Origin: Pseudomonadota bacterium
GTDB lineage: Bacteria > Desulfobacterota > Desulfobulbia > Desulfobulbales > SURF-16
DNA length: 64,000 bases
Assembly: GCA_018816555.1 (NCBI GenBank)
Contig: JAHIVT010000091.1
Location: 70,484-134,483 of the forward strand
Direction: 5' to 3'
In this document: positions 1 through 64,000 of the stretch, in pieces
Numbering within the stretch: position 1 is the first letter of the stretch
Layout of the letters: each line of letters begins with the position of its first letter
Translations under genes and position numbers: made by a program
The notes under the pieces: model-generated
Database searches by the model: none
The model's input: only the letters and a program-made list of their open reading frames with translations
Told to the model about the DNA's origin: nothing

Positions 1-84
1 GTGGGCAATCCGGACCGGGACGGCAACCGGCAGAAACTTGAAGCAGCCGGCCGGCTGGTTCTTGACAAACTGCAGGGCCGATAA
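1..84 (+). CDS. 3' end of an unidentified gene (5'-truncated by window edge)
   Basis: Frame 1 is open from base 1 to TAA at 82-84 (VGNPDRDGNRQKLEAAGRLVLDKLQGR*). No recognisable motif. Confidence 0.3.
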   Translation: MGNPDRDGNRQKLEAAGRLVLDKLQGR

Positions 85-147
85 GGCTATGAGGTTGATC
101 CGGGAAATTGTTTTTGAGGGCGAAGCGGGCATAAACGGAGACGACCA

Positions 148-585
148 ATGAATCTTTTTGCCTATGGGACGCTGATGTGTGCCGATATCATGCTGCAGGT
201 TGCCGGTTGTCTGCCGGCACAATTGCCTGTCGCCCTTGCTCATTACCGGCGCTGCCGGGTTCGAGGCGAGGAGTATCCGGCAATTGTCGGGCAGCAGGAC
301 GCCGCTGTCCAGGGGTTGGTTTATCTCGATGTGCCCCAGGAGGCATGGCAGCGACTGGACGGCTTCGAGGGCGAGATGTATGACAGGCGTCCCGTTCTGG
401 TGGACGGCGTGGAAGGCAAAAGTCTGGCGGCCCATACCTATGTCATCCGGCCGGAATTTGCCCATCTTCTGCTCCCGTCTGAGTGGAGCTATGAGGAGTT
501 CCTCCGCACGGGCAGGAAAAGATTTGCCGCGGATTATGGCGGCTTTGCCGCACTGGCGGAGGGACAGGAGGGCTGGGGCCGATGA
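148..585 (+). CDS. gamma-glutamylcyclotransferase (AIG2/GGACT-like) family protein
   Basis: N-terminus MNLFAYGTLM and overall size (145 aa) are typical of the AIG2-like GGCT fold. Confidence 0.8.
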   Translation: MNLFAYGTLMCADIMLQVAGCLPAQLPVALAHYRRCRVRGEEYPAIVGQQDAAVQGLVYLDVPQEAWQRLDGFEGEMYDRRPVLVDGVEGKSLAAHTYVIRPEFAHLLLPSEWSYEEFLRTGRKRFAADYGGFAALAEGQEGWGR

Positions 586-665
586 CCTCCTTTTATTTTC
601 GGGACCCGGACGGCAATCTCATTGAGGTCTGCAGCTATGAAGAGGCTGACCGGCCGCTACCTTAA
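582..665 (+). pseudogene. 27-codon remnant of a glyoxalase/VOC-family gene (C-terminal beta-strand only)
   Basis: ATG at 582 overlaps the TGA of the preceding gene (ATGA). It translates MTSFYFRDPDGNLIEVCSYEEADRPLP*. FYFRDPDGNLIEV is the classic C-terminal VOC/glyoxalase signature, but the rest of the domain is absent. Confidence 0.4.
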
Positions 666-678
666 ATTATCATAACCC

Positions 679-1356
679 ATGTCCATCAAAGCCGTTTTTG
701 ATCTATATGCCAGCCAATACGATGGCTCGCGCCGCAAGCTTATCCCCTGCTTTGCTGATTTCTACCGGACTGCCCGGGAAATTATCCCCTTTGCCCCTGA
801 AGAAAGGTTGACGATTCTGGATCTTGGCGCCGGTACCGGCCTGCTGACGTCAATGGTAGCCGCAGACTTTGCCAATGCCCGCTTTTCCCTGATGGATATT
901 TCCGCTAACATGCTGGCTGAGGCCGAAAAAAGACTAAGCGGCTATGGCAACGAATTTTCCTATGTTGTGGCCGATTATAGCCGCATACCATCATTGGGGG
1001 AGCAATTTGATCTGATCATGTCGTCGCTCTCCATCCATCACCTTGATCAGCGGCAGAAACAGGAGTTGTTCGGCAAGGTGTTTGCCCATCTTGCCCCCGG
1101 CGGAGTATTTGTCAACGCTGATCAGGCATTGGGGGAAACCGCGGAGATTGAAAAGATCTACCGGCAGAAGTGGCTTGAGCAGGTCAAGGGGAACGGCGTA
1201 ACGGACGCCGAGCTGCAGGGGGCCTTGACCAGAATGAAGGAGGACAGGATGTCCACCCTGTCCTGGCAGCTTGCGTCCCTGCAGGATGCCGGTTTTCATG
1301 ACGTGAACTGCTGGTATCAGCATTACAGTTTTGCCGTTTACAGCGGCAGCAGATGA
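679..1356 (+). CDS. class I SAM-dependent methyltransferase
   Basis: Motif I ILDLGAGTGLLT, a post-I acidic residue, and LSIHHL / GGVFV motifs. Confidence 0.85.
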   Translation: MSIKAVFDLYASQYDGSRRKLIPCFADFYRTAREIIPFAPEERLTILDLGAGTGLLTSMVAADFANARFSLMDISANMLAEAEKRLSGYGNEFSYVVADYSRIPSLGEQFDLIMSSLSIHHLDQRQKQELFGKVFAHLAPGGVFVNADQALGETAEIEKIYRQKWLEQVKGNGVTDAELQGALTRMKEDRMSTLSWQLASLQDAGFHDVNCWYQHYSFAVYSGSR

Positions 1357-1390
1357 TCAAACAGAATTTTAACCGCAGGAGAATGGTGTT

Positions 1391-2605
1391 TTGGAAACAG
1401 TGCCGCTGCAGGAACTTGAAAACCGCTGGAACAGATGTCGCGCTCTGCTGCAAAACTGCGTGCCCCGGGCAGCAGGAATCATCGTCTTTTCACGCCTGAA
1501 TATCTATTATCTGAGCGGCACCTTCGGCAACGGCATCTTCTGGCTGCCGCTCGAAGGCAAGCCAGTGCTGCTCTGCCGCCGAGGCTTGGACCGGGCAGGG
1601 CTTGAATCGGCTGTGGATAACATCTTCCCGTTCAGATCGTATAAAGAGATCGAGGCGGTCCTGCATGATGCCGGCTCTCCCCTGCCGGAAACCGTTGCCG
1701 TGGAGATGAACGGCCTGTCATGGGCGCTTGGCAACAGTTTAACCACTGCCCTGCCCGGCCATGTCTTTCTGCCCGGAGACAAGGTGCTGGCCATGGTCCG
1801 GGGCACCAAGTCCGACTGGGAGCTGGCAAAGCTGGACAAGGCTGGAGCAGGGCATGCCCGTTGTCTGGTGGAGCTTCTCCCTCCCCTGCTCAAGGAGGGC
1901 ATGACAGAGCTGGCCATAGCCCACTGCTTGTCCAATATCTTTTATGCCGAGGGCCATCATGGTATTTTAAGAATGGGCAGTTATGGCGAAGAGGTTTTTA
2001 TGGGCCATATTGCCGCAGGGGACAGCGGCAATTATCCCAGTGTGTTTAATGGTCCGCTCGGTCTGCGCGGCGCCCATCCCGCGGTGCCGCACATGGGGTC
2101 GGGCAGCAAGGTCTGGAGGGCGGGAGAGCCGCTGACCATTGACAACGGTTTCTGTTTTGCAGGCTACCAGACCGATAAGACCCAGGTCTACTGGCTGGGA
2201 GAGCGAGGCACCATCCCGGCCAGCGTACAGGCTGCCCAGGATTTCTGCATCGAGGTGCAGAGCTGGGTTGTCGATCACCTCAAACCCGGGGCGCTGCCGA
2301 GCGATATCTGGCATCACGTGTCCGCCTGGGCGGACCAAGAGGGCTGGGGCAAAGGCTTCATGGGACTCGGCAAAAACAAGGTAGGCTTTGTCGGCCATGG
2401 CATCGGCCTGGCCATTGATGAGTATCCCGTCCTGGCCCGGGGTTTTGATCTGCCCCTTGAACAGGGCATGGTGCTGGCCGTTGAACCGAAAATAGGCATT
2501 CCAGCGGTGGGCATGGTTGGGGTTGAAAACACCTTTGTGGTGACGGAGCATGGTGGACGAAGCCTGACCGGAGACCAGTTCACCATCATCTGTGTTGAAG
2601 CCTGA
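1391..2605 (+). CDS. M24-family metallopeptidase (Xaa-Pro aminopeptidase-like)
   Basis: TTG start. N-terminal creatinase-like region plus a pita-bread C-terminal region with GHGIGLAIDEYP and VEPK...GVENTFVVTE motifs. Confidence 0.85.
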   Translation: METVPLQELENRWNRCRALLQNCVPRAAGIIVFSRLNIYYLSGTFGNGIFWLPLEGKPVLLCRRGLDRAGLESAVDNIFPFRSYKEIEAVLHDAGSPLPETVAVEMNGLSWALGNSLTTALPGHVFLPGDKVLAMVRGTKSDWELAKLDKAGAGHARCLVELLPPLLKEGMTELAIAHCLSNIFYAEGHHGILRMGSYGEEVFMGHIAAGDSGNYPSVFNGPLGLRGAHPAVPHMGSGSKVWRAGEPLTIDNGFCFAGYQTDKTQVYWLGERGTIPASVQAAQDFCIEVQSWVVDHLKPGALPSDIWHHVSAWADQEGWGKGFMGLGKNKVGFVGHGIGLAIDEYPVLARGFDLPLEQGMVLAVEPKIGIPAVGMVGVENTFVVTEHGGRSLTGDQFTIICVEA

Positions 2606-2657
2606 TTGCCTTGAAAAATGAGGTTTCTGGTTCGCGGACAGGGAGAGGGGAGTGGTT

Positions 2658-3560
2658 ATGAAGCTTGCCGATGTTTCTTATAAAACCATCATCGAGAACC
2701 TGCATGACGGTTTGTATTTTGTCGACCGCAACAGAGTCATAACCTACTGGAACAAGGCCGCTGAGCAGATATCCGGTTTTGCCGCGGATGAGGTGGTCGG
2801 CCGGTCCTGTTCCGACAACATTCTCACCCATGTGGACGGCAGCGGCAGAAGCCTCTGTTTTGGCATGTGCCCTCTTGCCCAGAGCATTACCGATGGCAAA
2901 TTCCGTGAGGCGGAAGTGTATATGCACCACAAGGATGGGCACAGAATACCCGTTTCCGTGCGCGTCAGTGTGCTGCGTGATAAAGAGGGCAGAATCATCG
3001 GCGGTATTGAGCTGTTTACCGACATCAGCAACCAGAAGGCCAATGCGCTACGGCTGCAGGAGCTGGAAAAACTGGCCCTGCTGGATAATCTCACCCAGCT
3101 GGCAAACAGGCACTATATTGAGCGGGAATTACTGAGTCGCTTTGAAGAAAAAAAGCGTTTCCAGATGCCGTTCGGCGTTCTTTTCATGGATATCGACCAG
3201 TTTAAGCAGTTTAATGACAGCTATGGGCATGACGCCGGTGATGAGGTGCTGCGTTTTGTGGCAAAAACCTTTCTTGCCAACTCCAGACCTTTTGATCTCT
3301 ACGGCCGTTGGGGCGGAGAGGAATTTCTCGCCATTATCCGCAATATTTCGCCCCAGGACCTTGAACAGCTGGGCAACAGGTTGCGCTTGCTGGTGGAGCA
3401 GTCCTATATCACTTATGGAGGTGAGAGGCTGCAGGTGACCATCTCCCTTGGCGCCACCCTGGTGCAGGATGATGACAATGTGGAGAGCCTGCTTAAAAGA
3501 GCGGACACCCTCATGTACCGGAGCAAGGCGGCCGGCCGCAACTGTCTGACGATGGGATGA
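2658..3560 (+). CDS. PAS-domain diguanylate cyclase (GGDEF)
   Basis: PAS-like N-terminus (LHDGLYFVDRNRVITYWNKAAEQISG) and a GGDEF domain with an intact GGEEF active site. ATG 2658 is preceded by GGGAGAGGGGAG; the ORF track begins 6 nt earlier at GTG. Confidence 0.9.
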   Translation: MKLADVSYKTIIENLHDGLYFVDRNRVITYWNKAAEQISGFAADEVVGRSCSDNILTHVDGSGRSLCFGMCPLAQSITDGKFREAEVYMHHKDGHRIPVSVRVSVLRDKEGRIIGGIELFTDISNQKANALRLQELEKLALLDNLTQLANRHYIERELLSRFEEKKRFQMPFGVLFMDIDQFKQFNDSYGHDAGDEVLRFVAKTFLANSRPFDLYGRWGGEEFLAIIRNISPQDLEQLGNRLRLLVEQSYITYGGERLQVTISLGATLVQDDDNVESLLKRADTLMYRSKAAGRNCLTMG

Positions 3561-3584
3561 GACAAGATAAAAAGGGTGCCGGAG

Positions 3585-4802
3585 CTAGAAAGACGGCATG
3601 GGCATGGCGCCCCATTTGTTTTTTCCCGACGGGATGATAATGGAAACAATACGGTGATCATCGGCATCCATATCAACCAGCAGGACCGGCTTTCTCTTCA
3701 TGCCCAGCTTGAATATCTCCTGTGGCTGGGCCAGGCCGCCCTGGTCATCGCTTACCCGCACAAAAACAAAACGTTCGACATGGTAATCCGTTTCCACGCT
3801 GCCTAGTGTCCTGATATAGTTATAGAAAATTTTAAAGAATTTCCCCAGCCCTCCCTTGAATTTATGCTGGTGCCATTCAAGCACCTCAGGAAAGCGTTCA
3901 ATAATATCGTCGGAAAAACGGCGGTCTTCATCGGTGACGATCGCGGTCAGAAAAAAATCACCCGGGAATATATAGACCAGATTGGCACCGATCTCTCCCT
4001 GCAGAAAGGGCTTAACCTTGCTGGAGGAGGCGACTTTTTCGTAAAGCGTGCGGACTTCCGCCGGCGGACGGGGGAAAACGGGCAATACCGTCATGGAGTT
4101 AACCTCCACCGCGGGCAGCTGTTTGATGGTATAGGTTCTGATCCCCATGGCCAGCCCGATGCAACAGACCAGGGTAAGACAATAGGCGACAAGAATGCCC
4201 AGCCATTTCGGCTGGAGCCAGCCGAAGAGGAGCCGGTAGATTTTGCCGCCCGGCTCGCCCGGGATGAACATGGGGGTATTGCTCATGTATGTCTCATAGC
4301 TGCCCGGAGCTTCCTGGGTCATGCGCCACTCTTCATTGCGGGCCAGCAGGTAATAGACAAAGAGCATGGTGACGTACATGATGAGGATGATGAAGCGGGG
4401 CCAGTAGAGCAGAAGACCGAATCCCGAGATGGCGAGAAACAGGTACTGCGGGTGCCTGATTTTTTTGTAAAAGCTCATCTGCACCACCCCTCGGCCGGTA
4501 AAACGGCCGTAGTACAGGGGGATTGCCGCGGATAAGAACAGAAGGAGACCTATGGGCAGCAGGATCTGCAGATAGGAGATGATGAGGATGACCTGATCAT
4601 TGGGGAAGGTCATGTGCGGCAGAAAAAATTCCGTGGTCCAGCTCAGGTAGGGCGAGGAGGAAAAGAATTCCAGCACCGGTCCGTAAACCGAGTAAAAATA
4701 GAGCGCAAACGGCGAGATCATGATAATGATCTCCACTCCGATCAGGCAATAGGCGGCAATTGTCGCAACCAGAAACCACTGGTGACTTTTCTGCTGGGCC
4801 AT
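3585..4802 (-). CDS. polytopic membrane protein with isoprenylcysteine carboxyl / phospholipid methyltransferase-like domain and uncharacterised C-terminal domain
   Basis: Multiple TM helices. The KKIRHPQYLFLAISGFG...ARNEEWRM motif is typical of the ICMT/PEMT family. The C-terminal ~190 aa have no motif I recognise. Confidence 0.7.
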   Translation of the reverse strand: MAQQKSHQWFLVATIAAYCLIGVEIIIMISPFALYFYSVYGPVLEFFSSSPYLSWTTEFFLPHMTFPNDQVILIISYLQILLPIGLLLFLSAAIPLYYGRFTGRGVVQMSFYKKIRHPQYLFLAISGFGLLLYWPRFIILIMYVTMLFVYYLLARNEEWRMTQEAPGSYETYMSNTPMFIPGEPGGKIYRLLFGWLQPKWLGILVAYCLTLVCCIGLAMGIRTYTIKQLPAVEVNSMTVLPVFPRPPAEVRTLYEKVASSSKVKPFLQGEIGANLVYIFPGDFFLTAIVTDEDRRFSDDIIERFPEVLEWHQHKFKGGLGKFFKIFYNYIRTLGSVETDYHVERFVFVRVSDDQGGLAQPQEIFKLGMKRKPVLLVDMDADDHRIVSIIIPSGKNKWGAMPMPSF

Positions 4803-5016
4803 TTCATTTCCCCTTTTCTCTGGGTCATACCACCAAAAAAGATAAGATTTGACAGTGCCTGGACAATGGTGGTTTTATTGATGAAACAATATATCATGTT
4901 ATTTGTCTAGCAATCAATTTCTGCGGTGAATAATGCGCCAGGCCCTGCAGCAGCCCGACTTTTCCAAGCAGGCAGGCAGTTGCTGTTGTCTATAAAAAAA
5001 GCAAGTAAAGGCAGTT

Positions 5017-5874
5017 ATGATACCAGTTTATCCAGACTTTTCGGAAATTGACCTGCTGCAGCGGGCGACCATGCATCCCCTGTTTCAGCAGCTGCCGGAC
5101 GGCATTTCCGAGTTCACCTTTGCCAATATTTATCTTTTCAGAAACAGCCATCACTACCGGGTGTCCAGGCTCTCCGACGAATTGCTGCTCATTGCCGGCA
5201 CTGACGAGGGGAAGCCATTTTTCATGCTGCCCTTCGGTCTGCCGGATGAGACGCTGCTGCAGCGGTTTTTTAAAGATTTCGGCACAATGAAGTGCGTTTC
5301 CGCGCTCCAGGCCGAGGTGCTGACGCAATTGGGATGCCGGGTCTTGGAAGATCGGGACAACTTTGATTATCTTTACCTGCGCAAGGATCTTGCCGAGCTC
5401 ACCGGCGGGAAATTTCATAAAAAACGCAACCTGATCAAGGCATTTGTCAGCAATTATTCCTACGAGGGCCGGCCGCTGCTGGAAGAGTACATGCCGGATG
5501 CCCTGAGTGTTTTGGATGCCTGGAGGAAGGGGCGGGATGATCCGGGTGATTACATCGCGGCAAAAGAGGCCCTGGAAAAGGCCGAGGAACTGCAGCTGTG
5601 CGGTGGGGTCTATTATGTTGGCGGCAGGCCTGTTGCTTATTCTCTGGGCGAGGAGCTGATGATGGGCAGAAGTTTTGCCATCCATTTTGAAAAGGCCATC
5701 GGTGAGTATAAGGGACTGTGGCAGTTCGTCAATCAGGCATTCGCATCGATTTTGCCGGATATTTATGAAACCGTCAATCGGGAGCAGGATCTGGGCGAAG
5801 AAGGTTTGCGCCATGCCAAGCTCAGCTATAAGCCCTGTGATTTTGTTAAAAAATTTCGAGCCGTCTTGTTTTAG
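5017..5874 (+). CDS. DUF2156-type (phosphatidylglycerol lysyltransferase C-terminal-like) domain protein
   Basis: FTFANIYLFR and the following GNAT-like fold pattern are typical of DUF2156 proteins. The long antisense ORF 4990-5886 is a shadow. Confidence 0.7.
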   Translation: MIPVYPDFSEIDLLQRATMHPLFQQLPDGISEFTFANIYLFRNSHHYRVSRLSDELLLIAGTDEGKPFFMLPFGLPDETLLQRFFKDFGTMKCVSALQAEVLTQLGCRVLEDRDNFDYLYLRKDLAELTGGKFHKKRNLIKAFVSNYSYEGRPLLEEYMPDALSVLDAWRKGRDDPGDYIAAKEALEKAEELQLCGGVYYVGGRPVAYSLGEELMMGRSFAIHFEKAIGEYKGLWQFVNQAFASILPDIYETVNREQDLGEEGLRHAKLSYKPCDFVKKFRAVLF

Positions 5875-5991
5875 CAGAAAGTGCAAGAAACTTTGAGCAT
5901 TCTGTCAGCCAGGCGATTGACAAGCTCTTTTTCTGTATTAAGATATGACAAAAAATGCTGTAACACTAAATATTTCTGGAGATTTGCCGTG

Positions 5992-6579
5992 ATGAAAAGA
6001 ATTGCTTTGTTTATTCCTGTTTTACTGCTGGTATGTTTCGGCCTCAGCGGCTGCGGCTATAATACGATTCAGCAAAATGACGAAACAGTTATTGCCGCCT
6101 GGGGTGATGTGGAGTCTGCTTATCAACGCCGCGCCGACCTGATCCCCAATCTGGTGGAGGTGGTGAAAGGGTATGCCGCCCATGAAAAGGAGACGCTCAC
6201 CGCGGTCACCGAGGCCCGCGCCAAGGTGGGCCAGTTGAAAATCGGCAGCGATGTCGTCAACAACCCCGAAGCCCTTGCCCAGTTCCAGAGCGCCCAGGGG
6301 GGCTTAAGTTCAGCCCTGTCGAAACTGATGGTGGTGGTGGAGCGGTATCCTGATCTCAAGGCCAACCAGAATTTCCTGGATCTGCAGCACCAGCTTGAAG
6401 GGACGGAAAACAGAATCAATGTTGCCCGTGTCCGCTATAACGAAGCCGTGCGGGTATTCAACACCTCGATCCGCACCTTCCCCAATAATCTGACCAATAA
6501 TTTCTTCCTGAAACTGCCGCGGCGCGAACCGTTCAAGGCAGATGCCGGGGCCGAGACCGCCCCTAAGGTAAAGTTTTAA
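5992..6579 (+). CDS. lemA: LemA family protein
   Basis: ATG 5992 gives MKRIALFIPVLLLVCFGLSGCGYN (membrane anchor / lipobox-like). The body has canonical LemA motifs (RRADLIPNLVEVVKGYAAHEKETL, ERYPDLKANQNF, RYNEAVRVFNT). Confidence 0.9.
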   Translation: MKRIALFIPVLLLVCFGLSGCGYNTIQQNDETVIAAWGDVESAYQRRADLIPNLVEVVKGYAAHEKETLTAVTEARAKVGQLKIGSDVVNNPEALAQFQSAQGGLSSALSKLMVVVERYPDLKANQNFLDLQHQLEGTENRINVARVRYNEAVRVFNTSIRTFPNNLTNNFFLKLPRREPFKADAGAETAPKVKF

Positions 6580-6607
6580 GGTCGGTTGACAATTCCGGGA
6601 AAACACA

Positions 6608-7492
6608 TTGAGAGCTTTCGCACAATACATCCATAGATGGCGCCTGGGTGTCTCCCTGCTGCTCGTGGCCTGCATTCTCGGCCTGGGCAGTCTTGCCCTT
6701 GCCCTGGATGTTCCCCCCTATAAGGGCTATGTCAATGACTATGCCAATATGATCTCGCCCCAGGAGGAAACAAAGCTTGAGCGGGCTCTGCAGTCGTTTG
6801 ATATGACCGATTCCACCCAGGTGGCAATACTGACCATTGCCTCGCTGGAGGGAGATTCGCTGGATGATTTCAGCATCAGGACGGTGGATCAGTGGAAGGT
6901 CGGGCAGAAGGGCAAGGATAATGGCGTGCTGCTCTTGATCGTCAAAAACGATAGAAAGATCAGGATCGAGGTGGGCAGGGGGCTGGAACCCGTGCTCACC
7001 GATCTGTTAAGCGGCCGCATTATTGACACTGTCATCAGCCCGTACTTCAAGAGCGGTAAATTTGACCAGGGCATTGAGGCGGGGGTTGCAGCGATTATCC
7101 AGGCCACCCGAGGCGAATTCAAGGCGGACCGGCGGGGGGTAAGGCGGGGTAAAGAACCGCCGCCGTTGCTTTTTCAGTTTCTTTTTTTCGGCCTGTTCCT
7201 GGTTGCCTTCCTGGGCAAAATCTGGCGGCCTCTTGGGGTGATCGGCGGTGCAGTGCTTTTCCCCCTGGCCATTCTCTTCGGGCTGCTGCCCTTCAGCTTT
7301 CTGCTGCTGCTTCTGCTGATCCCGGCCGGCGCCTTTGGCGGCTGGCTGCTGCCGTTTTTTATGGCCGGGATGTTGCGGGGAGGGGGCATGGGCTATTATG
7401 GCGGCGGCGGTGGCGGTGGTTTAGGCGGGGGTGGATTCGGCGGCTTTGGAGGAGGCGGTTTCGGAGGCGGCGGCGCTTCCGGCGGATGGTGA
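6608..7492 (+). CDS. TPM-domain protein (YgcG-like) with TM segments and Gly-rich C-terminal tail
   Basis: Signal/anchor, then a TPM phosphatase-like domain (GYVNDYANMISPQEETKLERAL...QVAILTI...GVLLLIV...RIEVGRGLE). The tail is GGGGGGGLGGGGFGGFGGGGFGGGG. TTG start. Confidence 0.85.
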   Translation: MRAFAQYIHRWRLGVSLLLVACILGLGSLALALDVPPYKGYVNDYANMISPQEETKLERALQSFDMTDSTQVAILTIASLEGDSLDDFSIRTVDQWKVGQKGKDNGVLLLIVKNDRKIRIEVGRGLEPVLTDLLSGRIIDTVISPYFKSGKFDQGIEAGVAAIIQATRGEFKADRRGVRRGKEPPPLLFQFLFFGLFLVAFLGKIWRPLGVIGGAVLFPLAILFGLLPFSFLLLLLLIPAGAFGGWLLPFFMAGMLRGGGMGYYGGGGGGGLGGGGFGGFGGGGFGGGGASGGW

Positions 7493-8127
7493 TCATGAAG
7501 GCTGAAACATTTTTTACGGAAGCTGACAAAAAGAAAATCGCTGATGCGGTTCGCGCCGTGGAGCTGAAAACGGCCGGTGAGATTGCGGTGATGGTTGTCG
7601 ACCGGAGCGATGCCTATCCCGAGGGCCAGATTCTGGCTGGCGGTCTCATCGGCAGCCTGTTGGCCCTTGCCGCAACAGAGCTGTTCTGGGGTGGGGCTTT
7701 ATGGGTGTTTGTGGTGTCGGCCCTTGTGCTGACCGCCCTCTGCGGCTGGCTTGTGCACTATCTGCCCGAGGTCAAAAGATTCTTTACCCCCAATGACCGG
7801 CTGGAACTGCAGGTGCGGGACCGAGCCCTTACCGCCTTTTATGAAAAGGGACTGTATAAAACCCGTGATGAGAGCGGCGTGCTTTTTTTTATTTCCCTTT
7901 TTGAACACAAGGTCTGGGTGCTGGCGGACAAGGGAATCTATGACAAGATAAGGCAGGAGACCCTGCAGGCATACGCCCATGATATTGCCGCGGGCATTAA
8001 GAGCGGCAAGGCCGCCGATATGCTGTACCGGGCGATCACGGATGCGGGGGAACTCCTGGCCCGTCATTTTCCTGTCAAACCCGATGACGTCAATGAGCTC
8101 TCCGACGAGGTCATTATCGGGCAATAA
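7486..8127 (+). CDS. TPM-domain (DUF477-like) membrane protein
   Basis: FFTEADKKKIADAVRAVELKTAGEIAVMVV is typical of the second TPM protein of LemA-TPM-TPM operons. It overlaps the upstream stop by 7 nt. Confidence 0.8.
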   Translation: MVIMKAETFFTEADKKKIADAVRAVELKTAGEIAVMVVDRSDAYPEGQILAGGLIGSLLALAATELFWGGALWVFVVSALVLTALCGWLVHYLPEVKRFFTPNDRLELQVRDRALTAFYEKGLYKTRDESGVLFFISLFEHKVWVLADKGIYDKIRQETLQAYAHDIAAGIKSGKAADMLYRAITDAGELLARHFPVKPDDVNELSDEVIIGQ

Positions 8128-8186
8128 TTTGCTCGGATGGGCTTGTTTCTGCACATTTTCGATGTCATTTCAGCGGCTATCTGTTA

Positions 8187-9602
8187 ATGATGCGTAGAGA
8201 TAAAAACAACGCACCATCTTGCCCTTTGATCAACAATCAACACCTTCCCGATGCCATGGACGAAAAAAAATTGCAGGCGGAGCTGCAGCACCATGTTCGC
8301 AATAGCTTGTTGCCGCTCTTCAACCGTTACCGGCTCGATTACTCCGACTTGGAGTCAGTGCTCAAGTGGAAGCCCATCGTTCTCATTATCGGCAATTATT
8401 CCTCCGGCAAGTCCACCCTCATCAACGAGCTCATCGGACAGAACATCCAGCGCACCGGCCAGGCTCCCACGGATGATTCGTTTACCATCCTCACCTCTCA
8501 TGGTAGTGGGGAGGGCGAAAGAGAGGTACCCGGCTCCACCCTGGTAAACGATGAAACCCTGCCTTTCGGCAGGTTCAAGTCATTTGGCGAGCAGTTTATC
8601 GCCCATTTTCGTCTGAAAAAGGTTGATGTCCCTTTCCTGGAGAATATGGCCCTGATCGACAGTCCGGGCATGCTGGACGCGGTCACTGAAAAGGATCGCG
8701 GTTATGATTACCTGGCCGTGCTCGGTGAGTTCGCCAAACTGGCCGACCTCGTTGTTCTCATGTTTGACCCCCATAAGGCCGGCACCATCAGCGAGACCTA
8801 TACCGCCATACGCAGCACCCTGCCCGATACTTCCGGGGAGGACAGGATCGTTTTCGTCATGAGCCGCATCGATGAGTGCGATAACCTGAGCGATCTGGTC
8901 AGGTCTTATGGTACTCTGTGCTGGAATCTTTCCCAGATGACGGGCCGCAAGGATATCCCCACCATTTATGTCACCTATGCCCCAAGCGAGGCGGAACCAT
9001 CGGAAATTCTCTCAGTCTGGCGGGAGGAACGGGAGCAGCTGAAAAAGAAAATCCTGTCCGCTCCGGGATTTCGCGTCAATCATATTCTGCAGGACATCGA
9101 CCGGCAGGCCAATGAGCTGCTGCTGGTCTGCGAGGCGATGTGCACCTTCAGCAGCATGGGCAGAACAATTCTGGCCGGTGTCGGCAAGTTTACCCTTGTG
9201 GCAGGTCTGGCTGCCTTTTTTCTCACCGGGCCCATCCTCAAGGGTCTTACCGGCGTGCCGGACGAGCCGCTGATCAGCGCTCTGCTGCAGGGTACCGTCA
9301 CCCCTCAGCACCTGTTGTTTCCTTTGATCGGTGCAGCCGTTGTCTGTTTTCTCGCCTGGCTGTGGTTTACCCGGTGGAGTTTCCCGCGGCTGGTGCGAAA
9401 ATGCCAGGCGCGCATGGCCGGGCTCGTTACTCTTGACAGCAGCTACAAGAAAACTCTGTGGGGCAAGGTCGAGAGCAAGGTTGGCTCATTGCTTTCCCAT
9501 GCCGGATTGTCTGACCTGGGCGGTGTTCATCAGCGAAATTTGGGCAAAATAAGGCGATTTATTGTTAGGGAGTTACAGGACTACTATAACAAAATTAGGT
9601 AA
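8187..9602 (+). CDS. bacterial dynamin-like GTPase with C-terminal membrane hairpin
   Basis: G1 P-loop GNYSSGKSTLINELIG, G3 LIDSPGM and a G4-like SRID. Hydrophobic paddle segments sit near the C-terminus. The start is uncertain (ATG 8187 or 8256). Confidence 0.8.
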   Translation: MMRRDKNNAPSCPLINNQHLPDAMDEKKLQAELQHHVRNSLLPLFNRYRLDYSDLESVLKWKPIVLIIGNYSSGKSTLINELIGQNIQRTGQAPTDDSFTILTSHGSGEGEREVPGSTLVNDETLPFGRFKSFGEQFIAHFRLKKVDVPFLENMALIDSPGMLDAVTEKDRGYDYLAVLGEFAKLADLVVLMFDPHKAGTISETYTAIRSTLPDTSGEDRIVFVMSRIDECDNLSDLVRSYGTLCWNLSQMTGRKDIPTIYVTYAPSEAEPSEILSVWREEREQLKKKILSAPGFRVNHILQDIDRQANELLLVCEAMCTFSSMGRTILAGVGKFTLVAGLAAFFLTGPILKGLTGVPDEPLISALLQGTVTPQHLLFPLIGAAVVCFLAWLWFTRWSFPRLVRKCQARMAGLVTLDSSYKKTLWGKVESKVGSLLSHAGLSDLGGVHQRNLGKIRRFIVRELQDYYNKIR

Positions 9603-9736
9603 AAATACGGTATTCACTGGTTAAAACACTACTATTTTGTGGTTATTTTCCGTAGTATAACTTATTGATTAAAATAGTATTGTCAATAAATGAATGAGTA
9701 TTCATGCATAAAATGAAAAATATGCCATTTGCATTC

Positions 9737-9765
9737 TTGACAAATGCAAAAGCATCGATTATTTA
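9737..9765 (+). promoter_or_regulatory. sigma70-type promoter of dsrC (TTGACA-17-TATTTA)
   Basis: TTGACA at 9737-9742, a 17-nt spacer and TATTTA at 9760-9765, inside a very AT-rich 250-bp intergenic region. The -35 box sits in the loop of the inverted repeat TTTGCAT/ATGCAAA. Confidence 0.5.
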
Positions 9766-9851
9766 GGATTATTTATTAGAGAAGGTAAGTTAATCTTGCT
9801 AAGCGCAACTAACATTAGCAATTTGAATTAATCTCGCAAAGGAGGAATCAC

Positions 9852-10172
9852 ATGGCAATTATTGAACATGCAGGAAATTCTTACGATGTTGACGAGGACG
9901 GCTTCCTCACAAAAGGTATGGAAGAATGGAATGAAGGTTGGGTTGAGTACGTAAAAGGCCTCGAAGGCATCGGCGACCTGACCGACGAGCATTGGAAAGT
10001 TATCAACGCTCTGCAGGATTACTACAAGAAAAACGGTATTGCTCCGATGGTTCGTATTCTTTCCAAAACCACAGGTTTCCCGCTGAAAAGAATTTATGAG
10101 CTGTTCCCCTCAGGACCTGGTAAAGGAGCCTGTAAAATGGCTGGTCTGCCGAAACCGACCGGTTGTGTATAA
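9852..10172 (+). CDS. dsrC: DsrC (TusE/DsrC/DsvC family sulfur-relay protein, dissimilatory sulfite reductase gamma)
   Basis: 106 aa. The C-terminal arm CKMAGLPKPTGCV has the two conserved Cys 10 residues apart, with the penultimate Cys. Strong RBS AAGGAGGA at 9840-9847. Confidence 0.95.
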   Translation: MAIIEHAGNSYDVDEDGFLTKGMEEWNEGWVEYVKGLEGIGDLTDEHWKVINALQDYYKKNGIAPMVRILSKTTGFPLKRIYELFPSGPGKGACKMAGLPKPTGCV

Positions 10173-10211
10173 TGCTTTTATAAACAGTCTTTCAGCTGTT
10201 TAGCTTTTCAA

Positions 10212-10249
10212 GGGGGTTGCGGATTTGGTTCTGCAGCCTCCTTTTTTTT
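10212..10249 (+). terminator. intrinsic terminator of dsrC
   Basis: GGGGGTTGCGG (10212-10222) pairs with CTGCAGCCTCC (10231-10241), including 2 G-U pairs. The loop is 8 nt and is followed by T8 (10242-10249). Confidence 0.75.
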
Positions 10250-10258
10250 GTGGAAAAT

Positions 10259-11026
10259 TCACTGGGTGCTGAGAAAATTCCGGTGAATTGCCTCCACCCT
10301 GCGGTGATACTCAGCCGGGCTGATTTGCGCTCCCTTGATGCCGCCGCGTAAGTTGATCTCGGCTAAAAAGGTTTCCCCACTTTCCACAATCATCAGATCA
10401 ATATGGGCGTATGGGAATTTGCCCCTGCCCATGACCTGCCGACAGAAATCAAGTTGCTCCCCGCTTATGTCACAGGGGGTGCTCTGTCCCCCGCAGTGCA
10501 GATTATTTCTGAAGTTGTTCGGATTGTGCCGTGCGTACGACTCGATATAATCGCCAAGCATAATAACACGAATATCCCGGCTGTTTTCGGCAAATGGCTG
10601 GATGACAAAGGGGAAGGGCAGGGAGCCGAGGGTGGCTTGGCTGAAAACGTCCTCAACGTTTTGCCACAGATGGATGCCCATGCCGGCATTTTTTCTGTCA
10701 AGCTTGGTCACCACTCGATTGATGCCGTTTTCCTGATACAGATTGACGGTCTCCAGCATGTCATGCTGGTCATGGACCGGCATGGTGAGTGGAAGCATCT
10801 GCCTGGCAAAAATATGGGCCTGAAAAACCTTTGAGCGGCAGAGATGCTGGCTCAGCGCTGAAGGAAAGAGAATAATGCCACGTTCAACCAGATCGAGGAG
10901 AAGATGCTCCTCGGTGGTCTTGAGGCGTAATCGCCCGATAAAAATATCGCCGCACTGCAGGGTATGATATTCTTGTCGCAGGATCTGGTTTGTGGTGATA
11001 ATGCGGGGATTTGGAGAGGGATGCAT
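10259..11026 (-). CDS. ATP-grasp (RimK-like) ligase family protein
   Basis: 255 aa with an ATP-grasp pattern (VVTKLDRKNAGMGIHL, VIQPF...RDIRVIMLGD, DLMIVESGETFLAEINLRGG). Its start shares one base with the stop of the upstream gene (TAATG). Confidence 0.8.
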   Translation of the reverse strand: MHPSPNPRIITTNQILRQEYHTLQCGDIFIGRLRLKTTEEHLLLDLVERGIILFPSALSQHLCRSKVFQAHIFARQMLPLTMPVHDQHDMLETVNLYQENGINRVVTKLDRKNAGMGIHLWQNVEDVFSQATLGSLPFPFVIQPFAENSRDIRVIMLGDYIESYARHNPNNFRNNLHCGGQSTPCDISGEQLDFCRQVMGRGKFPYAHIDLMIVESGETFLAEINLRGGIKGAQISPAEYHRRVEAIHRNFLSTQ

Positions 11027-11301
11027 TAAAAGAGCATTTCCACAAAACGCTGGTGGAAGCGGGTAAGATCGGCGTTACATTCTCCGCAAAAAAAACGGAT
11101 TTCACCTAATATCTGGGATTCGTCACCATCCTGGCTGAAGCTGCAGTCGTCGTTCTGCACATAATGGGTGGTGAGGATAACCCCATCGGCAACTTCAACA
11201 AAATCTGTGTCATTACCACAGGTTGGACAGGTAAGCCGCATGCCCATATTGGCAGTTTGATGGCTGCGTGACTTGGAGTCTGCAGAAGTATCCACGTTCA
11301 T
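11026..11301 (-). CDS. small Zn-ribbon protein (CPTC...CGEC), function unknown
   Basis: 91 aa. RBS AAGGAGGAA lies immediately upstream of ATG 11301. CxxC-N38-CxxC ribbon. Translationally coupled to the ATP-grasp gene. Confidence 0.6.
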   Translation of the reverse strand: MNVDTSADSKSRSHQTANMGMRLTCPTCGNDTDFVEVADGVILTTHYVQNDDCSFSQDGDESQILGEIRFFCGECNADLTRFHQRFVEMLF

Positions 11302-11324
11302 TTCCTCCTTTGCAAAAGAATTTT

Positions 11325-11353
11325 ATACTACGCGAGGCAGTTTGATTTGTCAA
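11325..11353 (-). promoter_or_regulatory. sigma70-type promoter of the Zn-ribbon/ATP-grasp operon (TTGACA-17-TAGTAT)
   Basis: On the minus strand, TTGACA is the reverse complement of 11348-11353. A 17-nt spacer follows, and TAGTAT is the reverse complement of 11325-11330. This lies about 20 nt upstream of the RBS. Confidence 0.5.
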
Positions 11354-11418
11354 TCAGCTAAAGCGGCCAGCAGGTTGGCCGGGCGGTGTTTTTTCACGTA
11401 TTCACTTAATAAATTTGG

Positions 11419-11610
11419 TTATAGCATTCCTTTCACCTTGCAGGATGATTTATCGGCAACCTTGAGATGGGCGTCGGCATTATCCTCATAGCCGTTGTGG
11501 CGGTATAGGGAAACGGGTTCATGCGGCGCCAGTTTTCCCGGCCACACCTCGTAATCGTGGTGTAGTCCTGATTCGTCGTCATTAATGAAGCCAGAACTTG
11601 TTATGTGCAT
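11419..11610 (-). CDS. possible small acidic protein (63 aa from ATG 11610), unknown
   Basis: Codon usage looks coding-like, but there is no clear RBS. The ORF-track start at 11622 is TTG. Confidence 0.3.
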
Positions 11611-11810
11611 CGCGTTTTCCAAGCATCGGCCTTCCTTACTTCTCTTCGGATTTTTATCGCCAAGATTGGTTGCAGAGGGTACATTATCAGGGATTGGACA
11701 CGTACGTTTTTTTCTTTGGCTGTATGTAGTTTTGCTGACTGCTGGGGACTGTTTTTCCCTTCTCCCCGCTGGTTTTGTAGCAAAATAATCCCATCAAAAC
11801 GGATAAGAAA

Positions 11811-12401
11811 ATGGCTGAAATACGAAGCACACTTGAAATGGTTCTGGAGCGGGCAGCTCGCATGGAGGCAAGTGCCTCCAGTGATATGATTCTGCAGGAA
11901 AAAGAAAAGGAAGGCATGCGCCTTGCCGCAGGCTTTCTGCGGGGTGATCAAGTAGATCTTCCCGCTGCCCTGGTAAAATGTTCCGCTGAAGAACGGCCCT
12001 ATGTGAAAAAGGGCATGGTGTCCGCCTTACTGCGGAATATCGTTCTGCCCAGGACGGTGGATGAGGCGCCTGCTGCGGAAAAAGCCATGCAGGCCCTGAT
12101 GGAAATCGGTCGGGACAAGGGCGACCTTGTCCAGGTTTTCACGGAAATGAAATCCATTCTGGACCGCTATCTGACTCACAAAGAGCAGCTGAAAAAACAG
12201 CTTGAAGAGCAGTTTGCCCAGCAGATGATGCTGATGGAAAAGAATCTGGCCCAGCAGACCGGCATGAAAATGAAGCTTCAGCCATCCCAGCACCCGAAAT
12301 TTGCCGAGGAATGGCAGAGAATCCAGGTGGAACTGAATGACCAGTATGGTCGTGCGGTTGAGCAGTACAAAGAGTTTATAGCCACCCATCTCACCGCTTG
12401 A
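11811..12401 (+). CDS. hypothetical helical/coiled-coil protein
   Basis: 196-aa ORF with coding-like composition and no motif I recognise. Confidence 0.55.
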   Translation: MAEIRSTLEMVLERAARMEASASSDMILQEKEKEGMRLAAGFLRGDQVDLPAALVKCSAEERPYVKKGMVSALLRNIVLPRTVDEAPAAEKAMQALMEIGRDKGDLVQVFTEMKSILDRYLTHKEQLKKQLEEQFAQQMMLMEKNLAQQTGMKMKLQPSQHPKFAEEWQRIQVELNDQYGRAVEQYKEFIATHLTA

Positions 12402-12416
12402 TGAGCGTCCTCGCCA

Positions 12417-12665
12417 TTGAAGATAACACTGCGCATTGAAGAAGATGCCGATTTATCTACCTGCCCGTGGCCGAAGGTGGATAAGGTGGTGCGGCAGTGG
12501 GCAACCAGCCACGGCTCATCGTTGCCACTGGATTTTTTTTTGCCGCTGCAGAGAAATATGTCAGTAGAGCTAGATGTGCAGACCGATGATCTGATCACCG
12601 CCGTGAGGCGACTGCATGATGAGCTCTATGATCTGCAGGTGAATTTTACCGTGTCAGTGGACTGA
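12417..12665 (+). CDS. hypothetical small protein
   Basis: TTG start 15 nt after the upstream stop. 82 aa. The 3' end overlaps the convergent hydrogenase gene by 12 nt. Confidence 0.4.
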   Translation: MKITLRIEEDADLSTCPWPKVDKVVRQWATSHGSSLPLDFFLPLQRNMSVELDVQTDDLITAVRRLHDELYDLQVNFTVSVD

Positions 12666-13928
12666 ACAGGATATGCACGGATCGTATGCCCGCACCAGCA
12701 TCTCGGCCAGGCGCTGTATCTCGGCATCGGTTCTTTGCTGCGCTGCCGACTGGCGGGCCAGCTCGATGATATCATAATGGATGTTGGCGTTGTTCTGGCT
12801 GGTGGGAATGACGCAGTCCGCCCTGGTGATGCGGCCGGCCTGGTCAAATTCATAGGCATGGTAAAGAATGCCCCGGGGCACCTCCACCGCGCCGACACCC
12901 CGCCCCGCCTTCGGTATGACCGGCTGTCGGGGTTCCTGCCATTTTGCTGCCAGCAGTTCCTCAATGATGACAATACTGTCAATGACCACATGGACGCATT
13001 CCACCAGCTGGGCGATGTTGTTCATGAAGGGATTGTGGTTGACCGGCTGCAGGGAGAAGCTCGCTGCAACCTCTCTTGCCTTGGGATGCAGGAAGGCAAA
13101 GTTGTTGTTGAACCGGGCCAGGGCCCCTGCGGCAAGAGACTGGCGGGAAAGACGGCTCCATTTGGAGGTAGAGTGGTCCACCATGTATTCATTGGTCATC
13201 TGCAGGTATTCATCCTCTTTTTTCACCACGCCATCGCTTGAAACCAGATCCCCGCCGATAAACGGATAATGGTCCCTTCCTTTTAATGAGACAAATTCCG
13301 TCTCCCTGACAAAGTCGGGCAGCGAAAATGTCTGGAAGAGCTGGGCTGTTTTGACCAGGTCCGGCAGGGCGGCTTCAAGTCTTGCTTTGATCAGGGCGAG
13401 CTGGGATTTTTCCGGCAGCATGGTAAAGCCGCCGACCACGGTCCGGGTCGGATGGACACGGCGGCCGCCGATGATATCACAGGCGTCGTTGGCCAGCAGT
13501 TTCAGACGGGTGGCGCGCTGCACCACCTCCGGGTGGGTCTGGACCAGGGGCAGCACGCTGCCGATATGCAGAAAATCAGGGGCTGCCAGAAAATAAAGGT
13601 GCAGAATATGGCTCTGCAGGGTCTCCATATGTTTGAGCAGGAGCCGCAGGCCGGCGGTCTGTCTGTCGGGCACGATGCCAAAGGCATTTTCAACCGCCCT
13701 GATGCTGGCCAGGGTATGTCCGATGGAGCAGATGCCGCAGATCCGGCCGCAGAGATAGGGGGCGTTTTCCCACAGTTTACCCACCAGAATGGCCTCGAAA
13801 AAACGGGGAGTCTCAACCACATCCCAGCCCGCCTCTTCCACCTGACCATTTTTGATCCTGATGCGGATATTGCCGTGCCCTTCCACCCGGGTCAAATGGT
13901 TTACTTTAATGTTGCAGGAAACTTTCAT
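12654..13928 (-). CDS. [NiFe] hydrogenase large (alpha) subunit, group 3 (sulfhydrogenase/MvhA-like)
   Basis: N-terminal RVEGHG and RICGICSIGH (CxxC) motifs. C-terminal DPCISCSVH is followed directly by the stop. ATG 13928 has AAGGA upstream; the ORF track starts at GTG 13952. Confidence 0.9.
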   Translation of the reverse strand: MKVSCNIKVNHLTRVEGHGNIRIRIKNGQVEEAGWDVVETPRFFEAILVGKLWENAPYLCGRICGICSIGHTLASIRAVENAFGIVPDRQTAGLRLLLKHMETLQSHILHLYFLAAPDFLHIGSVLPLVQTHPEVVQRATRLKLLANDACDIIGGRRVHPTRTVVGGFTMLPEKSQLALIKARLEAALPDLVKTAQLFQTFSLPDFVRETEFVSLKGRDHYPFIGGDLVSSDGVVKKEDEYLQMTNEYMVDHSTSKWSRLSRQSLAAGALARFNNNFAFLHPKAREVAASFSLQPVNHNPFMNNIAQLVECVHVVIDSIVIIEELLAAKWQEPRQPVIPKAGRGVGAVEVPRGILYHAYEFDQAGRITRADCVIPTSQNNANIHYDIIELARQSAAQQRTDAEIQRLAEMLVRAYDPCISCSVH

Positions 13929-13935
13929 GGATTCG

Positions 13936-14733
13936 TTATTCCTTAGAGGCACTTTTCAGCTCACTGACATATTGCCCAAAGCCGCCGAAACATTCCAGAC
14001 GGTCCAGCATCTGCTCATCGGAAAAACCGTGTTCATGCATGATCTGCCTGAGCTGCCGCACATTGGGTTTTTCAGCAGGTCCCCGGCAGCCCCAGCAGCC
14101 GAGGCGGTTACTGGGACACCAGGCATCACAGCCTGCCCTGGTGATCGGCCCCAGGCATGGCTGGCCCAGGTCAAAAAGACAGACATTGTGGTTGGCCTTG
14201 CATTCCACGCATACCGGATACTTGGGGTAATCAATGGACTTGCCCAGCACTAGGTTGGTCACCACCCTTTCCACCTCTTCCTTTTTGATGGGACAGCCGT
14301 AGATTTCCAGATCCACGGGTACGATGGCGGATAGGGGCATCGCCTCCCTGCTTTCAATGGGATGGGAGCCGTAAACCTGTTCTTTCACCCAGGCGAGATC
14401 ATTGAAGCGATTTTTGAGCTGGTTGACGCCGCCGAAGCAGGCGCAGGAGCCGATGGCCACCAGGGTCTGCGCCCGGGCACGGATTTCTTTCAACTGCTCT
14501 GCCTCGTCATCCCGAGTGATGCTTCCTTCGACAAAGGCGATTTCATAATCGTCGCTTTGCTCGCTCATCGCCTCCCGGAAATTGACAATGTTCAGCAGGG
14601 CGAGGAAATCAACCAGGGTGGCCTCGTTATTGAGCAGCTGCAGTTGGCAGCCCTCGCAGGAGGTGAATTCGAAAAAAGCGACTTTCGGCTTTTTGACCGG
14701 TACGCCGAGATAGGTATGTTCCTTGGCTGTCAT
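13936..14733 (-). CDS. [NiFe] hydrogenase small (delta) subunit
   Basis: NuoB-like fold with FEFTSCEGCQ and GSCACFGG cluster ligands, plus a C-terminal Cys-rich ferredoxin-like region. Confidence 0.9.
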   Translation of the reverse strand: MTAKEHTYLGVPVKKPKVAFFEFTSCEGCQLQLLNNEATLVDFLALLNIVNFREAMSEQSDDYEIAFVEGSITRDDEAEQLKEIRARAQTLVAIGSCACFGGVNQLKNRFNDLAWVKEQVYGSHPIESREAMPLSAIVPVDLEIYGCPIKKEEVERVVTNLVLGKSIDYPKYPVCVECKANHNVCLFDLGQPCLGPITRAGCDAWCPSNRLGCWGCRGPAEKPNVRQLRQIMHEHGFSDEQMLDRLECFGGFGQYVSELKSASKE

Positions 14734-14740
14734 GGGATCT

Positions 14741-15640
14741 CTAAATGGCCTCTTTCATATTCATCACCGACCAGTAATCAAAAACAGGGCCTTCCAGGCA
14801 GGTATAGGTGGAGCCGATGTTGCAGCGGCAGCATTTGCCGCGGCCGCAATGCATTCTGCGCTCAAGCGACACGAAAATCTGCTGCATGGGCAGATGGGCC
14901 TTGAGGAGCATATCGCAGACGAATTTGAACATGACCGGCGGGCCGCAGACAATGGCGTAGGTGTTCTTGCCCATGTTCGGCGCTGCGGCGATGCGCTGCT
15001 CCAAAATGGTGGTGATGCGGCCAACCGGCCCCTGCCAGTCAGCGTCCCCGGTGTCAACAATGATATTGAGATTGATGTCAAACTGCCGCCACATATCGTA
15101 CTGATAGGTAAAGAGCAGCTCGGACGGGTTGCGTGCTCCGTAAATGATATCAATATTTCCGAAGCGGTTGCGGTTCTCCAGCACGGCAAAAATGGGGGCC
15201 CGCAGGGGGACGATCCCCAGGCCGCCGGCAATGAGCATGATATCATGGCCCTGCATCTGCTCCACCGGAAAGCTGGTGCCAAAGGGGCCGCTGATGCCCA
15301 CCCTGGTGCCCCGGGGCACTCTGGCGAGAAAGTCGGTCATGTTACCGACTGCCCGAATGCACAGCTCGATATCTCCGTGCCGGATGGGGGAGGATGAGAT
15401 GGAAAAAGGCGCTTCACCGATGCCCGGCAGTTCAAGCATGACAAACTGGCCCGGCTGGAAAGAGAAGCGCTGCCGCTCCTCCGGATCGATGATCTGGATC
15501 TGATAGAGTTTTTCCGTTGTGGTAAGGGGGTAAACATTGGTGATTTCCGCCTGAAAGGTGTATTCAAAACTTGTCAGGTCCTGTTTGCGGGCATGATTCT
15601 GTTTTTCGGCCAGCACATCGACAAAGGGCAGTTTATGCAT
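14741..15640 (-). CDS. hydrogenase gamma subunit: FAD/NAD(P)-binding oxidoreductase with C-terminal 2Fe-2S site
   Basis: Ferredoxin-NADP reductase-like fold (RFSFQPGQFVML, PFSISS, IMLIAGGLGIVP). C-terminal CGRGKCCRCN cluster. ATG 15640 overlaps the beta stop by 8 nt. Confidence 0.85.
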   Translation of the reverse strand: MHKLPFVDVLAEKQNHARKQDLTSFEYTFQAEITNVYPLTTTEKLYQIQIIDPEERQRFSFQPGQFVMLELPGIGEAPFSISSSPIRHGDIELCIRAVGNMTDFLARVPRGTRVGISGPFGTSFPVEQMQGHDIMLIAGGLGIVPLRAPIFAVLENRNRFGNIDIIYGARNPSELLFTYQYDMWRQFDINLNIIVDTGDADWQGPVGRITTILEQRIAAAPNMGKNTYAIVCGPPVMFKFVCDMLLKAHLPMQQIFVSLERRMHCGRGKCCRCNIGSTYTCLEGPVFDYWSVMNMKEAI

Positions 15641-16682
15641 GGTTTGCCCCCTCGCCCCGCACACTGGCGATCACTTCAGGCACGGTGATGTTCGCCAGGC
15701 AGGACTGGCCGCAGCGGCCGCATCCCACGCAGAGTGATTCCTCGAAGGCCTCGACAAAGCCCCGGTGCTTGTGGTAGTAGCGGTATTTCAATCGGTCATG
15801 GCTCTCCGGCCGGAAATTGTGACCGCCGGCCACCTCGGCAAAATCAATGAGATTGCAGGAGTAAAGGTGCTTTGTCTTGGTGGCATGCTGCAGGCCGAGA
15901 TCAACATTTTCCTCAATGCCGTAACAATAACAGGTGGGACAGACATTGGCGCAAGTGCCGCAGGACAGGCATTTTCTGCCCCATTCCTGCCATACCTCGG
16001 CCTGGAACTCCAGATCAAGGATCTTGGTAAGATCAGTTGTGTCAACATGGCAGGTAAAGCGGTTCATCCGTTCCTGATTCACTTCCACAAAGCGCAGGTG
16101 TTCGCTGTGGCGCGGTTCCCGGCACTCCAGGCTGCTCATAAAAGCAAAGGCGCGGGCTGAATGAATTTCGGCGAAATAGGAGTCACCCAGGTCGGTCAGA
16201 AACAGATCAAAGCCGTGGAGAACGGAATCCGTGCCCATGGATTTGCAGAAGCAGAAGGGCTGGGGAGTGCAGCCGACGCCGATGATAAACATGTTTTTGC
16301 GTTTGGCGGCATAGTAGGGGTCCGGATAGACGTTGCCGATGAGCACCTTGTCAAGCTTGTTCAAGGCGTTGATATCACAGGCATGAAGCCCGAAATAGAC
16401 CGTGGGCTTGTAGGCATTGAAGTCCACATGCTTCTGCCAGCTGTCCTTCTGCAGGTCAAAGGTACACAGGGTTTCCCTGGGAGGAAGCACAAAGCGTTTC
16501 AGCGAGTGAATGGTTGCCGTATAATCCAGCTGCAGCTCGGCAAAATCATAGATGAAATCGAAGTCATACAGCGGCGCGCCATGGCGGTCTACCCCTTTGC
16601 TCACTGGCCCGACAATATGATTGACCGCAAGAATATCGTAGAGATTGATGAGTTGGTCTTTGGCAAAAACTCGAAAAAGCAT
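15633..16682 (-). CDS. hydrogenase beta subunit: 4Fe-4S dicluster protein (HydB/AsrA-like)
   Basis: CLSCGTCANVCPTCYC and CVGCGRCGQSC motifs. The gene order beta-gamma-delta-alpha matches sulfhydrogenase operons. ATG 16682 has GAGGG upstream. Confidence 0.85.
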   Translation of the reverse strand: MLFRVFAKDQLINLYDILAVNHIVGPVSKGVDRHGAPLYDFDFIYDFAELQLDYTATIHSLKRFVLPPRETLCTFDLQKDSWQKHVDFNAYKPTVYFGLHACDINALNKLDKVLIGNVYPDPYYAAKRKNMFIIGVGCTPQPFCFCKSMGTDSVLHGFDLFLTDLGDSYFAEIHSARAFAFMSSLECREPRHSEHLRFVEVNQERMNRFTCHVDTTDLTKILDLEFQAEVWQEWGRKCLSCGTCANVCPTCYCYGIEENVDLGLQHATKTKHLYSCNLIDFAEVAGGHNFRPESHDRLKYRYYHKHRGFVEAFEESLCVGCGRCGQSCLANITVPEVIASVRGEGANHA

Positions 16683-16893
16683 GCGGGGCAACCCTCAACA
16701 AAGAATTGGAGAAAAAAAGGTATATTACACTATGTCCAGACCATTGGGCAATTGTCCAGTTGATTTGTTCGCAAATAATTGCAGCCTTGGCTGATTATTG
16801 CTTGCCCTTACCAGTGGTCATTGTAATGATAGAAATGTAATTTGCCGTGCTTGACACTGTTTTGCAATAACTAATCAAGGTTCCAGAAAAAAT

Positions 16894-17985
16894 ATGGAAA
16901 AGCTCAACGAATTAAGAAGGATATTAAAAAATCGCAAGATTGATGCCCTGCTTGTCACCCAGCCGGATAACCGCAGGTATCTGAGCCGGTACAGTGCAAC
17001 CGATGCATCTATTTCTGAAACAAGCGGCGTGTTGCTCATCCCCCGCCGCGGGACACCTCTGCTGCTGACCGATTCCCGTTTTGAGCTGCACGCGGCTTCC
17101 GAGGCCAAGGGGTTCGAGATCATGCTCTATCCCAAAGGCCTGCTGTCGCTGCTGCAGAAGCTGCTGCCAAAACTCAAGGTCAAACGGCTGGGCTTTGAGA
17201 GCCATTACCTGCTCCATGCCACGGCCGGCAAGTTGACCGCCCTCACCAATAAGCTGGGCATTGAGGCGGTGCCGCTGGTCGGTATTGTCGAGAAGATGCG
17301 GGTGACAAAAGAGCAGGAGGAGATCGAAAGGATTGAAAAATCGGTTTTGCTCAATGAGCAGGTCTTCCAGGAGGTCTTTGCCAGCCTGCGGGAGGGCCAG
17401 ACGGAACGGGAGGTGGCCATGCGCATCGAGAACACCATGCTCGGCATGGGGGCGGAGCGGCCGAGCTTTGCCACCATTGTGGCCGGCGGGCCGAACGGCG
17501 CCTCCCCGCACGCGGTGCCCGGTTCCCGGCCGCTCAAGCGGGAAGAACCCATTGTCATTGATATGGGCCTGATCCTTGACGGTTATTGCTCGGACATGAC
17601 CCGCACCGTGGTGCTGGGCACCCCGGATCAGAAAACCGTTGAGCTGTTCCGACTGGTGAGAAAGGCGCAGCTGGCGGCAACGAATACCATCAAAGCCGGC
17701 ATAACAGGCAAGGAGGCTGACCGGGCGGCCCGGGAGGTCATCACCGCGGCCGGGCTGGGAGACAAATTCGGCCATGGCCTGGGACACGGGGTCGGCCTGG
17801 CTGTCCATGAAGCGCCGTCGCTTAATCGCCGCAACGGCAAGAAACTGCAGGCTGGTATGATCATTACCGTGGAACCCGGAGTCTATCTGCCGGGTTGGGG
17901 AGGGATACGCCTGGAAAACATGGGGGTGGTGGAGAAGAACGGTTGCCGCATTTTAAACCGCGACACAACATTTCTCGATTTATGA
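16894..17985 (+). CDS. Xaa-Pro aminopeptidase/dipeptidase (M24B)
   Basis: Creatinase N-domain plus a pita-bread domain with metal ligands (VIDMG...DGYCSDMTRT, HGLGHGVGLAVHE, VEPGVY...GGIRLEN). Confidence 0.9.
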   Translation: MEKLNELRRILKNRKIDALLVTQPDNRRYLSRYSATDASISETSGVLLIPRRGTPLLLTDSRFELHAASEAKGFEIMLYPKGLLSLLQKLLPKLKVKRLGFESHYLLHATAGKLTALTNKLGIEAVPLVGIVEKMRVTKEQEEIERIEKSVLLNEQVFQEVFASLREGQTEREVAMRIENTMLGMGAERPSFATIVAGGPNGASPHAVPGSRPLKREEPIVIDMGLILDGYCSDMTRTVVLGTPDQKTVELFRLVRKAQLAATNTIKAGITGKEADRAAREVITAAGLGDKFGHGLGHGVGLAVHEAPSLNRRNGKKLQAGMIITVEPGVYLPGWGGIRLENMGVVEKNGCRILNRDTTFLDL

Positions 17986-18194
17986 ATCATGTAATCACCA
18001 TTTGACGTTCCTGGAGTAAAAACTTCAGCAACTGCGGAAGAGTATCATCCTCGGCATCCGGAGGATTCCCCTTTATGCAATCTCTTGAGTGAGCATTTCG
18101 TTCATTTCGTCTTGGATTATTGTGTGGTATATTTTTTTCTATTGAAGCCCGAAAATCACTGCTCACCCAATACTTTTTTATTCCCGACCGGCCG

Positions 18195-18992
18195 ATGCCC
18201 AGCAAGAACGTGAAAAAGATACTTTTTGTTGAACCGTCCAATGTGATCCAGAAGAAACTGGCGCTTTCCTTGGCAAATGAATCATTCGAATTTCGGGCAG
18301 TCAAAAACGCCGACCAGGCCCTGGTTGCAATCATCCGCTGGCATCCGGACATCCTCATCTCAAGCATTGAAGTCGGCAACATAACAGGGTTTGACCTTTG
18401 TTTGATTATCCGCATGATGCCTGATTTCGTCGGCATGCCGATCATCCTTTTCAGTTCCAGCGACCCCAAAAATGCCTCGCAAAAGGCGGAAGATGTGGGG
18501 GCTGACTATTATGTCCAGAAAGACGAGAAAGGGATTTCCTCCCTCAACCGAATCATTACCGATATACTGCATGTCCCTGAAGCATCGCTGCTGCCTTCTG
18601 ATGAAAAACGGCCAATCCGCACCGTTCTGCTTGTGGATGACTCGGTGACCATGCGAAAGATAATCAGAAACATCCTCCTCGGCATCGGCATAACGAATGT
18701 GCTGGAGGCACATGACGGGGTGGAAGGGCTTCAACTCATAAAGACAGAAGCAATTGACCTGGTGATCTCCGACTGGAGTATGCCAAGAATGAATGGTTTG
18801 GAGATGGTAAAAAAAATTCGCACCAATTCTCAATTCGACAGCATCCCCATAGTCATGGTGACGGCCGAGGTGGAAGAAGAAATTCAAAAAGCCATGCATC
18901 TTGGCGTTAATGACTACCTGAGAAAACCGTTCAACCCCCTGGACATGAAAAAAATGATTGCCAAATTTACTGAATGCGCCACGGAGAAATGA
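18195..18992 (+). CDS. tandem receiver protein: degenerate pseudo-receiver + CheY-like receiver
   Basis: REC2 is canonical (VLLVDDS...DLVISDWSMPRMNG...KP). REC1 lacks the acidic pocket (FVEPS) and has Ser where the phospho-Asp is expected (DILISSIEV). ATG 18195 was chosen over the ORF-track start at 18120. Confidence 0.85.
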   Translation: MPSKNVKKILFVEPSNVIQKKLALSLANESFEFRAVKNADQALVAIIRWHPDILISSIEVGNITGFDLCLIIRMMPDFVGMPIILFSSSDPKNASQKAEDVGADYYVQKDEKGISSLNRIITDILHVPEASLLPSDEKRPIRTVLLVDDSVTMRKIIRNILLGIGITNVLEAHDGVEGLQLIKTEAIDLVISDWSMPRMNGLEMVKKIRTNSQFDSIPIVMVTAEVEEEIQKAMHLGVNDYLRKPFNPLDMKKMIAKFTECATEK

Positions 18993-19044
18993 AAAACATT
19001 TCCCCAAAGTCTTTTATTTTTCGAATCAAACATTTTCGAGCAAG

Positions 19045-19518
19045 ATGAAAGCGGAATTTCTCAATCCATTTCTGAGCGCCGCCAAGAGCGTCATAGAGAC
19101 GATGGCGCATCTGTCCGTCAGGGTAAAAGCCTTGTCCCTCAAGGAAAACAAAGCCACCTATGGAGTGATAACGGGTATCATCGGCTTGGCCTCGGAAACA
19201 ATCACCGGCACCATGGTCATCAGTTTTTCAGAGCCGTGTATTTTGAAAATCGTTTCCAACATGACCGGTGAACCGGAAAAAACGAAAATAGACGCTGAAG
19301 TGGTTGATGCCGTGGGCGAATTGACAAATATGATTTCCGGTGGCGCCAAAAATCAACTGGCCAAAATGAAAATGAAATTCGACCTTTCCCTACCCACCAC
19401 GATTGTCGGAAAAAATATCGATATCGGCTACCGTGCCAATACCCCGATCATTGTCATCCCGTTTATGACGGCAAGCGGTGAATTTGTGGTAGAGGCAAAT
19501 CTTGCTTTACGTACCTAG
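19045..19518 (+). CDS. cheX: chemotaxis phosphatase CheX
   Basis: MKAEFLNPFLSAAKSVIETM..., GELTNMISGGAK and a size of ~157 aa are typical of CheX. Confidence 0.85.
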   Translation: MKAEFLNPFLSAAKSVIETMAHLSVRVKALSLKENKATYGVITGIIGLASETITGTMVISFSEPCILKIVSNMTGEPEKTKIDAEVVDAVGELTNMISGGAKNQLAKMKMKFDLSLPTTIVGKNIDIGYRANTPIIVIPFMTASGEFVVEANLALRT

Positions 19519-19520
19519 CT

Positions 19521-19657
19521 GCCAGACAAGTCACGGCGAGGGGGCTGAGCGGGCCGCCAGGCAGGTCATCACTGCAGCCTGGCTGGGGGGATCTGGCCGG
19601 AAAACATGGGGGTGGTTGAGAGGATGGCTGCCCCATCCTGAACCAAGACACCTCCCG
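19521..19657 (+). pseudogene. degenerate, internally deleted copy of the 3' end of the Xaa-Pro aminopeptidase gene
   Basis: 19535-19588 aligns with 17707-17760 at 44 of 54 positions by hand. 19583-19655 aligns with 17893-17975, including an identical 18-mer GGAAAACATGGGGGTGGT. About 130 bp between the blocks is missing and there is no intact frame. Confidence 0.6.
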
Positions 19658-19661
19658 CCGC

Positions 19662-19707
19662 AAAAAAAAGGCCGTTGCGCGCTATCGGGCAACGGCCTTT
19701 CTGTCTT
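19662..19707. terminator. bidirectional intrinsic terminator (glnA / cheX side)
   Basis: A8 (19662-19669), then stem GGCCGTTGC (19670-19678) pairing with GCAACGGCC (19689-19697) around a 10-nt loop, then TTTCTGTCTT. This gives a U-tract on both strands. Confidence 0.8.
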
Positions 19708-19726
19708 CGTGGCTTTTAAAGCTGGC

Positions 19727-21058
19727 TTAGTAAATGCTCAGGTAATTATCCTTTTCCCAGTCGGTCACCGCGATCCGGTAGGAATCCCATTCCTTCTCCT
19801 TTGCCTCGATATATTTGTTGAAAATATGCTCGCCCAGTGTCAGTCTGGCAAGGGTACTTGTCTTGAGCTCGTCTATGGCCTCCTTGAGATTGGCCGGCAT
19901 TGAAGGAATGCCGGCAGCCTCTTTTTCACCGGCTGTCATGGCGAAAATATCCTGATTAACCGCCGGCGGAGCCTGCAGTTTGTTTTTAACGCCCTCAAGG
20001 CCTGAGTTGAGCATCATGGCCAGGGCCAGATAGGGATTACAGGTTGGATCCGGGCAGCGCACCTCGGTCCGGGTTCCAAGGCCCCTGGAGGCGGGAATAC
20101 GGATCAGGGCGGAGCGATTGGAGGCAGACCAGGCCACATAGACCGGAGCCTCATAGCCGGCCACCAGACGCTTGTAGGAGTTGACCAGCGGATTGGTCAC
20201 CGCGGCAAACCCCCTGGCATTTTTGAGAATGCCGGCAATGTAATGATAGGCGATTTCGCTGAGCTGCAGTGGCCCGTTGGCATCATAAAAGGCGTTGGTT
20301 CCGTCCAGATTGAACAGGGATTGATTGGTATGCATGCCCGAGCCGTTGATGCCGAAAACAGGCTTGGGCATAAAGGTGGCGTGCAGGCCGTATTTGGCGG
20401 CGATGGAACGCACAACCCATTTGAATGTCACCGTGTTGTCGGCGCAGGTCAGGGCATCGGCATATTTGAAATTGATCTCGTGCTGTCCTTCCGCCACCTC
20501 ATGATGGGATGCCTCGATCTCAAAGCCCATGGCCTCCAGGGTGAGGATGATCTCCCGGCGGGCGTCAATACCGCAGTCTTCCGGATCAACACTGAAGTAA
20601 CCGGCAACGTCGTGGGTTTTGGTGGTGGGATATTTTTTCTCGGTTTTCTCAAAAAAGAAGAACTCGCATTCCGTGCCTACTTTCATGGTGTATCCGAGTT
20701 CTCTGGCCTCGGCCAGCACCCTTTTGAGGTTGTTGCGGGGGCAGCCTTCAAACGGGGTTGTTCCGTCTGACCGGTAGACATCACAGATGATGCGGGCGGC
20801 GGAGGTACCCTCTTTGGTGCGCCACGGCAAAACGGTGAAGGTATCATAGTCGGGCTTGAGATACATATCCGACTCGTTGATCCTGACAAAGCCGTCAATG
20901 GAGGAACCGTCAAACATCATCTGGCCGTCCAGGGCCTTTTCGATCTGGCTGAGCGGCAGGGCGACGTTTTTCATAAAACCGAAGATGTCGACAAACTGCA
21001 GCCGGAAAAAGTGGACATTCTGTTCTTTAATGATCTTCATTATTTCATCGCGGGTCAT
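19727..21058 (-). CDS. glnA: glutamine synthetase type I
   Basis: 443 aa with FRLQFVDIFG, MFDGSSI, GSGMHTNQS and NPYLA motifs. Confidence 0.95.
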   Translation of the reverse strand: MTRDEIMKIIKEQNVHFFRLQFVDIFGFMKNVALPLSQIEKALDGQMMFDGSSIDGFVRINESDMYLKPDYDTFTVLPWRTKEGTSAARIICDVYRSDGTTPFEGCPRNNLKRVLAEARELGYTMKVGTECEFFFFEKTEKKYPTTKTHDVAGYFSVDPEDCGIDARREIILTLEAMGFEIEASHHEVAEGQHEINFKYADALTCADNTVTFKWVVRSIAAKYGLHATFMPKPVFGINGSGMHTNQSLFNLDGTNAFYDANGPLQLSEIAYHYIAGILKNARGFAAVTNPLVNSYKRLVAGYEAPVYVAWSASNRSALIRIPASRGLGTRTEVRCPDPTCNPYLALAMMLNSGLEGVKNKLQAPPAVNQDIFAMTAGEKEAAGIPSMPANLKEAIDELKTSTLARLTLGEHIFNKYIEAKEKEWDSYRIAVTDWEKDNYLSIY

Positions 21059-21539
21059 GGGGCTGTCTCCTTTGGGTTGAAAATGGATTATTGCGTCGAT
21101 TCTTTAGGGGCGTGCTGTGTTAATCAGGTCAGGTAACCTCGGAGAAAAGAAATATGAGGGGACAGATCAAGGGCAGGCGCAGGTGGTAAAGGGAAGCGGG
21201 AAAATATGTGCACGAAAAGCATCATCAGACAGGGCTAAGCAGCAGAGCGCCTGAGTGAACCAAAACCGACCTTTACTGCATACGCTTGCCAGTGGCCATG
21301 CCCTCCGGGTTGATGCCAACTCTGGGTCCTTTTTGCGCCACAGGTAGTAAAACTTTTTATAATTACCGTAATTTTCCCTGGGATAAGAAATTTTTTTTCA
21401 GAGAGAATGCTAAAAAAACAGGTTTAGGGCACGTGCGGCAGAATATATGGGGGAAACCTGCCGATAAACACGGGGAAAATACTCATCCTCTCAGGTTATC
21501 ATCTACCTGAAACTGAATGCTGATCAGGGGAATTTTTTG

Positions 21540-22100
21540 TTACCAGTAGCGGACTCGGCCAACATCAACATGAATAAATTCGGATTCCGGGTAGTAACCG
21601 ACTCCGCCTTTTTTCAGTTCAACAGCAGCGGTCAGCAGGTTTTCAAGTTTGCGGCCGGGTAGCCGGATATCCACTGCCTTGCCGCAGGTGTGCATACTGT
21701 TTTTCGCCACCCCTCTGCTGCGTTTGCGCAAGATACTGTTTGTTTTGGGGGAGCGATAGCCGGAAATGATGTGGAAGGGCTCACGGGTACCAAACTCTCC
21801 ATGGAGAACGTACAGTAAATCCAGGAGTTTCGTGTCGATCTTTTTGATATCGCCGGTACGATGATCCCGCAGAATGCGGTTGATATCAGCCAGCGCGCCG
21901 GGAACATATCTGCCCTGGCACCAGTAGATTGACCGCAGTTTTTCACCGGTATGGGTGCTATAGAAGGAAAGAGATCTTTCCGGGGTAATCATTTTTCGCA
22001 CCGCTCCGCACGCCTCAAAGGGAATGGCGCTTGACAGGGCGGTGATGAGACCTAAGGTAATAAATCCTCTTCTGCTTAAACTGTGCTGAAATCCGTTCAT
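21540..22100 (-). CDS. DUF882 / peptidase M15A family protein (YcbK/MepK-like murein endopeptidase), Tat signal
   Basis: Twin-arginine leader SRRGFITLG. Body motifs SGYRSP, HTCGKAVDIRLPG and GVGYYP...FIHVD. Confidence 0.85.
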   Translation of the reverse strand: MNGFQHSLSRRGFITLGLITALSSAIPFEACGAVRKMITPERSLSFYSTHTGEKLRSIYWCQGRYVPGALADINRILRDHRTGDIKKIDTKLLDLLYVLHGEFGTREPFHIISGYRSPKTNSILRKRSRGVAKNSMHTCGKAVDIRLPGRKLENLLTAAVELKKGGVGYYPESEFIHVDVGRVRYW

Positions 22101-22273
22101 TTGTTATGGAGCCTCTCAGGATTTTGCCCGGTTTCAGGTCATAGGTGGATGGATGAAACAGCCTGCATGAAAGCCACGAATTAAATCATAGCATATTACA
22201 TGCCCCTGGCAAAGCAAATGTTGCTGCAGCCTTACGTGAAAATGGGCTGCCGATATCACGTTCTCGGGAAAGG

Positions 22274-23995
22274 TCACGGCGCCTTCGCGTTGTTTTCATT
22301 TTTTGTAGGAGGGTTTATGGGCAGCGATTCATCAAGCATGATATCTCTTCCGTAAATATCATCCCGGAATTGCAGAATATTATTGTCATCAACCCAGGCG
22401 GTCAGATAGATGAGATGAACGGGAACAGGTTGGGGCAGGTTCACGGTCTGTTCATTGCCCTCTTTTATGGCGGCGAGAATTTGCTCCCTTGTCCACTTTT
22501 TGCTGTCGCGCAACAGATAGACCGCAAGCTCAACCGGCTTTTCGATGCGGATGCAGCCGTGGCTGAAGGCCCGGACATTTCGTTGAAAAAGCCCCTTATG
22601 GGGGGAGTCGTGCAGATAGACGTCAAACTGGTTGGGAAAGATGAATTTGATGCTGCCCAGGGGGTTCCGGGGGCCGGGGTCCTGTCGCAATTGGTAGGGG
22701 AAGTAGTCGATATTCAAGCGCGACCAGGCAATGGACTGCAGTTTTTTGTCATCAATGGTGTTGCCGTTCTGCAGCACTCTGATGTTGTTTTTGAACAGAT
22801 ATTGATGATCCTTACGGATCTTCGGCAGGATTTCCTCAACCGCAATGCTCCTGGGGATGTTCCATGAAGGGTTCAGCACCACATAGCTCATTTTCCGGCT
22901 GAACACCGGCGTATTCCAGAAAGGTTTGCCCACCACCACCGGCATGGTCAGCACAGTTGTGCCCTCATCCACCACATCAAGGGCAAAGTTTGCTATATTG
23001 ACCAGGAGATAGCGTTTGCCGGGGTTTCTGAAACTCCAGCGCAGCCGTTCCAGGTTGATCTCTATCTGGCGCACCCGTTTTGCCGGTGAAACATTCAAGG
23101 CGCCGAAGGTTTGCGCACCGATGACACCGTCGGCATCCAGACCGTGTCTTTTCTGGAAGCTGAGCACCGCCTTGGCCAAGCCCGCATCAAAAAGCTCATC
23201 CCCCATGTTTTCCCCGGCCGGTAGATCGCCTAAAATCGCCAGTCGCTGCCTGATGGCCGGTATTCTCTTGTCGTGCGTCCCCTGTTTAAACGGTGGTTTC
23301 GCTGGGGCGATCAAAGGCCACTCCTTATTTTGCGTCGCCAGCAACCGATACTGGGCCAAGCCCTGACGTAGTCTGGTGTAAAGCTTTTCTTTCGGCGTCA
23401 GATCGCTCAATGTCTCTTTGATGCGGTTTTGCCTGAGGGATTTTTCCAGAACCGCTGTCACGTCCTTTTTTTCATTGTGGGCGAACCATTCCGCCTTGAG
23501 CATGATGGGGTTGATGCAGCCGTTGGAAAGATGGCAACTCAGCAGGAGAAAGGTGTCGGTAAGCAGTACATCAAGATCAGCCACCATAGCGGGATCAGGA
23601 TCACTATTCTCCGGTCTTGCCCGAAGTTGGCCCAGTAACAAGGCAATGGCCTTGATGTGGTAGTATTCAGGTGGCAATCCTTCCAGGTCTGCCTCATGAA
23701 TGGCACTGAGCAGGGCATCAGCCTGGGGAAAGCGGTTGTCGCTGCCTGTCCAGGCCGGTTGGAAATCCCGTTTGCGGTAAAATACGGCAGCCATATCAAA
23801 GGAATAGACGGATTCTTCCCCGGCGGTCACCCAGGAGCGGGCATCTTCGTTGGTGAATCTCTCTTTGATGAGATCTGTGGCAGTCAAGGCTTGTGGCTCT
23901 TCGGCCCGGGAGAGCTGCACGGCTGAGAAAAGTACCTGGGTGAGGAGGCTGCACATGAGCAGGGACATGATCATGCGGGCATGGCGGGTGAACAT
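22274..23995 (-). CDS. L,D-transpeptidase (YcbB/LdtD-like) with peptidoglycan-binding domain
   Basis: Signal peptide, PG-binding repeat (AVLSFQKRHGLDADGVIG) and YkuD catalytic motif (YLHDSP...SHGCIRI). Confidence 0.9.
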   Translation of the reverse strand: MFTRHARMIMSLLMCSLLTQVLFSAVQLSRAEEPQALTATDLIKERFTNEDARSWVTAGEESVYSFDMAAVFYRKRDFQPAWTGSDNRFPQADALLSAIHEADLEGLPPEYYHIKAIALLLGQLRARPENSDPDPAMVADLDVLLTDTFLLLSCHLSNGCINPIMLKAEWFAHNEKKDVTAVLEKSLRQNRIKETLSDLTPKEKLYTRLRQGLAQYRLLATQNKEWPLIAPAKPPFKQGTHDKRIPAIRQRLAILGDLPAGENMGDELFDAGLAKAVLSFQKRHGLDADGVIGAQTFGALNVSPAKRVRQIEINLERLRWSFRNPGKRYLLVNIANFALDVVDEGTTVLTMPVVVGKPFWNTPVFSRKMSYVVLNPSWNIPRSIAVEEILPKIRKDHQYLFKNNIRVLQNGNTIDDKKLQSIAWSRLNIDYFPYQLRQDPGPRNPLGSIKFIFPNQFDVYLHDSPHKGLFQRNVRAFSHGCIRIEKPVELAVYLLRDSKKWTREQILAAIKEGNEQTVNLPQPVPVHLIYLTAWVDDNNILQFRDDIYGRDIMLDESLPINPPTKNENNAKAP

Positions 23996-24037
23996 TGTCT
24001 ATCCTTGCCGATTCATGGTTTGCGCCGGGCTGGTTTT

Positions 24038-24700
24038 TCAGTCAACAAGCAGGGGTTCGAATTGCCGTAAAGGGCATAGCTGGCAGCGGGGCATGCTTTT
24101 TTTGCAGTACTCCTTACCCAGCCGCACGATCAGCGCGTGAAATTCATTGAAAAGTTTTACATCGGCGGGCAGGTTGTCCATGAACAGTTCCTGCATCTCG
24201 ACGTAGTCTGTTTCTTCACCGATGAGGCCATGGCGCGTCAGCATGCGGTATGTATAGGCATCCACCACAAAAACGGGCTTCTGTGCGGCATAGAGCAGGA
24301 TGGAGTCTGCGGTTTCCGGGCCGATCCCCTTGACGGAGAGGAGCTTTTCCCTCAGGCTGATTGTTTCAAGGCTGAAAAAGCGATCCAGATCACCGGCGGG
24401 CTCTTCCTGGCTGACCAGGACCAGCAGGTTTTTGAGTCGGCGAGCTTTCAGGTTGAAGTAACCGGATGGCCGGATTTTTTCCGCAAGCACGGCTTCCGGC
24501 AGGCTTGCGAGTGCGGCAAGGGAGAGGAGATTTTCTTCTCGTAAATTTCCTATGGCCCGACTGACATTGGTCCAGTTGGTATTCTGGGTAAGCACGGCCC
24601 CCACCATCACCTCGAAGGGGGTCTCCCCCGGCCACCAATGCTGCGGGCCGAAATGGTCAAGAAGAGCGGTGTAGATAGTGACAAGAGTGGACACTGTCAA
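24038..24700 (-). CDS. endonuclease III-related HhH-GPD family protein
   Basis: VLTQNTNW, an HhH motif (VKGIGPETADSILLY) and a C-terminal Cys cluster (CKKSMPRCQLCP). Confidence 0.8.
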   Translation of the reverse strand: MTVSTLVTIYTALLDHFGPQHWWPGETPFEVMVGAVLTQNTNWTNVSRAIGNLREENLLSLAALASLPEAVLAEKIRPSGYFNLKARRLKNLLVLVSQEEPAGDLDRFFSLETISLREKLLSVKGIGPETADSILLYAAQKPVFVVDAYTYRMLTRHGLIGEETDYVEMQELFMDNLPADVKLFNEFHALIVRLGKEYCKKSMPRCQLCPLRQFEPLLVD

Positions 24701-25029
24701 TCAGAACGTATGAAAAAGAGATAGACCAGCAGCACGATCACCAACATGCCGACGCCTGCCACGGGCAGAACCTTGCTGAGCTGCAGCTCGCCACCGATCA
24801 CCAGCTGCTGGGCATAGCTGGTGCCGGTGAACCACCAGACGCCGATGGCCATGGCGGTGCACACCAGACTGTTCAGCGCCTGTTTGTAGAACCACCAGCC
24901 AATCTGGGCGATGAAGGGCACGAGAAACCAGGGATTGGTAAAGAGACCTTTGACATCAACCTGCCGTATTTGCTCAAGCAACTGGGTGTAGTTGATAAAA
25001 TCCACCACAGGCGTGAAAATATCAGTCAT
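24697..25029 (-). CDS. small integral membrane protein, unknown
   Basis: 110 aa with 3 predicted hydrophobic helices. It overlaps the downstream start by 4 nt. Confidence 0.55.
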   Translation of the reverse strand: MTDIFTPVVDFINYTQLLEQIRQVDVKGLFTNPWFLVPFIAQIGWWFYKQALNSLVCTAMAIGVWWFTGTSYAQQLVIGGELQLSKVLPVAGVGMLVIVLLVYLFFIRSD

Positions 25030-25049
25030 GAAAGACCTCCGAAAGCATA

Positions 25050-26357
25050 TTATTTATCCGTGCCGCCGCGACCGGGCAAGGTCGCTTTCTTATAAACCTT
25101 GATGGCACAGTAGGAACCGCACATGCTGCAGGCGTCTCCTTTATAGGAGTTCCCCTCCTCACGATAGCGCAGAGCCTTGTCAGGATCAAGGGACAATTCG
25201 ATCTGGCCTTTCCAGTCCAGCCGGTTACGGCATTTGGCCATGGCGATATCCTTGTCAAGAGCGCCGGGCACACCCTTGGCAATGTCTGCTGCGTGGGCGG
25301 CGATGCGGGAGGCGATAACCCCATCCCGCACATCCTCGGCTGAAGGTAGTTTGAGGTGTTCGGCCGGGGTGACGTAGCAGAGATAATCAGCCCCGGCGGC
25401 AGCGGCAATGGCCCCGCCGATGGCGCCGGTGATATGATCATAGCCGGGGGCGATATCCGTCACCAGGGGTCCGAGAACATAGAAGGGGGCGCCGTGGCAG
25501 AGACGCTTCTGCAGCAGCATGTTGGCCTGGATCTGATCCATGGGCATATGGCCCGGCCCCTCGATAATGACCTGCACGCCGGCATCCCAGGCCCGCAGGG
25601 TCAGTTCGCCGAGATGGATCAGTTCCTGGATCTGGCCCCGATCGGTGGCGTCGGCCAGACAGCCGGGCCGCAGGCCGTCGCCCAGGCTGATGGTCACTTC
25701 ATGTTCTTTCAGGATGGCCATGATCTGATCAAAGTGCTCATAAAAGGGGTTTTCCTTGTTGTTGTATGCCATCCATTCAATGGTAAAGGAGCCTCCCCGG
25801 CTGACCACCCCCATGAGGCGCTCGTGGTTCTGCAATCTGGTCAGGGAATCCCTGGTCAGGCCACAGTGAATGGTCATGAAATCAACACCGTCTCTGGCCT
25901 GCTGCTCGATGGTGGCCAGCATCTGATCAACGGTCACTTCGCCGATTTCCTTTTTCTGCCGCTCCACCACATCGGCCACGGTCTGGTAGACCGGCACGGT
26001 GCCAAGGGGAACGGGACAGCGGGCAAGAATTCCTCTGCGCACCTCGTTGAGGTTTTCTCCCATGCTGAGATCCATGACGGTATCGGCGCCGGCCCTCAGG
26101 GAAACACAGAGCTTTTCCAGTTCCTGTTCCAGGCCGGGCATGTCACGGGATGCACCGATATTGGCATTGACCTTGGTGGCAAGGCCCTTGCCTACAGCCA
26201 TGATTCTCTCGAAATCATGGCTTTTATTCTTGGGAATGGCAATGACGCCCTGGGCCACTCCTTCCATCAATAGCTGCGGCGATATCCCTTCATTCTTTGC
26301 GCATTGCTCGAAAATGGAAGTCATTTTCCCATTTATGGCATCTTCTCTTATCGTCAT
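25050..26357 (-). CDS. thiC: phosphomethylpyrimidine synthase ThiC
   Basis: IMAVGKGLATKVNANIG, IIEGPGHMP and a C-terminal CSMCGSYC cluster motif. Confidence 0.95.
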   Translation of the reverse strand: MTIREDAINGKMTSIFEQCAKNEGISPQLLMEGVAQGVIAIPKNKSHDFERIMAVGKGLATKVNANIGASRDMPGLEQELEKLCVSLRAGADTVMDLSMGENLNEVRRGILARCPVPLGTVPVYQTVADVVERQKKEIGEVTVDQMLATIEQQARDGVDFMTIHCGLTRDSLTRLQNHERLMGVVSRGGSFTIEWMAYNNKENPFYEHFDQIMAILKEHEVTISLGDGLRPGCLADATDRGQIQELIHLGELTLRAWDAGVQVIIEGPGHMPMDQIQANMLLQKRLCHGAPFYVLGPLVTDIAPGYDHITGAIGGAIAAAAGADYLCYVTPAEHLKLPSAEDVRDGVIASRIAAHAADIAKGVPGALDKDIAMAKCRNRLDWKGQIELSLDPDKALRYREEGNSYKGDACSMCGSYCAIKVYKKATLPGRGGTDK

Positions 26358-26588
26358 CTATTTTCTTCTCCTTATTGCCGTGGTCAGGAAATAAGCCTTG
26401 AAACAGCAGGGGCTGCTGCAACGCAGATTGCTACGCGAACAGTCTCTGCAAGACCGGCAAAATTGGCAGGTTGGGGTATGGGTGGTTGATTATATAATAA
26501 GTTATGTAATGAAAAGATTGAAATAATACCAGCGACCCTGTAGGGATGCAACTTAAAAAAAAGAGAACCGTTCCTGACAATGCCAGGG

Positions 26589-26616
26589 TTGACAGCCCCG
26601 GTTTGATGATTATCTT
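26589..26616 (+). promoter_or_regulatory. candidate promoter of htpG (TTGACA-16-TATCTT)
   Basis: TTGACA at 26589-26594 and TATCTT at 26611-26616, about 100 nt upstream of the likely htpG start. Confidence 0.4.
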
Positions 26617-26716
26617 ACGTTCACAAATTCATCTGCGTACCCTTATCAGGGTTGCGTCAATAAGCTTACCTCACATGACAGGATCAAAGATAAAATCAGT
26701 TCAACGGAGTATGGCA

Positions 26717-28594
26717 ATGACAGGAAAAACGGAAACAAAAGAATTTCAGGCTGAAGTCAAAAAGCTGCTCGATATCGTCATTCATTCGCTTTATACGGAA
26801 AAAGAGATATTTCTGCGGGAACTTATCTCAAACTCCGCCGATGCCCTGGAAAAATTCCGACACCAGAAGCTTATGGAAGAAGAGGTGTTCGATGCCGACG
26901 CTTCCCTGGAAATAAATATCAGTGTCAATGACCAGGAGCACACCCTGACCGTCACCGATTCGGGTATCGGCATGACCCGGGACGAACTGGAGCATAATCT
27001 CGGCACCATCGCCCATTCCGGTTCCAAGACCTTTCTTACCGAGCTGGATCAGGCCCAACAGAAAGAGGTCAACCTGATCGGCCAGTTCGGCGTGGGCTTT
27101 TATTCGGCCTTTATGGTGGCCAAAAGGGTGCGGGTCCAGTCCCGTTCCTACCAGGTTGATGCGGAGGGTTATGAGTGGTCGTCCGACGGCACCGGCAGCT
27201 TTACCCTTAACCCGGAAAGCGGGCTGCACCGGGGCACCAAGGTGATTATCGAGCTTACCGACGATGCCTTTGATTACGCCAAAGAGGAAACCATCAAACG
27301 CATCATCAAACAGTACTCAAATTTTGTCAGTTTTCCCATCAAGGTGGGAGGCGAGACGGTCAACACGGTGCAGGCCCTGTGGACCAAGAGCAAGGACGAC
27401 ATCAAGGCCGAAGAGTACAACGAATTTTACAAGTTCATTGCCAATGCCTTTGATGAGCCGATGAGCTATTTTCATTTCAGCGCCGATGCCCCCCTGGCCA
27501 TCAAGGCCCTGCTCTTTGTGCCCGAGGATAATATCGAGCTGATGGGTTTCGGCCGCCTGGAGCCCGGAGTCAGCCTTTACTGCCAGAAGGTGCTCATCGA
27601 GCAGCACAGCAAAAACATCCTGCCCGAATGGCTGCGTTTTCTCAAGGGGGTGGTTGACAGTGAGGACCTGCCCCTGAATATCTCCCGCCAGGCCCTGCAG
27701 GATAACGCCCTGGTGGCCAAACTGAAAAAGGTCATCACCAGCCGCTTCCTCAAATTCCTCAAGGATCAGGCCAAAAACGAGGCCGAACAGTATGAAAAAT
27801 TCTGGAAGACCTTCGGCATCTTTCTCAAAGAAGGGGCCACCATGGATTATACCCACCGGGATGATCTGGCCAAACTGCTCCGGTTTGAGTCATCAAAGTC
27901 AGAGGAAGGCAAACTTATCGCACTCGACGATTACATCGGCCGGATGAAGGAAGGCCAGGATGACATTTACTACATCAACGGCCCGACCCGCCACGCCATC
28001 GAAACGGGTCCCTATTCCGAGGTGTTCAAGCGGCGGGACGTGGAAATCATCTATACCATGGAGCCCATTGATGACTTTGTCTTCAGCCATCTGCATGAGT
28101 ATGAGGGCAAGAAGCTGGTTTCCGCCGATCGGGCTGACTTGAAATTGCCGGAAAAAACCGGGGAGGACAAGGAGGAGAAAGAGGCGGCTGCAGCCGAGAA
28201 ACTTGACGAGCCCATTGCCCAGACCCTGACCAAATGGATGAAGGATACCCTGGGCGACAAGGTCAAGGAGGTGGCCATCTCCAACAGGCTGGTGGACAGC
28301 CCGGCCATGATCGTCAATCCGGACGGCTTTTTCACCAGCAGCATGGAACGGGTCATGCGGGCCACCAACACGGAGCATAAAATAGCAGGCAAGAACCTGG
28401 AGATCAACACCGGGCATCCCCTGATCAAGGGCCTGGCGGACATGCGGATGGCGGACGAGGAATTTGCCAAAACCATAGTCAAACAGATCTATGATAATGC
28501 CATGATCCAGGCCGGCCTGATGATTGAGCCCCGGGACATGGTGGAGCGCAGTTATCAGATCCTGGAGCGGGCGGTGCAGAAGAAAAGCGAGTGA
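26717..28594 (+). CDS. htpG: molecular chaperone HtpG (Hsp90)
   Basis: EFQAEVKKLLDIVIHSLYTEKEIFLRELISNSADAL and GQFGVGFYSAF motifs. ATG 26717 is 7 nt after GGAG; the ORF track extends upstream to 26546. Confidence 0.95.
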   Translation: MTGKTETKEFQAEVKKLLDIVIHSLYTEKEIFLRELISNSADALEKFRHQKLMEEEVFDADASLEINISVNDQEHTLTVTDSGIGMTRDELEHNLGTIAHSGSKTFLTELDQAQQKEVNLIGQFGVGFYSAFMVAKRVRVQSRSYQVDAEGYEWSSDGTGSFTLNPESGLHRGTKVIIELTDDAFDYAKEETIKRIIKQYSNFVSFPIKVGGETVNTVQALWTKSKDDIKAEEYNEFYKFIANAFDEPMSYFHFSADAPLAIKALLFVPEDNIELMGFGRLEPGVSLYCQKVLIEQHSKNILPEWLRFLKGVVDSEDLPLNISRQALQDNALVAKLKKVITSRFLKFLKDQAKNEAEQYEKFWKTFGIFLKEGATMDYTHRDDLAKLLRFESSKSEEGKLIALDDYIGRMKEGQDDIYYINGPTRHAIETGPYSEVFKRRDVEIIYTMEPIDDFVFSHLHEYEGKKLVSADRADLKLPEKTGEDKEEKEAAAAEKLDEPIAQTLTKWMKDTLGDKVKEVAISNRLVDSPAMIVNPDGFFTSSMERVMRATNTEHKIAGKNLEINTGHPLIKGLADMRMADEEFAKTIVKQIYDNAMIQAGLMIEPRDMVERSYQILERAVQKKSE

Positions 28595-28649
28595 GTGTTG
28601 CTGAGCGAATCGCGGAGCTCCATCGTCCCCAAAACTTCCTGAAACGTGC

Positions 28650-28681
28650 GGCTGGTCAGGTCATTCCCGACCTGACCAGCC
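28650..28681 (+). terminator. 13-bp perfect hairpin downstream of htpG (terminator-like)
   Basis: GGCTGGTCAGGTC / GACCTGACCAGCC with a 6-nt loop, 56 nt after the htpG stop. There is no immediate U-tract, so the call is tentative. Confidence 0.45.
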
Positions 28682-28868
28682 GGTGCGGCACGTCGTCCTT
28701 TTCGGTCTCCTAATAGAGCCTGCTCTTTCCTGTCGCCGATCCCCTTGACGCCGATCAAATTTTCATCATACAAAGCCAACCGCACAAAAACGAAGTACAG
28801 GGTCACGCCTGCTTTATGCGCTTGGCAGAATTGGTATTGCCGAAAGGCGGCTCGGCTCCTATCTCCTG

Positions 28869-29741
28869 TCAAGCCGAAAGAGGGATGGCGCCGACGCTGT
28901 CAATAATTTCCCGGAGGGAAAAGTCGTCGATTTGTTGAGGGTCATAGACAATATCGACCTTTGACCGGATATTTTTTTTCCACAGATCAAAATGGGCGGC
29001 GATTGTGGCGACGATGCGATCCACATCATCGGTAAAGGTGACGGTCTTGAAATCCTCTTCGCTGATCAAGGGCACCTGGTCCTGCTCAAGCCTGTCGTAG
29101 TAAAGGATTTTGCTGAGGACCTCCATGAATCCCTCCCACATGGGGTGTGCCAGGATGGGAAAATCGTTCTCAATGTGATTGACCTGCTTGAGCTGCAGCA
29201 GGTAGAGCATCTCGAGCGCCGTGCCTAAGCCGCCCTGAGCGCAATAGGCAGCCTTGATCTGGCTGACAAAGGCCTGCAGGCGTGTGGAAAAATTTTCGTG
29301 CTTGGTGGTGATGTGGGTGATACCGTTGCCGCTTTCCTCAAACGGCAGGGTAATCAGAATGCCGACATTGTCGGCGTAGGTTTCTTCTCCTCTTTTCGCC
29401 CGTGCTGCCCGTGCCCTCTCAAGCCCCTCATTGGCTGCCTGCATGATGCCGGGGCCGCCGCCCGTCACCACGCCGATCTTGCGGGCCTGGACGAGTGCCT
29501 TGGTCAGTTCGGAGATATACTGGAATTCGGAAGAGTTTTTTTCCGTGCGGGCGCTGCCGAATATGGCGATCCGGTAATGGGCCACGAGATCGAACCGCTC
29601 TTTGCGTTGCAGCTGCTGTTCGAAAATCAGACGCGATTGTTTCAGACGGGTAATGGCGGTAATGAAATTTTCCAGACGAAATGTCTGTCTCTCTTCCGCC
29701 TGCTGGATATCGGCGATGGCCTCGAGTCGTGAGTGGGTCAT
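28869..29741 (-). CDS. LOG / TIGR00730-family Rossmann protein (nucleotide 5'-monophosphate nucleosidase-like)
   Basis: GGGPGIMQAANEG and QGGLGTALE (PGGxGTxxE-type) motifs. Confidence 0.85.
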   Translation of the reverse strand: MTHSRLEAIADIQQAEERQTFRLENFITAITRLKQSRLIFEQQLQRKERFDLVAHYRIAIFGSARTEKNSSEFQYISELTKALVQARKIGVVTGGGPGIMQAANEGLERARAARAKRGEETYADNVGILITLPFEESGNGITHITTKHENFSTRLQAFVSQIKAAYCAQGGLGTALEMLYLLQLKQVNHIENDFPILAHPMWEGFMEVLSKILYYDRLEQDQVPLISEEDFKTVTFTDDVDRIVATIAAHFDLWKKNIRSKVDIVYDPQQIDDFSLREIIDSVGAIPLSA

Positions 29742-29783
29742 GATGCTTTCCGGTTAGGTAAAGTTCTTAAAAAGTAGGCAATA

Positions 29784-29930
29784 TATACACAGCGACATAA
29801 GCCCGATCCATCCCATCAGCCTTTGTCACTCGCTGCGGTGCCTGCTCACAGCGCTGCAAGGCTGCTCCGTCGGCTCCTCGCTTGTTTCGCGGCTGTTCTT
29901 GGGCGCCTCGAACTTATGTCGCTGTGTATA
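29784..29930. repeat. 147-bp MITE-like element with perfect 18-bp terminal inverted repeats
   Basis: TATACACAGCGACATAAG (29784-29801) is the exact reverse complement of CTTATGTCGCTGTGTATA (29913-29930). The 111-bp interior has a central CAGCGCTG palindrome. If the outer TA is a target duplication, the TIR is 16 bp. Confidence 0.6.
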
Positions 29931-30182
29931 GTTGGTGTTTTGCCTGCTGTCAAGCTGATGCAGCCCCTCCTCCTCGGCCTGGTGCTATTGACCACTGCTG
30001 ACTTTCTCCCTTCACGCTGCCCTGAAATCCTGGGAAAAAAGCTGATATCTTCATAAGTTGTTGATTTGCCATGCCGGTTTTGTTAGAGAAGATGGACTGC
30101 CGTTTGCTGCGGCAGTTCTTCATTAAATCTACCTCTTCACCTGACCAGTACGTGAAATGTCATAAGCCAAGGGGAGTGTGAT

Positions 30183-33100
30183 ATGGACCCCATCACCTCG
30201 AACTTTCTGACCAGTGTGGCCGCCGGGTTGACCGGAAAATTGCTGAACGCGGCCGGGAGCCGTATTGCAAAATCCTTCTCCGGCCCGGAGGAGAAAGAGG
30301 CTCTTCACCTCGCCATCCGTGACGGCATTGTCGCCCTACTGCTCACCATACCAACCGAAACCGAAGATGAGCGTGGCCATCTGGATGATATCTTCAAGGA
30401 TTTCTTCCAGGACGAGGACACGGCCAAGGCCCTGGTGGGACTCTTGCGCGGTATGCCGCCGGACCTGGAAGATCTTCAGGATATTTTCAGTGATCTGGGT
30501 TTTGTTGCCGAGCAGATTGCAGGCTTTGTTTTCCGAGAGGCCATGCAGGCCTTTACCGCCGCCTTCCTGGAATCTGCGGAGAGTTCACAAGTCCTGCAGC
30601 CGATTATCAAAATCGGCTTGCTCCGAAAACAGGCAGGTCTTCAGGAAGAAACCCTTGCCGCAATGCAGCAACTGATCTCCTTTCTGCGGCAAGCCAAGGA
30701 GGAGAGTATAAGCCTCCAGGCCGGTATCCTCCATGCCCTGGAAAAGAAGGATGCAAAACCAATGGAGTACCGCCCGCAGTTGCGGGTTATTGCCGCGGAA
30801 GGTGATTGGCAGAGCCGATACCTGCGCACTATGTGGGGCGTCTGCGACAGGCTAGAGCTGATCAACTTTGACGAATCCGCCTGCGGGACCGGAGACGATG
30901 ATGAGCTGAAGATCTCCCAGGTGTTTACCACCCTCAACCTGGCCAATCTCGATTGCGCCGAGGGTGAGGATGTGGGCGAGGTAATCCGGGGAAAATATAG
31001 GGACCAGCAGATGTCCGGGAAGGGAAGAGAGAGAGCGCGACGTTCCATTCGGGCGGTGGGTGCCGTGGCCGCCATGGACCGGCTGGTTATTCTCGGTCGG
31101 CCCGGCAGCGGCAAGAGCACACTGGTCAATCATCTGGCCGGTCAGCTCGCCCAGCGGCGAGCCAATATGCCAGAAGGATTGGCTGACTGCGGCTGGTCTG
31201 ATGAGAAACGGCCTCTGCCGGTCCGCATCGTATTGCGGAAATTTGCCGCCTGGCTGCCCGACGAAGAGCAGGCAAACGCCGGCCTGGTGGGGCGCTATCT
31301 GGAAAAGATGCTCTCTGATATGGACTGCGGGGAGGCCTACCCCTATCTCAAAAAGGTGTTATGGGAGGAGGGCGGTATCATATTTTTTGACGGGCTCGAT
31401 GAGGTGCCGGCCGGGACCGGTCGCGAAAAACGGAAGCGTATCATCGAGGCAATCCGGGATTTCTGCGCTCCGCTGGATAAATGCAAGGTGGTGGTGACCA
31501 GCCGGGAATACACCTACAAAAAGGAGGATAGCTGGCGGCTGCCGGAAAATGAATTTCCAGTGGTGGAGCTGGCCCCCTTCGGCGAGGAGCAGATGGGCGT
31601 CTTTGCCCGGGCGTGGTATGGAGCGGTGGGCCCGAAAAAACTCTGGGACAGGAAGAAATGCGATGACGAGGCAGAGAGCCTTTTTCATGCGGTTTGCTCT
31701 CAGCCCCATTTGAAAGACATGGCCGGTTCCCCCCTTCTGCTCACCATAATGGCCCAGCTCCACGGCCGGGACGGCACCCTGCCCCGGGACCGGGCCGAAC
31801 TCTACAAAAGGGCGGTCCGTGCCCTGCTCTCCCTCTGGGAAAACAGGATTGTCCGGGATGCGGGCGGCATAAAACGGATGGAGCCCGGTCTGGTCATGCA
31901 ACTGGGAGTTCGGGAGGATGTCCTGCAAAAGGTCCTGGAGCGGGTGGCCTTCCTGGCCCATGAGCGGCAGGAGGGTGAAAGGGAGACAGGGGTGCAGCCG
32001 GCCGACATCCCCCGGGCCGATCTGCGGGATGAACTTGAAAAGGAACTCAAGGATCTGAACAAGGCCCAGGAGGTGATCGATTACATCCAGCTTCGTTCAG
32101 GACTTTTGATCGCCAGGGACGGACGGACCTATGCCTTCCCCCACCGTACCTTTCAGGAATATCTGACTGCCACCTATATCCTCGGCAAGGGTGATTGCGA
32201 CCGGATGCTCAAGGAAAGGGTCAAACGGGCCCCTGACTGACTGGTGGCGGGAGGTCTTTCTGCTGGCTGCCGGCTCGGCCCGGGACAATCCCCGCATCAT
32301 TTCCGACCTGGTGGATTGTCTGCTGCCCCATGGTCCAAAGGACGAAAAGATCAGCCCGGAAAAACACTCTCATGTCTGTCTGGCTGCAACCGCCCTGGCG
32401 GAGACCGGCAGCGTCGAACGGGTCCGCCGGGAGCTGGCCGAGGAACCGGAGGGCGGCCGCTTCAGCCGTACCCACCACACCATCCAGCAGTGGCTGCAGG
32501 CAGCCATGCGATTCGCATCAGGATTGAATCCAAGGTTGCGGGCCGGGGCCGGCCGGATGTTGGGTGCTTTGGGTGATCCGCGACCAGGTGTTGGCTTGGG
32601 GCCGGACGGACTGCCGGATATGGTCTGGTTGGATATTGGAGAAGGTCCCTTCATCAAGGGTCAGGGAGATAAGGTGTTTTTAAAAAAGCCCTTTCAGATC
32701 AGCAAGTATCCGGTGACGGTGGCCCAGTTCCGGGCCTTTGTGGAGGACGGCGGCTATGCGAAAGAGGAGTTTTGGACCAGATCGAGCTGGCAATGGCGGC
32801 AGGATGTAAAGGTCACAGGACCGCGAGGTTTTTTTGGCGGGGTCTTTGCTACGGAAAACCATCCGGTGGTCGGAGTGAGCTGGTATGAGGCCATGGCCTT
32901 TTGCTCCTGGGTGTCACGAAGGACCGGCTGGCAGGTAAGTCTGCCCACCGAGGTCCAGTGGGAACGAGCGGCCCGCGGCTCAGATGGGCGTGAATATCCT
33001 TTTGTCGGTCTCTCTATATTCATGGCAATTTTAGAGAGACAGGACTGCAAGGAACATCAGCAGCGGGGCTCTTTGCCGAAGGGGATGCGGAGTGCGGGGC

Positions 33101-33299
33101 CTCTGATATGGCGGGTAATGTCTGGGAGTGGTGTGATGTTCTGGAAGGTGAGGCTATACTGGGGGTGCACGGCGGCTCGTGGCGCAACGATGCTTCGCTC
33201 GCCCGCTGCACCATCTGCTTCAGGTTCGAGCCCCACCTCAGGGACGACTACTTTGGGTTTCGTTGCGTCAGGACTCTAGTATCATGTAACATTAATTAG
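30183..33299 (+). pseudogene. NACHT (STAND) NTPase fused to C-terminal FGE-sulfatase/SUMF1 (C-type-lectin fold) domain, disrupted by two frameshifts and an IS630 insertion at the 3' end
   Basis: Frame 0 (30183-32240) carries Walker A GRPGSGKST (31095-31121) and Walker B IIFFDGLDEV. The protein continues in frame +1 (LTDWWREVFLLAAG ... YPVTVAQF ... HPVVGVSWYEAMAFC). It returns to frame 0 for DMAGNVWEWC...GGSW...YFGFRCVRT. The last codons run into the IS. Confidence 0.75.
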
Positions 33300-34505
33300 T
33301 TCGCATTTATTATCTATAGTGATATACTGATGGCATCCACAACAAAGGAGGCCATCATGTCACCGAGATACAGAGTTACTTTGACCAAAGAGGAGCGCAG
33401 CGAGCTCGAGGCATTGACGAAAAGGGGAAGAATCGAGGCCAGGCGATTCAAACACGCCCGCGCTTTGCTTCTTTGTGACGCTGGGCCAGAAGGTTTAGCA
33501 TGGAAAGTCGCTGATGTAGCTGATGCCCTGGGGGTAACCAGCCGCTCAATTGAACATCTGAAGAAGCGCTTTGTCGAAGAAGGACTCGAGGCTGCTTTGG
33601 AGCGCAAGCCAAGAGAGAAGCCTCCAAGAGATGTTATCTTTGACGGAGCATTTGAGGCACGATTGATTGCCTTGGCTTGTTCTGAAGCGCCGGAAGGACA
33701 CCAGCGATGGACAGTCAGGCTACTTGCAGAAAAAGCGGTTGAATTGAGCTTTGCTGATAAGGTGTCGCACATGACAGTGCAGCGGGTATTAAAAAAAATG
33801 AACTTCAGCCTCACCGCAAGAAATACTGGAAAATCCCGCCGAAAGGAAACGCAGCCTTTGTAGCGGCGATGGAAGATGTTCTGGAAGTATACCATCTTCC
33901 ATATGATCCTGCGTATCCAGTGGTTTGTATGGACGAATCTTCCAAGCAGTTGATCGGTGAAGTTCGAGAGCCAATACCAGGAAAACCCGGCCAAACGCGG
34001 TGCATTGACGATGAATACGTCAGAAATGGTGTCGCAGAAATATTTATGGAAGTTGAACCGCTGGCAGGTCGGCGCCATGTAGCGATCACGGAACGGCGAA
34101 CCCGTAAGGATTGGGCGGCACAGATAAAGCAAATGCTCGCTGAGCGTTATCCTCATGCTTGCAAGGTTCGTCTGGTGATGGACAATTTGAACACGCATAA
34201 TATCGCCTCACTCTATGAAGCCTTCGAACCCCAAGAGGCGAGGCGGTTGGCGGAAAGACTCGAAATTCATTACACACCCAAGCACGGAAGCTGGCTCAAC
34301 ATGGCGGAAATCGAGCTCAGCGTTCTCAAGGGGCAGTGTCTTGATCGCCGGATACCAGAAATGGCGGTCATGCAGGCCCATGTTGCTGCCTGGGGAAAAG
34401 CGAGAAACAATAGCGCGCGGAAAATTGTTTGGCAGTTCAAAACATCGGATGCTCGAATAAAGCTCCATCATCTGTATCCGAAAATATAAAAGTTACTAGG
34501 TACTA
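33277..34505 (+). mobile_element. IS630-family insertion sequence flanked by TA duplication
   Basis: Imperfect TIRs GTATCATGTAAC (33279-33290) and GTTACTAGGTAC (34492-34503) match at 9 of 12 positions. TA lies on both sides (33277-78, 34504-05). The element contains a two-frame transposase. Confidence 0.85.
33330..34489 (+). CDS. IS630-family transposase (HTH + DDE), produced by -1 ribosomal frameshift
   Basis: orfA is 33330-33863 (HTH region). orfB frame is open from ~33782, with its ATG at 33869-34489 (DDE region: VVCMDESS...LVMDNLNTH...HGSWLNMAEIE). The slippery heptamer A_AAA_AAA at 33791-33797 joins ...VLKK to NELQPHRKKYWKIPP. Confidence 0.85.
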
Positions 34506-34592
34506 GTTAAATAATCCTTTGTTCTCTTATTTTTTTTTACCCTTTAAAACAAAGCCGCCGCAGGCGGGCGAAATTTTTTCCGTAGAGAGATT

Positions 34593-34742
34593 GTGAAGGA
34601 AGTTGACGCCATAACCAAGCTCTATGATTACCTGCTCTGGCTGGTTCCAAAATTGGAGAAGTTTCCCCGCAGCCAGAAGTTTTTACTGGCCGACCGGATC
34701 GGGAACCTGGGAGCAGAAAGGGGGTCAGGCTTGACATTCTGA
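34593..34742 (+). pseudogene. truncated avd (DGR accessory variability determinant, four-helix-bundle family) fragment
   Basis: GTG 34593 translates VKEVDAITKLYDYLLWLVPKLEKFPRSQKFLLADRIGNL, then unrelated residues and a stop after 49 codons. The pattern xxLYDxLLWLxPxxEKFPRxxKFxLxDRIxNL matches Avd N-termini. Confidence 0.6.
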
Positions 34743-34856
34743 CTTTTGCCAAAAAGACGGATATCAAAATATCAAGCCTGCTGCCCCCACGATTTCCCGA
34801 TTTCCTCCAATGTAGAAACACCCTTAAAACCAGTACAGTATTTGAAAGGTTCTCCC

Positions 34857-36611
34857 ATGCACAACCAATGTGTTTCCCGTATCTTTGTTTGCTTTTCCTT
34901 CCTTCTTCTGGCAGCGCCCGGCAATGTCCCGGCCCAGGTGGGGGCGCCGGTCCTCAAGTGGCAGCACGGCGGCTGTTATTCGAGCTGGTGTGAGACGGGC
35001 TGGTACTCGTCACCGGCAGTTGCCGATCTGGACAATGACGGGGATATGGAGGTTGTTGCAGCCACCTACTCGGTTTTTATCTTAAATGGAGAGGATGGGG
35101 AGTTGAATAAGGCAATCGATCCCCCCGGCGGCAGGGTCTGGTCCGGAGTGGTCCTGGCCGATCTCGATGCTGACGGAGACACTGAAATCATCACGGCCCA
35201 CGGCGGCGGCTATCTCAATGTTTATGACCATACGGGAAATATCCTCTGGTCAAAGAACCCTGTAACCAACGAACTGCGGGGGCTTTCGGTGAGTGATCTG
35301 GACAACGATTCCACTTTGGAGATCATTGTCACCGGGGCGGTATACAGCAAGACCAACACCTGGGTCTATGAGCATGACGGCACGCCGCGGACCGGATGGC
35401 CGCAACTGACCAATGATCTGGGCTATGCCTACGGAACCTTCAACGACACTGCCACGGTGGGCGATATCAATGGTGACGGCGAGAGTGAGGTCATCGTGCC
35501 TTCGGATGTTCATTACATCTGCGCCTATTACCCGGACGGCAGCCATATCTGGGCAGACCCCATCTATGGCGACAAAGCATGGGGGAAAGTGGGCGTCTGG
35601 GAGAGTTTGATTCCGGAACTTCGGGGCTGGGGAAGCTGCGACGGCGACAGAGTGGAGAGCTATCGGGCTAATTTTGCCCATGGCGCCGGGGCAATAGCGG
35701 ATATGAACGGGGACGGCCAGCCAGAGATTATAGTCACCGGCAATGTCTATGACTGCAGCACAACTTCCTATGAGTCGCGATATACGGGGCTCTACATCTT
35801 TGACGCCGACCGGAGCCGCTTTAATGACAGCGTCTTCAACTGGGAGGCGGCCCCTGTTGATACCGGAGCGCCCCTTGTCGAGGATTACAACGTGATCGAA
35901 AGCGCCATCCCCAATCCGGCAGTTGCCGATCTTGACGGCGACGGGCTACTGGAAACCCTGTTTCCCTCCTATGACGGCAGGCTCCATGCCTTCTGGCTCG
36001 ACAAGACGGAACACGGCAACTGGCCCTATTCGGTTTACAAGCCGGCCGAGGGGGTCTTCCGCTTTGCCTCTGAACCGGTGATCGCCGACCTTGACAATAA
36101 CGGCACCGCCGAAGTCATCTTCACCTCCTGGGTTCAGAAGGGAAGCGCTCTCACCGGCAAACTTCACATTCTCGATTATCAGGGAAATCCCCTGTACGAA
36201 CCCGATCTGCCGGGCCCCTTCGGCTCTGCCGACTGGAACGGCAGCCTTGCCGCCCCGACCATTGCCAATATCGACAATGACGACGATTTCGAGATCGTGG
36301 TCAACACCGCCCACTCCGGGGTGGTTGCCTTTGATCTGCCGGGCAGCAGCCTGGCCCGTATCCTCTGGGGAACAGGCCGGGGCAGCTATCATCGCAACGG
36401 CGTCCCCTACCATGATCTTTCCCTTTGCCCTGCCGACATCTCAGGCGACGGCCAGGTAGCTTCAGCGGACCTGGCAATCTTTGCCGGCGCCTTTGGCAAG
36501 GCAAACTGCAGCGGGGCAGACTGTTCGGCTGATATCGATACGGACACCGACGTGGACGCTGTTGATCTCAGCCACATCGCAGCAGGCCTCGGACAACGAA
36601 ATTGCCTCTAG
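34857..36611 (+). CDS. secreted FG-GAP/VCBS-repeat beta-propeller protein with dockerin-like C-terminus
   Basis: Signal peptide from ATG 34857. About 8 repeats of the type ADLDxDGxxEIIV. The C-terminal tandem Ca-binding-like DISGDGQVASADL / DIDTDTDVDAVDL resembles a dockerin. Confidence 0.85.
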   Translation: MHNQCVSRIFVCFSFLLLAAPGNVPAQVGAPVLKWQHGGCYSSWCETGWYSSPAVADLDNDGDMEVVAATYSVFILNGEDGELNKAIDPPGGRVWSGVVLADLDADGDTEIITAHGGGYLNVYDHTGNILWSKNPVTNELRGLSVSDLDNDSTLEIIVTGAVYSKTNTWVYEHDGTPRTGWPQLTNDLGYAYGTFNDTATVGDINGDGESEVIVPSDVHYICAYYPDGSHIWADPIYGDKAWGKVGVWESLIPELRGWGSCDGDRVESYRANFAHGAGAIADMNGDGQPEIIVTGNVYDCSTTSYESRYTGLYIFDADRSRFNDSVFNWEAAPVDTGAPLVEDYNVIESAIPNPAVADLDGDGLLETLFPSYDGRLHAFWLDKTEHGNWPYSVYKPAEGVFRFASEPVIADLDNNGTAEVIFTSWVQKGSALTGKLHILDYQGNPLYEPDLPGPFGSADWNGSLAAPTIANIDNDDDFEIVVNTAHSGVVAFDLPGSSLARILWGTGRGSYHRNGVPYHDLSLCPADISGDGQVASADLAIFAGAFGKANCSGADCSADIDTDTDVDAVDLSHIAAGLGQRNCL

Positions 36612-36699
36612 AAAAGAGCAGGAGAGACCCGGCATTTCCCATGAACTCAGGGTTTATTCCCCTCCGTTTTTCCATTATCTCCCGGTCCTTGCGGAGCTT

Positions 36700-37947
36700 T
36701 TATAATTTTTTGCCCCAGGACAACACATTTTTCGCAATGGCCACTCCGCTCTGTTTCTGGATCAAGTCATGTCCGTCGTCATGAAACGGGAGATAGACCA
36801 GCTTGGCACAGACATTGGTAAAGCGGATGCGGGGCAGAAGGGGATAAACTTCTTTTTTGTTGAGTGTCGATGCTGCCAGGGTGATTTTCAGGGCCTGGCG
36901 GGCCTCACTCAAGGCAAGATTTGCCGGATATCTCCGACTGATATGGCCACCTCCGGGAGCCGGATGAAAGAGATTCTGGGCCGAGGTCATTCTTGTTGCC
37001 GTCTGGAGAAAAACCTTGGGTCGCACTTTAAATGCCGGGATAAAAAAACTCATCATCTCCTCTTTCTTTGGTCGTCCTCCCGTGCTTGGTTGCCTGGTTA
37101 CCCTGGCATAATCGGCAAATGTGCGGATTGAAAGCTCTGGAATGGCAGTGGATATCTTCCAAAAAGGGAGCCACATGGCCATTGTGTCCTGGGATTCTCC
37201 CTGCTGCCACTCCAATTTCTGCAGCCCTTTAGCGCTTACCTCCCAGACCGTGTCGCAATTGTCGCAGGGCACGGCCAGACAATCCCCTTCACCCTTCAGC
37301 TCCCAGCCGCATTGGGGACACAGAGCTGCAATAAAGTCAGACTGCCATTTCCGCTGAAAAGGCTTGCTTCTTTCCTCAAGAAAGGTGTCGGTTGGCACCG
37401 GAGATAAAGCAGAGTTGGTGACTGCATCAAAGAGATTTTTCTCCTCCTGTCTGACCGGCATATAAATAAAACTGAGACTCTCGCCGATATAGGCGCGGTG
37501 GAGAATTTGCGAATCGCCACCGGAGGCCATCGCGGAGAGATTTGCCGCCCGGGCCAGGATGCTCTGGGTTTTTATGGTCAGGGGGAGAAATCGTCCGGAT
37601 GTCTGGGGGCTCACCCTTAGTAATTTCATTGCCTGGGGCCGCAGGCCAAGGGAGGGGGGAAAGAGAAGGTCTGTAAAGCCGAGCTGGGTGGTATCAACGA
37701 TGCGATGGCTGATCTCTCTGCCACTTACCAGAAAAACAGACCCCCTGAAGCGAATATAAGGAATAAAGTAAAGATCACCGCTTTCCTGATCAAGGCTCTC
37801 GCCACAGGGAAGCGCGTACCGTGCCCCTGTGGGGTTGATTATGTAATTGCTGACCTTGCAGAAGGGGCAGAAAGAAAATCTGTCGGACTCGGCAATACTG
37901 ACCGGCGCCCCGCATTGAGGGCATCCGTGCTCAACGGAAAGGTCCAT
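36700..37947 (-). CDS. duplicated Zn-ribbon protein (YdjG-like partner of SPFH protein), unknown function
   Basis: N-terminal CPQCG...CPFC ribbon and a second CPQCG...CDNC ribbon at mid-protein, each followed by a similar beta-rich module. The start is 1 nt after the SPFH stop. Confidence 0.65.
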   Translation of the reverse strand: MDLSVEHGCPQCGAPVSIAESDRFSFCPFCKVSNYIINPTGARYALPCGESLDQESGDLYFIPYIRFRGSVFLVSGREISHRIVDTTQLGFTDLLFPPSLGLRPQAMKLLRVSPQTSGRFLPLTIKTQSILARAANLSAMASGGDSQILHRAYIGESLSFIYMPVRQEEKNLFDAVTNSALSPVPTDTFLEERSKPFQRKWQSDFIAALCPQCGWELKGEGDCLAVPCDNCDTVWEVSAKGLQKLEWQQGESQDTMAMWLPFWKISTAIPELSIRTFADYARVTRQPSTGGRPKKEEMMSFFIPAFKVRPKVFLQTATRMTSAQNLFHPAPGGGHISRRYPANLALSEARQALKITLAASTLNKKEVYPLLPRIRFTNVCAKLVYLPFHDDGHDLIQKQSGVAIAKNVLSWGKKL

Positions 37948-37948
37948 G

Positions 37949-39094
37949 TCATGTCAGCCTGTTTCCGCAGTGGTTACAGAATGTGGCCTGGGGCAGATTT
38001 TCCGTCCGGCATCCGGGACATATCAATGCTGTCGGCTTCTCGCCGGCCGGGTGACCGCAACGGGAGCAGAATAGGGCATTGGGCGCAAGATTTTTGCCGC
38101 AGTTGGCACACTGGGCCATGATGACCTGCTGATGCCCGCAATAAGGGCAAAAACGCGCATCAGCGGGAATGCTGTTTTGACAGTCGGGACAGAGCACCTC
38201 AGGTGATGGAGACACGGCACCGGCAACCGGGGCGTTGGGCGGAAAGTTCTGCTGACGAAATCCTGCAAACATGGCGGGCATCATCATTCCCATGCCGAGG
38301 CCAAGGCCGGCACCGGCTTCGCCACCGGACTCCGCGGCCTTTTCCATGGCCATGGCCGCCTTCATGGTGACAAATTTATCCATGTCCTGGATCACCGACA
38401 ACCGGCTTCTATCATCAATTGCCGCCTGCACATCATCCGGCGGGGTGATGGAGGTGATAAAAAGGGCGTCAAGCTCAAGGCCGAAGCGGGAAAAATCCTG
38501 TTTCAGCCTTTTTTTCAAGCCATCGGCCAGTTCATCAAAACGTCCGGGCAGGTTGAGCAGGGTATCAAGCTCTTCACCAAGAAAATCGTTAAACCTCGAA
38601 ACGATAACCCGCTTGAGATATTCCTCAATTTCCTCAGTGGTAAATTTTCCCATGGTACCGGCCATGGTGTTGATAAAGAGAACAGGCTGAATAATGCGGA
38701 TATTAAAGACCCCATGGGCCCGCAGTCGCACCAGCCCCAGCTCATTATCCCGAAAGGCCACCGGGTTTGTGGTTCCCCATTTGAGATTTGGAAAGACCTT
38801 GAGATTGGCAAAATAAACCTCGGCGCGCAGAGGGCTGGTCATCCCCCAGGGTAAGGCCAGTATTTTGGTCAGCAGAGGTATATTGCCGGTGGTAAGGGTG
38901 TGACGCCCCGGCCCGAATGGATCACAGGCCTTGCCCTTGTAGAAAAGGACCGCGGCCTGACTTTCACGCACTATGAGCTGCGCCCCGTATTTGATTTCGC
39001 CTGATCCGGATTCAGGTATACGGCAAAGCATCTGCTGGCCCGTTGCATCAAGCCATTCGATAACCTCGAGAAAAAAAGTATTGTTTGTTCCCAT
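37949..39094 (-). CDS. SPFH/band-7 domain protein with C-terminal triple Zn-ribbon (COG4260, YdjI-like)
   Basis: N-terminus FLEVIEW...GAQLIVRESQAAVLFYKGK is typical of YdjI/virion-core-like SPFH proteins. The C-terminus has CPDC..CPYC, CANC..CSRC and CPGC..CNHC. ATG 39094 is preceded by GGAGGA. Confidence 0.85.
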   Translation of the reverse strand: MGTNNTFFLEVIEWLDATGQQMLCRIPESGSGEIKYGAQLIVRESQAAVLFYKGKACDPFGPGRHTLTTGNIPLLTKILALPWGMTSPLRAEVYFANLKVFPNLKWGTTNPVAFRDNELGLVRLRAHGVFNIRIIQPVLFINTMAGTMGKFTTEEIEEYLKRVIVSRFNDFLGEELDTLLNLPGRFDELADGLKKRLKQDFSRFGLELDALFITSITPPDDVQAAIDDRSRLSVIQDMDKFVTMKAAMAMEKAAESGGEAGAGLGLGMGMMMPAMFAGFRQQNFPPNAPVAGAVSPSPEVLCPDCQNSIPADARFCPYCGHQQVIMAQCANCGKNLAPNALFCSRCGHPAGEKPTALICPGCRTENLPQATFCNHCGNRLT

Positions 39095-39168
39095 GTGTCC
39101 TCCCTTTTTTAATGTACCTAAAAAGGGTACAACGGGACGGCAGAGCAAAACAAACTTTTTTTACTTCT

Positions 39169-39345
39169 GAGCCTCTTGCAAAATGAACATCTACTCTGAT
39201 CGGCTAAAAATATCCTGTGCGGCGTCTTCCTGGTGAAATCGTCCTCAACGTAGCACTGCTATGCTTCCGGGCGGTTTCACAACTCATCCTTGCACAGAAA
39301 ATTTTTCTCTCGATCTCGCTACGACGTTCATTTTGCAAGAGGCTC
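39169..39345. repeat. 177-bp MITE-like element with perfect 20-bp terminal inverted repeats and TTCT flanking direct repeat
   Basis: GAGCCTCTTGCAAAATGAAC (39169-39188) is the exact reverse complement of 39326-39345. TTCT lies at 39165-68 and 39346-49. Interior sub-stems CTGTGC/GCACAG and GTGAAA/TTTCAC suggest a rod-like hairpin. Confidence 0.6.
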
Positions 39346-39406
39346 TTCTTTTACCGGTAATCCTTTCTTGCAGCGCTTCCCGCTTCGCTTCTCACCTGAT
39401 GACTCG

Positions 39407-40840
39407 TTACATAAGCCGGCTGTTGATGAACAGATGCATCCAGATGCTGGCGGCATAGCCCAGAGCGATGACCGGGGTCCACTTCAGGTGGGCCGCGAAG
39501 GTGTATGTGCCCCGGGCGGCGCCCATGAGGGCCACGCCGGCGGCCGAACCGATGGAGAGCAGGCTGCCGCCGACCCCGGCGGTCAGGGTGACCAGCAGCC
39601 ACTGGCCGTGGGACATGGCCGGGTCCATGGTGAGCACGGCAAACATCACCGGAATATTATCGAGCACGGCGGACAATATCCCCACCCACACATTGGCGGT
39701 GGTGGCGCCGAGATCCAGATACAGATAATTGGACAGCAGGGCCATATAACCGAACTGCGACAGTCCCCCCACACAGAGAATCACGCCGTAGAAAAAAAGC
39801 AGGGTATCCCATTCCGCCCTGGCCACCTTGGTGAACAGATCAAAATACACGGGTTTTCTGTGGTCGGTCTGCAGCCCCAGAGGATTGTCATCCACGTCGT
39901 AGAGGCGTTGCTCCTTTTTCTTCAAATAATAGGAAAAAAAGCCCAAATAGGCCAATCCAAGCATCATACCGGCGGCCGGAGGCAGGTGGAGAAAGTTGTG
40001 AAAACAGACGGCCGTGGCAATGGTGAGCAGAAAGAGCAGCATGATTCTTTTGGCGCCGAGCTTCATGCGGAAGTTGATTTCCATCTTCTGGGGAGGTTCC
40101 TTGCCCAGGGCAAAATTCATGGCTAGGGCCGGAATCAGCCAGTTGACCACCGAGGGGAGGAAGATGGGGAAAAATTCAATGAATTCCACCTTTCCTTTCT
40201 GCCAGACCATGAGGGTAGTGATATCGCCAAAGGGCGAAAAAGCGCCGCCGGCATTGGCTGCCACCACGATGTTGATGCAGGCCAGCACGATGAACTTCTT
40301 GTTGCTGCCGCCCACCGCCATGGCCACTGCTCCCATGAGCAGGGCGGTGGTCAGGTTGTCGGCCACCGGTGAAATGAAAAAGGCCAGCAGTCCGGTCACC
40401 CAGAAGATGATCCGCAGGGAAAAACCGCGGTTGATCAGCCAGGTGCGCAGGGCCTGGAAAACGTGGCGTTCATCCATGGAGTTGATGTAGGTCATGGCAG
40501 CCAGGAGAAAGAGAAAAAGCTCGGCATATTCGAGCAGGTTATGCCGGATGGCCTCTCCGGCATGGGTTTTATCGCCAAGACCGGCAAAGGTGACGGCAAC
40601 CAGCACCCAGATGATGCCGGCGGCCAGGAGAACGGGTTTGCTCTTGCGTAAATGGAGTTGCTCTTCAAAGATGACCAGGATATAGGCCCCGACGAAAAGA
40701 AATATGGAGAAATAACCCATGCCGCTTGCAGCAAGGGTGGTGATGTCAATGGCGGCGCTGCCGCCGGTTGCGCCGCTGCTGGCCAAGGCCGGCAGGGCGG
40801 TCAGGATGAACAGCGCAGTGGTGAGATGAAAAATCTTCAT
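39407..40840 (-). CDS. nhaD: NhaD-family Na+/H+ antiporter (ArsB/NhaD permease superfamily)
   Basis: 477 aa, polytopic, with a signal-like N-terminus and conserved LRKSKPVLLAAGIIW, FFISPVADNLTTALLM and GGAFSPFGDITT segments. Confidence 0.8.
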   Translation of the reverse strand: MKIFHLTTALFILTALPALASSGATGGSAAIDITTLAASGMGYFSIFLFVGAYILVIFEEQLHLRKSKPVLLAAGIIWVLVAVTFAGLGDKTHAGEAIRHNLLEYAELFLFLLAAMTYINSMDERHVFQALRTWLINRGFSLRIIFWVTGLLAFFISPVADNLTTALLMGAVAMAVGGSNKKFIVLACINIVVAANAGGAFSPFGDITTLMVWQKGKVEFIEFFPIFLPSVVNWLIPALAMNFALGKEPPQKMEINFRMKLGAKRIMLLFLLTIATAVCFHNFLHLPPAAGMMLGLAYLGFFSYYLKKKEQRLYDVDDNPLGLQTDHRKPVYFDLFTKVARAEWDTLLFFYGVILCVGGLSQFGYMALLSNYLYLDLGATTANVWVGILSAVLDNIPVMFAVLTMDPAMSHGQWLLVTLTAGVGGSLLSIGSAAGVALMGAARGTYTFAAHLKWTPVIALGYAASIWMHLFINSRLM

Positions 40841-41094
40841 TACTCCTTCCTTGGTGTGGGGTTAACGATGGGTGCCTGCAAAAAAAGGTAATGATTGATT
40901 ACAGCGACTGAACAATATGGAACAGCATGTATGAAACAGTATACACAGATTGAAACGGTTAATAAATCATTATCTTTTCGGTACATTTTATCGTATTATT
41001 CCTTAACAAAGGGCTGCAACCCTTGCCTGACGGGTTACAGAGTGACTGTTTTCCGTTTTAATTTTGCTATTTACGCGAGCAAGTTTGCCAAGCC

Positions 41095-42141
41095 ATGAAA
41101 CAGAAAACTGTGCAGAAAGCACCAGCCAATTATGTGGGCAGGATTCTTTTCGGCAATTTCAGTGACGCCATCAAGGAAAGGGTCCAGTCGATTATTGTCG
41201 CCTCAGAGAATATGGAACAGTGCGGCTACCCGCTCATGCCCTATCTGGCCGCCTGGAATGAGGGCGAAAACATTATCTGGTATGAATACACGGGCAAGCG
41301 GTTTATAGAACTGCTTGGTTGTACCAGTATCAATGTTTCCAGGGTATTCCGCGAAGCCATCCTCGACCGACGCGTTTATCGCTACACGGACCCGGCAGGC
41401 TATGATGTGGAAGAAGAAATTCTCACCCGGCAGCAGCTGTCAGGCAAGAGGATCGACCTGCGGGAAGAGGTCAAGAAAACAGGGCAGGTGGAGGCGGTGT
41501 ACCAGGTCGGCCTGCCCGGCGGCAGGGTCATCTGGCTCAAGGATCAGGGACGCATTGAGACATTTCCCCAGGATAAAATCTCTCTTTCCCTGGGCTGCCT
41601 CACCGATGTCACCAAGGAGATGGAACAGAAGGATCTGCTGGAAAAGATCGGCTATTTTGATGAACTGACCGGCCTGCCCCAGCGAAAGATCATGGAGCGG
41701 ATTCTGGAGGTAAAAATCGGCGAGCGGGAACGCGGCCATATCAAGGATTTTTCCTTTCTCATGATCGATATCGATTTTTTTAAATCGGTCAACGATATCC
41801 ATGGCCATCTGGCCGGTGATTTCATCCTGGAGGAATTGGCCTCGGTTATGCTCGCCACCAAACGCAAAGAGGATGACGTGGGCAGGTATGGCGGTGAGGA
41901 ATTTTACGGCATCTGCCAGGGTGCGGTGAAAAGCGGGAAGGATTTTGCCGAGCGCTTGCGGTTAAAGATCGCCGACCATCACTTTAACTATCAGGGTGAA
42001 AAAATTTCCATCACCATCTCCATCGGCGTGGCAGCGGCCGGCGAATTGGCCTCCCTGAATATGACGGACCTGCTGGAGCTTGCTGATAAGCGTTTATACA
42101 AGGCCAAGCAGCAGGGCAGAAACAGGGTGGTGGGAGAGTGA
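41095..42141 (+). CDS. diguanylate cyclase (GGDEF) with uncharacterised N-terminal sensor domain
   Basis: C-terminal GGDEF domain with GGEEF and an upstream RxxD-like region. Confidence 0.85.
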   Translation: MKQKTVQKAPANYVGRILFGNFSDAIKERVQSIIVASENMEQCGYPLMPYLAAWNEGENIIWYEYTGKRFIELLGCTSINVSRVFREAILDRRVYRYTDPAGYDVEEEILTRQQLSGKRIDLREEVKKTGQVEAVYQVGLPGGRVIWLKDQGRIETFPQDKISLSLGCLTDVTKEMEQKDLLEKIGYFDELTGLPQRKIMERILEVKIGERERGHIKDFSFLMIDIDFFKSVNDIHGHLAGDFILEELASVMLATKRKEDDVGRYGGEEFYGICQGAVKSGKDFAERLRLKIADHHFNYQGEKISITISIGVAAAGELASLNMTDLLELADKRLYKAKQQGRNRVVGE

Positions 42142-42175
42142 TGGACTGGATCTGTCTCTGGGTAACCTCGTCTTT

Positions 42176-42220
42176 GAATCAATCCGCAATCCGCGATCCC
42201 AAATCCGCAATCCAAGTCAG
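42176..42220. repeat. short tandem array of 7-bp units (AATCCGC-type) between convergent genes
   Basis: AATCCGC AATCCGC GATCCCA AATCCGC AATCCAA (42181-42215) plus partial units at both ends. It abuts the stop codon (42217-42219) of the 700-aa gene. Confidence 0.6.
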
Positions 42221-44319
42221 CTCTCGTCCTTCATCTGCCAGACCGTCCAGATTATTGCCAGGAAAGGGGCCAGGAAGAAAGCCGAAATCAGCCAGCTTTT
42301 TTTCTGCAGGAGTGGATCGCTGAGAATGTTGTGCAGTGACACATAGGAGGTGTTGCTCAGCAGGAAGGGCAATACCATGAAAATAACAAAACCGGCGGCA
42401 AGCACCGAAAGTTCGGCAAGTATCACCTTTTTGACAAAGATCTTCACGCCGTTTAGCAGCAGTCTGATCCAGATCATTTTGCCCTGCATTTCCTGCATGG
42501 AGGAGAGTGATATTTCCACCTGATCAAGCAGATTGACGGCTGCCCGGTACTCCTGGCCCTGCTGTCTGGCAATCAGACCCCGGGTCTCATTAAGTGAGTT
42601 GACTGTCGAGAGAAGCGACTGCTGGAAGGCGTTAAAGAAGTTCTTGTATTCATAATGCTGCCAGAAGTCCTGGTATTGTTTCAGTTTGCTTTCGAGTTCC
42701 TTTTTTCTGGCCTCAAGTTCTTCGATTTTGGTTTTTCGTATCCGCTGACAGCCGTAGGCGTGCCCTTTTGCCCGTTCCAGAACGTCAAGCAGATCATAAT
42801 AGGTCTCCTTCTGGTACTGTTTGCGTAGCTCGTTCAGCGCCCGGCTGTTTTCCTCAAGAAAGGGTTCCTGTTCATCAAACCAGTATCTGAGTTCAACAGA
42901 TTCCGCTTCTGCCATGGCCATGTTTTTTGCCGCTTCCTGGCGCTGATACTGCATCTGTTCAATGGCGAGATCATTGACCAGTCCCTGCACCGGCAGCAGC
43001 AGGGGGTCCATGAGGGCGGTCATGAAAATTTCTTTCTGTCCCAGCATGAGGACGCGCAACCGTTTGAGGTCCCCTTCATCAAAACCGTAGTGGACATTGT
43101 GCTGTATTTTGCGGTACTGACACTCCAGGGTATCTGCATTGATTTTGATGGCCTGGTTGACGGCCTCTTTCGCCTTCCAGAAATCATTATGTAGTTCGTA
43201 GTAGCGGGAAAGGAGCAAATGGCTGTAGATGCGCTCTTTTTCCTGGGAGGCGATGTTTTTCGCCCTTTCCAGATAATGGCCCATATCCTTGGCCCGCCCC
43301 AGTTCCAAGGCCCAGAAGGCCAGACCCACGGTGGCATAGAACTGTTTCCCTTCCCTTTTTTTGCTTTCCCGGGTGAGCAGTTCCTCAGCCTGGGCGAACT
43401 GGCCGACCCGCAGACAATCAAGACCTAAATGGAGATTGCGGCTGTCAATGTTGATTTTGTCCGTACTGTCCTGTCCCTCCCACTTGGTGTTGAGACAGAA
43501 GGCGGTGTTGGCCAGAAAGCGGAGCTGATACATACGGTTGAGGTCAAGATAGGCGACAAAAATCAGCAGTTCCTTATCCTGCCTGAGCTGGGCCGGTTTG
43601 ATACCCGCTGCGCACTTGTTGCTGCAGGCGGAATAATCAGGGAATATTTTTTTGTAGAGGGAGTTCAGTTCTTCAAATGGCAGGTAGCCGATATGCTCCA
43701 TGCCCCGGATTTTCATATTGATGAACTTGCTGGGACAATTTGCCGGAGTATGGCTGGTCATGCCGCAGTAAAAGCATTCCTTGAGTTTGCCATGCACGGG
43801 CAGACTGCGGTAGGAGATAAGTTCCACCTTGCGCAGCGTGGCCGTGCCGGAAATAACCATCTGGAAAAAGCCGCTGCCTTCATCTTCAAATCTGTGTTCC
43901 GGAAGCTCACGACCGGCTGTCAGCTCCTTCCAGTTTCGCATCAGGGAACGGGTTAGATAGATGGTCTCCTGCTGCAGCATATCCCACTCGCTGGCGGATG
44001 TTTGCTGTATCTGGGGCAGGGCGTCTTCTTTTTCAAGGAGGTGGATAACCGTCTGCACCGGCAGTGCGCCTTGGCTTTCCTGCCAGCCGTGCTCCACCTT
44101 GACCGACTCCAGACCCTCAAGCAGGGAGATGAGGGCCAGGAAAGGATTGGGAAAGGTGAAGAGCAGCAGTTCGTCACTGCTCTCCGGCTGTTCAAATCCT
44201 GATTTGGCCAGTATCTGCCGGACGGCGTCGATAAGGGGAAGCCACCTGCTGCCCAGAATTTTCCCGCCCTGATAGCTCAGGGTGCGGATGGCCAAGAGGA
44301 TGGTGTTGTTTTTTTTCAT
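42217..44319 (-). CDS. 700-aa multidomain protein: N-terminal alpha/beta domain, CCHC zinc knuckle, TPR-like and coiled-coil regions, C-terminal TM helices
   Basis: Exact CX2CX4HX4C knuckle CFYCGMTSHTPANC (codons 182-195, nt 43735-43776). TPR-like helices occupy ~aa 300-400, a long coiled coil ~aa 430-600, and two or three hydrophobic helices the C-terminus. Confidence 0.7.
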   Translation of the reverse strand: MKKNNTILLAIRTLSYQGGKILGSRWLPLIDAVRQILAKSGFEQPESSDELLLFTFPNPFLALISLLEGLESVKVEHGWQESQGALPVQTVIHLLEKEDALPQIQQTSASEWDMLQQETIYLTRSLMRNWKELTAGRELPEHRFEDEGSGFFQMVISGTATLRKVELISYRSLPVHGKLKECFYCGMTSHTPANCPSKFINMKIRGMEHIGYLPFEELNSLYKKIFPDYSACSNKCAAGIKPAQLRQDKELLIFVAYLDLNRMYQLRFLANTAFCLNTKWEGQDSTDKINIDSRNLHLGLDCLRVGQFAQAEELLTRESKKREGKQFYATVGLAFWALELGRAKDMGHYLERAKNIASQEKERIYSHLLLSRYYELHNDFWKAKEAVNQAIKINADTLECQYRKIQHNVHYGFDEGDLKRLRVLMLGQKEIFMTALMDPLLLPVQGLVNDLAIEQMQYQRQEAAKNMAMAEAESVELRYWFDEQEPFLEENSRALNELRKQYQKETYYDLLDVLERAKGHAYGCQRIRKTKIEELEARKKELESKLKQYQDFWQHYEYKNFFNAFQQSLLSTVNSLNETRGLIARQQGQEYRAAVNLLDQVEISLSSMQEMQGKMIWIRLLLNGVKIFVKKVILAELSVLAAGFVIFMVLPFLLSNTSYVSLHNILSDPLLQKKSWLISAFFLAPFLAIIWTVWQMKDES

Positions 44320-44331
44320 ACGGCGGCAGGC

Positions 44332-45510
44332 TTACAGGCACTTATCAAGAATTTTTTTTGCTTCACGGTTTTCCGGATAAAGGCGGTGGGCGATGGAGGC
44401 CCATTTGTCGGCCCGGACAAGCATGTCCATGGAAAGAAAGGCCTGGGCCAGGCTGAGCAGCAGATCAAGATCCTCGCCATACTTGCTTGCCGCTTTTTCA
44501 AGATGCAGAATCGCCTCATTATATGTCCCGTTCTTTTGCAGGGCAATGCCCAGCATCTTATTGATATGCAGATTGTCGGAGTGATCCTTGAGAATGGTTC
44601 GGTAACATTTGATGGCCAGCACGAAGAGCCCCTGATCCATTGCTAGTTCGGCAATTTCTTCCTGGATATCGGCGTCACCTTCATTGTTTTTCAGAATGAG
44701 CCGCAAAACCTTCTCCACTTCCGTGCTGTTGTCTTTTTTGGCCAGCAGGCGGGCAAATTTAATGGCCCGATCGGAATGGCGGGGGCTTATTTCCATGGCC
44801 TGGGCAAAATAACCGGTGGCTTTATCCATTTGCCCCTGGCGGTAGAAGATCTGGCCCAGATAATGATAGGATGTCACATCCAGCCGGTTGATTTCAATAG
44901 CTTTCTGAAAACATTTCAGCGACTTGGGCATGTCATTGACCTTGAGCATCAGGCGGCCCAGTTCCCTGAAGGGGCGTGAGGACCTGGGGTTGGCGGCTGA
45001 GGCCTTTTTCGCCTCTTCAATAGCGCCGGGAATATCCCCTTGTTCCTCCAGGTCGCGGGCCTGCAGCAGGTGCAGGGTCAGCGGATCGGGATTATGGGCT
45101 TTGGCCAGCAGTTCATCTATTTTGTGCTCCAGCGAGGCGGTGACAAACGGTTTGGTCAGATAGGCATCCACATCGTGTTCGGCTGCCTCGGCCACGACTT
45201 CCTTGTTGGCCTCCGCCGTGATCATCAGAAAGGGGATATCACGTAATTTTTTATGGGAGCGGATGCGGCTCAGCAGCTCTGTGCCCTTCATGAAGGGCAT
45301 GGCATAATCGGCGATGATAAAGTCGATTTTTTTTGCCTCGTTGGATGTGAGAAATTTCCAGGCTTCCCTGCCGTTGGGCGCTTCAAAGAGCTCCTTGCCG
45401 TAGTTGATGAGTTTCAGCATGGCGCGGACCGAGCGGCGCATATTGTCCTGATCATCGACGATGAGAAAATTCATGAGGCGCGGGGAGAGTTTTTCGTTTT
45501 CAGCAGACAT
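44332..45510 (-). CDS. response regulator receiver + TPR repeat protein
   Basis: REC domain (FLIVDDQDNMR...DFIIADYAMPFMKG...KP) followed by about 6 TPR repeats. Confidence 0.85.
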   Translation of the reverse strand: MSAENEKLSPRLMNFLIVDDQDNMRRSVRAMLKLINYGKELFEAPNGREAWKFLTSNEAKKIDFIIADYAMPFMKGTELLSRIRSHKKLRDIPFLMITAEANKEVVAEAAEHDVDAYLTKPFVTASLEHKIDELLAKAHNPDPLTLHLLQARDLEEQGDIPGAIEEAKKASAANPRSSRPFRELGRLMLKVNDMPKSLKCFQKAIEINRLDVTSYHYLGQIFYRQGQMDKATGYFAQAMEISPRHSDRAIKFARLLAKKDNSTEVEKVLRLILKNNEGDADIQEEIAELAMDQGLFVLAIKCYRTILKDHSDNLHINKMLGIALQKNGTYNEAILHLEKAASKYGEDLDLLLSLAQAFLSMDMLVRADKWASIAHRLYPENREAKKILDKCL

Positions 45511-45521
45511 GGCAAGACCCC

Positions 45522-46781
45522 TTATTTGATGGGAAGTTTGAAGAAAAAACGGCTGCCTTTCCCTTCAGCGCTTTGCACCCCGATCCTGCCGTTGTGCAGT
45601 TCCACCGCCAGTTTACAGAAGTGCAGGCCCAGACCGGTGCCGACCAGGGCATTCTGTTTACTGGAAATTCTGGCATATTTGTCAAAAATATATTCCTGTT
45701 GGGCCGGCGGAATTCCCGGCCCCTGGTCCTGCACAAAAAACTCGATATGGTTCTTGCCAACCATATTGAAGCCCACGGTAATTGCAGAGTCCGGATACGT
45801 ATAGCTCAGACTGTTGGTCAGCAGGTTCTGCAGCACCCGCAGCATAAGGGTTCGGTCAACCGTGATCTTGGGACAGTCCGGGGCGGTCTCCTGCCGCAGC
45901 AAGTCAATGCCCTTGATGCGGGCCAGCCCTTTGATGCTGGAGATCGCCTCGCCAACCAGGCTGAGGCAATCGGTTTCTTCATAGAGAAGCTGCTGTTTGC
46001 CGTCGGCAATCATGTCCGTGGTAACCAGGTTGGCAACCATGCGCACGGCGCGGTCGCAGCCCAGCTGGGCGGCTTCCAGAAATTCTTTCTGTTCTCCGCT
46101 GATGCTGTAGGAGAGGATGTCGAGATTGGCCACCACTTCGGAAAGCGGGGTTTTCAGGTCGTGCATCAGCATGCGGTTGAGGTAGGAGCGCATCTCTTCC
46201 TGATGCCGCAGCTCGCTGTTGCGTTTTTTGAGGGTATTGCGCTGGGCGCTGATTTTCTTGTGCAGGGTTTCCTGGATAAAGGTCCAGAGGATAAAGCTGC
46301 TGAAATAGAGCAGATAGCTGATGTCGTCTTTTAATAGATCCTTGCCCCCGCTTTTGTCGCTCGCATTGATTACGCCGATTACCTGGTCCTTATGGATGAC
46401 AGGGGCGGAGAGCAGGGAGTCCTTTTTGTAGATTCCTTCCCTTTTAGCAAATCTTTTGTCCTGGGAAATGTCCGTGATGAAAAGTGGTTTGGCATGTCTG
46501 ACAACCCAGGCGGCCACCGAATCATCGGTGAGTGTCTGTTTGTGGCCGATAATTTCCGGGCGGCTGGCTGCCCGGACCACCAGCTTGTTTTTTTCAAGCA
46601 CCATCAGTGATCCCTGCTCCACGCCAAGATAATCAAGCACCACCTGCAGCACCCTGTCCATCATGCTGCTGTGGGTCAGTTTCCTGGCATTCATCACATC
46701 GGTGATCTGAAACAGGCTTTTCAGCAGTCGATTGCACTGTTGAGGATCAGGCTTGACTTCGTTCCATTGTTTTTTTTCCAT
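45522..46781 (-). CDS. GAF-domain sensor histidine kinase
   Basis: GAF region, then an H-box (MLMHDLKTPLS) and N/G1/G2 boxes (NLLTNSLSY, DQGPGIP, GTGLGL). ATG 46781 was chosen; the ORF track starts at 46823. Confidence 0.85.
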   Translation of the reverse strand: MEKKQWNEVKPDPQQCNRLLKSLFQITDVMNARKLTHSSMMDRVLQVVLDYLGVEQGSLMVLEKNKLVVRAASRPEIIGHKQTLTDDSVAAWVVRHAKPLFITDISQDKRFAKREGIYKKDSLLSAPVIHKDQVIGVINASDKSGGKDLLKDDISYLLYFSSFILWTFIQETLHKKISAQRNTLKKRNSELRHQEEMRSYLNRMLMHDLKTPLSEVVANLDILSYSISGEQKEFLEAAQLGCDRAVRMVANLVTTDMIADGKQQLLYEETDCLSLVGEAISSIKGLARIKGIDLLRQETAPDCPKITVDRTLMLRVLQNLLTNSLSYTYPDSAITVGFNMVGKNHIEFFVQDQGPGIPPAQQEYIFDKYARISSKQNALVGTGLGLHFCKLAVELHNGRIGVQSAEGKGSRFFFKLPIK

Positions 46782-46958
46782 AGTTAATCCCGAATGAACA
46801 TCTGGATAATCTTTGCAGGGCAAGAAAAAACGCCTGTTTTTTTCAGAGCCCTTGCGGGTATGATTTCGCTGTTTCAGGCCTGCTCGACATCCGGCTCAAT
46901 ATCAGGAGCGGGTCCGGCTCTTATCCGTTGCTGGGGCAGTGGTGTTCAGGAAGAGGGA

Positions 46959-47750
<792 letters not shown>

Positions 47751-47789
47751 ATATTTCTCATTTAATGAAGATTATAACCCTCGATCCCA

Positions 47790-49340
47790 TTATTCCCACT
47801 CAATGGTGCTCGGCGGTTTGGAGGAGATATCAAACACCACCCGGTTGACCCCGCGGACCTCGTTGATGATGCGGTTGGAAATGCGGCCCAGCAGATCATA
47901 GGGCAGGCGGGACCAGTCGGCGGTCATGGCGTCGACGCTGTCCACCGCGCGCAGGGCGATGACGTGCTCATAGGTGCGCTCATCCCCCATGACTCCCACG
48001 GTCTGGATGGGCAGCAGCACGGCAAAGGACTGCCAGACCTTGCGGTAGTAACCTGATTTTTTCATCTCTTCGAGCACTATGACATCTGCCTGCCGCAGGA
48101 TATGCAGTCTCTCCCGGCTTACTTCGCCCATGATGCGGATACCCAGCCCGGGTCCGGGAAAGGGCTGGCGGTAAATGGCCTCTTCCGGCAGACCGAGCTC
48201 AAGGCCCAGTTCCCGCACCTCGTCTTTGAACAGCTCCCGCAGGGGTTCAATGAGGGCGAGTTTCATGATTTCAGGCAGGCCGCCCACGTTATGGTGGGAT
48301 TTGATCACCGCCGCACCCCGGAAGGAAACACTCTCGATGACGTCGGGGTAGAGGGTGCCCTGGGCCAGGTACTTCACATCACCCAGCTTGCCCGCCTCCT
48401 CTTCAAAAATTTTGATAAAGCCGTAGCCGATGCGTTTTCGTTTTTCTTCTGGGTCAACGATGCCCTCGAGCTGGCCGAGAAAATAGTTTTCAGCGTCGAT
48501 ATCAATGACCTTGAGATGGGTTTTTTCCTGAAAATAACGCATGAGACTTGCCGTCTCGCCGGTGCGCATCAATCCGTTGTTGACGTAAATGCAGGTGAGC
48601 TGCTCACCTATGGCGCGATGGACCAGGGCCGCTGTCACGGAGGAGTCAACCCCGCCGGACAGGGCGCAGATCACCTTGTCCCGGCCCACCTTGTCCCGGA
48701 TGCCCTGCACCGTGGTTTCCACAAAATTATGCATGGTCCAGTTGGGCTCACAGCCGCACAGGCCGAAAATGAAGTTGCGCAGTACATCGGTGCCGATCAG
48801 GGTGTGGGCCACCTCCGGATGGAACTGCACGCCCACCATTTTTTTCCCTTCGTGGCGGATGGCGGCGTGGGGGGAGTGCTCGCTCACCGCCGAGGCGACA
48901 AAGCCTTGAGGCAGCACTTCGATGCGGTCGCCGTGGCTCATCCACACCTGGTATTGGCTGGAGCCGGGCTCAAAACCGGCAAAGAGCCCGCCGGTATATT
49001 TGATCTCCAGATCCGACTTGCCGAACTCACGTTTCACCGCCCGTTCCACCTTGCCGCCCAGCTGCTGGGTCATGAGCTGGGCGCCGTAGCAGATACCGAG
49101 CACGGGGATGTCAAGGTCGAAGAGACCCGGATCGCTTAAAGGCGCGTCCTCGTCATACACACTGGCCGGGCCGCCGGAAAGTACAATGCCTTTGGGCTGC
49201 ATCTCCTTGATTTTCACAAGAGACAGGGTGTAGGGGTGGATTTCACTGTAGACCTTCTGCTCGCGGATGCGCCGGGCAATGAGCTGGGTGGTCTGGGAAC
49301 CGAAATCAAGTATGAGTATTTTTTCACTGTGAATATTCAT
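47790..49340 (-). CDS. guaA: GMP synthase (glutamine-hydrolysing)
   Basis: [17 protein letters not shown], the GATase triad region and the ATP-PPase SGGVDSS motif. ATG 49340 was chosen; the ORF track starts at 49445. Confidence 0.95.
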
Positions 49341-49500
49341 GATGTATGATCCGTGCTGATGAAGGAGTGGAGGAAATAAAAATGTAACAATGTGCCCGCA
49401 AGCACCCCATGAAGGGTCCTCGGCAATGCTCTTGCTGCCAGGCAAAGGGCGCAGGCCGTGAAATAAGAGGTCACCCGCCGCGCCTGCAGACCGTATTCGC

Positions 49501-50964
49501 TTAACTCATCCGGTAATTGGGAGCTTCCTTGGTTATAATCACGTCATGCACATGGCTCTCTTTCAAGCCGGCCGGGCTGATACGGACAAATTTTGCCTTT
49601 TTCTGCAGATCCTTGATGTCGCAGGCGCCCAGGTAGCCCATGCCGGAGCGCAACCCGCCGATCAGCTGGTAAATGGTATCGCAGATGGGGCCGCGGTAGG
49701 GAACTTTACCCTCAATGCCTTCGGGCACCAGTTTGGCCGGAGACTCGATCTCATCCTGGAAATAGCGGTCACTGCTGCCTCTTTTCATGGCACCCAGGGA
49801 ACCCATGCCCCGGTATCCTTTATAGGTGCGGCCCTGGTAGAGAAAAGTTTCACCCGGCGTCTCATCGCAGCCGGCAAAAAGACTGCCGATCATGATGACA
49901 TCCGCCCCAATGCCGATGGCCTTGGTGACATCGCCGGAGTGCTTGATGCCGCCGTCGCCGATCACCGGAATACCATATTTTTCCGCCGCCTTTTTGCAGT
50001 TGTAAATGGCGGTGAGCTGGGGCACGCCGACACCCGCCACGATACGGGTGGTGCAGATTGAGCCGGGGCCGACTCCTACCTTGATACAGTCGGCGCCGGC
50101 CTTGATCAGCGCCTCGGCCGCCTCGGCGGTGGCAATATTGCCGGCAATGATCTGTACATCCGGAAAGGAGGCTTTGATGTCCTGCAGTTTGGTCAGCACA
50201 TTTTTTGAATGGCCATGGGCGGAATCGAGCACGAACACATCGACCTCCGCCTTGGCCAGTTTTTCCACATCCTCCAGGGTGGTGAGCACCCCGATGGCGG
50301 CTCCTACCCGCAGACGGCCAAGGGAATCCTTGGCGGAAAGAGGGTATTTTCTGATCTTTTCCAGGTCCTTGATGGTGATGAGCCCCTGCAGATCTCCGCT
50401 GTCATTGACCACCAGCAGTTTTTCGATACGGTGTTCATGGAGAAGCGCCTTGGACTGCTCCAGGGTGATGCCCACCCTGGCGGTAACCAGATTCTTGCTG
50501 GTCATCACCTCCTTGACCCGCAGGTCGAGGTCTGAGACAAAGCGCAGATCGCGGTTGGTGACAATGCCGATCAGTTTTTTCCCCTGCAGGACCGGCACCC
50601 CGGAAATCCGGTAATTCTGCATGATCTCCTTCACCTCGCCCACGGTCTGATCCTCCACCACCGTAACCGGGTCGACGATCATGCCGGATTCAGATTTTTT
50701 CACCTTTTTCACCTGCAGCACCTGCTCGTCAATGGACATGTTCTTGTGGATGATGCCGATGCCGCCCTCTCTGGCCATGGCAATGGCGGCACGGTGCTCG
50801 GTGACCGTGTCCATGGCGGCGCTGATCAGAGGAATATTTAAGGTGACATGTTGCGTCAGACTGGTGGTAAGGTTGACCTCGCTGGGAAGAACCTCAGAGG
50901 CTTGGGGCACCAGGAGGAGATCATCAAAGGTATAGGCGTATTCAATTGGATTATTGGCAAACAT
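49501..50964 (-). CDS. guaB: IMP dehydrogenase
   Basis: GGIGIIHKN, a CBS pair, the GPGSICTTR catalytic loop and GGIKHSGD. Confidence 0.95.
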
Positions 50965-51080
50965 TGTCCGTGGTCTCCATCAGCTCGTGTTGCTGTAAAA
51001 ATATAAAACCCGACTTGGGTTATTCTAGCAGATTTTTGCGGTGCAGGAGCGAAAATCAGCAATGATTTTTCACTTTTCTG

Positions 51081-52862
51081 CTACTGCCAGTCCGGCCTGA
51101 GATGCAGCTCCGTCAGCTGCTTGCGCGCCACCCCTGCAGGGGCATCGGTGAGCGGACAGGTCGCCTTCTGGGTTTTGGGGAAGGCGATGACGTCCCGGAT
51201 GGTATCACGTCCGGCAATGATCATCATCAGCCTGTCAAGGCCGAAGGCGATGCCGCCGTGGGGCGGTGCGCCGAGTTCCAGCGCCTTGAGCAGAAAGGCG
51301 AATTTGTCGGCCGCCTCTTCAGGGGCAATGCCCAGGGCATTGAAAACCCTGTCCTGCACCGTTTTCTGGTGGATACGCAGACTGCCGCCGCCGATTTCCG
51401 TGCCGTTCAGCACCAGGTCGTACGCCCGGCTGCGCACTTTGCCCGGATCCGTTTCAAGCAGGTCCATGTCCTCTTCCACCGGGGCGGTGAAGGGATGATG
51501 CACCGCGGTGTGTCGCTTCTGCTCGTGGTCATATTCCAGCAGCGGAAAATCAGTGACCCAGAGAAAGTTGAAGGTGTTTTTGTCGATCAGCTTCAGTCTG
51601 CGTGCCAGTTCCAGCCGAAGTTCAGCCAGGGCCGACCGGACAACGACGGCATTGTCGGCCACAAAAAAGAGCAGATCGCCTGGCTGGGCATCAAGCGTCG
51701 TTGCCATGGCGGCCCGCTCGGCCTCGGTGAAGAATTTGGCAATGGGCGACTGCCATTCGCCGTCTTCTTTCACCTTGACCCAGGCCAGGCCCTTGGCGCC
51801 GAAATTGCCCACATAGCCGGTCAGATCATCCAGATCCTTTCTGGAAAAAGTGGCGCAGCCCTTGGCATTGATGCTTTTCACCTGGCCGCCTTTTTCCACA
51901 ACGGTGCGGAAGACCTGGAAGCCGCAGCCCTTCACCACCTCGGTGAGGTTGATCAGCTCAAGGCCGAAGCGGGTATCCGGCTTATCACATCCGTAGCGCT
52001 CCATGGCCTCGGCATAGGTCATGCGGGGGAAAGGTGTTTGCAGTTCCATGGCTTTGGTGGCGGCAAAGAGGCTGGTCATCACCCCTTCGGCAATGCGGTA
52101 GATATCTTCCTCGGTGATAAAGGAGAGCTCCATATCCACCTGGGTGAATTCCGGCTGGCGGTCCGCCCGCAGGTCCTCGTCCCGGAAACACTTGACGATC
52201 TGGTAATAACGGTCCATGCCGGCCACCATGAGCAGCTGCTTGAAAAGCTGGGGCGACTGGGGCAGGGCGTAGAATTTCCCGGCATTGACCCGGCTGGGCA
52301 CCAGATAATCGCGGGCCCCCTCCGGGGTGGAGCGGGTGAGGACCGGGGTCTCGATTTCCAGAAAGTTTTCATCATTAAGAAAGGTGCGCAATGCCTGGCA
52401 GGCCTTGTGGCGCATGATGAGGTTGTCCGCCATGCCCGGCCGGCGCAGGTCCAGATAGCGGTACTGCAGGCGCAGGTTTTCCGACACCTCGATGTCTTCA
52501 TCCAGGGGAAAGGGCGGTGTCAGGCTGGCATTCAAGATGCGCAGTTCGCTGATCATCACCTCGATCTCCCCGGTTTTCAGGTTTTTATTGACCATGCCTT
52601 CCGGACGGGGGGTGACCTTGCCGCGCACGGCAATGACCCACTCGCTGCGCAGGGCGTGGGCCTTGGCATGGGCCTCACTGTTGAATTCCGGATTAAAGAC
52701 GATCTGGCTTATGCCCCAGCGGTCGCGCAGGTCAATGAAGATGACCCCGCCGTGGTCGCGACGGCGCAGCACCCAGCCCATCAAAGTTATTTCCTGATCA
52801 ATATGATCCGCCCTAAGGTCATTACAGGTATGACTGCGCTTCAGCTCACCCATGGACTCCAT
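51081..52862 (-). CDS. aspS: aspartate--tRNA ligase
   Basis: Class IIb motifs ([29 protein letters not shown]). ATG 52862 is preceded by AAGGAG. The 598-aa antisense ORF is a shadow. Confidence 0.95.
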
Positions 52863-52974
52863 AGGATCTCCTTTACGGTTTTTTGTTGTTTGCAATGAAA
52901 GTGAGTGAGGAGTGAAAAGAAAAAGAGACAGGCAAAAAGGTTATACTCCTTCTCTCTTCTCGACCCCTTACTTC

Positions 52975-54240
52975 TTAACTTAAAATAGCCGCCAGCTCCC
53001 CGGCCCAGGTGTCCATATCCGCGGCGATGGCCAGAGGGGACTGTTCGCTGCTCTCCATATTGCGGAGAACCGCCTCGCCGCGGCTAAGTTCATCGTCACC
53101 GAGGATTACGGCAAACCGGGCCGCTGCCTTGCCGGCTTGTTTCATCTGGTTTTTCAGGCTGCGGTCCTGGTAATCCATGGACACGGTGTGACCCGTCTGG
53201 CGCAGGGCATGGGTCAGGGCAAAACCTTTTTTCTGGGCCGCTGCCCCCAGGGCAACGACAAAGAGATCCATGCCGGTTGCGGCAACCCCTTTCCCCTGTT
53301 GCTCCAGCAGCAGGGCCAGGCGCTCCATGCCCATGGCAAAGCCGATACCCGGCACATCGGCACCGCCGAGCTGTTTTACCAAGCCGTCGTAGCGGCCGCC
53401 GGCGCCGATGGCGCTCTGGGCACCCAGGTCGTTGGTCACCAGCTCGAAGGTGGTCCGGGTGTAGTAATCAAGACCCCGCACCATGAAGGAATTGACCCGG
53501 TATGGAATGGCCAGCAGGTCGAGCCCTTCCTTTACCTCGCTGAAATGGCTGGTGCAGCCGGGGCAGAGGAAATCGAGAATCGATGGGGCGTGTTGGTATT
53601 GCTCCTGGCAGTGGCTGCTTTTGCAGTCAAGCACCCGCAGGGGGTTGGTCTCCCTTCTGCGCCGGCAGTCATCACAGAGATTTTCCGCCTTGTGCAGGAA
53701 ATCAAGCAGAGCCGCATTGAAGGCCGGCCTGCACTGGGGGCAGCCGAGGGAGTTGATTTCCAGGCTGGCTGACAGGCCGAGCGCTTTTAAGATGAGCCAG
53801 GCCATGGCCATCAATTCAGCATCGACCCGGGGATGGTCCGAACCCAGCACCTCGACGCTCATCTGGTGAAACTGACGCAGACGCCCTTTCTGGGGGCGTT
53901 CATGGCGGAACATGGGGCCGATGGTGTACAGCTTCTGCACGGTCTTTTTGGCCAGCAGGCCGTTTTCAATATAGGCCCGCAGAACCGATGCCGTTCCTTC
54001 CGGTCGCATGGTGAGGGATGAACCGTTGCGGTCGATGAAGGTGTACATCTCCTTTTCCACAATGTCCGTGGTCTCGCCGATGGAGCGGGTGAAAAGCTCG
54101 GTTTTCTCCAGGATCGGCACCTTGATCTCGGCCAGATCAAAACAATGGAAAATGTCCCTGGCCGTCTTTTCTATGAACTGCCAGGTTTCAACCTCGCCGG
54201 GGACAATATCTTTAAAACCTTTCAAGGCCTTGATGCTCAA
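52975..54240 (-). CDS. hisS: histidine--tRNA ligase
   Basis: LKGFKDIVPGE, MFRHERPQKGRLRQFHQ and GGRYDGL motifs. TTG 54240 gives (M)SIKALKGFKD, preceded by AGAGG; the ORF track starts further upstream. Confidence 0.9.
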   Translation of the reverse strand: MSIKALKGFKDIVPGEVETWQFIEKTARDIFHCFDLAEIKVPILEKTELFTRSIGETTDIVEKEMYTFIDRNGSSLTMRPEGTASVLRAYIENGLLAKKTVQKLYTIGPMFRHERPQKGRLRQFHQMSVEVLGSDHPRVDAELMAMAWLILKALGLSASLEINSLGCPQCRPAFNAALLDFLHKAENLCDDCRRRRETNPLRVLDCKSSHCQEQYQHAPSILDFLCPGCTSHFSEVKEGLDLLAIPYRVNSFMVRGLDYYTRTTFELVTNDLGAQSAIGAGGRYDGLVKQLGGADVPGIGFAMGMERLALLLEQQGKGVAATGMDLFVVALGAAAQKKGFALTHALRQTGHTVSMDYQDRSLKNQMKQAGKAAARFAVILGDDELSRGEAVLRNMESSEQSPLAIAADMDTWAGELAAILS

Positions 54241-54499
54241 AGAACTACCTCTTGACTTGTCGCTGCGTAATGTTTTTGGCTTATTATTTTTTCGTCCCGT
54301 CCAGCAGGACGAGCACCACAATAAAAAACTGTCAAACTTATCTTAAAATGAACGGGAAGTCAAGAGTTTGGCGACAAATCTCCAGGGAAAAAAATGTCCA
54401 GGGGCAATAGAGCCTTGCATGGAGGCGAGGAGGTCAGAAAATAAGCAGCCATGACAGGCCATGTAAAAGGACAATGCCCGCAGATGCATCCTGCTTTTT

Positions 54500-55804
54500 T
54501 CAGGGAAGATTGACCTCGCGCAGGTCCGGTCCGAAATCAACCCTTTCGTCCGGCCCAAGAATTCCCATGGCCAGGCCGATGATCGACCAGAGGTTGACCG
54601 ACCGATACGCGCCGGCACCAAGATGTTTTCCCAGCTCTTCAATCTGGGCGTGGCAGTTATGGCAGGGGGTAATACAGTAAGCCGCGCCGGTGGTCATAAT
54701 CTGTTCATGTTTCAGCCGGCCGTACTGCAGGCGGGCCTCGTTGTAACCGGTCTGGAGATAGCCGCCTCCGCCGCCGCAGCAGTAATTGTTGGATTTGTTC
54801 GGGTACATGTCGATGAAATTTTCCTCGCCCACCACGGTTTTGACCACAAAACGCAGCTCATCGGCATAGGGATCGCCAAGGCCTTTTCGTACCTGGTTGC
54901 AGGGGTCCTGCACCGTGAATTTGATCTGCAGATCCCGGTTCCAGTCGGCATTGACCTTAAGTTTCCCCTCCCTGATCCAGCGGGCATAGTATTGGACGAT
55001 GAGAGCGATATCCAGCCTGGTATCGATGCTGAACCGGCGCACCCCTTCCCTGACCGAAAAGGTGGAATGGCCGCATTCGGTATTGAGGTAGACCTTGCAC
55101 CCCAGCTCCTCGGCCTTGCGGATGGTGGCGGTGGTGATCTGTTTCCAGGCCTCGGTGTCTGCCAGGAACATGCAGTAGTTCTCCCCGGCCCAGGCGGTGC
55201 TGCCATAGGTCCAGTCAGCCCCGGCCAGGTGCAGGATCTTCCACAGCGGGATCATCTCATAGGGCAGGGCCACCGGCTCCCGGGAATTCTGGCTGAGGAA
55301 GAAATGGGCTCCCTGCTTGTCGATGGGGGCCTGCAGTTCCTCCCAGCCGGGTTGGGTTTCCTGCACCTCGGCCAATACATCTTCCACCACAAAACGGAAT
55401 TCATCCGGCGGGGTGCCGGTGGCGCTGGTGCTGGCGTTGCGCAGGGCCATGTCGCATGAGCCCAGAATCCCTTTCGGCCGCTGCTCCCGGGGCCACAGCT
55501 TTCTCGCTTCATAGATTATTCCGCCGATATTGATCTGCATGGGACAGACATAGTTGCAGCGCATGCACAGGCTGCACATCCAGACCCAGGGATGGCCGGC
55601 AATGCTCTCGTCCTGGCTCAGTGCCACCAGCCGGATAAATTTTCGCGGGTCCATGTCTGCAAGTCCGGTGGCCGGGCAGCCGGAGGCGCAGGCCCCACAG
55701 GTGAGACAGAGCTTGAAATTGCCGCCGGCGGGCAGAATTTCCCGGACCTGATCCCTAAAGGCGCTTTGCATTTTTTTGTCGATTGTTATTTCGGTGTCAG
55801 CCAT
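54500..55804 (-). CDS. (Fe-S)-binding protein with two 4Fe-4S motifs and two CCG domains (HdrD/DsrK-like heterodisulfide-reductase family)
   Basis: CLTCGACASGCP and CSLCMRCNYVCP motifs. CCG-type motifs are present in the C-terminal half (CCGGGGG, PCHNC). Confidence 0.8.
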   Translation of the reverse strand: MADTEITIDKKMQSAFRDQVREILPAGGNFKLCLTCGACASGCPATGLADMDPRKFIRLVALSQDESIAGHPWVWMCSLCMRCNYVCPMQINIGGIIYEARKLWPREQRPKGILGSCDMALRNASTSATGTPPDEFRFVVEDVLAEVQETQPGWEELQAPIDKQGAHFFLSQNSREPVALPYEMIPLWKILHLAGADWTYGSTAWAGENYCMFLADTEAWKQITTATIRKAEELGCKVYLNTECGHSTFSVREGVRRFSIDTRLDIALIVQYYARWIREGKLKVNADWNRDLQIKFTVQDPCNQVRKGLGDPYADELRFVVKTVVGEENFIDMYPNKSNNYCCGGGGGYLQTGYNEARLQYGRLKHEQIMTTGAAYCITPCHNCHAQIEELGKHLGAGAYRSVNLWSIIGLAMGILGPDERVDFGPDLREVNLP

Positions 55805-56310
55805 TACTTCTCCTTAAGCTCCAGATTGTGGCGCAGATGCCGCAGTACTCGGCCCGCGCCCGGCAAAGCGAGGCCTGGTCGTCTGCAACGGCATCATGCC
55901 ATGCGTATCAGGGAAAAGCACAAACGGTCGGCGGAGGAATAGGTAACAGTCGGGCAATCAAAACGAAAAACAGAAGGAGAGAATCTGCATTTCAGCTTCC
56001 GGAACTCACCTGTTTCTGCCGCCCCGGGCAGAACGTTTGCGCATCACTCAGGTGAAACCGGAAAAAAGGTGCATGATCATAATTTCGATGCTGAAATGGT
56101 GGAAGGAGTATTGAGTATCAAGGGCTGCCGATGAAAACAGCTTCACCTTTCAGCCTTTGGAAAAAACAGGATTGAGTGGTCGAAGATATGGAAGATTTTC
56201 CGATATGTCAAATCGAAAATTGCATTAGCAGAAAAAGAATAGGGGCACGGGCCGGTCTGGCTGGACGGCGAGGCATATCAAGCTTGCCGGCCCTGTCTGC
56301 TTTATTTCAC

Positions 56311-56715
56311 CTACAGCAGATCGGCGTGGTCGATTTTCATGCAGCGGTCCATGACCACGGCCAGGCCGTTGCTCCGGGCCAGACGGGCCGCCTCCTCGTT
56401 GATGATGCCCTGTTGCATCCATATCGCTTTTGCCTTGATTTTCACCGCCAGTTCCACCACCGGCAGCACCTCCTCGGACCGGCGGAAGATGTCCACCACG
56501 TCAACCGGTTCAGGGATGTCCAGCAGGCTGGGGTAGCAGGTTTCACCCAGGATCTCTTCCTGTCCAGGATTGACGGGGATGACCCGGTAACCCACATCCT
56601 GCAGGTAGCGGGCCACCTGGTTGCTTGGCCTGTTTTCCTTGGGTGAAAGACCCACCACGGCGATTGTTTTGCAGTTTTTCAAAATAGTGCTAATTTCTTT
56701 CATGTTGGTAAGCAT
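56311..56715 (-). CDS. CoA-binding domain protein (YccU/YneT-like)
   Basis: KTIAVVGLSPKENRPSNQVARYLQDVGYRVIPVNP. ATG 56715 is preceded by GGAGA; the ORF track starts at 56892. Confidence 0.85.
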   Translation of the reverse strand: MLTNMKEISTILKNCKTIAVVGLSPKENRPSNQVARYLQDVGYRVIPVNPGQEEILGETCYPSLLDIPEPVDVVDIFRRSEEVLPVVELAVKIKAKAIWMQQGIINEEAARLARSNGLAVVMDRCMKIDHADLL

Positions 56716-56852
56716 TTTATTCTCCATGTTGTTCAAGGCACAGCGGGGTATGACAGCTTGACGCCTGTTATTTTTCTGGCAGATTTTCTCTAATTTTGCA
56801 ATAGTAGCACTAACTTTTAAATTTATCACTCCTGCAGAAAAGGAGGTACGAC

Positions 56853-57059
56853 ATGTGCCAGATGAGCGTGGTATATGAAAAAAACGGGACAACCAAAACC
56901 GTCATGGAAAATGTGACCTTTCTTGAGGCTGAGGGGGATGACATCCGAGTCAGCACCCTCTTTGAAGAGCCAAAGGTTATTGCCGCGGCGTATGTGAAAA
57001 AAATTGATTTCATGGGCGGGAAAGTGACCCTGGCCCCTTTGGGAGAAAAAAATGTCTGA
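56853..57059 (+). CDS. cooT: CooT-family nickel-binding protein
   Basis: 68 aa. The N-terminal Met-Cys (MCQMSVVY...) and small beta-barrel-like pattern are typical of CooT. RBS AAGGAGG upstream. Confidence 0.8.
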   Translation: MCQMSVVYEKNGTTKTVMENVTFLEAEGDDIRVSTLFEEPKVIAAAYVKKIDFMGGKVTLAPLGEKNV

Positions 57060-57309
57060 AAGCAAGGAACTGACTGAACTGGAAAAATTACGTGTTCTCA
57101 TCCCCCACTGGATTGAGCATAGCCACAGCCATCAGCATGAATTTGGAAAATGGGTGGCGGTGGCGAAAAATGAGGGACAGGAGGAGGCGGCCGAGGCCAT
57201 TGACAAGGCCCTGCAGAAACTGGCCAAGGCGGACAAGTATCTGCGCAAGGCGCTGGAGGCCCTGGGCGGAGAGGTGGAAGGGCATCACGGCCACGACCAT
57301 AACCACTGA
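57052..57309 (+). CDS. CooJ-like histidine-rich nickel metallochaperone candidate
   Basis: 85 aa and helical. It has the motif HWIEHSHSH (H-W-X2-H-X3-H, nt 57106-57132) and a C-terminal GHHGHDHNH tail. The start overlaps the cooT stop by 8 nt. Confidence 0.55.
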   Translation: MSESKELTELEKLRVLIPHWIEHSHSHQHEFGKWVAVAKNEGQEEAAEAIDKALQKLAKADKYLRKALEALGGEVEGHHGHDHNH

Positions 57310-57421
57310 TGTCTTGAATTGCTGATTGCGGAATTCGGATGTCTGATTTAACATCCGGTCCCGGAGGCAGATACTGGTGGTGCGGTGTCTTCTCGCACTT
57401 CTGCCTGTTGCCTTGCCATAA

Positions 57422-58048
57422 TTACCCCCGGAAGATGGGCAGTCTGGTGATCTCCATGAAGCTTTGCACATGGTATTCGGCGTCCAGATCAGGGTTTTTA
57501 AAGGCGATCATCTTCATGCCCACGCTGTTGGCGTGCTGCCGGTCAATAATGGAATCGCCGATGTAAATGGCCTGGTCCACGGCCAGGGAAAAATGGGTGA
57601 GAATGGCATGCAGGGCATCGGGGTACGGCTTGGGGTGTTCCACGTCAAAGGCGGTGACCACCATGCCGAAATAGGGTGACAGCCCGAAGATATCGAGAAT
57701 ATTGCGCATGGTGGTTGTGCGGTTGGTGCTGATGGCTTTCTCGTAACCCGGGGTGAGATAGTCGAGAAATTCAATCAGGTCCGGTTCCATGTTCATGTAC
57801 TGCAGAAACGGCTGATAATCGAGATCCGCCCGGTATTTTTCCGCCTTGTCAATGTCATCCGGGTAGTGGCGCAGAATATGGCGGACCGAATTAATGACAT
57901 TATGCATGTGCACATATTCGAGCTCCTCTTCGTCCATGGGCGGATGGTCGAGGGCGGAAAGGAGGGTATTGTAATACATTTTATTGGCGTTTTTTGAGTC
58001 AAACATGACGCCGTCGCAATCAAATATAACAAGTTTCAGTTCTGGCAT
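57422..58048 (-). CDS. HAD-superfamily hydrolase (phosphoglycolate phosphatase-like)
   Basis: Motif I VIFDCDGVMFDS, motif II ISTN and motif III/IV IYIGDSIID. Confidence 0.85.
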   Translation of the reverse strand: MPELKLVIFDCDGVMFDSKNANKMYYNTLLSALDHPPMDEEELEYVHMHNVINSVRHILRHYPDDIDKAEKYRADLDYQPFLQYMNMEPDLIEFLDYLTPGYEKAISTNRTTTMRNILDIFGLSPYFGMVVTAFDVEHPKPYPDALHAILTHFSLAVDQAIYIGDSIIDRQHANSVGMKMIAFKNPDLDAEYHVQSFMEITRLPIFRG

Positions 58049-58169
58049 TTTTCTTTGTCTTATTGAGAATTGGTGGGAAATTGCCGCAGGCAGACAGTAG
58101 GTTCGCTGGTTTGTAAATGAAATTGATCAGCGAAGCAACCGGTAAACAAATTAAACCTAAAGATAAACC

Positions 58170-59789
58170 ATGACATTGGCAACAGATTTTCTCGTTATCG
58201 GCTCCGGAATTTCCGGTCTTTCCTTTGCACTCAAGGCCGCCCGTCTCGGCCATGTCACCCTGGTCACCAAAAAAAACAGGGTGGACACGGCCACCAATCT
58301 TGCCCAGGGAGGAATCGCCGCGGTGCTGTCCGCCGATGACTCCTATGAAATGCATATCGCCGATACCCTGGTGGCCGGGGCCGGGCTGTGCAACGAAGAG
58401 GTGGTGCGCCTGGTGGTGGAAAACGGACCGGAAAGGGTGCGTGAACTCATGGCCCTTGGCGTCGATTTTACCCGCCGGGAGGAAAACAGTTCACTGCTCG
58501 ATCTGGGCCGGGAAGGGGGCCATTCGGCCCGTCGTATCGCCCATGCCCGCGACCTCACCGGCCGGGAGATCGAACGGGGACTTTTGGCAAAGGTGGCTGC
58601 CAATGATCGTATCACGGTGTTGGAAAACCATCTCGCTGTGGACCTGCTCATTGCCTCCAGGGCGGGAATCGCAGTGAGCGGACCGTTTGCGGACCGCTGT
58701 CTCGGGGCTTACATCCTGGACCGGGAAGACCATTCCATCACCCCGTATCTGGCCAAAACAACCGTGCTCTGCACCGGCGGGACGGGCAAGGTGTATCTCT
58801 TTACCACCAACCCCGATATTGCCACGGGTGACGGCATTGCCATGGCTTACCGGGCAGGAGCCCAGGTGGCCAACCTGGAGTTTGTCCAGTTTCACCCGAC
58901 CTGCCTCTACCATCCCCTGGCCAAGAATTTTCTCATTTCCGAAGCTGTGCGGGGTGAAGGCGCCCATCTCGTGGATAAGAACGGCAACCCGTTCATGCTG
59001 AAATATGATCCCCGGGGCGATCTGGCCACCAGGGATGAGGTGGCCAGGGCCATCGATTCCGAGATGAAGGGCAGCGGTGATGATAACGTCTTTCTTGATA
59101 TCAGTCATAAGCCGGCCGATTTTGTTAAAAAACGGTTCCCCAACATCTACCGGACCTGTCTTTCGTACGGCATCGATATTACCCGGCAGCCTATTCCTGT
59201 GGTGCCCGCAGCCCATTACATGTGTGGCGGGGTGTTGACCGACATGCAGGGTCGCACCTCCCTGGAAAATCTCTTCGCCTTTGGCGAGACGGCCTGCACC
59301 GGACTGCATGGCGGCAACCGGCTGGCCAGCAACTCCCTGCTTGAGGCGGTTGTTTATGCCCATGAGGCCTTTCTGCAGTGCGAGCGTGACTGGCCGGAAC
59401 TGCAGCGGCGGGAGCACCCGCAGGTGACGGCCTGGTCTGCCGGCCATGCCGAAAGAATTGAGGAATGCGTACTGATCAGCCACAACTGGGACCAGATCCG
59501 TCGGCTGATGTGGAATTACGTGGGCATTGTCCGCTCCGAGAAAAGGCTGAACCTGGTGTGCAAGCGCATGCAGCCCATTCTGGCCGAGGTGGCCCAGCAC
59601 TTCCGTGATTACCTGCTGACCCCGGATCTCATTGAACTCAGAAACATTGCCCTGGTGGCTGAGCTGATCGTTAAAAGCGCCCTGATCCGCAAGGAGTCCC
59701 GGGGACTGCATTACATGGTTGAATATCCCAAACGAGACGATGTGAACTGGCTGAAGGATACGGTTCTGCAGAAGAACATGGCTTTATAG
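58170..59789 (+). CDS. nadB: L-aspartate oxidase
   Basis: DFLVIGSGISGL FAD motif, plus AQGGIAA, RAHYMCGG-type HYMCGGV and FGETACTGLHGGNRLASNSLLE. Confidence 0.95.
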   Translation: MTLATDFLVIGSGISGLSFALKAARLGHVTLVTKKNRVDTATNLAQGGIAAVLSADDSYEMHIADTLVAGAGLCNEEVVRLVVENGPERVRELMALGVDFTRREENSSLLDLGREGGHSARRIAHARDLTGREIERGLLAKVAANDRITVLENHLAVDLLIASRAGIAVSGPFADRCLGAYILDREDHSITPYLAKTTVLCTGGTGKVYLFTTNPDIATGDGIAMAYRAGAQVANLEFVQFHPTCLYHPLAKNFLISEAVRGEGAHLVDKNGNPFMLKYDPRGDLATRDEVARAIDSEMKGSGDDNVFLDISHKPADFVKKRFPNIYRTCLSYGIDITRQPIPVVPAAHYMCGGVLTDMQGRTSLENLFAFGETACTGLHGGNRLASNSLLEAVVYAHEAFLQCERDWPELQRREHPQVTAWSAGHAERIEECVLISHNWDQIRRLMWNYVGIVRSEKRLNLVCKRMQPILAEVAQHFRDYLLTPDLIELRNIALVAELIVKSALIRKESRGLHYMVEYPKRDDVNWLKDTVLQKNMAL

Positions 59790-59835
59790 TTGATGGCTAA
59801 GTGGCGATCTGACAACCGCCTTTCTTTTCATTACA

Positions 59836-59901
59836 GGAGCGGGCCATGCCCGCGATAACAGAGTTGCTGCAAGGCCAAAGATCGCGGGCATGGCCCGCTC
59901 C
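59836..59901. terminator. perfect 21-bp GC-rich hairpin between convergent nadB and pentapeptide genes (bidirectional terminator-like)
   Basis: GGAGCGGGCCATGCCCGCGAT (59836-59856) pairs with ATCGCGGGCATGGCCCGCTCC (59881-59901) around a 24-nt loop. It is flanked by T-rich sequence upstream and AAAATTTT downstream. Confidence 0.65.
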
Positions 59902-59924
59902 AAAATTTTCACTTCCTGCTCATT

Positions 59925-61184
59925 TCAAAACAGGCCGAAAAGGGATTTCTTCTTTTCTTCCTCTTTTTTCTCGCTGCCGGTGTCGCCGGCAGCGGGGGTA
60001 TAGCCCTGTACGGAGTCAAAATTGGAACGCTGGATCACCGCATCGGTCAGATCGGCGTTGGTCAGGTCTGCCTTGTAAAACAAGGTTTTGACCAGATAAC
60101 TGCCTTTGAGGCTTGCCCCGTTTAAATCCGCCTCGCTAAGATTGGCCCAGTGCAGATTGGCCTCACCCAGATCGGCATTTTTCAGCACGGCACTGACCAG
60201 AACGGCATCCACCAGTCTTGCCTTGGTGAGATTGGCCCCTTCCAGATTGGCATCCTCCAGATTGGCGCCCTCCAGGTTTGCTCCTTCCAGATTGGCGCCG
60301 GACAGATCCGCGCCCTCCAGGTCGGCCCCGGAGAGTTTGGCGCCCGCTAAGGTGGCCTGTTTCAGGTTGGCATTTTTAAGAAAAGCTCCGGACAGATCAG
60401 CGCCGGACAGATCGGCCTGTTCAAGGTCCGCCTTTTTCAGGCTGGCCTTTTCCAGATGCTGGTTGGTGAGATCACAGTGCACGCATTCCTTTTCATCAAG
60501 CAGATGGGTCATCTCCCTGGAAAGAGGCGTGGGCGGGGCGGCGTAATCCCCCATGGTTTCCCCGGTTTCTTCTCCCTCTCCCTTGAATAAGCCGAATTTC
60601 CACCAGCTGTCATTTTTGGCCCCGGTGTCAGTATGGGTGGGGATGGTATTGGTATCAGGGATGACCACGGTGCGGTTGGTCTCCGGTTCGGGAATAACCT
60701 CTGAGCGCACGGTGCTGCCCGGCATGGACTGACCCAGCCCTATGCCGCTGTAAACCTGTTGTTGCTCCTGCCCACCGCCGGCCACGGTGAAGGTGGATTC
60801 CAGCCCCCCGTCCGCCCGGAACATCTTGAAGCCGTCATCCATTTTGTAAACGCTGTAACACTGCATGTCCCGGTTGGCCCATTGATCATAGCGGATGCAG
60901 AGGGTGTTGTCCTTGTCGACCTTCCACTTGCCGTCGGATTTATGGCCGAGGTTGTTTACGGCTGCCACTTTGCCGCTGCCGTATAAGGTGGCATCCGCCT
61001 CCACCGACTTGTCCCAGCTGACGATGTGCAGGGTTTTTTCCGAGACAAGTACGAGAATGTCGTCATAGGAGAGCTGTTTGGCGCCCTGTTCAACGGCGTC
61101 ATCAGTGTGCAGGTTTTTGCTGCAGCCGGGCAGAACGACAAGAAGGACCAGTAAGAGAGAGACAATGTGTTTGCTGTTCATCAT
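59925..61184 (-). CDS. lipoprotein with N-terminal globular domain and C-terminal pentapeptide-repeat domain
   Basis: Lipobox LPGC after ATG 61184. There is a long run of A(D/N)LxGAxLxGA pentapeptide repeats. The tail is [14 protein letters not shown]. Confidence 0.85.
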
Positions 61185-61344
61185 GTTTTTTATTTGCTGA
61201 TTTTTGAGAGATGCAAAGCTGAAAATGTTAAGCAAAATACCATTAACAGTCTGCCCCGTCAACCTGTCAAACGTAAAGGATCTCCTGGTTGCCGCCATGA
61301 TGGTGCAACGTGCTTTAATCTTGAGAACTTTTCATGGTTTCCCG

Positions 61345-63459
61345 TTATCTTCCGTCCCGCAGCATCTGCACCAGCTCCTCGATGTCCGTGGTCGGCAGGC
61401 TGCAGCTCAGGTTGCGGCACACATGGGCGCAGGTCTTGCCGTGCTGCGGGGTAAGACCTGAGAGGGAAGGGATTTTTTCCCCTATAAATTGCTGGCCTGG
61501 GCCGCCGTCGGCCAGCAGCAGCATGGTGTGGGGCAGAAAGATGGCGTGCACGGCGGCAATCATGGCCCGGGTGTGCGGTGCTTCGGGGTGGCCTACGATA
61601 ATGATCTGTGAAGGCTTTTGCCGGGAGAAATCCAAGGCAACCAGCATCTGGGGCATGGAGGTGGGATAGCGGTTGAGCTGGGAGGCAAAGGTGTCGATGG
61701 TTTTGTGGGCTCGTTGCCGCCAGTCTTGGCCGACAAAGGGGGCCAGTCGCAGCAGATTAAGCGCCGCCACGGAATTTGCCGCCGGTTCCGCCCCGTCGTA
61801 ATCCCCTTTCATTCGCAGCAGCAGGCTCGCATCCTGGTCCGTGGTCTCAAAAAAGCCTCCGCCCGCTTTATCTGCGAAAAGTTCGATCTGCTTATGGGTA
61901 AGGGCGATAGCGCTTTCGAGATAGGTGATGGCAAAAGATGCCGCATACAGATCGAGCAGGCCCTGAACAAAAAAGGCGTAATCGTCAAGCTGCGCAGCCA
62001 GGCCTGCCTCGCCCTGGCGATAGCGGCGCAGGAGTGTCCCTTTTCCACTGTCATAGAGGGTGGCCAGGATAAAATCGGCCGAGCGCTGCGCCCCCTGCAG
62101 GTAGGCACTGTTGCCGGTAATCTGATACCCTTTGGCCAGGGCGGAGATCATCAGTCCGTTCCAGGCGCAGAGAATTTTATCATCAAGGTGGGGCCGGGGT
62201 CTTTTGGCGCGGACCAGGGCAAGCTGGTCCCTGGCCGAAGATAACAGACGGTTGACGTCCTCTTCGCTGCGGCCGCAATGTGCCGCGGTTTCCTTAAGGG
62301 TGCGGACCGTGTACAAAATATTTTTGCCGGTGAATTCGTCCAGCGGGTCAGCCAGGGCATTGCCGGAAGCCTCAACCCCATAGTGGAAGTTGAAAATTGC
62401 CGCGGTGTCATTGCCGAGGACTTCCGTGATCTCTTTGGCCTTCCAGGTATAAAAGGCACCTTCGCCATGTTGCTGCGGATCATCAGGCTCGGCGCTGTCC
62501 GCGTCTTCCGCGGAAAAGAACCCGCCCCGGGCATCGGTCATATCGCGCAGCACGTAATCCAGGGTCTCGTTGCCGATGCGGCGGAAAAAAGGATCGCCGC
62601 TGATCTGGAAAGCCTCAAAGTAGGCGAGGGCAAGCAGGGCCTGATCATAGAGCATCTTTTCAAAGTGGGGAACCCGCCACTGCTCGTCCACTGAATAGCG
62701 GTGAAAGCCGCCGCCCAGCAGATCGTACATGCCGCCCTCTGCCATGCGGCGCAGGGTTTCCAGGGTCATGCTGCGGGCCTGGCTGTTATCCCGGCCCAGG
62801 GCGTAGCGCAGCAGAAAATAAAAGGCCACCGGCCTGGGAAACTTGGGTGCCTGCCCGAAGCCGCCGAATTTCCGGTCGTAACTGCTGCTGAGCTGGCCAA
62901 AGGCGGCGTCAAGCACCCCGGCTTCAACCTGACCCAGCTCTTCGGCGGTTACCAGACTCTGCAGATGGGTCGCCATGGAGGCGGCTGCCTGCCGAATGCG
63001 GCCGGGGTCATCCTGCCATGCCTGGTGCAGGGCCTGCAGCAGGTCGAGAAAGCCCGGCCTGCCGAGGCCCGCCCGGGGCGGAAAATAGGTGCCGGCATAG
63101 AACGGCGTGCGGTCGGGCAGCAGAAAAACGGACATGGGCCAGCCGCCGCCACCGGTCAGGGCCTGGGTGGCGGCCATGTAAATGCGGTCGATATCCGGTC
63201 TTTCCTCCCGGTCAACCTTGATGCAGATGAAAAAGTCGTTGAGACAGACTGCTATTTCCTCATCCTCAAAGGATTCATGGGCCATGACATGGCACCAGTG
63301 GCAGGTGGAGTAGCCGATGGAGAGAAAAATAAGCTTGTTTTCCCGGTTTGCCCTGGCAAAGGCCTCTTCCCCCCAGGGCAGCCAGTGTACCGGGTTATGG
63401 GCGTGCTGCAGCAGGTAGGGGCTTTTTTCGTTGATCAGGCGGTTTGGTTGTTTTTCCAT
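61345..63459 (-). CDS. thioredoxin-domain protein (DUF255 / YyaL / SPATA20-like) with six-hairpin glycosidase-like domain
   Basis: N-terminal [14 protein letters not shown]...[11 protein letters not shown] is the DUF255 thioredoxin-like signature. 704 aa. Confidence 0.9.
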
Positions 63460-63473
63460 GGTGTTGTAAGGTA

Positions 63474-63533
<60 letters not shown>

Positions 63534-63543
<10 letters not shown>

Positions 63544-63902
63544 GCATGCAGTAGGGCAGCCATATAAGACCCCAGTAATTTACTGATCTCTTCAAGTTGT
63601 TCTGTTAATTTTTTGTTTTCGCCATAGCCGAGATCGTTGGCTAAGATCAGATAATACCGGCATTCTTCCAGCGATCCTTGGGAAATATTAAGAAATCGCG
63701 CTTTGTCCGGTTTTGTTCTTTTTTTGAATCCCTCGGCAATATTGGCGGGAATGGAAACAGCCGCTCTTCGCGCCTGAGACGTAAGCCCGTAAAGTTCACT
63801 TTGCGGAAAATTGCTGCTGTAAGCATAAAGTGACAAAACAAATGCATGTGCCTTCTGCCAGACGATAAGGTCTTCAAATCGTTTTGCCGGTTCTCTGCTC
63901 AT
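63534..63902 (-). CDS. four-helix-bundle protein (23S rRNA intervening-sequence protein / Avd family)
   Basis: From ATG 63902: MSREPAKRFEDLIVWQKAHAFVLSLY...SQARRAAVSIPANIAEG...GSLEECRYYLILANDLGY, the typical PF05635-type pattern. Confidence 0.85.
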
Positions 63903-63999
63903 TCTGTCTTCCAACTCCTGTCTCCTGTCTTCTAACCCCTGACTCCTCCCCCTCCAGCACCAGCTCAATGGGCTGGTGGTCCGAGCTTCTGATATGGTA
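63874..63999 (-). CDS. 3' end of an endonuclease/exonuclease/phosphatase-family-like gene (5'-truncated by window edge)
   Basis: The minus frame reads YHIRSSDHQPIELVLEGEESGVRRQETGVGRQNEQRTGKTI*. SDHxP near the C-terminus is the EEP signature. The tail after ELVLE is encoded by the heptad array. Confidence 0.35.
   Translation of the reverse strand, partial: YHIRSSDHQPIELVLEGEESGVRRQETGVGRQNEQRTGKTI
63902..63957. repeat. degenerate inverted heptad array (TCCTGTC/TTCTGTC/CCCTGAC type), reverse-complementary to the 63474-63543 array
   Basis: TTCTGTC TTCCAAC TCCTGTC TCCTGTC TTCTAAC CCCTGAC TCCTCCC CCTCCAG. Units are reverse complements of GACAGGA/GTCAGGA-phase units of the left array. Confidence 0.6.
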
Positions 64000-64000
64000 A

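Follow-up and report, generated by a model that had tools for sequence, protein, structure and literature searches.

A very likely relic of a chromosomal diversity-generating retroelement at a NACHT–FGE pseudogene carrying an IS630-family insertion

A NACHT–FGE gene interrupted by an insertion sequence and followed by a short open reading frame resembling the start of Avd raises the question of whether a diversity-generating retroelement (DGR) once operated at this locus and, if so, which lesions ended its activity. From the analysis of a 64-kb stretch of DNA (hereafter the window) and its comparison with related loci, we hold with high confidence that the locus is the relic of a chromosomal DGR; every element named in the original prediction was found, either exactly where predicted or a few bases off.

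The target pseudogene (30183–33278, + strand) encodes a helical N-terminus, a NACHT/STAND NTPase and a C-terminal FGE-sulfatase/C-type-lectin domain, and its coding sequence is spread over three frames because of two frameshifts. The NACHT and FGE domains that had been proposed are borne out by Pfam profile matches: NACHT (PF05729) scores 38.7 bits in the ORF at 30183–32240 (cut-off 26.7), and FGE-sulfatase (PF03781) scores 100.4 bits in the ORF at 32191–33279, with a further C-terminal piece of 27.1 bits in another frame (33108–33299). The target also matches nSTAND3 (28.8 bits against a cut-off of 27.2), and its NTPase carries the Walker A motif (P-loop) GRPGSGKST. Full-length homologues of the target measure 1050–1100 aa, for example P0002, which is intact and 83% identical. 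Because of the IS insertion, the last codons and stop of the target now lie at 34506–34514 (+ strand; GTT AAA TAA, that is V K stop, read from the sequence). Removal of the IS had been predicted to restore the ending ...RCVRTLVK*, with the stop at 34512–34514, and this agrees with orthologues of equal length, which end in ...RCVRTLNR* and ...RCTKTLDR* at the same position as the restored window sequence.

Comparison with a near-identical locus (L001, 99.9% identical) and with loci of about 90% identity (L003 and L238, 89%; L004, 90%) defined four lesions in the target: a CTGA duplication, a 7-bp deletion, a 48-bp deletion and the IS630. The first frameshift is the tandem 4-bp CTGA duplication (32233–32236, + strand; GCC CCT GAC [TGAC] TGG TGG), which is strain-specific: it is absent from the MAG contig L001 and is the sole difference between the window and L001/L002 over 7.8 kb besides 35 bases where the L001 contig ends, and the proteins P0001, P0002 and P0003 read ...KRAPDWWREVFLLAAG across the site. 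The second is the 7-bp deletion within the FGE domain (33015/33016, + strand), recognized in alignments with L003, L004 and L238 and common to the window and L001, a concordance that gives it limited independent support, as L001/L002 and the window may come from closely related samples. An inverted repeat around this site (GTCTCTCTA...TAGAGAGAC, 33009–33046) was considered as an inserted element behind the frameshift and rejected, the alignment being that of a simple 7-bp deletion. Both of the frameshifts originally proposed are therefore real, and the damage extends further than had been noted, to a 48-bp in-frame deletion (16 codons; 33133/33134, + strand) between the NVWEWC and GGSW motifs, directly 5′ of the variable repeat (VR). 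At this point 48 bp are present in L003 and L238 and 42 bp in L004, and the more distant P0003 has the segment as well. Because it is split by the 7-bp deletion and lacks 16 residues, the FGE domain would be unable to fold intact. P0001, the 1030-aa protein of L001, was rejected as proof of an intact allele, its C-terminal ~90 residues being out of frame; this is a warning for annotation, as a database protein that passes for ‘intact’ is actually frameshifted at its C-terminus.

The predicted IS630-family element occupies 33279–34503 (+ strand; 33277–34505 with the TA copies) and carries the hallmarks of its family, namely a DDE transposase, imperfect terminal inverted repeats of 31 nt (33276–33306 and 34476–34506) and a TA duplication (33277–33278 and 34504–34505) inside a CTAG target. 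Its transposase (33330–34489) is encoded by orfA (33330–33863) and orfB (33869–34489), joined by a −1 shift at an A8 run (33791–33798) into a single 386-aa protein that matches NF033545 at 219 bits (cut-off 100) over profile positions 3–298 of 299. The element looks intact and sits about three codons ahead of the target stop, at a CTAG 1–3 bp past the end of the TR/VR homology, where it parts the VR by 1.2 kb from a box and hairpin further downstream.

The VR had been placed at 33120–33275; its presence is upheld, and its span is redrawn to a region of TR-type homology at 33161–33275 (+ strand) with a hypervariable block at 33183–33254 (72 nt, 24 codons). This block is flanked by the conserved GGCGGCTCGTGG and GGGTTTCGTTGCGTCAGGACT, the latter being the point at which the TR/VR homology of relatives ends and a 3′ end common to the TRs and VRs of the related DGR clade. 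BLAST homology to L003, L004 and L238, which are ~90% identical elsewhere, stops at 33134 and restarts at the stop codon. Among the sister loci, codon positions 1, 2 and 3 are variable in 79, 75 and 46% of the VR codons, against 9.4, 9.6 and 25% elsewhere in the gene; positions 1 and 2 thus vary ~8-fold more inside the VR than outside it, and position 3 is mostly C/T, a pattern that, on sequence grounds, is the NNC signature of adenine mutagenesis and is as expected if the target C-terminus is a DGR variable region, as had been proposed. Among the 246 loci compared, TRs of related DGRs come closest to the VR, and their adenines are over-represented among the mismatches; against the heterologous TR of L083, the VR is mismatched at 18 of 30 adenine sites and at 16 of 75 others (p=4e-4). 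None of the 246 loci contains a cognate TR, the best TRs having 15–20 non-adenine mismatches, and the enrichment at adenine sites was not significant for the VR of L004 against the same L083 TR. From the heterologous TRs and the codon-position statistics we infer adenine-specific mutagenesis of the window's VR, which, read through a heterologous TR, has the NNC-type variation and the place at the C-terminus of a CLec/FGE target that characterize DGR targets.

Between the target stop and avd lies a conserved cis element (34535–34569, + strand), made up of the box TTTTACCCTTT (34535–34545) and a short, GC-rich hairpin (34554–34569; GCCGCC-GCA-GGCGGGC) that is followed by a T-run. The hairpin had been noted in the original prediction, and it recurs in ~20 related DGR loci, in which the box is invariant. 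For its 5-bp helix, 89% of cells are paired, compared with 29–60% when the partner is slid, and two pairs are changed on both sides, indicating some compensatory change. A scan of the whole 64-kb window against Rfam gave no match. The hairpin corresponds to the hairpin/cruciform that the prototype DGR, that of Bordetella phage BPP-1, needs downstream of its VR (Guo et al., 2011, PMC3240598). The target side of a homing site, a conserved VR 3′ end with a downstream hairpin, is thus present, with the IS now between the two, and the clade-wide box CTTTTACCCTTT plus hairpin is a candidate homing or promoter element.

The 49-codon ORF beyond the hairpin (34593–34742) proved to be, as suggested, the N-terminus of Avd breaking off abruptly. 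The avd remnant (34593–34709, + strand) consists of a GTG start and 38 codons (VKEVDAITKLYDYLLWLVPKLEKFPRSQKFLLADRIGNL), and past codon 39 (34709) the sequence is unrelated until the stop at 34740–34742. The ORF matches the NCBIfam profile DivGenRetAVD (NF033474) with E=9.5e-7 over profile positions 4–35 of 104, at 29.1 bits, a score that a fragment would be expected to have against a full-length cut-off of 80 bits, and matches Pfam bAvd (PF22296) with E=0.27 only. The remnant is 87% identical over 38 aa to the Avd of L083 (residues 3–40 of 115), a protein that itself scores 108.7 bits against NF033474 (cut-off 80) and adjoins an RT and a TR. A complete four-helix Avd has ~105–120 aa; the window holds residues 1–39 only, and residues 41–115 of the L083 Avd have no match anywhere in its 64 kb. 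The remaining parts of a complete DGR cassette, RT and TR, are both missing from the window, in line with the prediction: tblastn with the RTs of L083 and L007 gave a best E of 0.5, the RT motifs YxDD and [IL]GxxxSQ occur in none of the six frames, and the VR and related TRs match only 33161–33275, with no second copy. The deletion junction lies at 34710–34714, and from 34715 onwards the sequence is the upstream region of an FG-GAP gene. In L238, which lacks an avd remnant, this FG-GAP upstream region also follows directly after the hairpin region, and the window and L238 have the same right-hand junction (AGAAAGRGGGTCAGGCTTGACAT..., from 34715). Dismissal of an 18-nt junction match between the window and L003 (E=0.49) as chance was abandoned, as L238 showed real flank homology.

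Intact relatives place these remains in context. L083 (JAJRUP010000119.1, MAG ‘bacterium Dive96_bin10.193’) resembles the present locus in its NACHT+FGE target, its VR/TR framework (GGSW...ARCA...GFRC) with the same 3′ end, and its Avd; the intergenic region from stop through box and hairpin to avd is homologous to that of the window in spacing and sequence. Unlike the window, L083 is complete, with avd at 3449–3796, RT at 3783–4877, TR at ~4836–4956 and adenine-only VR/TR mismatches (12 of 30 adenine sites changed, 0 of 75 others); its target carries an additional methyltransferase domain at the N-terminus, and the locus is not orthologous. L007 is an active DGR with four NACHT–FGE targets, bAvd, RVT_1 and a TR, and 17–24 adenine-only mismatches per VR, so that in both L007 and L083 homologues with the FGE domain are targets inside active DGRs. 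Of the original order proposed earlier, target(VR)-avd-TR-RT, the position of avd after the target stands, whereas the TR-RT order is probably wrong: the closest intact relative has target-avd-RT-TR, an arrangement classed as B2 by Wu et al. (PMC5758913). The generic VR/TR framework pattern (GGSW..ARCA) occurs in at least 119 loci in genome contigs, and those listed do not include the genome of the window. The VR 3′-end pattern recovered 119 loci from metagenome contigs, including L238 and many related intact DGRs, with no orthologue having an intact core and no cognate TR among them, and the avd-fragment pattern gave no match in metagenome contigs. The L083 RT had 7939 matches in a protein database, none tied to the window's genome, and this search was uninformative.

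Could the window instead hold an orphan DGR target that has lost only its local core, with a complete DGR of its clade, elsewhere in the genome, continuing to diversify it in trans? Such service is documented for incomplete loci in Thiohalocapsa PB-PSB1 (PMC10907252), many homologues (L005, L006, L003) lack avd and RT over a distance of 7 kb, the flanks on which homing to the VR depends are intact, and the VRs of three sister lineages are completely different though all lack a core. Against this, the reading frame is broken three times, leaving no product to diversify; the IS630 separates the VR from box and hairpin, and in BPP-1 the distance between VR and hairpin matters (PMC3240598); the window and L001 have one and the same VR, as do L003 and L238 despite ~1% divergence elsewhere; and the 246 loci compared offer no cognate TR. 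We therefore consider continued diversification in trans improbable.

It is more doubtful still that the frameshifts are assembly or sequencing errors in a functional receptor with an IS near its 3′ end. The 4-bp indel that separates the window from L001 does make at least one lesion less than universal, but neither indel lies within a homopolymer, the window shares the 7-bp and 48-bp deletions with two database assemblies, L004 carries a different frameshift of its own that fits relaxed selection, and the IS alters the C-terminus regardless. The least credible reading, that an ordinary NACHT–FGE gene unrelated to any DGR happens to precede a chance Avd-like ORF, could appeal to the weak bAvd match and to the lack of a nearby RT or TR. 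It is effectively refuted by the active DGR at L007, in which homologues serve as targets, by the VR codon-position signature, by the NCBIfam match and the 87% identity to an Avd encoded beside an RT and TR, and by a box and hairpin conserved with ~20 DGR loci.

A decayed DGR thus remains the preferred reading. Judging from the intact relatives L083 and L007, the original target would have been a STAND NTPase of NACHT type that putatively served as an intracellular sensor, with a C-terminal FGE/C-type-lectin ligand-binding domain. The ~24 variable codons of the VR at its end would have been overwritten repeatedly by cDNA, copied from a TR by an error-prone RT acting with Avd and bearing adenine-specific misincorporations, with the VR 3′ end (GGGTTTCGTTGCGTCAGGACT) and the box and hairpin beyond it as the probable homing site and the core most likely directly downstream of the target, in the order avd-RT-TR. 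The present state agrees with the predicted inactivation by IS insertion and deletion: the core is gone from avd codon 40 onward, and the target is a pseudogene through the 7-bp and 48-bp deletions plus, in this strain, the 4-bp duplication. The VR is frozen because the core is deleted, the target is broken and the IS630 parts it from the box and hairpin; the term ‘dead’ applies to the DGR at this locus only. The right-hand junction common to the window and L238 could reflect a single early loss of the core before the sister lineages split, after which their differing VRs would have been written in trans by a second DGR. We regard this scenario as rather unlikely; if true, the locus would preserve the trace of a target that changed from cis to trans service and only then decayed for good. 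The alternative is that three sister lineages lost the core independently at one locus, and that in one of them (L003/L238) the receptor stayed intact, with its VR frozen.

As a degenerate DGR, the locus is a fresh example of a known phenomenon. DGR-diversified STAND NTPase/C-type-lectin proteins of the FGE subtype have been described as ‘putative antigen sensors’ of multicellular bacteria, including degenerate, transposon-damaged loci (Doré et al., 2024, PMC10907252), and the conflict systems of Kaur et al. (2020, PMC7159879) are counted with them. Like the present locus, the loci of Doré and colleagues combine a helical or effector N-terminus, a STAND NTPase and a C-terminal FGE/CLec domain with a VR, and in decay show missing or pseudogenized RT, TR or accessory genes, transposons and orphan targets. 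The present locus differs in its host, an uncultivated deltaproteobacterium-like MAG, in its damage, an IS630 at the VR 3′ end plus small target indels, in having no demonstrable surviving master DGR, and in its STAND domain, which is NACHT by Pfam rather than the nSTAND1 of PB-PSB1 DGR 6. With BPP-1 it shares a VR at a C-type-lectin C-terminus, a GC-rich downstream hairpin, Avd and adenine mutagenesis, but it is chromosomal and non-functional, with a cytoplasmic STAND target in place of a phage tail fibre; its hairpin is shorter (5–6 bp) and lies at a greater distance from the VR (~50 nt), and its core order was probably avd-RT-TR, unlike that of BPP-1. Premature stops, truncations or poor TR-VR matches led Wu et al. 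(2018, PMC5758913) to discard over half of the candidate DGRs in a survey of GenBank; the present locus belongs to this inactivated class, and differs from those discards in that sister loci, near-identical or ~90% identical, allow its decay to be taken apart one lesion at a time. The conceptual gain is small, as STAND-CLec DGR targets, orphan targets and transposon-degraded loci have all been published. The value lies in a well-resolved case, in which sisters of 99.9%, 99% and ~90% identity let each inactivating lesion be named, and in which their comparison reveals a VR frozen after loss of the mutator and one sister lineage with an intact receptor.

The locus at 30183–34742 carries the variable repeat (VR) signature, homing-side element and Avd remnant of a diversity-generating retroelement (DGR) target, and is without the reverse transcriptase (RT), template repeat (TR) and full-length avd of a complete DGR. 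Its target gene, in a reading of the 28–37.5 kb region with its ORFs, runs through a 685-aa ORF (30183–32240), passes into the +1 frame (32191–33279) and returns to the first frame (33108–33299). Pfam places NACHT (38.7 bits, cut-off 26.7) and nSTAND3 in the first part, and FGE-sulfatase in the second (100.4 bits, profile positions 34–133) and third (27.1 bits, profile positions 181–255), as expected of the predicted NACHT NTPase running into a C-terminal FGE-sulfatase domain. By the Pfam and NCBIfam assignments across 30183–34742, the description in the original prediction was accurate. With the target repaired conceptually and used as query, a protein search placed it in a family of ~1050–1100-aa NACHT–FGE proteins and led on to four closely related loci: L001/L002, a MAG contig (GCA_018815965.1) with 99.9% identity to the window across 7.8 kb and the same HtpG–SLOG–target–IS630 gene context; L003 (89% identity), with an intact 1056-aa target gene; L004 (90% identity), which keeps the HtpG synteny; and, later, L238, which is 99% identical to L003.

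These sister loci define the two frameshifts that had been predicted in the target. One is a 4-bp CTGA duplication at 32233–32236, which is the sole difference between the window and L001 besides 35 bases at the contig end and is strain-specific. The other, judged against L003, L004 and L238, is the loss of 7 bp between 33015 and 33016. L001 has this deletion too, so that the L001 target protein P0001 (1030 aa, ‘100% identical’ in the database) is not intact: its final ~90 residues are out of frame. P0001 (L001 3531–6623) is annotated as an intact ‘SUMF1/EgtB/PvdO family nonheme iron enzyme’, and is really a frameshifted pseudogene product. The window lineage is also missing 48 bp (16 codons) at 33133/33134, between NVWEWC and GGSW. 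The lesion in L004 differs, a 1-bp insertion splitting the gene into 616 + 428 aa, and only L003/L238 have an intact target allele among these sister loci.

The NACHT–FGE family is genuinely DGR-served. The related locus L007/L008 contains four NACHT–FGE targets, a caspase-like peptidase, bAvd, a TR and RVT_1; its target P0010 is 45% identical to that of the window, and each of the four VRs departs from the L007 TR by 17–24 changes, at adenines only. This active DGR (L007 1–15765) has its Peptidase_C14 (caspase-like) gene embedded between the four paralogous targets, and compared with the TR its VR at 10156–10278 carries one inserted base. A second locus, L083 (MAG Dive96_bin10.193), is a complete DGR, with a methyltransferase–NACHT–FGE target (151–3381), an Avd (3449–3796; 108.7 bits against NF033474), an RT (3783–4877; RVT_1, 8e-28) and a TR (~4836–4956) that overlaps the 3′-end of the RT; Wu et al. 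(PMC5758913) class this arrangement, avd–RT–TR, as architecture B2. No avd or RT occurs within 7 kb of the homologues L005 and L006 (Desulfonema ishimotonii), and orphan target copies are therefore common.

BLAST homology between the window and L003, L004 and L238, which is ~90% elsewhere, is lost at 33134 and comes back at the stop codon. Aligned by codon, the three lineages vary at codon positions 1, 2 and 3 in 79, 75 and 46% of codons in the 24-codon block 33183–33254, against 9.4, 9.6 and 25% in the remaining target gene; the normal pattern is thereby inverted, as happens under AAY-to-NNY adenine mutagenesis. The closest sequences to the VR in the 246 fetched loci are the TRs of related DGRs (L129, L083, L225 and others), not other VRs, with 18–20 mismatches at ~30 TR adenines and 15–20 elsewhere. 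Compared with the heterologous L083 TR, mismatches fall at 18 of 30 adenines versus 16 of 75 other sites (p = 4e-4), while the VR of L083 differs from its own TR at 12 of 30 adenines and at none of the 75 other sites. Because no cognate TR was found among the 246 fetched loci, the evidence that 33161–33275 was a DGR variable repeat is indirect.

Downstream of the target, the predicted truncated Avd-type ORF (49 codons, 34593–34742) matches NCBIfam DivGenRetAVD (E = 9.5e-7, profile positions 4–35 of 104), and Pfam bAvd at E = 0.27 only. In local tblastn the remnant is 87% identical to L083 Avd and 76–88% identical to various metagenomic Avds; the match of the L083 Avd query is limited to residues 3–40 (34596–34709), residues 41–115 finding no match in the window. 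The interval from the target stop to the avd start is homologous in about 20 loci of the clade (for example L083 3395–3425, L129, L156, L223), in which an invariant, often tandem box, CTTTTACCCTTT (window 34535–34545), is more strongly conserved than the hairpin sequence and is followed on its 3′ side by a GC hairpin of 5–6 bp with a 3–4-nt loop (window 34554–34569). Pairing of the hairpin helix holds in 89% of cells, versus 29–60% with the partner slid, and two of its pairs show changes on both sides; the folding energies of single sequences do not stand out. We consider the box and hairpin a candidate homing signal, avd promoter or terminator. In phage BPP-1, a GC-rich hairpin 4–34 bp 3′ of the VR is needed for homing, its distance from the VR matters, and it is conserved in phage DGRs (PMC3240598).

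The absence of RT and TR also held: searches of the 64-kb window turned up neither an RT motif nor an RT homologue (best tblastn E = 0.5), and no further copy of the VR or related TRs. Of two metagenome pattern scans the first gave no match and the second relatives only; in a scan of genome contigs this organism was not among the matches listed, and an RT protein search gave thousands of hits, none of which could be assigned to its genome. The lost core probably did not follow the canonical target–avd–TR–RT order of the original prediction: the closest complete DGR, L083, is arranged avd–RT–TR, and by analogy the lost core probably had that order.

The IS630 element (33279–34503) has 31-nt imperfect terminal inverted repeats and a duplicated TA (33277–78, 34504–05) within CTAG. 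Its removal in silico does restore the target stop, giving …RCVRTLVK* at 34512–34514, the position at which the orthologues end (…RCVRTLNR*, …RCTKTLDR*). Profile searches assign the HTH half of the transposase to orfA (33330–33863) and the DDE half to orfB (33869–34489). A −1 shift on the A8 run at 33791–33798 (…VLKK/NELQPHRKKYWKIPPKGNAAFVAAMEDV…) joins these halves into a single protein that scores 219 bits against NF033545 in one stretch (profile positions 3–298 of 299); the element looks functional, and its split looks like programmed frameshifting or transcriptional slippage, not decay. The insertion lies 1–3 bp past the end of TR/VR homology (CAGGACT) and therefore displaces the box and hairpin 1.2 kb from the VR, which by inference would block retrohoming even with TR and RT supplied in trans.

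The sister lineages differ in how much of avd they have kept. In the window, 39 avd codons remain before the FG-GAP upstream region is entered. In L004 about 20 codons are left, their GTG start now GTC, and beyond them lie unrelated sequence and a Transposase_29 gene. No avd codon survives in L003 and L238, where 20 nt of filler link the hairpin region to the same FG-GAP upstream sequence that starts at window 34715. One ancestral core deletion followed by further erosion is possible, as are several independent deletions with nearby right ends. The VR is static within lineages, being identical between the window and L001, and between L003 and L238 although these diverge by ~1% elsewhere. Between the sister lineages the VRs are almost completely different, so mutagenesis went on after the lineage split, which favours independent later core losses or a period of service in trans. 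If the deletions were independent, the 3′ flank of an orthologue with intact avd–RT–TR should carry TGTACCACCTTTCAAAAGTA-AGAAAG.

STAND NTPase–FGE/CLec proteins have already been described as DGR targets, as have multi-target and orphan-target arrangements and ‘degenerate’ loci, some of them trans-diversified, in which RT, TR or accessory genes have been lost, turned into pseudogenes or replaced via transposon or MITE activity (Doré et al., 2024, PMC10907252; Kaur et al., 2020, PMC7159879). Over half of the DGR candidates of Wu et al. (PMC5758913) were set aside as inactivated. The window locus is a further, cleanly documented example of such degenerate loci.

A 1.3-kb segment (28685–29999) is found in the window and L001 and is absent in L004 and L003, which instead share, ahead of the target promoter region, ~45 bp of different sequence. 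It comprises a minus-strand SLOG/LOG-like gene (28869–29741; Pfam Lysine_decarbox and LDcluster4) and a MITE-like element of ~143 bp (29784–29930) with perfect 16-nt terminal inverted repeats, TACACAGCGACATAAG, at 29786–29801 and 29913–29928, and TA at both flanks, a target-site duplication typical of IS630/Tc1-mariner derivatives. The element occurs once in the window, and its terminal repeats bear no relation to the repeats of the IS630 at 33279. In L003, a ~70-bp fragment of the hisF 3′-end is present in duplicate (3650–3720 and 7720–7790), on either side of a 4-kb block with a PEP-CTERM gene and the target gene, which suggests rearrangement or chimeric metagenome assembly. Judging from L238, this allele natively has the FG-GAP gene on its right, just as the window does. 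Further downstream in the window (34858–36611, 36700–39148), a secreted FG-GAP repeat protein with a dockerin-like C-terminus, a 415-aa zinc-ribbon protein and an SPFH/Band-7 protein with double zinc ribbons have no apparent link to the DGR relic.

Follow-up and report, generated by a model that had tools for sequence, protein, structure and literature searches.

A CCHC zinc-knuckle protein with a degenerate cyclase domain, encoded beside a GAF kinase and a REC-TPR regulator in Desulfobulbia

A 700-amino-acid (aa) protein encoded in the 64-kb stretch of DNA analyzed here (the window) combines a degenerate class III nucleotidyl-cyclase domain with a single, family-wide conserved CX2CX4HX4C zinc knuckle, a TPR-like array, long helices, and a C-terminal transmembrane (TM) hairpin. 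It is a truncated relative of proteins named “class 3 adenylate cyclase/TPR” in their source annotation and belongs to an unstudied and unannotated family of sulfur-cycling bacteria. In one clade, and specifically there, its gene is paired with those of a GAF-containing histidine kinase and a REC-TPR response regulator. We favor, with about even confidence, the reading that the protein is a non-enzymatic, tail-anchored scaffold and a partner of this phosphorelay, in which the knuckle has a structural role or makes a protein contact.

The kinase and regulator genes and their neighborhood

The three genes lie on the minus strand, and the spacing of 11 to 12 nt given in the preliminary description was borne out by the ORFs and by reading the DNA. 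The sensor histidine kinase gene (45522..46781) encodes 419 aa from its ATG, with an alternative TTG start at 46823 also open; 11 nt separate its stop codon from the ATG of the regulator gene (44332..45510; 392 aa), and a further 12 nt separate the regulator stop codon from the ATG of the 700-aa knuckle protein gene (42217..44319 including the stop codon), which was assigned by its ORF and by family homology. Upstream on the same strand follow a gene for an NYN-domain protein (46959..47750; Pfam NYN, E value of 2e-26), whose C terminus shows a weak cold-shock-like match below the cut-off (CSD, 5e-3), and then guaA (47790-49340) and guaB (49501-50964), which form a block (47790..50964) that anchors the module. 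Downstream of the knuckle gene lies a convergent, plus-strand GGDEF diguanylate cyclase gene (41095..42141; Pfam GGDEF, 5e-35). Promoter and terminator scans yielded no informative signal.

The naming of the first two products as a GAF kinase and a REC-TPR regulator was confirmed by their Pfam domains. The kinase consists of GAF (aa 38 to 157; GAF_2, 8e-11), HisKA (198 to 253; 7e-7), and HATPase_c (309 to 418; 8e-24) domains and contains an intact H-box, MLMHDLKTPL; no TM segment or periplasmic domain was found in it, and we read it as cytoplasmic. In the regulator, a receiver domain (aa 16 to 131; Response_reg, 7e-22) with DD19-20, D68, T98, and K120 all intact is followed by about 250 aa of unambiguous TPR repeats (TPR_2, 1e-20, and many further TPR families), which are the only output domain detected by Pfam, with no DNA-binding or enzymatic output. 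An H-box, an ATPase domain, an aspartate pocket, and adjacent, co-oriented genes thus define a two-component pair. The phosphorelay residues are intact on both sides, and phosphotransfer between the two proteins is predicted. The regulator is 57 to 63% identical to proteins of Desulfurivibrio alkaliphilus, D. dismutans, and Thiovibrio sp. JS02. Its intact receiver and exclusive TPR output resemble those of CheY-like and REC-TPR regulators with protein-interaction outputs; it differs from the known ones in that no characterized equivalog was matched, the best NCBIfam matches being CheY and EpsW, both below their cut-offs.

A cyclase-like head, a zinc knuckle, and a membrane hairpin

The AlphaFold2 model of the 700-aa protein (pLDDT of 89, pTM of 0.75) agrees, together with Kyte-Doolittle hydropathy, with most of the layout proposed in the preliminary description, namely, an alpha/beta domain, the knuckle, TPR-like repeats, and TM helices; what it does not reproduce is the proposed coiled coil of about 170 residues, which is modeled as five long helices instead of a single continuous coil.

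The first 175 residues (43795..44319, minus strand) form a degenerate class III cyclase domain that has lost both metal-binding aspartates and the Asn/Arg(Lys) pair. No Pfam family, PF00211 included, matches aa 1 to 173 at an E value of ≤10. However, aa 1 to 156 are modeled as a beta-alpha-beta-beta-alpha-beta domain whose top Foldseek match in the PDB is the adenylyl cyclase Ma1120 (4wp3; E value of 7e-3, TMt of 0.53, 167 columns), and hhalign aligns the domain to the genuine CHD of longer relatives over 138 columns (probability of 98.6%, E value of 8e-16). In this alignment, the metal-Asp motif of the long relatives (KxxGD/KtiGD) falls on s-s-d-E-L-L, so that Asp is replaced by Leu; strand 1 of the short-form domain reads ILLAIRT and has no conserved acidic residue at the FxDI site; and the Asn/Arg motif (GxxVNxAxR; VNxxAK in the long forms) and the substrate-specifying Lys align to unconserved residues. 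We therefore predict that the domain is a catalytically dead pseudo-enzyme domain.

The knuckle follows at aa 182 to 195. As previously described, nt 43735-43776 of the minus strand translate to an exact CX2CX4HX4C motif, CFYCGMTSHTPANC. The motif is not a chance occurrence: given the composition of the protein, its expectation is 3.1e-5 per protein, and it arose in 5 of 200,000 shuffled versions. Invariance of the Cys and His residues among homologues, on which the preliminary description had staked its claim, held throughout, with C182, Y184, C185, H190, and C195 unchanged in both of our alignments (A1, 36 sequences; A2, 23 sequences with identities down to 17%). Across the family, 282 of 295 proteins contain the knuckle exactly once, and the other 13 are fragments, at least 11 of which are too short to reach it. 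The consensus, G-x3-[EP]-C-[FY]-Y-C-G-x3-H-x-P-x2-C-P-S-K-x-L, keeps aromatics at positions +1 and +2 from the first Cys and places a Gly behind the second Cys and a Pro behind the last; the Gly that usually precedes the His is absent. Zinc binding by this element is predicted. Nucleic-acid-binding knuckles make use of the Cys+1 aromatic and of the Gly that follows the second Cys, and the retention of both here is a point against the scaffold reading.

Behind the knuckle, a helical region (aa 196 to 293, 43441..43734; modeled helices at 215 to 274) contains invariant CPSK and YQ-x-RFL motifs (Q265, R267, F268, and L269 in alignment A1). The TPR-like array (aa 294 to 437, 43009..43440) is the most strongly conserved of the long segments of the protein and begins with a near-invariant DCLRV motif (D301, R304). 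It is modeled as TPR-like helix pairs, matches Pfam TPR_12 below threshold (E value of 7e-5, 23.3 bits versus a cut-off of 30.1), and retrieves MamA and designed TPR proteins with Foldseek (E values of 0.01 to 0.1). The long-helix region (aa 438 to 625, 42445..43008), a helical bundle or coiled coil, starts with an invariant D438-P439; the modeled helices span 439 to 480, 486 to 504, 507 to 555, 563 to 585, and 588 to 654, the last of which continues directly into TM1. The C-terminal hairpin (aa 626 to 700, 42220..42444) comprises hydrophobic segments at 632 to 656 and 675 to 696 (Kyte-Doolittle windows of >1.6) and is marked by an invariant Glu636 within TM1, an invariant P685, a conserved DP-x2-QK loop, and a conserved K673 (alignment A1).

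Long relatives and conserved gene order

Homologues of about 700 aa make up 192 clusters, and a family search at an E value of ≤1e-3 returned 466 cluster representatives. The long relatives, of 870 to 925 aa, carry a Pfam Guanylate_cyc domain (E values of 1e-10 to 5e-24) and are bona fide PF00211 proteins; the domain stands ahead of a chassis that they share with the short forms, i.e., pseudo-cyclase, knuckle, TPR, long helices, and C-terminal TM hairpin. In superposition, the first of their domains fits Ma1120 and Rv1900c (TMt of 0.87, root mean square deviation [rmsd] of 2.6 Å), and it keeps both Asp motifs in 45 to 47 of 59 long forms. No functional annotation of the 700-aa family was found, and a full-text literature search retrieved no paper on it. 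The architecture, for which the preliminary description knew of no characterized bacterial protein, is nevertheless no orphan, given the relatives with cyclase domains.

The gene order is conserved in most of the Desulfobulbia loci. Of 77 informative loci, 63 have the regulator gene as the immediate upstream neighbor of the knuckle gene; the kinase gene lies upstream of the regulator gene in all 56 loci with enough flank, and guaA lies upstream in all 43 loci whose flank reaches 5.5 kb or more (tblastn survey). The linked module always lies downstream of guaB-guaA, with intergenic gaps of 6 to 256 nt across syntenic loci, and the same order is found in Desulfurivibrio alkaliphilus AHT2, whose genome is complete. 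In one clade, guaA is contiguous with the kinase gene (gap of 2 nt at locus L003). The NYN gene (21 of 43 loci) and the GGDEF gene are optional neighbors, the latter being found downstream in close relatives (loci L009-L018 and L021) and at L042, L073, and L083. The earlier notion of a dedicated two-component pair is supported by this synteny, but only for the clade concerned: neither the long forms nor a standalone paralogue has the pair, and it is also missing from two distant short forms. Because such members exist, the pair may be an add-on, or it may act upstream rather than downstream of the 700-aa protein.

An anti-phage cyclase system (Pycsar) was considered and rejected, as PADLOC returned no match for the 700-aa protein and the context is core-genome guaBA synteny; the long forms match PycC only via general CHD similarity (1e-7 to 6e-11).

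Possible roles and comparison with known systems

In the scaffold reading, the protein would face the cytoplasm with a head composed of the dead cyclase-like domain and the single knuckle, behind which the TPR array and the long helices would lead to the two-helix membrane hairpin. It would derive from, or share its chassis with, membrane-anchored cyclases bearing a real catalytic domain; in the Desulfobulbia lineage, this enzymatic module is missing, and the chassis gene lies in an operon with a soluble GAF kinase and a REC-TPR regulator. The kinase would sense a cytoplasmic small molecule and phosphorylate the regulator, which probably acts through protein binding because TPR is its only output, and for which the scaffold is the only conserved co-operonic candidate. 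Binding would then change how a membrane-proximal complex is assembled or how active it is. The knuckle would not be a free nucleic-acid finger but a Zn-stabilized, integral element, either holding the pseudo-cyclase head and the helical/TPR body together or making a protein contact.

Signals might also flow in the opposite direction, which we consider unlikely. The 700-aa protein would then be a sensor or co-sensor that controls the soluble GAF kinase through its TM hairpin with Glu636 or its TPR array, while the fused cyclase would be the output in the long forms. That the kinase has neither a TM segment nor a periplasmic domain of its own, that the chassis is constant while the output-like module varies (cyclase domain or adjacent two-component pair), and that the hairpin and its loop (E636, K673, P685) are conserved beyond the need of a passive anchor all fit this direction. 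Yet the kinase already possesses a GAF input domain, the periplasmic loop has just about 20 residues, the cyclase of the long forms lies at the end most remote from the membrane, which would be an uncommon arrangement for transmembrane signaling, and the TPR output of the regulator would be left without a target.

Rather unlikely, in our judgment, is nucleic-acid binding, which the preliminary description proposed as possible for a regulated effector anchored in the membrane; in this reading, the knuckle would bind single-stranded RNA or DNA. The knuckle spacing is exactly of the retroviral type, with the aromatics, Gly, and final Pro conserved; knuckles (RECQL4, 2mpj, E value of 0.66, and Gag NC) are all that the family profile matches by sequence in the PDB; and the zf-CCHC_4 and Lin28 zf-CCHC_2 models match weakly (E values of 0.012 to 0.025). 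In addition, 21 of 43 loci have, two genes upstream, an NYN (RNase-like) gene whose product ends in a weakly cold-shock-like tail; about half of the loci do without it. However, the PF00098 zf-CCHC profile, which the preliminary description had put forward as a check, matched neither the whole protein (E value of ≤1) nor even an isolated 40-aa peptide (≤10), and the weak model matches reach 14.6 to 16.2 bits against a cut-off of 27. The Gly before the His is missing, the knuckle is alone and has no basic linker (net charge of about +2 for residues 176 to 200, versus −5 for the adjoining domain), and the R/K-R/K pair that long forms have within the knuckle has become T-[NST] in short forms. Moreover, the knuckle is modeled between folded domains at a pLDDT of about 95, and not as a free finger. 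Nucleic-acid binding by the 700-aa protein is therefore unsupported.

Quite unlikely, too, is a purely positional synteny, in which the 700-aa protein would work independently of the kinase/regulator pair and merely share its neighborhood downstream of guaBA. Pairless family members are common, a scan for residues conserved only in pair-linked copies gave nothing useful, and the block is tied to housekeeping genes, which tend to keep a stable order. Strand, order, and short gaps nevertheless persist as the protein diverges to 35% identity, whereas the downstream genes vary freely and the NYN gene is present at some loci and absent from others.

We regard as improbable, and offer as speculation, that the pseudo-cyclase head and the knuckle sense a guanine base, a guanine nucleotide, or RNA and couple guanine-nucleotide status to a membrane process via the phosphorelay; guanine would stack against the knuckle aromatics, as it does in retroviral NC, and a nucleotide would sit in the dead cyclase pocket. 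If true, a retroviral-type zinc knuckle would here serve to recognize a ligand in bacterial signaling for the first time. The genomic context in support of this idea is that guaBA lies directly upstream, the kinase has a GAF domain, and a GGDEF gene is found downstream in some lineages.

Class III cyclases act as dimers, with degenerate partners known in tmAC and sAC, and the long-form fold search gave tandem matches to AC9 and sAC; still, it is highly improbable that the N-terminal domain is a working cyclase half that pairs in trans, like C1/C2, with a catalytic domain encoded elsewhere, as its C2-like residues (specificity Lys/Asp, Asn/Arg pair) are all unconserved, the tandem superpositions have an rmsd of 18 to 19 Å, no CHD-like ORF was found within the 64-kb window, and the long-form CHD resembles the homodimeric type because it has both Asp motifs, Lys, and Asn in one domain.

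The scaffold that we favor has partial counterparts among known proteins. With the class III CHD (PF00211) of Mycobacterium avium Ma1120 and M. tuberculosis Rv1900c, the head shares its fold and profile homology; it differs in its lack of a PF00211 match and of catalytic residues and in the zinc knuckle behind it. We know of no report of a knuckle following the domain of any cyclase, and a literature search found no paper describing one. In mammalian sAC (ADCY10), C1-C2 is followed by an NTPase-like and TPR region, and Rv0386 represents the mycobacterial CHD-NB-ARC-TPR-LuxR type. The long forms likewise place tandem cyclase-type domains before TPR repeats, and human sAC is among the fold matches, although their tandem-domain model does not superpose on the C1-C2 arrangement. 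In contrast to both types, the family has no STAND/NTPase module and instead features the CCHC knuckle, long helices, and the TM hairpin; the 700-aa protein, unlike sAC, has only the degenerate domain.

Zinc modules beside TPR arrays also occur in Escherichia coli LapB/YciM (TM, TPR, rubredoxin) and M. tuberculosis PknG (rubredoxin, kinase, TPR). LapB (7t6d), PknG (2pzi), and MamA are structural matches of the TPR part, and the 700-aa protein may parallel such scaffolds, in which a TPR array goes together with a small Cys-rich metal module and a role at the membrane or in assembly; with a knuckle instead of a rubredoxin, another domain order and membrane topology, and no sequence homology outside the TPR, the parallel is one of analogy. 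The knuckle itself shares with the retroviral-type zf-CCHC of HIV-1 NC, Lin28, RECQL4, and Air2 the spacing, the aromatic after the first Cys, the Gly after the second, and the Pro after the last, and it is set apart by scoring below the cut-off of every knuckle model and by its place, in single copy, between folded domains of a bacterial membrane protein. In function, it may resemble ZnK5 of Air2, a CCHC knuckle that serves as a protein-protein contact by binding Trf4 (PMC3384339).

Gene layout and architecture of the 700-residue protein

The three minus-strand genes listed in the preliminary description are present as claimed: a 419-residue GAF histidine kinase (45522-46781; Pfam GAF, HisKA, and HATPase_c; length counted from the ATG preferred by gene callers and homologues), a 392-residue REC-TPR response regulator (44332-45510; Pfam Response_reg and TPR), and a 700-residue protein (42217-44319). 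The intergenic gaps, read directly from the DNA, are 11 nt between kinase and regulator genes and 12 nt between the regulator gene and the last gene. Both the kinase H-box (MLMHDLKTPL) and the regulator's receiver residues (DD19-20, D68, T98, and K120) are intact. From 41.9 to 51.3 kb, predicted promoters and terminators were no more numerous than in shuffled sequences, which left no usable operon boundary, and Rfam and tRNA scans of the window returned no matches.

Searched as a whole against Pfam and NCBIfam, the 700-residue protein gave a sub-threshold TPR_12 match only, apart from matches to Adeno_E4_34, phnC, SctY, and Csm6 that we dismissed as noise. An anti-phage reading was rejected, PADLOC defense models giving no match. 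With 36 homologues as input, AlphaFold2 gave a confident model (pLDDT 89, pTM 0.75), which comprises a beta-alpha-beta-beta-alpha-beta domain (residues 1 to 156), helices (196 to 290), TPR-like helix pairs (294 to 437), and five long helices (439 to 654); hydropathy places two transmembrane (TM) segments at residues 632 to 656 and 675 to 696. Since there is no signal peptide and about 630 residues precede the TM hairpin, the likeliest topology is a tail anchor that leaves both termini in the cytoplasm. In the C-terminal stretch (residues 626 to 700), the first TM helix carries an invariant glutamate (Glu636; 42412-42414, minus strand), and the short loop and second TM helix keep DP-x2-QK, K673, and P685. 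Going by the alignment, conservation of the hairpin is greater than a passive anchor should need. The best-conserved segments of the chassis (the N-terminal domain, knuckle, helical region, TPR array, long helices, and TM hairpin) are the knuckle and the TPR array.

Translation of 43735-43776 (minus strand) gives CFYCGMTSHTPANC (residues 182 to 195), exactly the retroviral-type zinc knuckle reported beforehand, a motif held to belong essentially to eukaryotes and retroelements. Its chance expectation, given the protein's own composition, is 3.1e-5, and 5 of 200,000 shuffles contain one. C182, Y184, C185, H190, C195, P196, and K198 do not vary among 36 sequences with identities down to 36%, and the four ligands and Y184 stay invariant once relatives of 17 to 25% identity are included; variation at the Cys/His positions of homologues, named in the preliminary description as what would speak against its reading, was thus looked for and not found. 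Of the 295 family proteins compared, 282 have one copy of the motif and no more; the other 13 are fragments, at least 11 of which end short of the knuckle region. The proposed Pfam search for PF00098 (zf-CCHC) gave no match, even with the isolated knuckle peptide, on which related knuckle models reach just 14.6 to 16.2 bits (cutoff, 27), probably because the canonical Gly before the His is absent from the family consensus, G-x3-[EP]-C-[FY]-Y-C-G-x3-H-x-P-x2-C-P-S-K-x-L. Four weak knuckle peptides (E = 0.66 to 7.5) were the sole matches of the family profile in a PDB sequence search. In the AlphaFold2 model, the knuckle is an irregular segment with a pLDDT of about 95.

A degenerate cyclase domain and the extent of the family

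Foldseek comparison of the model with the PDB gave the class III adenylyl cyclase Ma1120 as top match (E = 7e-3, TMt 0.53, 167 columns); the list also contains human sAC, and its other entries are TPR proteins. The isolated N-terminal domain has no match in Pfam to PF00211 (Guanylate_cyc), the class III nucleotidyl-cyclase catalytic domain (CHD). When the N-terminal domains of 168 short forms, such as the window protein, were aligned by hhalign with the CHDs of 59 long forms, in which a CHD stands in front of the chassis, the two profiles matched with 98.6% probability (E = 8e-16, 138 columns). In this alignment, the metal-binding Asp of KxxGD falls on a Leu of a conserved ELLLF strand and GxxVNxxAK on unconserved residues; strand 1 of the window protein (ILLAIRT) is without a conserved acidic residue. 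Thus, the window protein keeps the cyclase fold and none of the catalytic set; its N-terminal domain is, on sequence grounds, a predicted dead cyclase domain.

A word-indexed search returned 192 clusters, nearly all of 697 to 703 residues and every one named "hypothetical," from Desulfobulbaceae, Desulfurivibrionaceae, and Thermodesulfobacteriota MAGs. An exhaustive profile search over 1.84 billion representatives (E <= 1e-3) revealed a second size class of 870 to 925 residues, in which the homologous region begins at about residue 185 to 215. Nine of ten larger relatives sampled (759 to 925 residues) hold Pfam Guanylate_cyc in their N-terminal extension (E = 1e-10 to 5e-24), and the remaining one, of 759 residues, holds TPR only; source annotations call the larger relatives "adenylate/guanylate cyclase domain-containing protein" or "class 3 adenylate cyclase/TPR repeat protein." FTDI, KxxGD[SAT], and GxxVNxx[AS]K, the last with Lys where Arg is usual, are kept in the first domain of 45 to 47 of the 59 long forms, and the CHD in the model of one of them (P0163, 883 residues, pLDDT 87) superposes on Ma1120 and Rv1900c (TMt 0.87, rmsd 2.6 A). 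An sAC-like C1-C2 pseudo-heterodimer was also considered for the long forms, but both-domain superpositions on AC9/sAC have rmsd values of 18 to 19 A, so that the model gives no support to such an arrangement. About 14 of the 59 long forms (including P0186, P0194, P0203, P0206, P0218, P0228, P0230, P0248, P0250, and P0257) have also lost at least one catalytic motif (Asp, Lys-x2-Gly-Asp, or Val-Asn) in the first cyclase domain, so that loss of catalysis seems recurrent in the family.

Literature searches for the family, bacterial zinc knuckles, and cyclase-knuckle combinations found nothing relevant. The family is previously undescribed and sizeable, with 466 proteins from the profile search, counted as cluster representatives at 50% identity and in every case annotated as hypothetical or in generic terms; the invariant knuckle, set between a cyclase-type domain and a TPR array, is its signature. 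The chassis is the constant part, and the variable part is either the fused CHD of the long forms or, in Desulfobulbia short forms, the adjoining kinase/regulator pair. The evolutionary series is clear: on one side stand class III cyclases that are anchored in the membrane and have a degenerate second cyclase domain, and on the other pseudo-enzyme scaffolds without a catalytic module but with a two-component pair adjoining instead, a compact bacterial case of a pseudo-enzyme kept for a non-catalytic role.

Genomic context of the knuckle gene

Scanning 185,579 species genomes for the knuckle gene yielded 80 loci, all in Desulfobulbia-type genomes (the isolate Hydrosulfovibrio ferrireducens among them) except one archaeon-binned contig. 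This 6.6-kb contig (L027, JAIWHJ010000093.1), from a "Promethearchaeota archaeon" MAG, carries the regulator and a knuckle gene of 39% identity; short and of low coverage, it looks like a Desulfobulbia binning contaminant. The regulator gene lies directly upstream of the knuckle gene on the same strand at 63 of the 77 loci with enough upstream sequence, with gaps of 6 to 256 nt across loci, and the kinase gene is upstream at all 56 loci with enough flank. Upstream, too, is guaA at each of the 43 loci with at least 5.5 kb of flank, with guaB beyond wherever the flank reaches; an NYN gene is inserted between guaA and the kinase gene at 21 of these 43, and guaA is contiguous with the kinase gene in one clade (2 nt apart in locus L003). 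The five-gene block recurs in the complete genome of Desulfurivibrio alkaliphilus AHT2 (CP001940.1, within 1,812,588-1,825,751), whose orthologue has 703 residues (36% identity) and a knuckle that reads CFYCSQTNHEPASCPAK.

The pair is missing at 14 loci, mostly members of a single paralogue clade that branches within the short-form radiation. This standalone paralogue has unrelated neighbors (a methyltransferase and a DUF255 thioredoxin) in H. ferrireducens CB1MN (L063, 7001-9079) and recurs at loci L044, L055, L056, L059, L064, L067, L071, L074, and L081; several Desulfurivibrionaceae genomes hold both it and a linked copy. No two-component pair was found in the context of two long forms, nor directly upstream of two distant short forms, whose contigs are short. 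Thus, the linkage is real and old within Desulfobulbia but is not a family-wide property; the "dedicated" coupling put forward beforehand does not extend to the paralogue, the two long forms, or the distant short forms. A scan for residues unique to linked copies relative to the standalone paralogue gave three trivial positions and no docking surface.

In the window, the gene between guaA and the kinase gene (46959-47750, minus strand) encodes a 263-residue NYN protein (RNase-like, Pfam 2e-26), whose C terminus has a weak, below-cutoff cold-shock-like match (E = 5e-3). Convergent to the 700-residue gene is a GGDEF diguanylate cyclase gene (41095-42141, plus strand), whose product has a 170-residue N-terminal domain without assignment; it is kept downstream in close relatives and at three distant loci (L042, L073, and L083; 51 to 53% identity). 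Along with guaBA and the GAF kinase, it lends the neighborhood a guanine-nucleotide flavor. A Band_7/SPFH-domain protein (37949-39148, minus strand) has several CxxC double zinc-ribbon repeats at its C-terminal end; the identical gene in L005, a locus on the window's own contig, matches the Pfam families Band_7, DZR, and Zn_ribbon. Downstream regions vary among related loci: L001 (13382-17278) includes a 1,298-residue PIN-TPR-GreABC protein, and L005 (19831-22103) a DDE_3 transposase, an FGE-sulfatase-domain protein, and a NACHT/STAND protein. At L016 (CAVSQR010000019.1), tblastn splits each of guaB, guaA, and the knuckle gene into two pieces of about 90% identity to the window, which suggests assembly frameshift errors rather than pseudogenes.

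Proposed role of the scaffold and comparison with known systems

Pfam finds TPR only as the regulator's output, so the regulator must act through protein binding, and the 700-residue scaffold is the only conserved co-operonic candidate, which favors an interaction between the two. Phosphorylation would control regulator contact with a non-enzymatic scaffold anchored in the membrane, a putative interaction to which we give roughly even chances. The knuckle would act as a Zn-stabilized structural or contact element; this predicted role has a precedent in ZnK5 of Air2, a CCHC knuckle with a protein-contact role that binds Trf4 (PMC3384339).

Signals could also flow the other way, the scaffold serving the soluble kinase as a co-sensor; we consider this rather unlikely. 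Conserved aromatic residues and Gly of the knuckle and the nearby NYN/cold-shock-like gene would suit nucleic acid binding, as raised in the preliminary description; however, knuckle profiles fail, the knuckle is single, basic flanks are absent (net charge +2 beside a -5 domain), and an Arg/Lys pair inside the long-form knuckle is lost in short forms, making this quite improbable. Incidental synteny of pair and scaffold seems a poor prospect. That the N-terminal domain is a trans-acting cyclase half is hardly credible; a separate CHD-like ORF was sought across the 64-kb window and none was found.

The phosphorylation-controlled regulator-scaffold contact would provide an "output-less" REC-TPR response regulator with a candidate partner, and since this partner is conserved in the cultured D. 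alkaliphilus AHT2 and H. ferrireducens, experiments are feasible. A conserved bacterial family built round a retroviral-type knuckle was unexpected; the family's function is inferred, and the finding alone opens no long-standing question. Among eukaryotic proteins, Lin28 and plant CSPs typically join a cold-shock domain to CCHC knuckles; at the window locus, the two elements are on separate proteins. By the families' defining tests, the 700-residue protein lies outside both PF00211 and PF00098. It is analogous to LapB and PknG, which are TPR-plus-Zn-module scaffolds, and in its workings comes closest to a pseudo-enzyme scaffold of class III cyclase descent.
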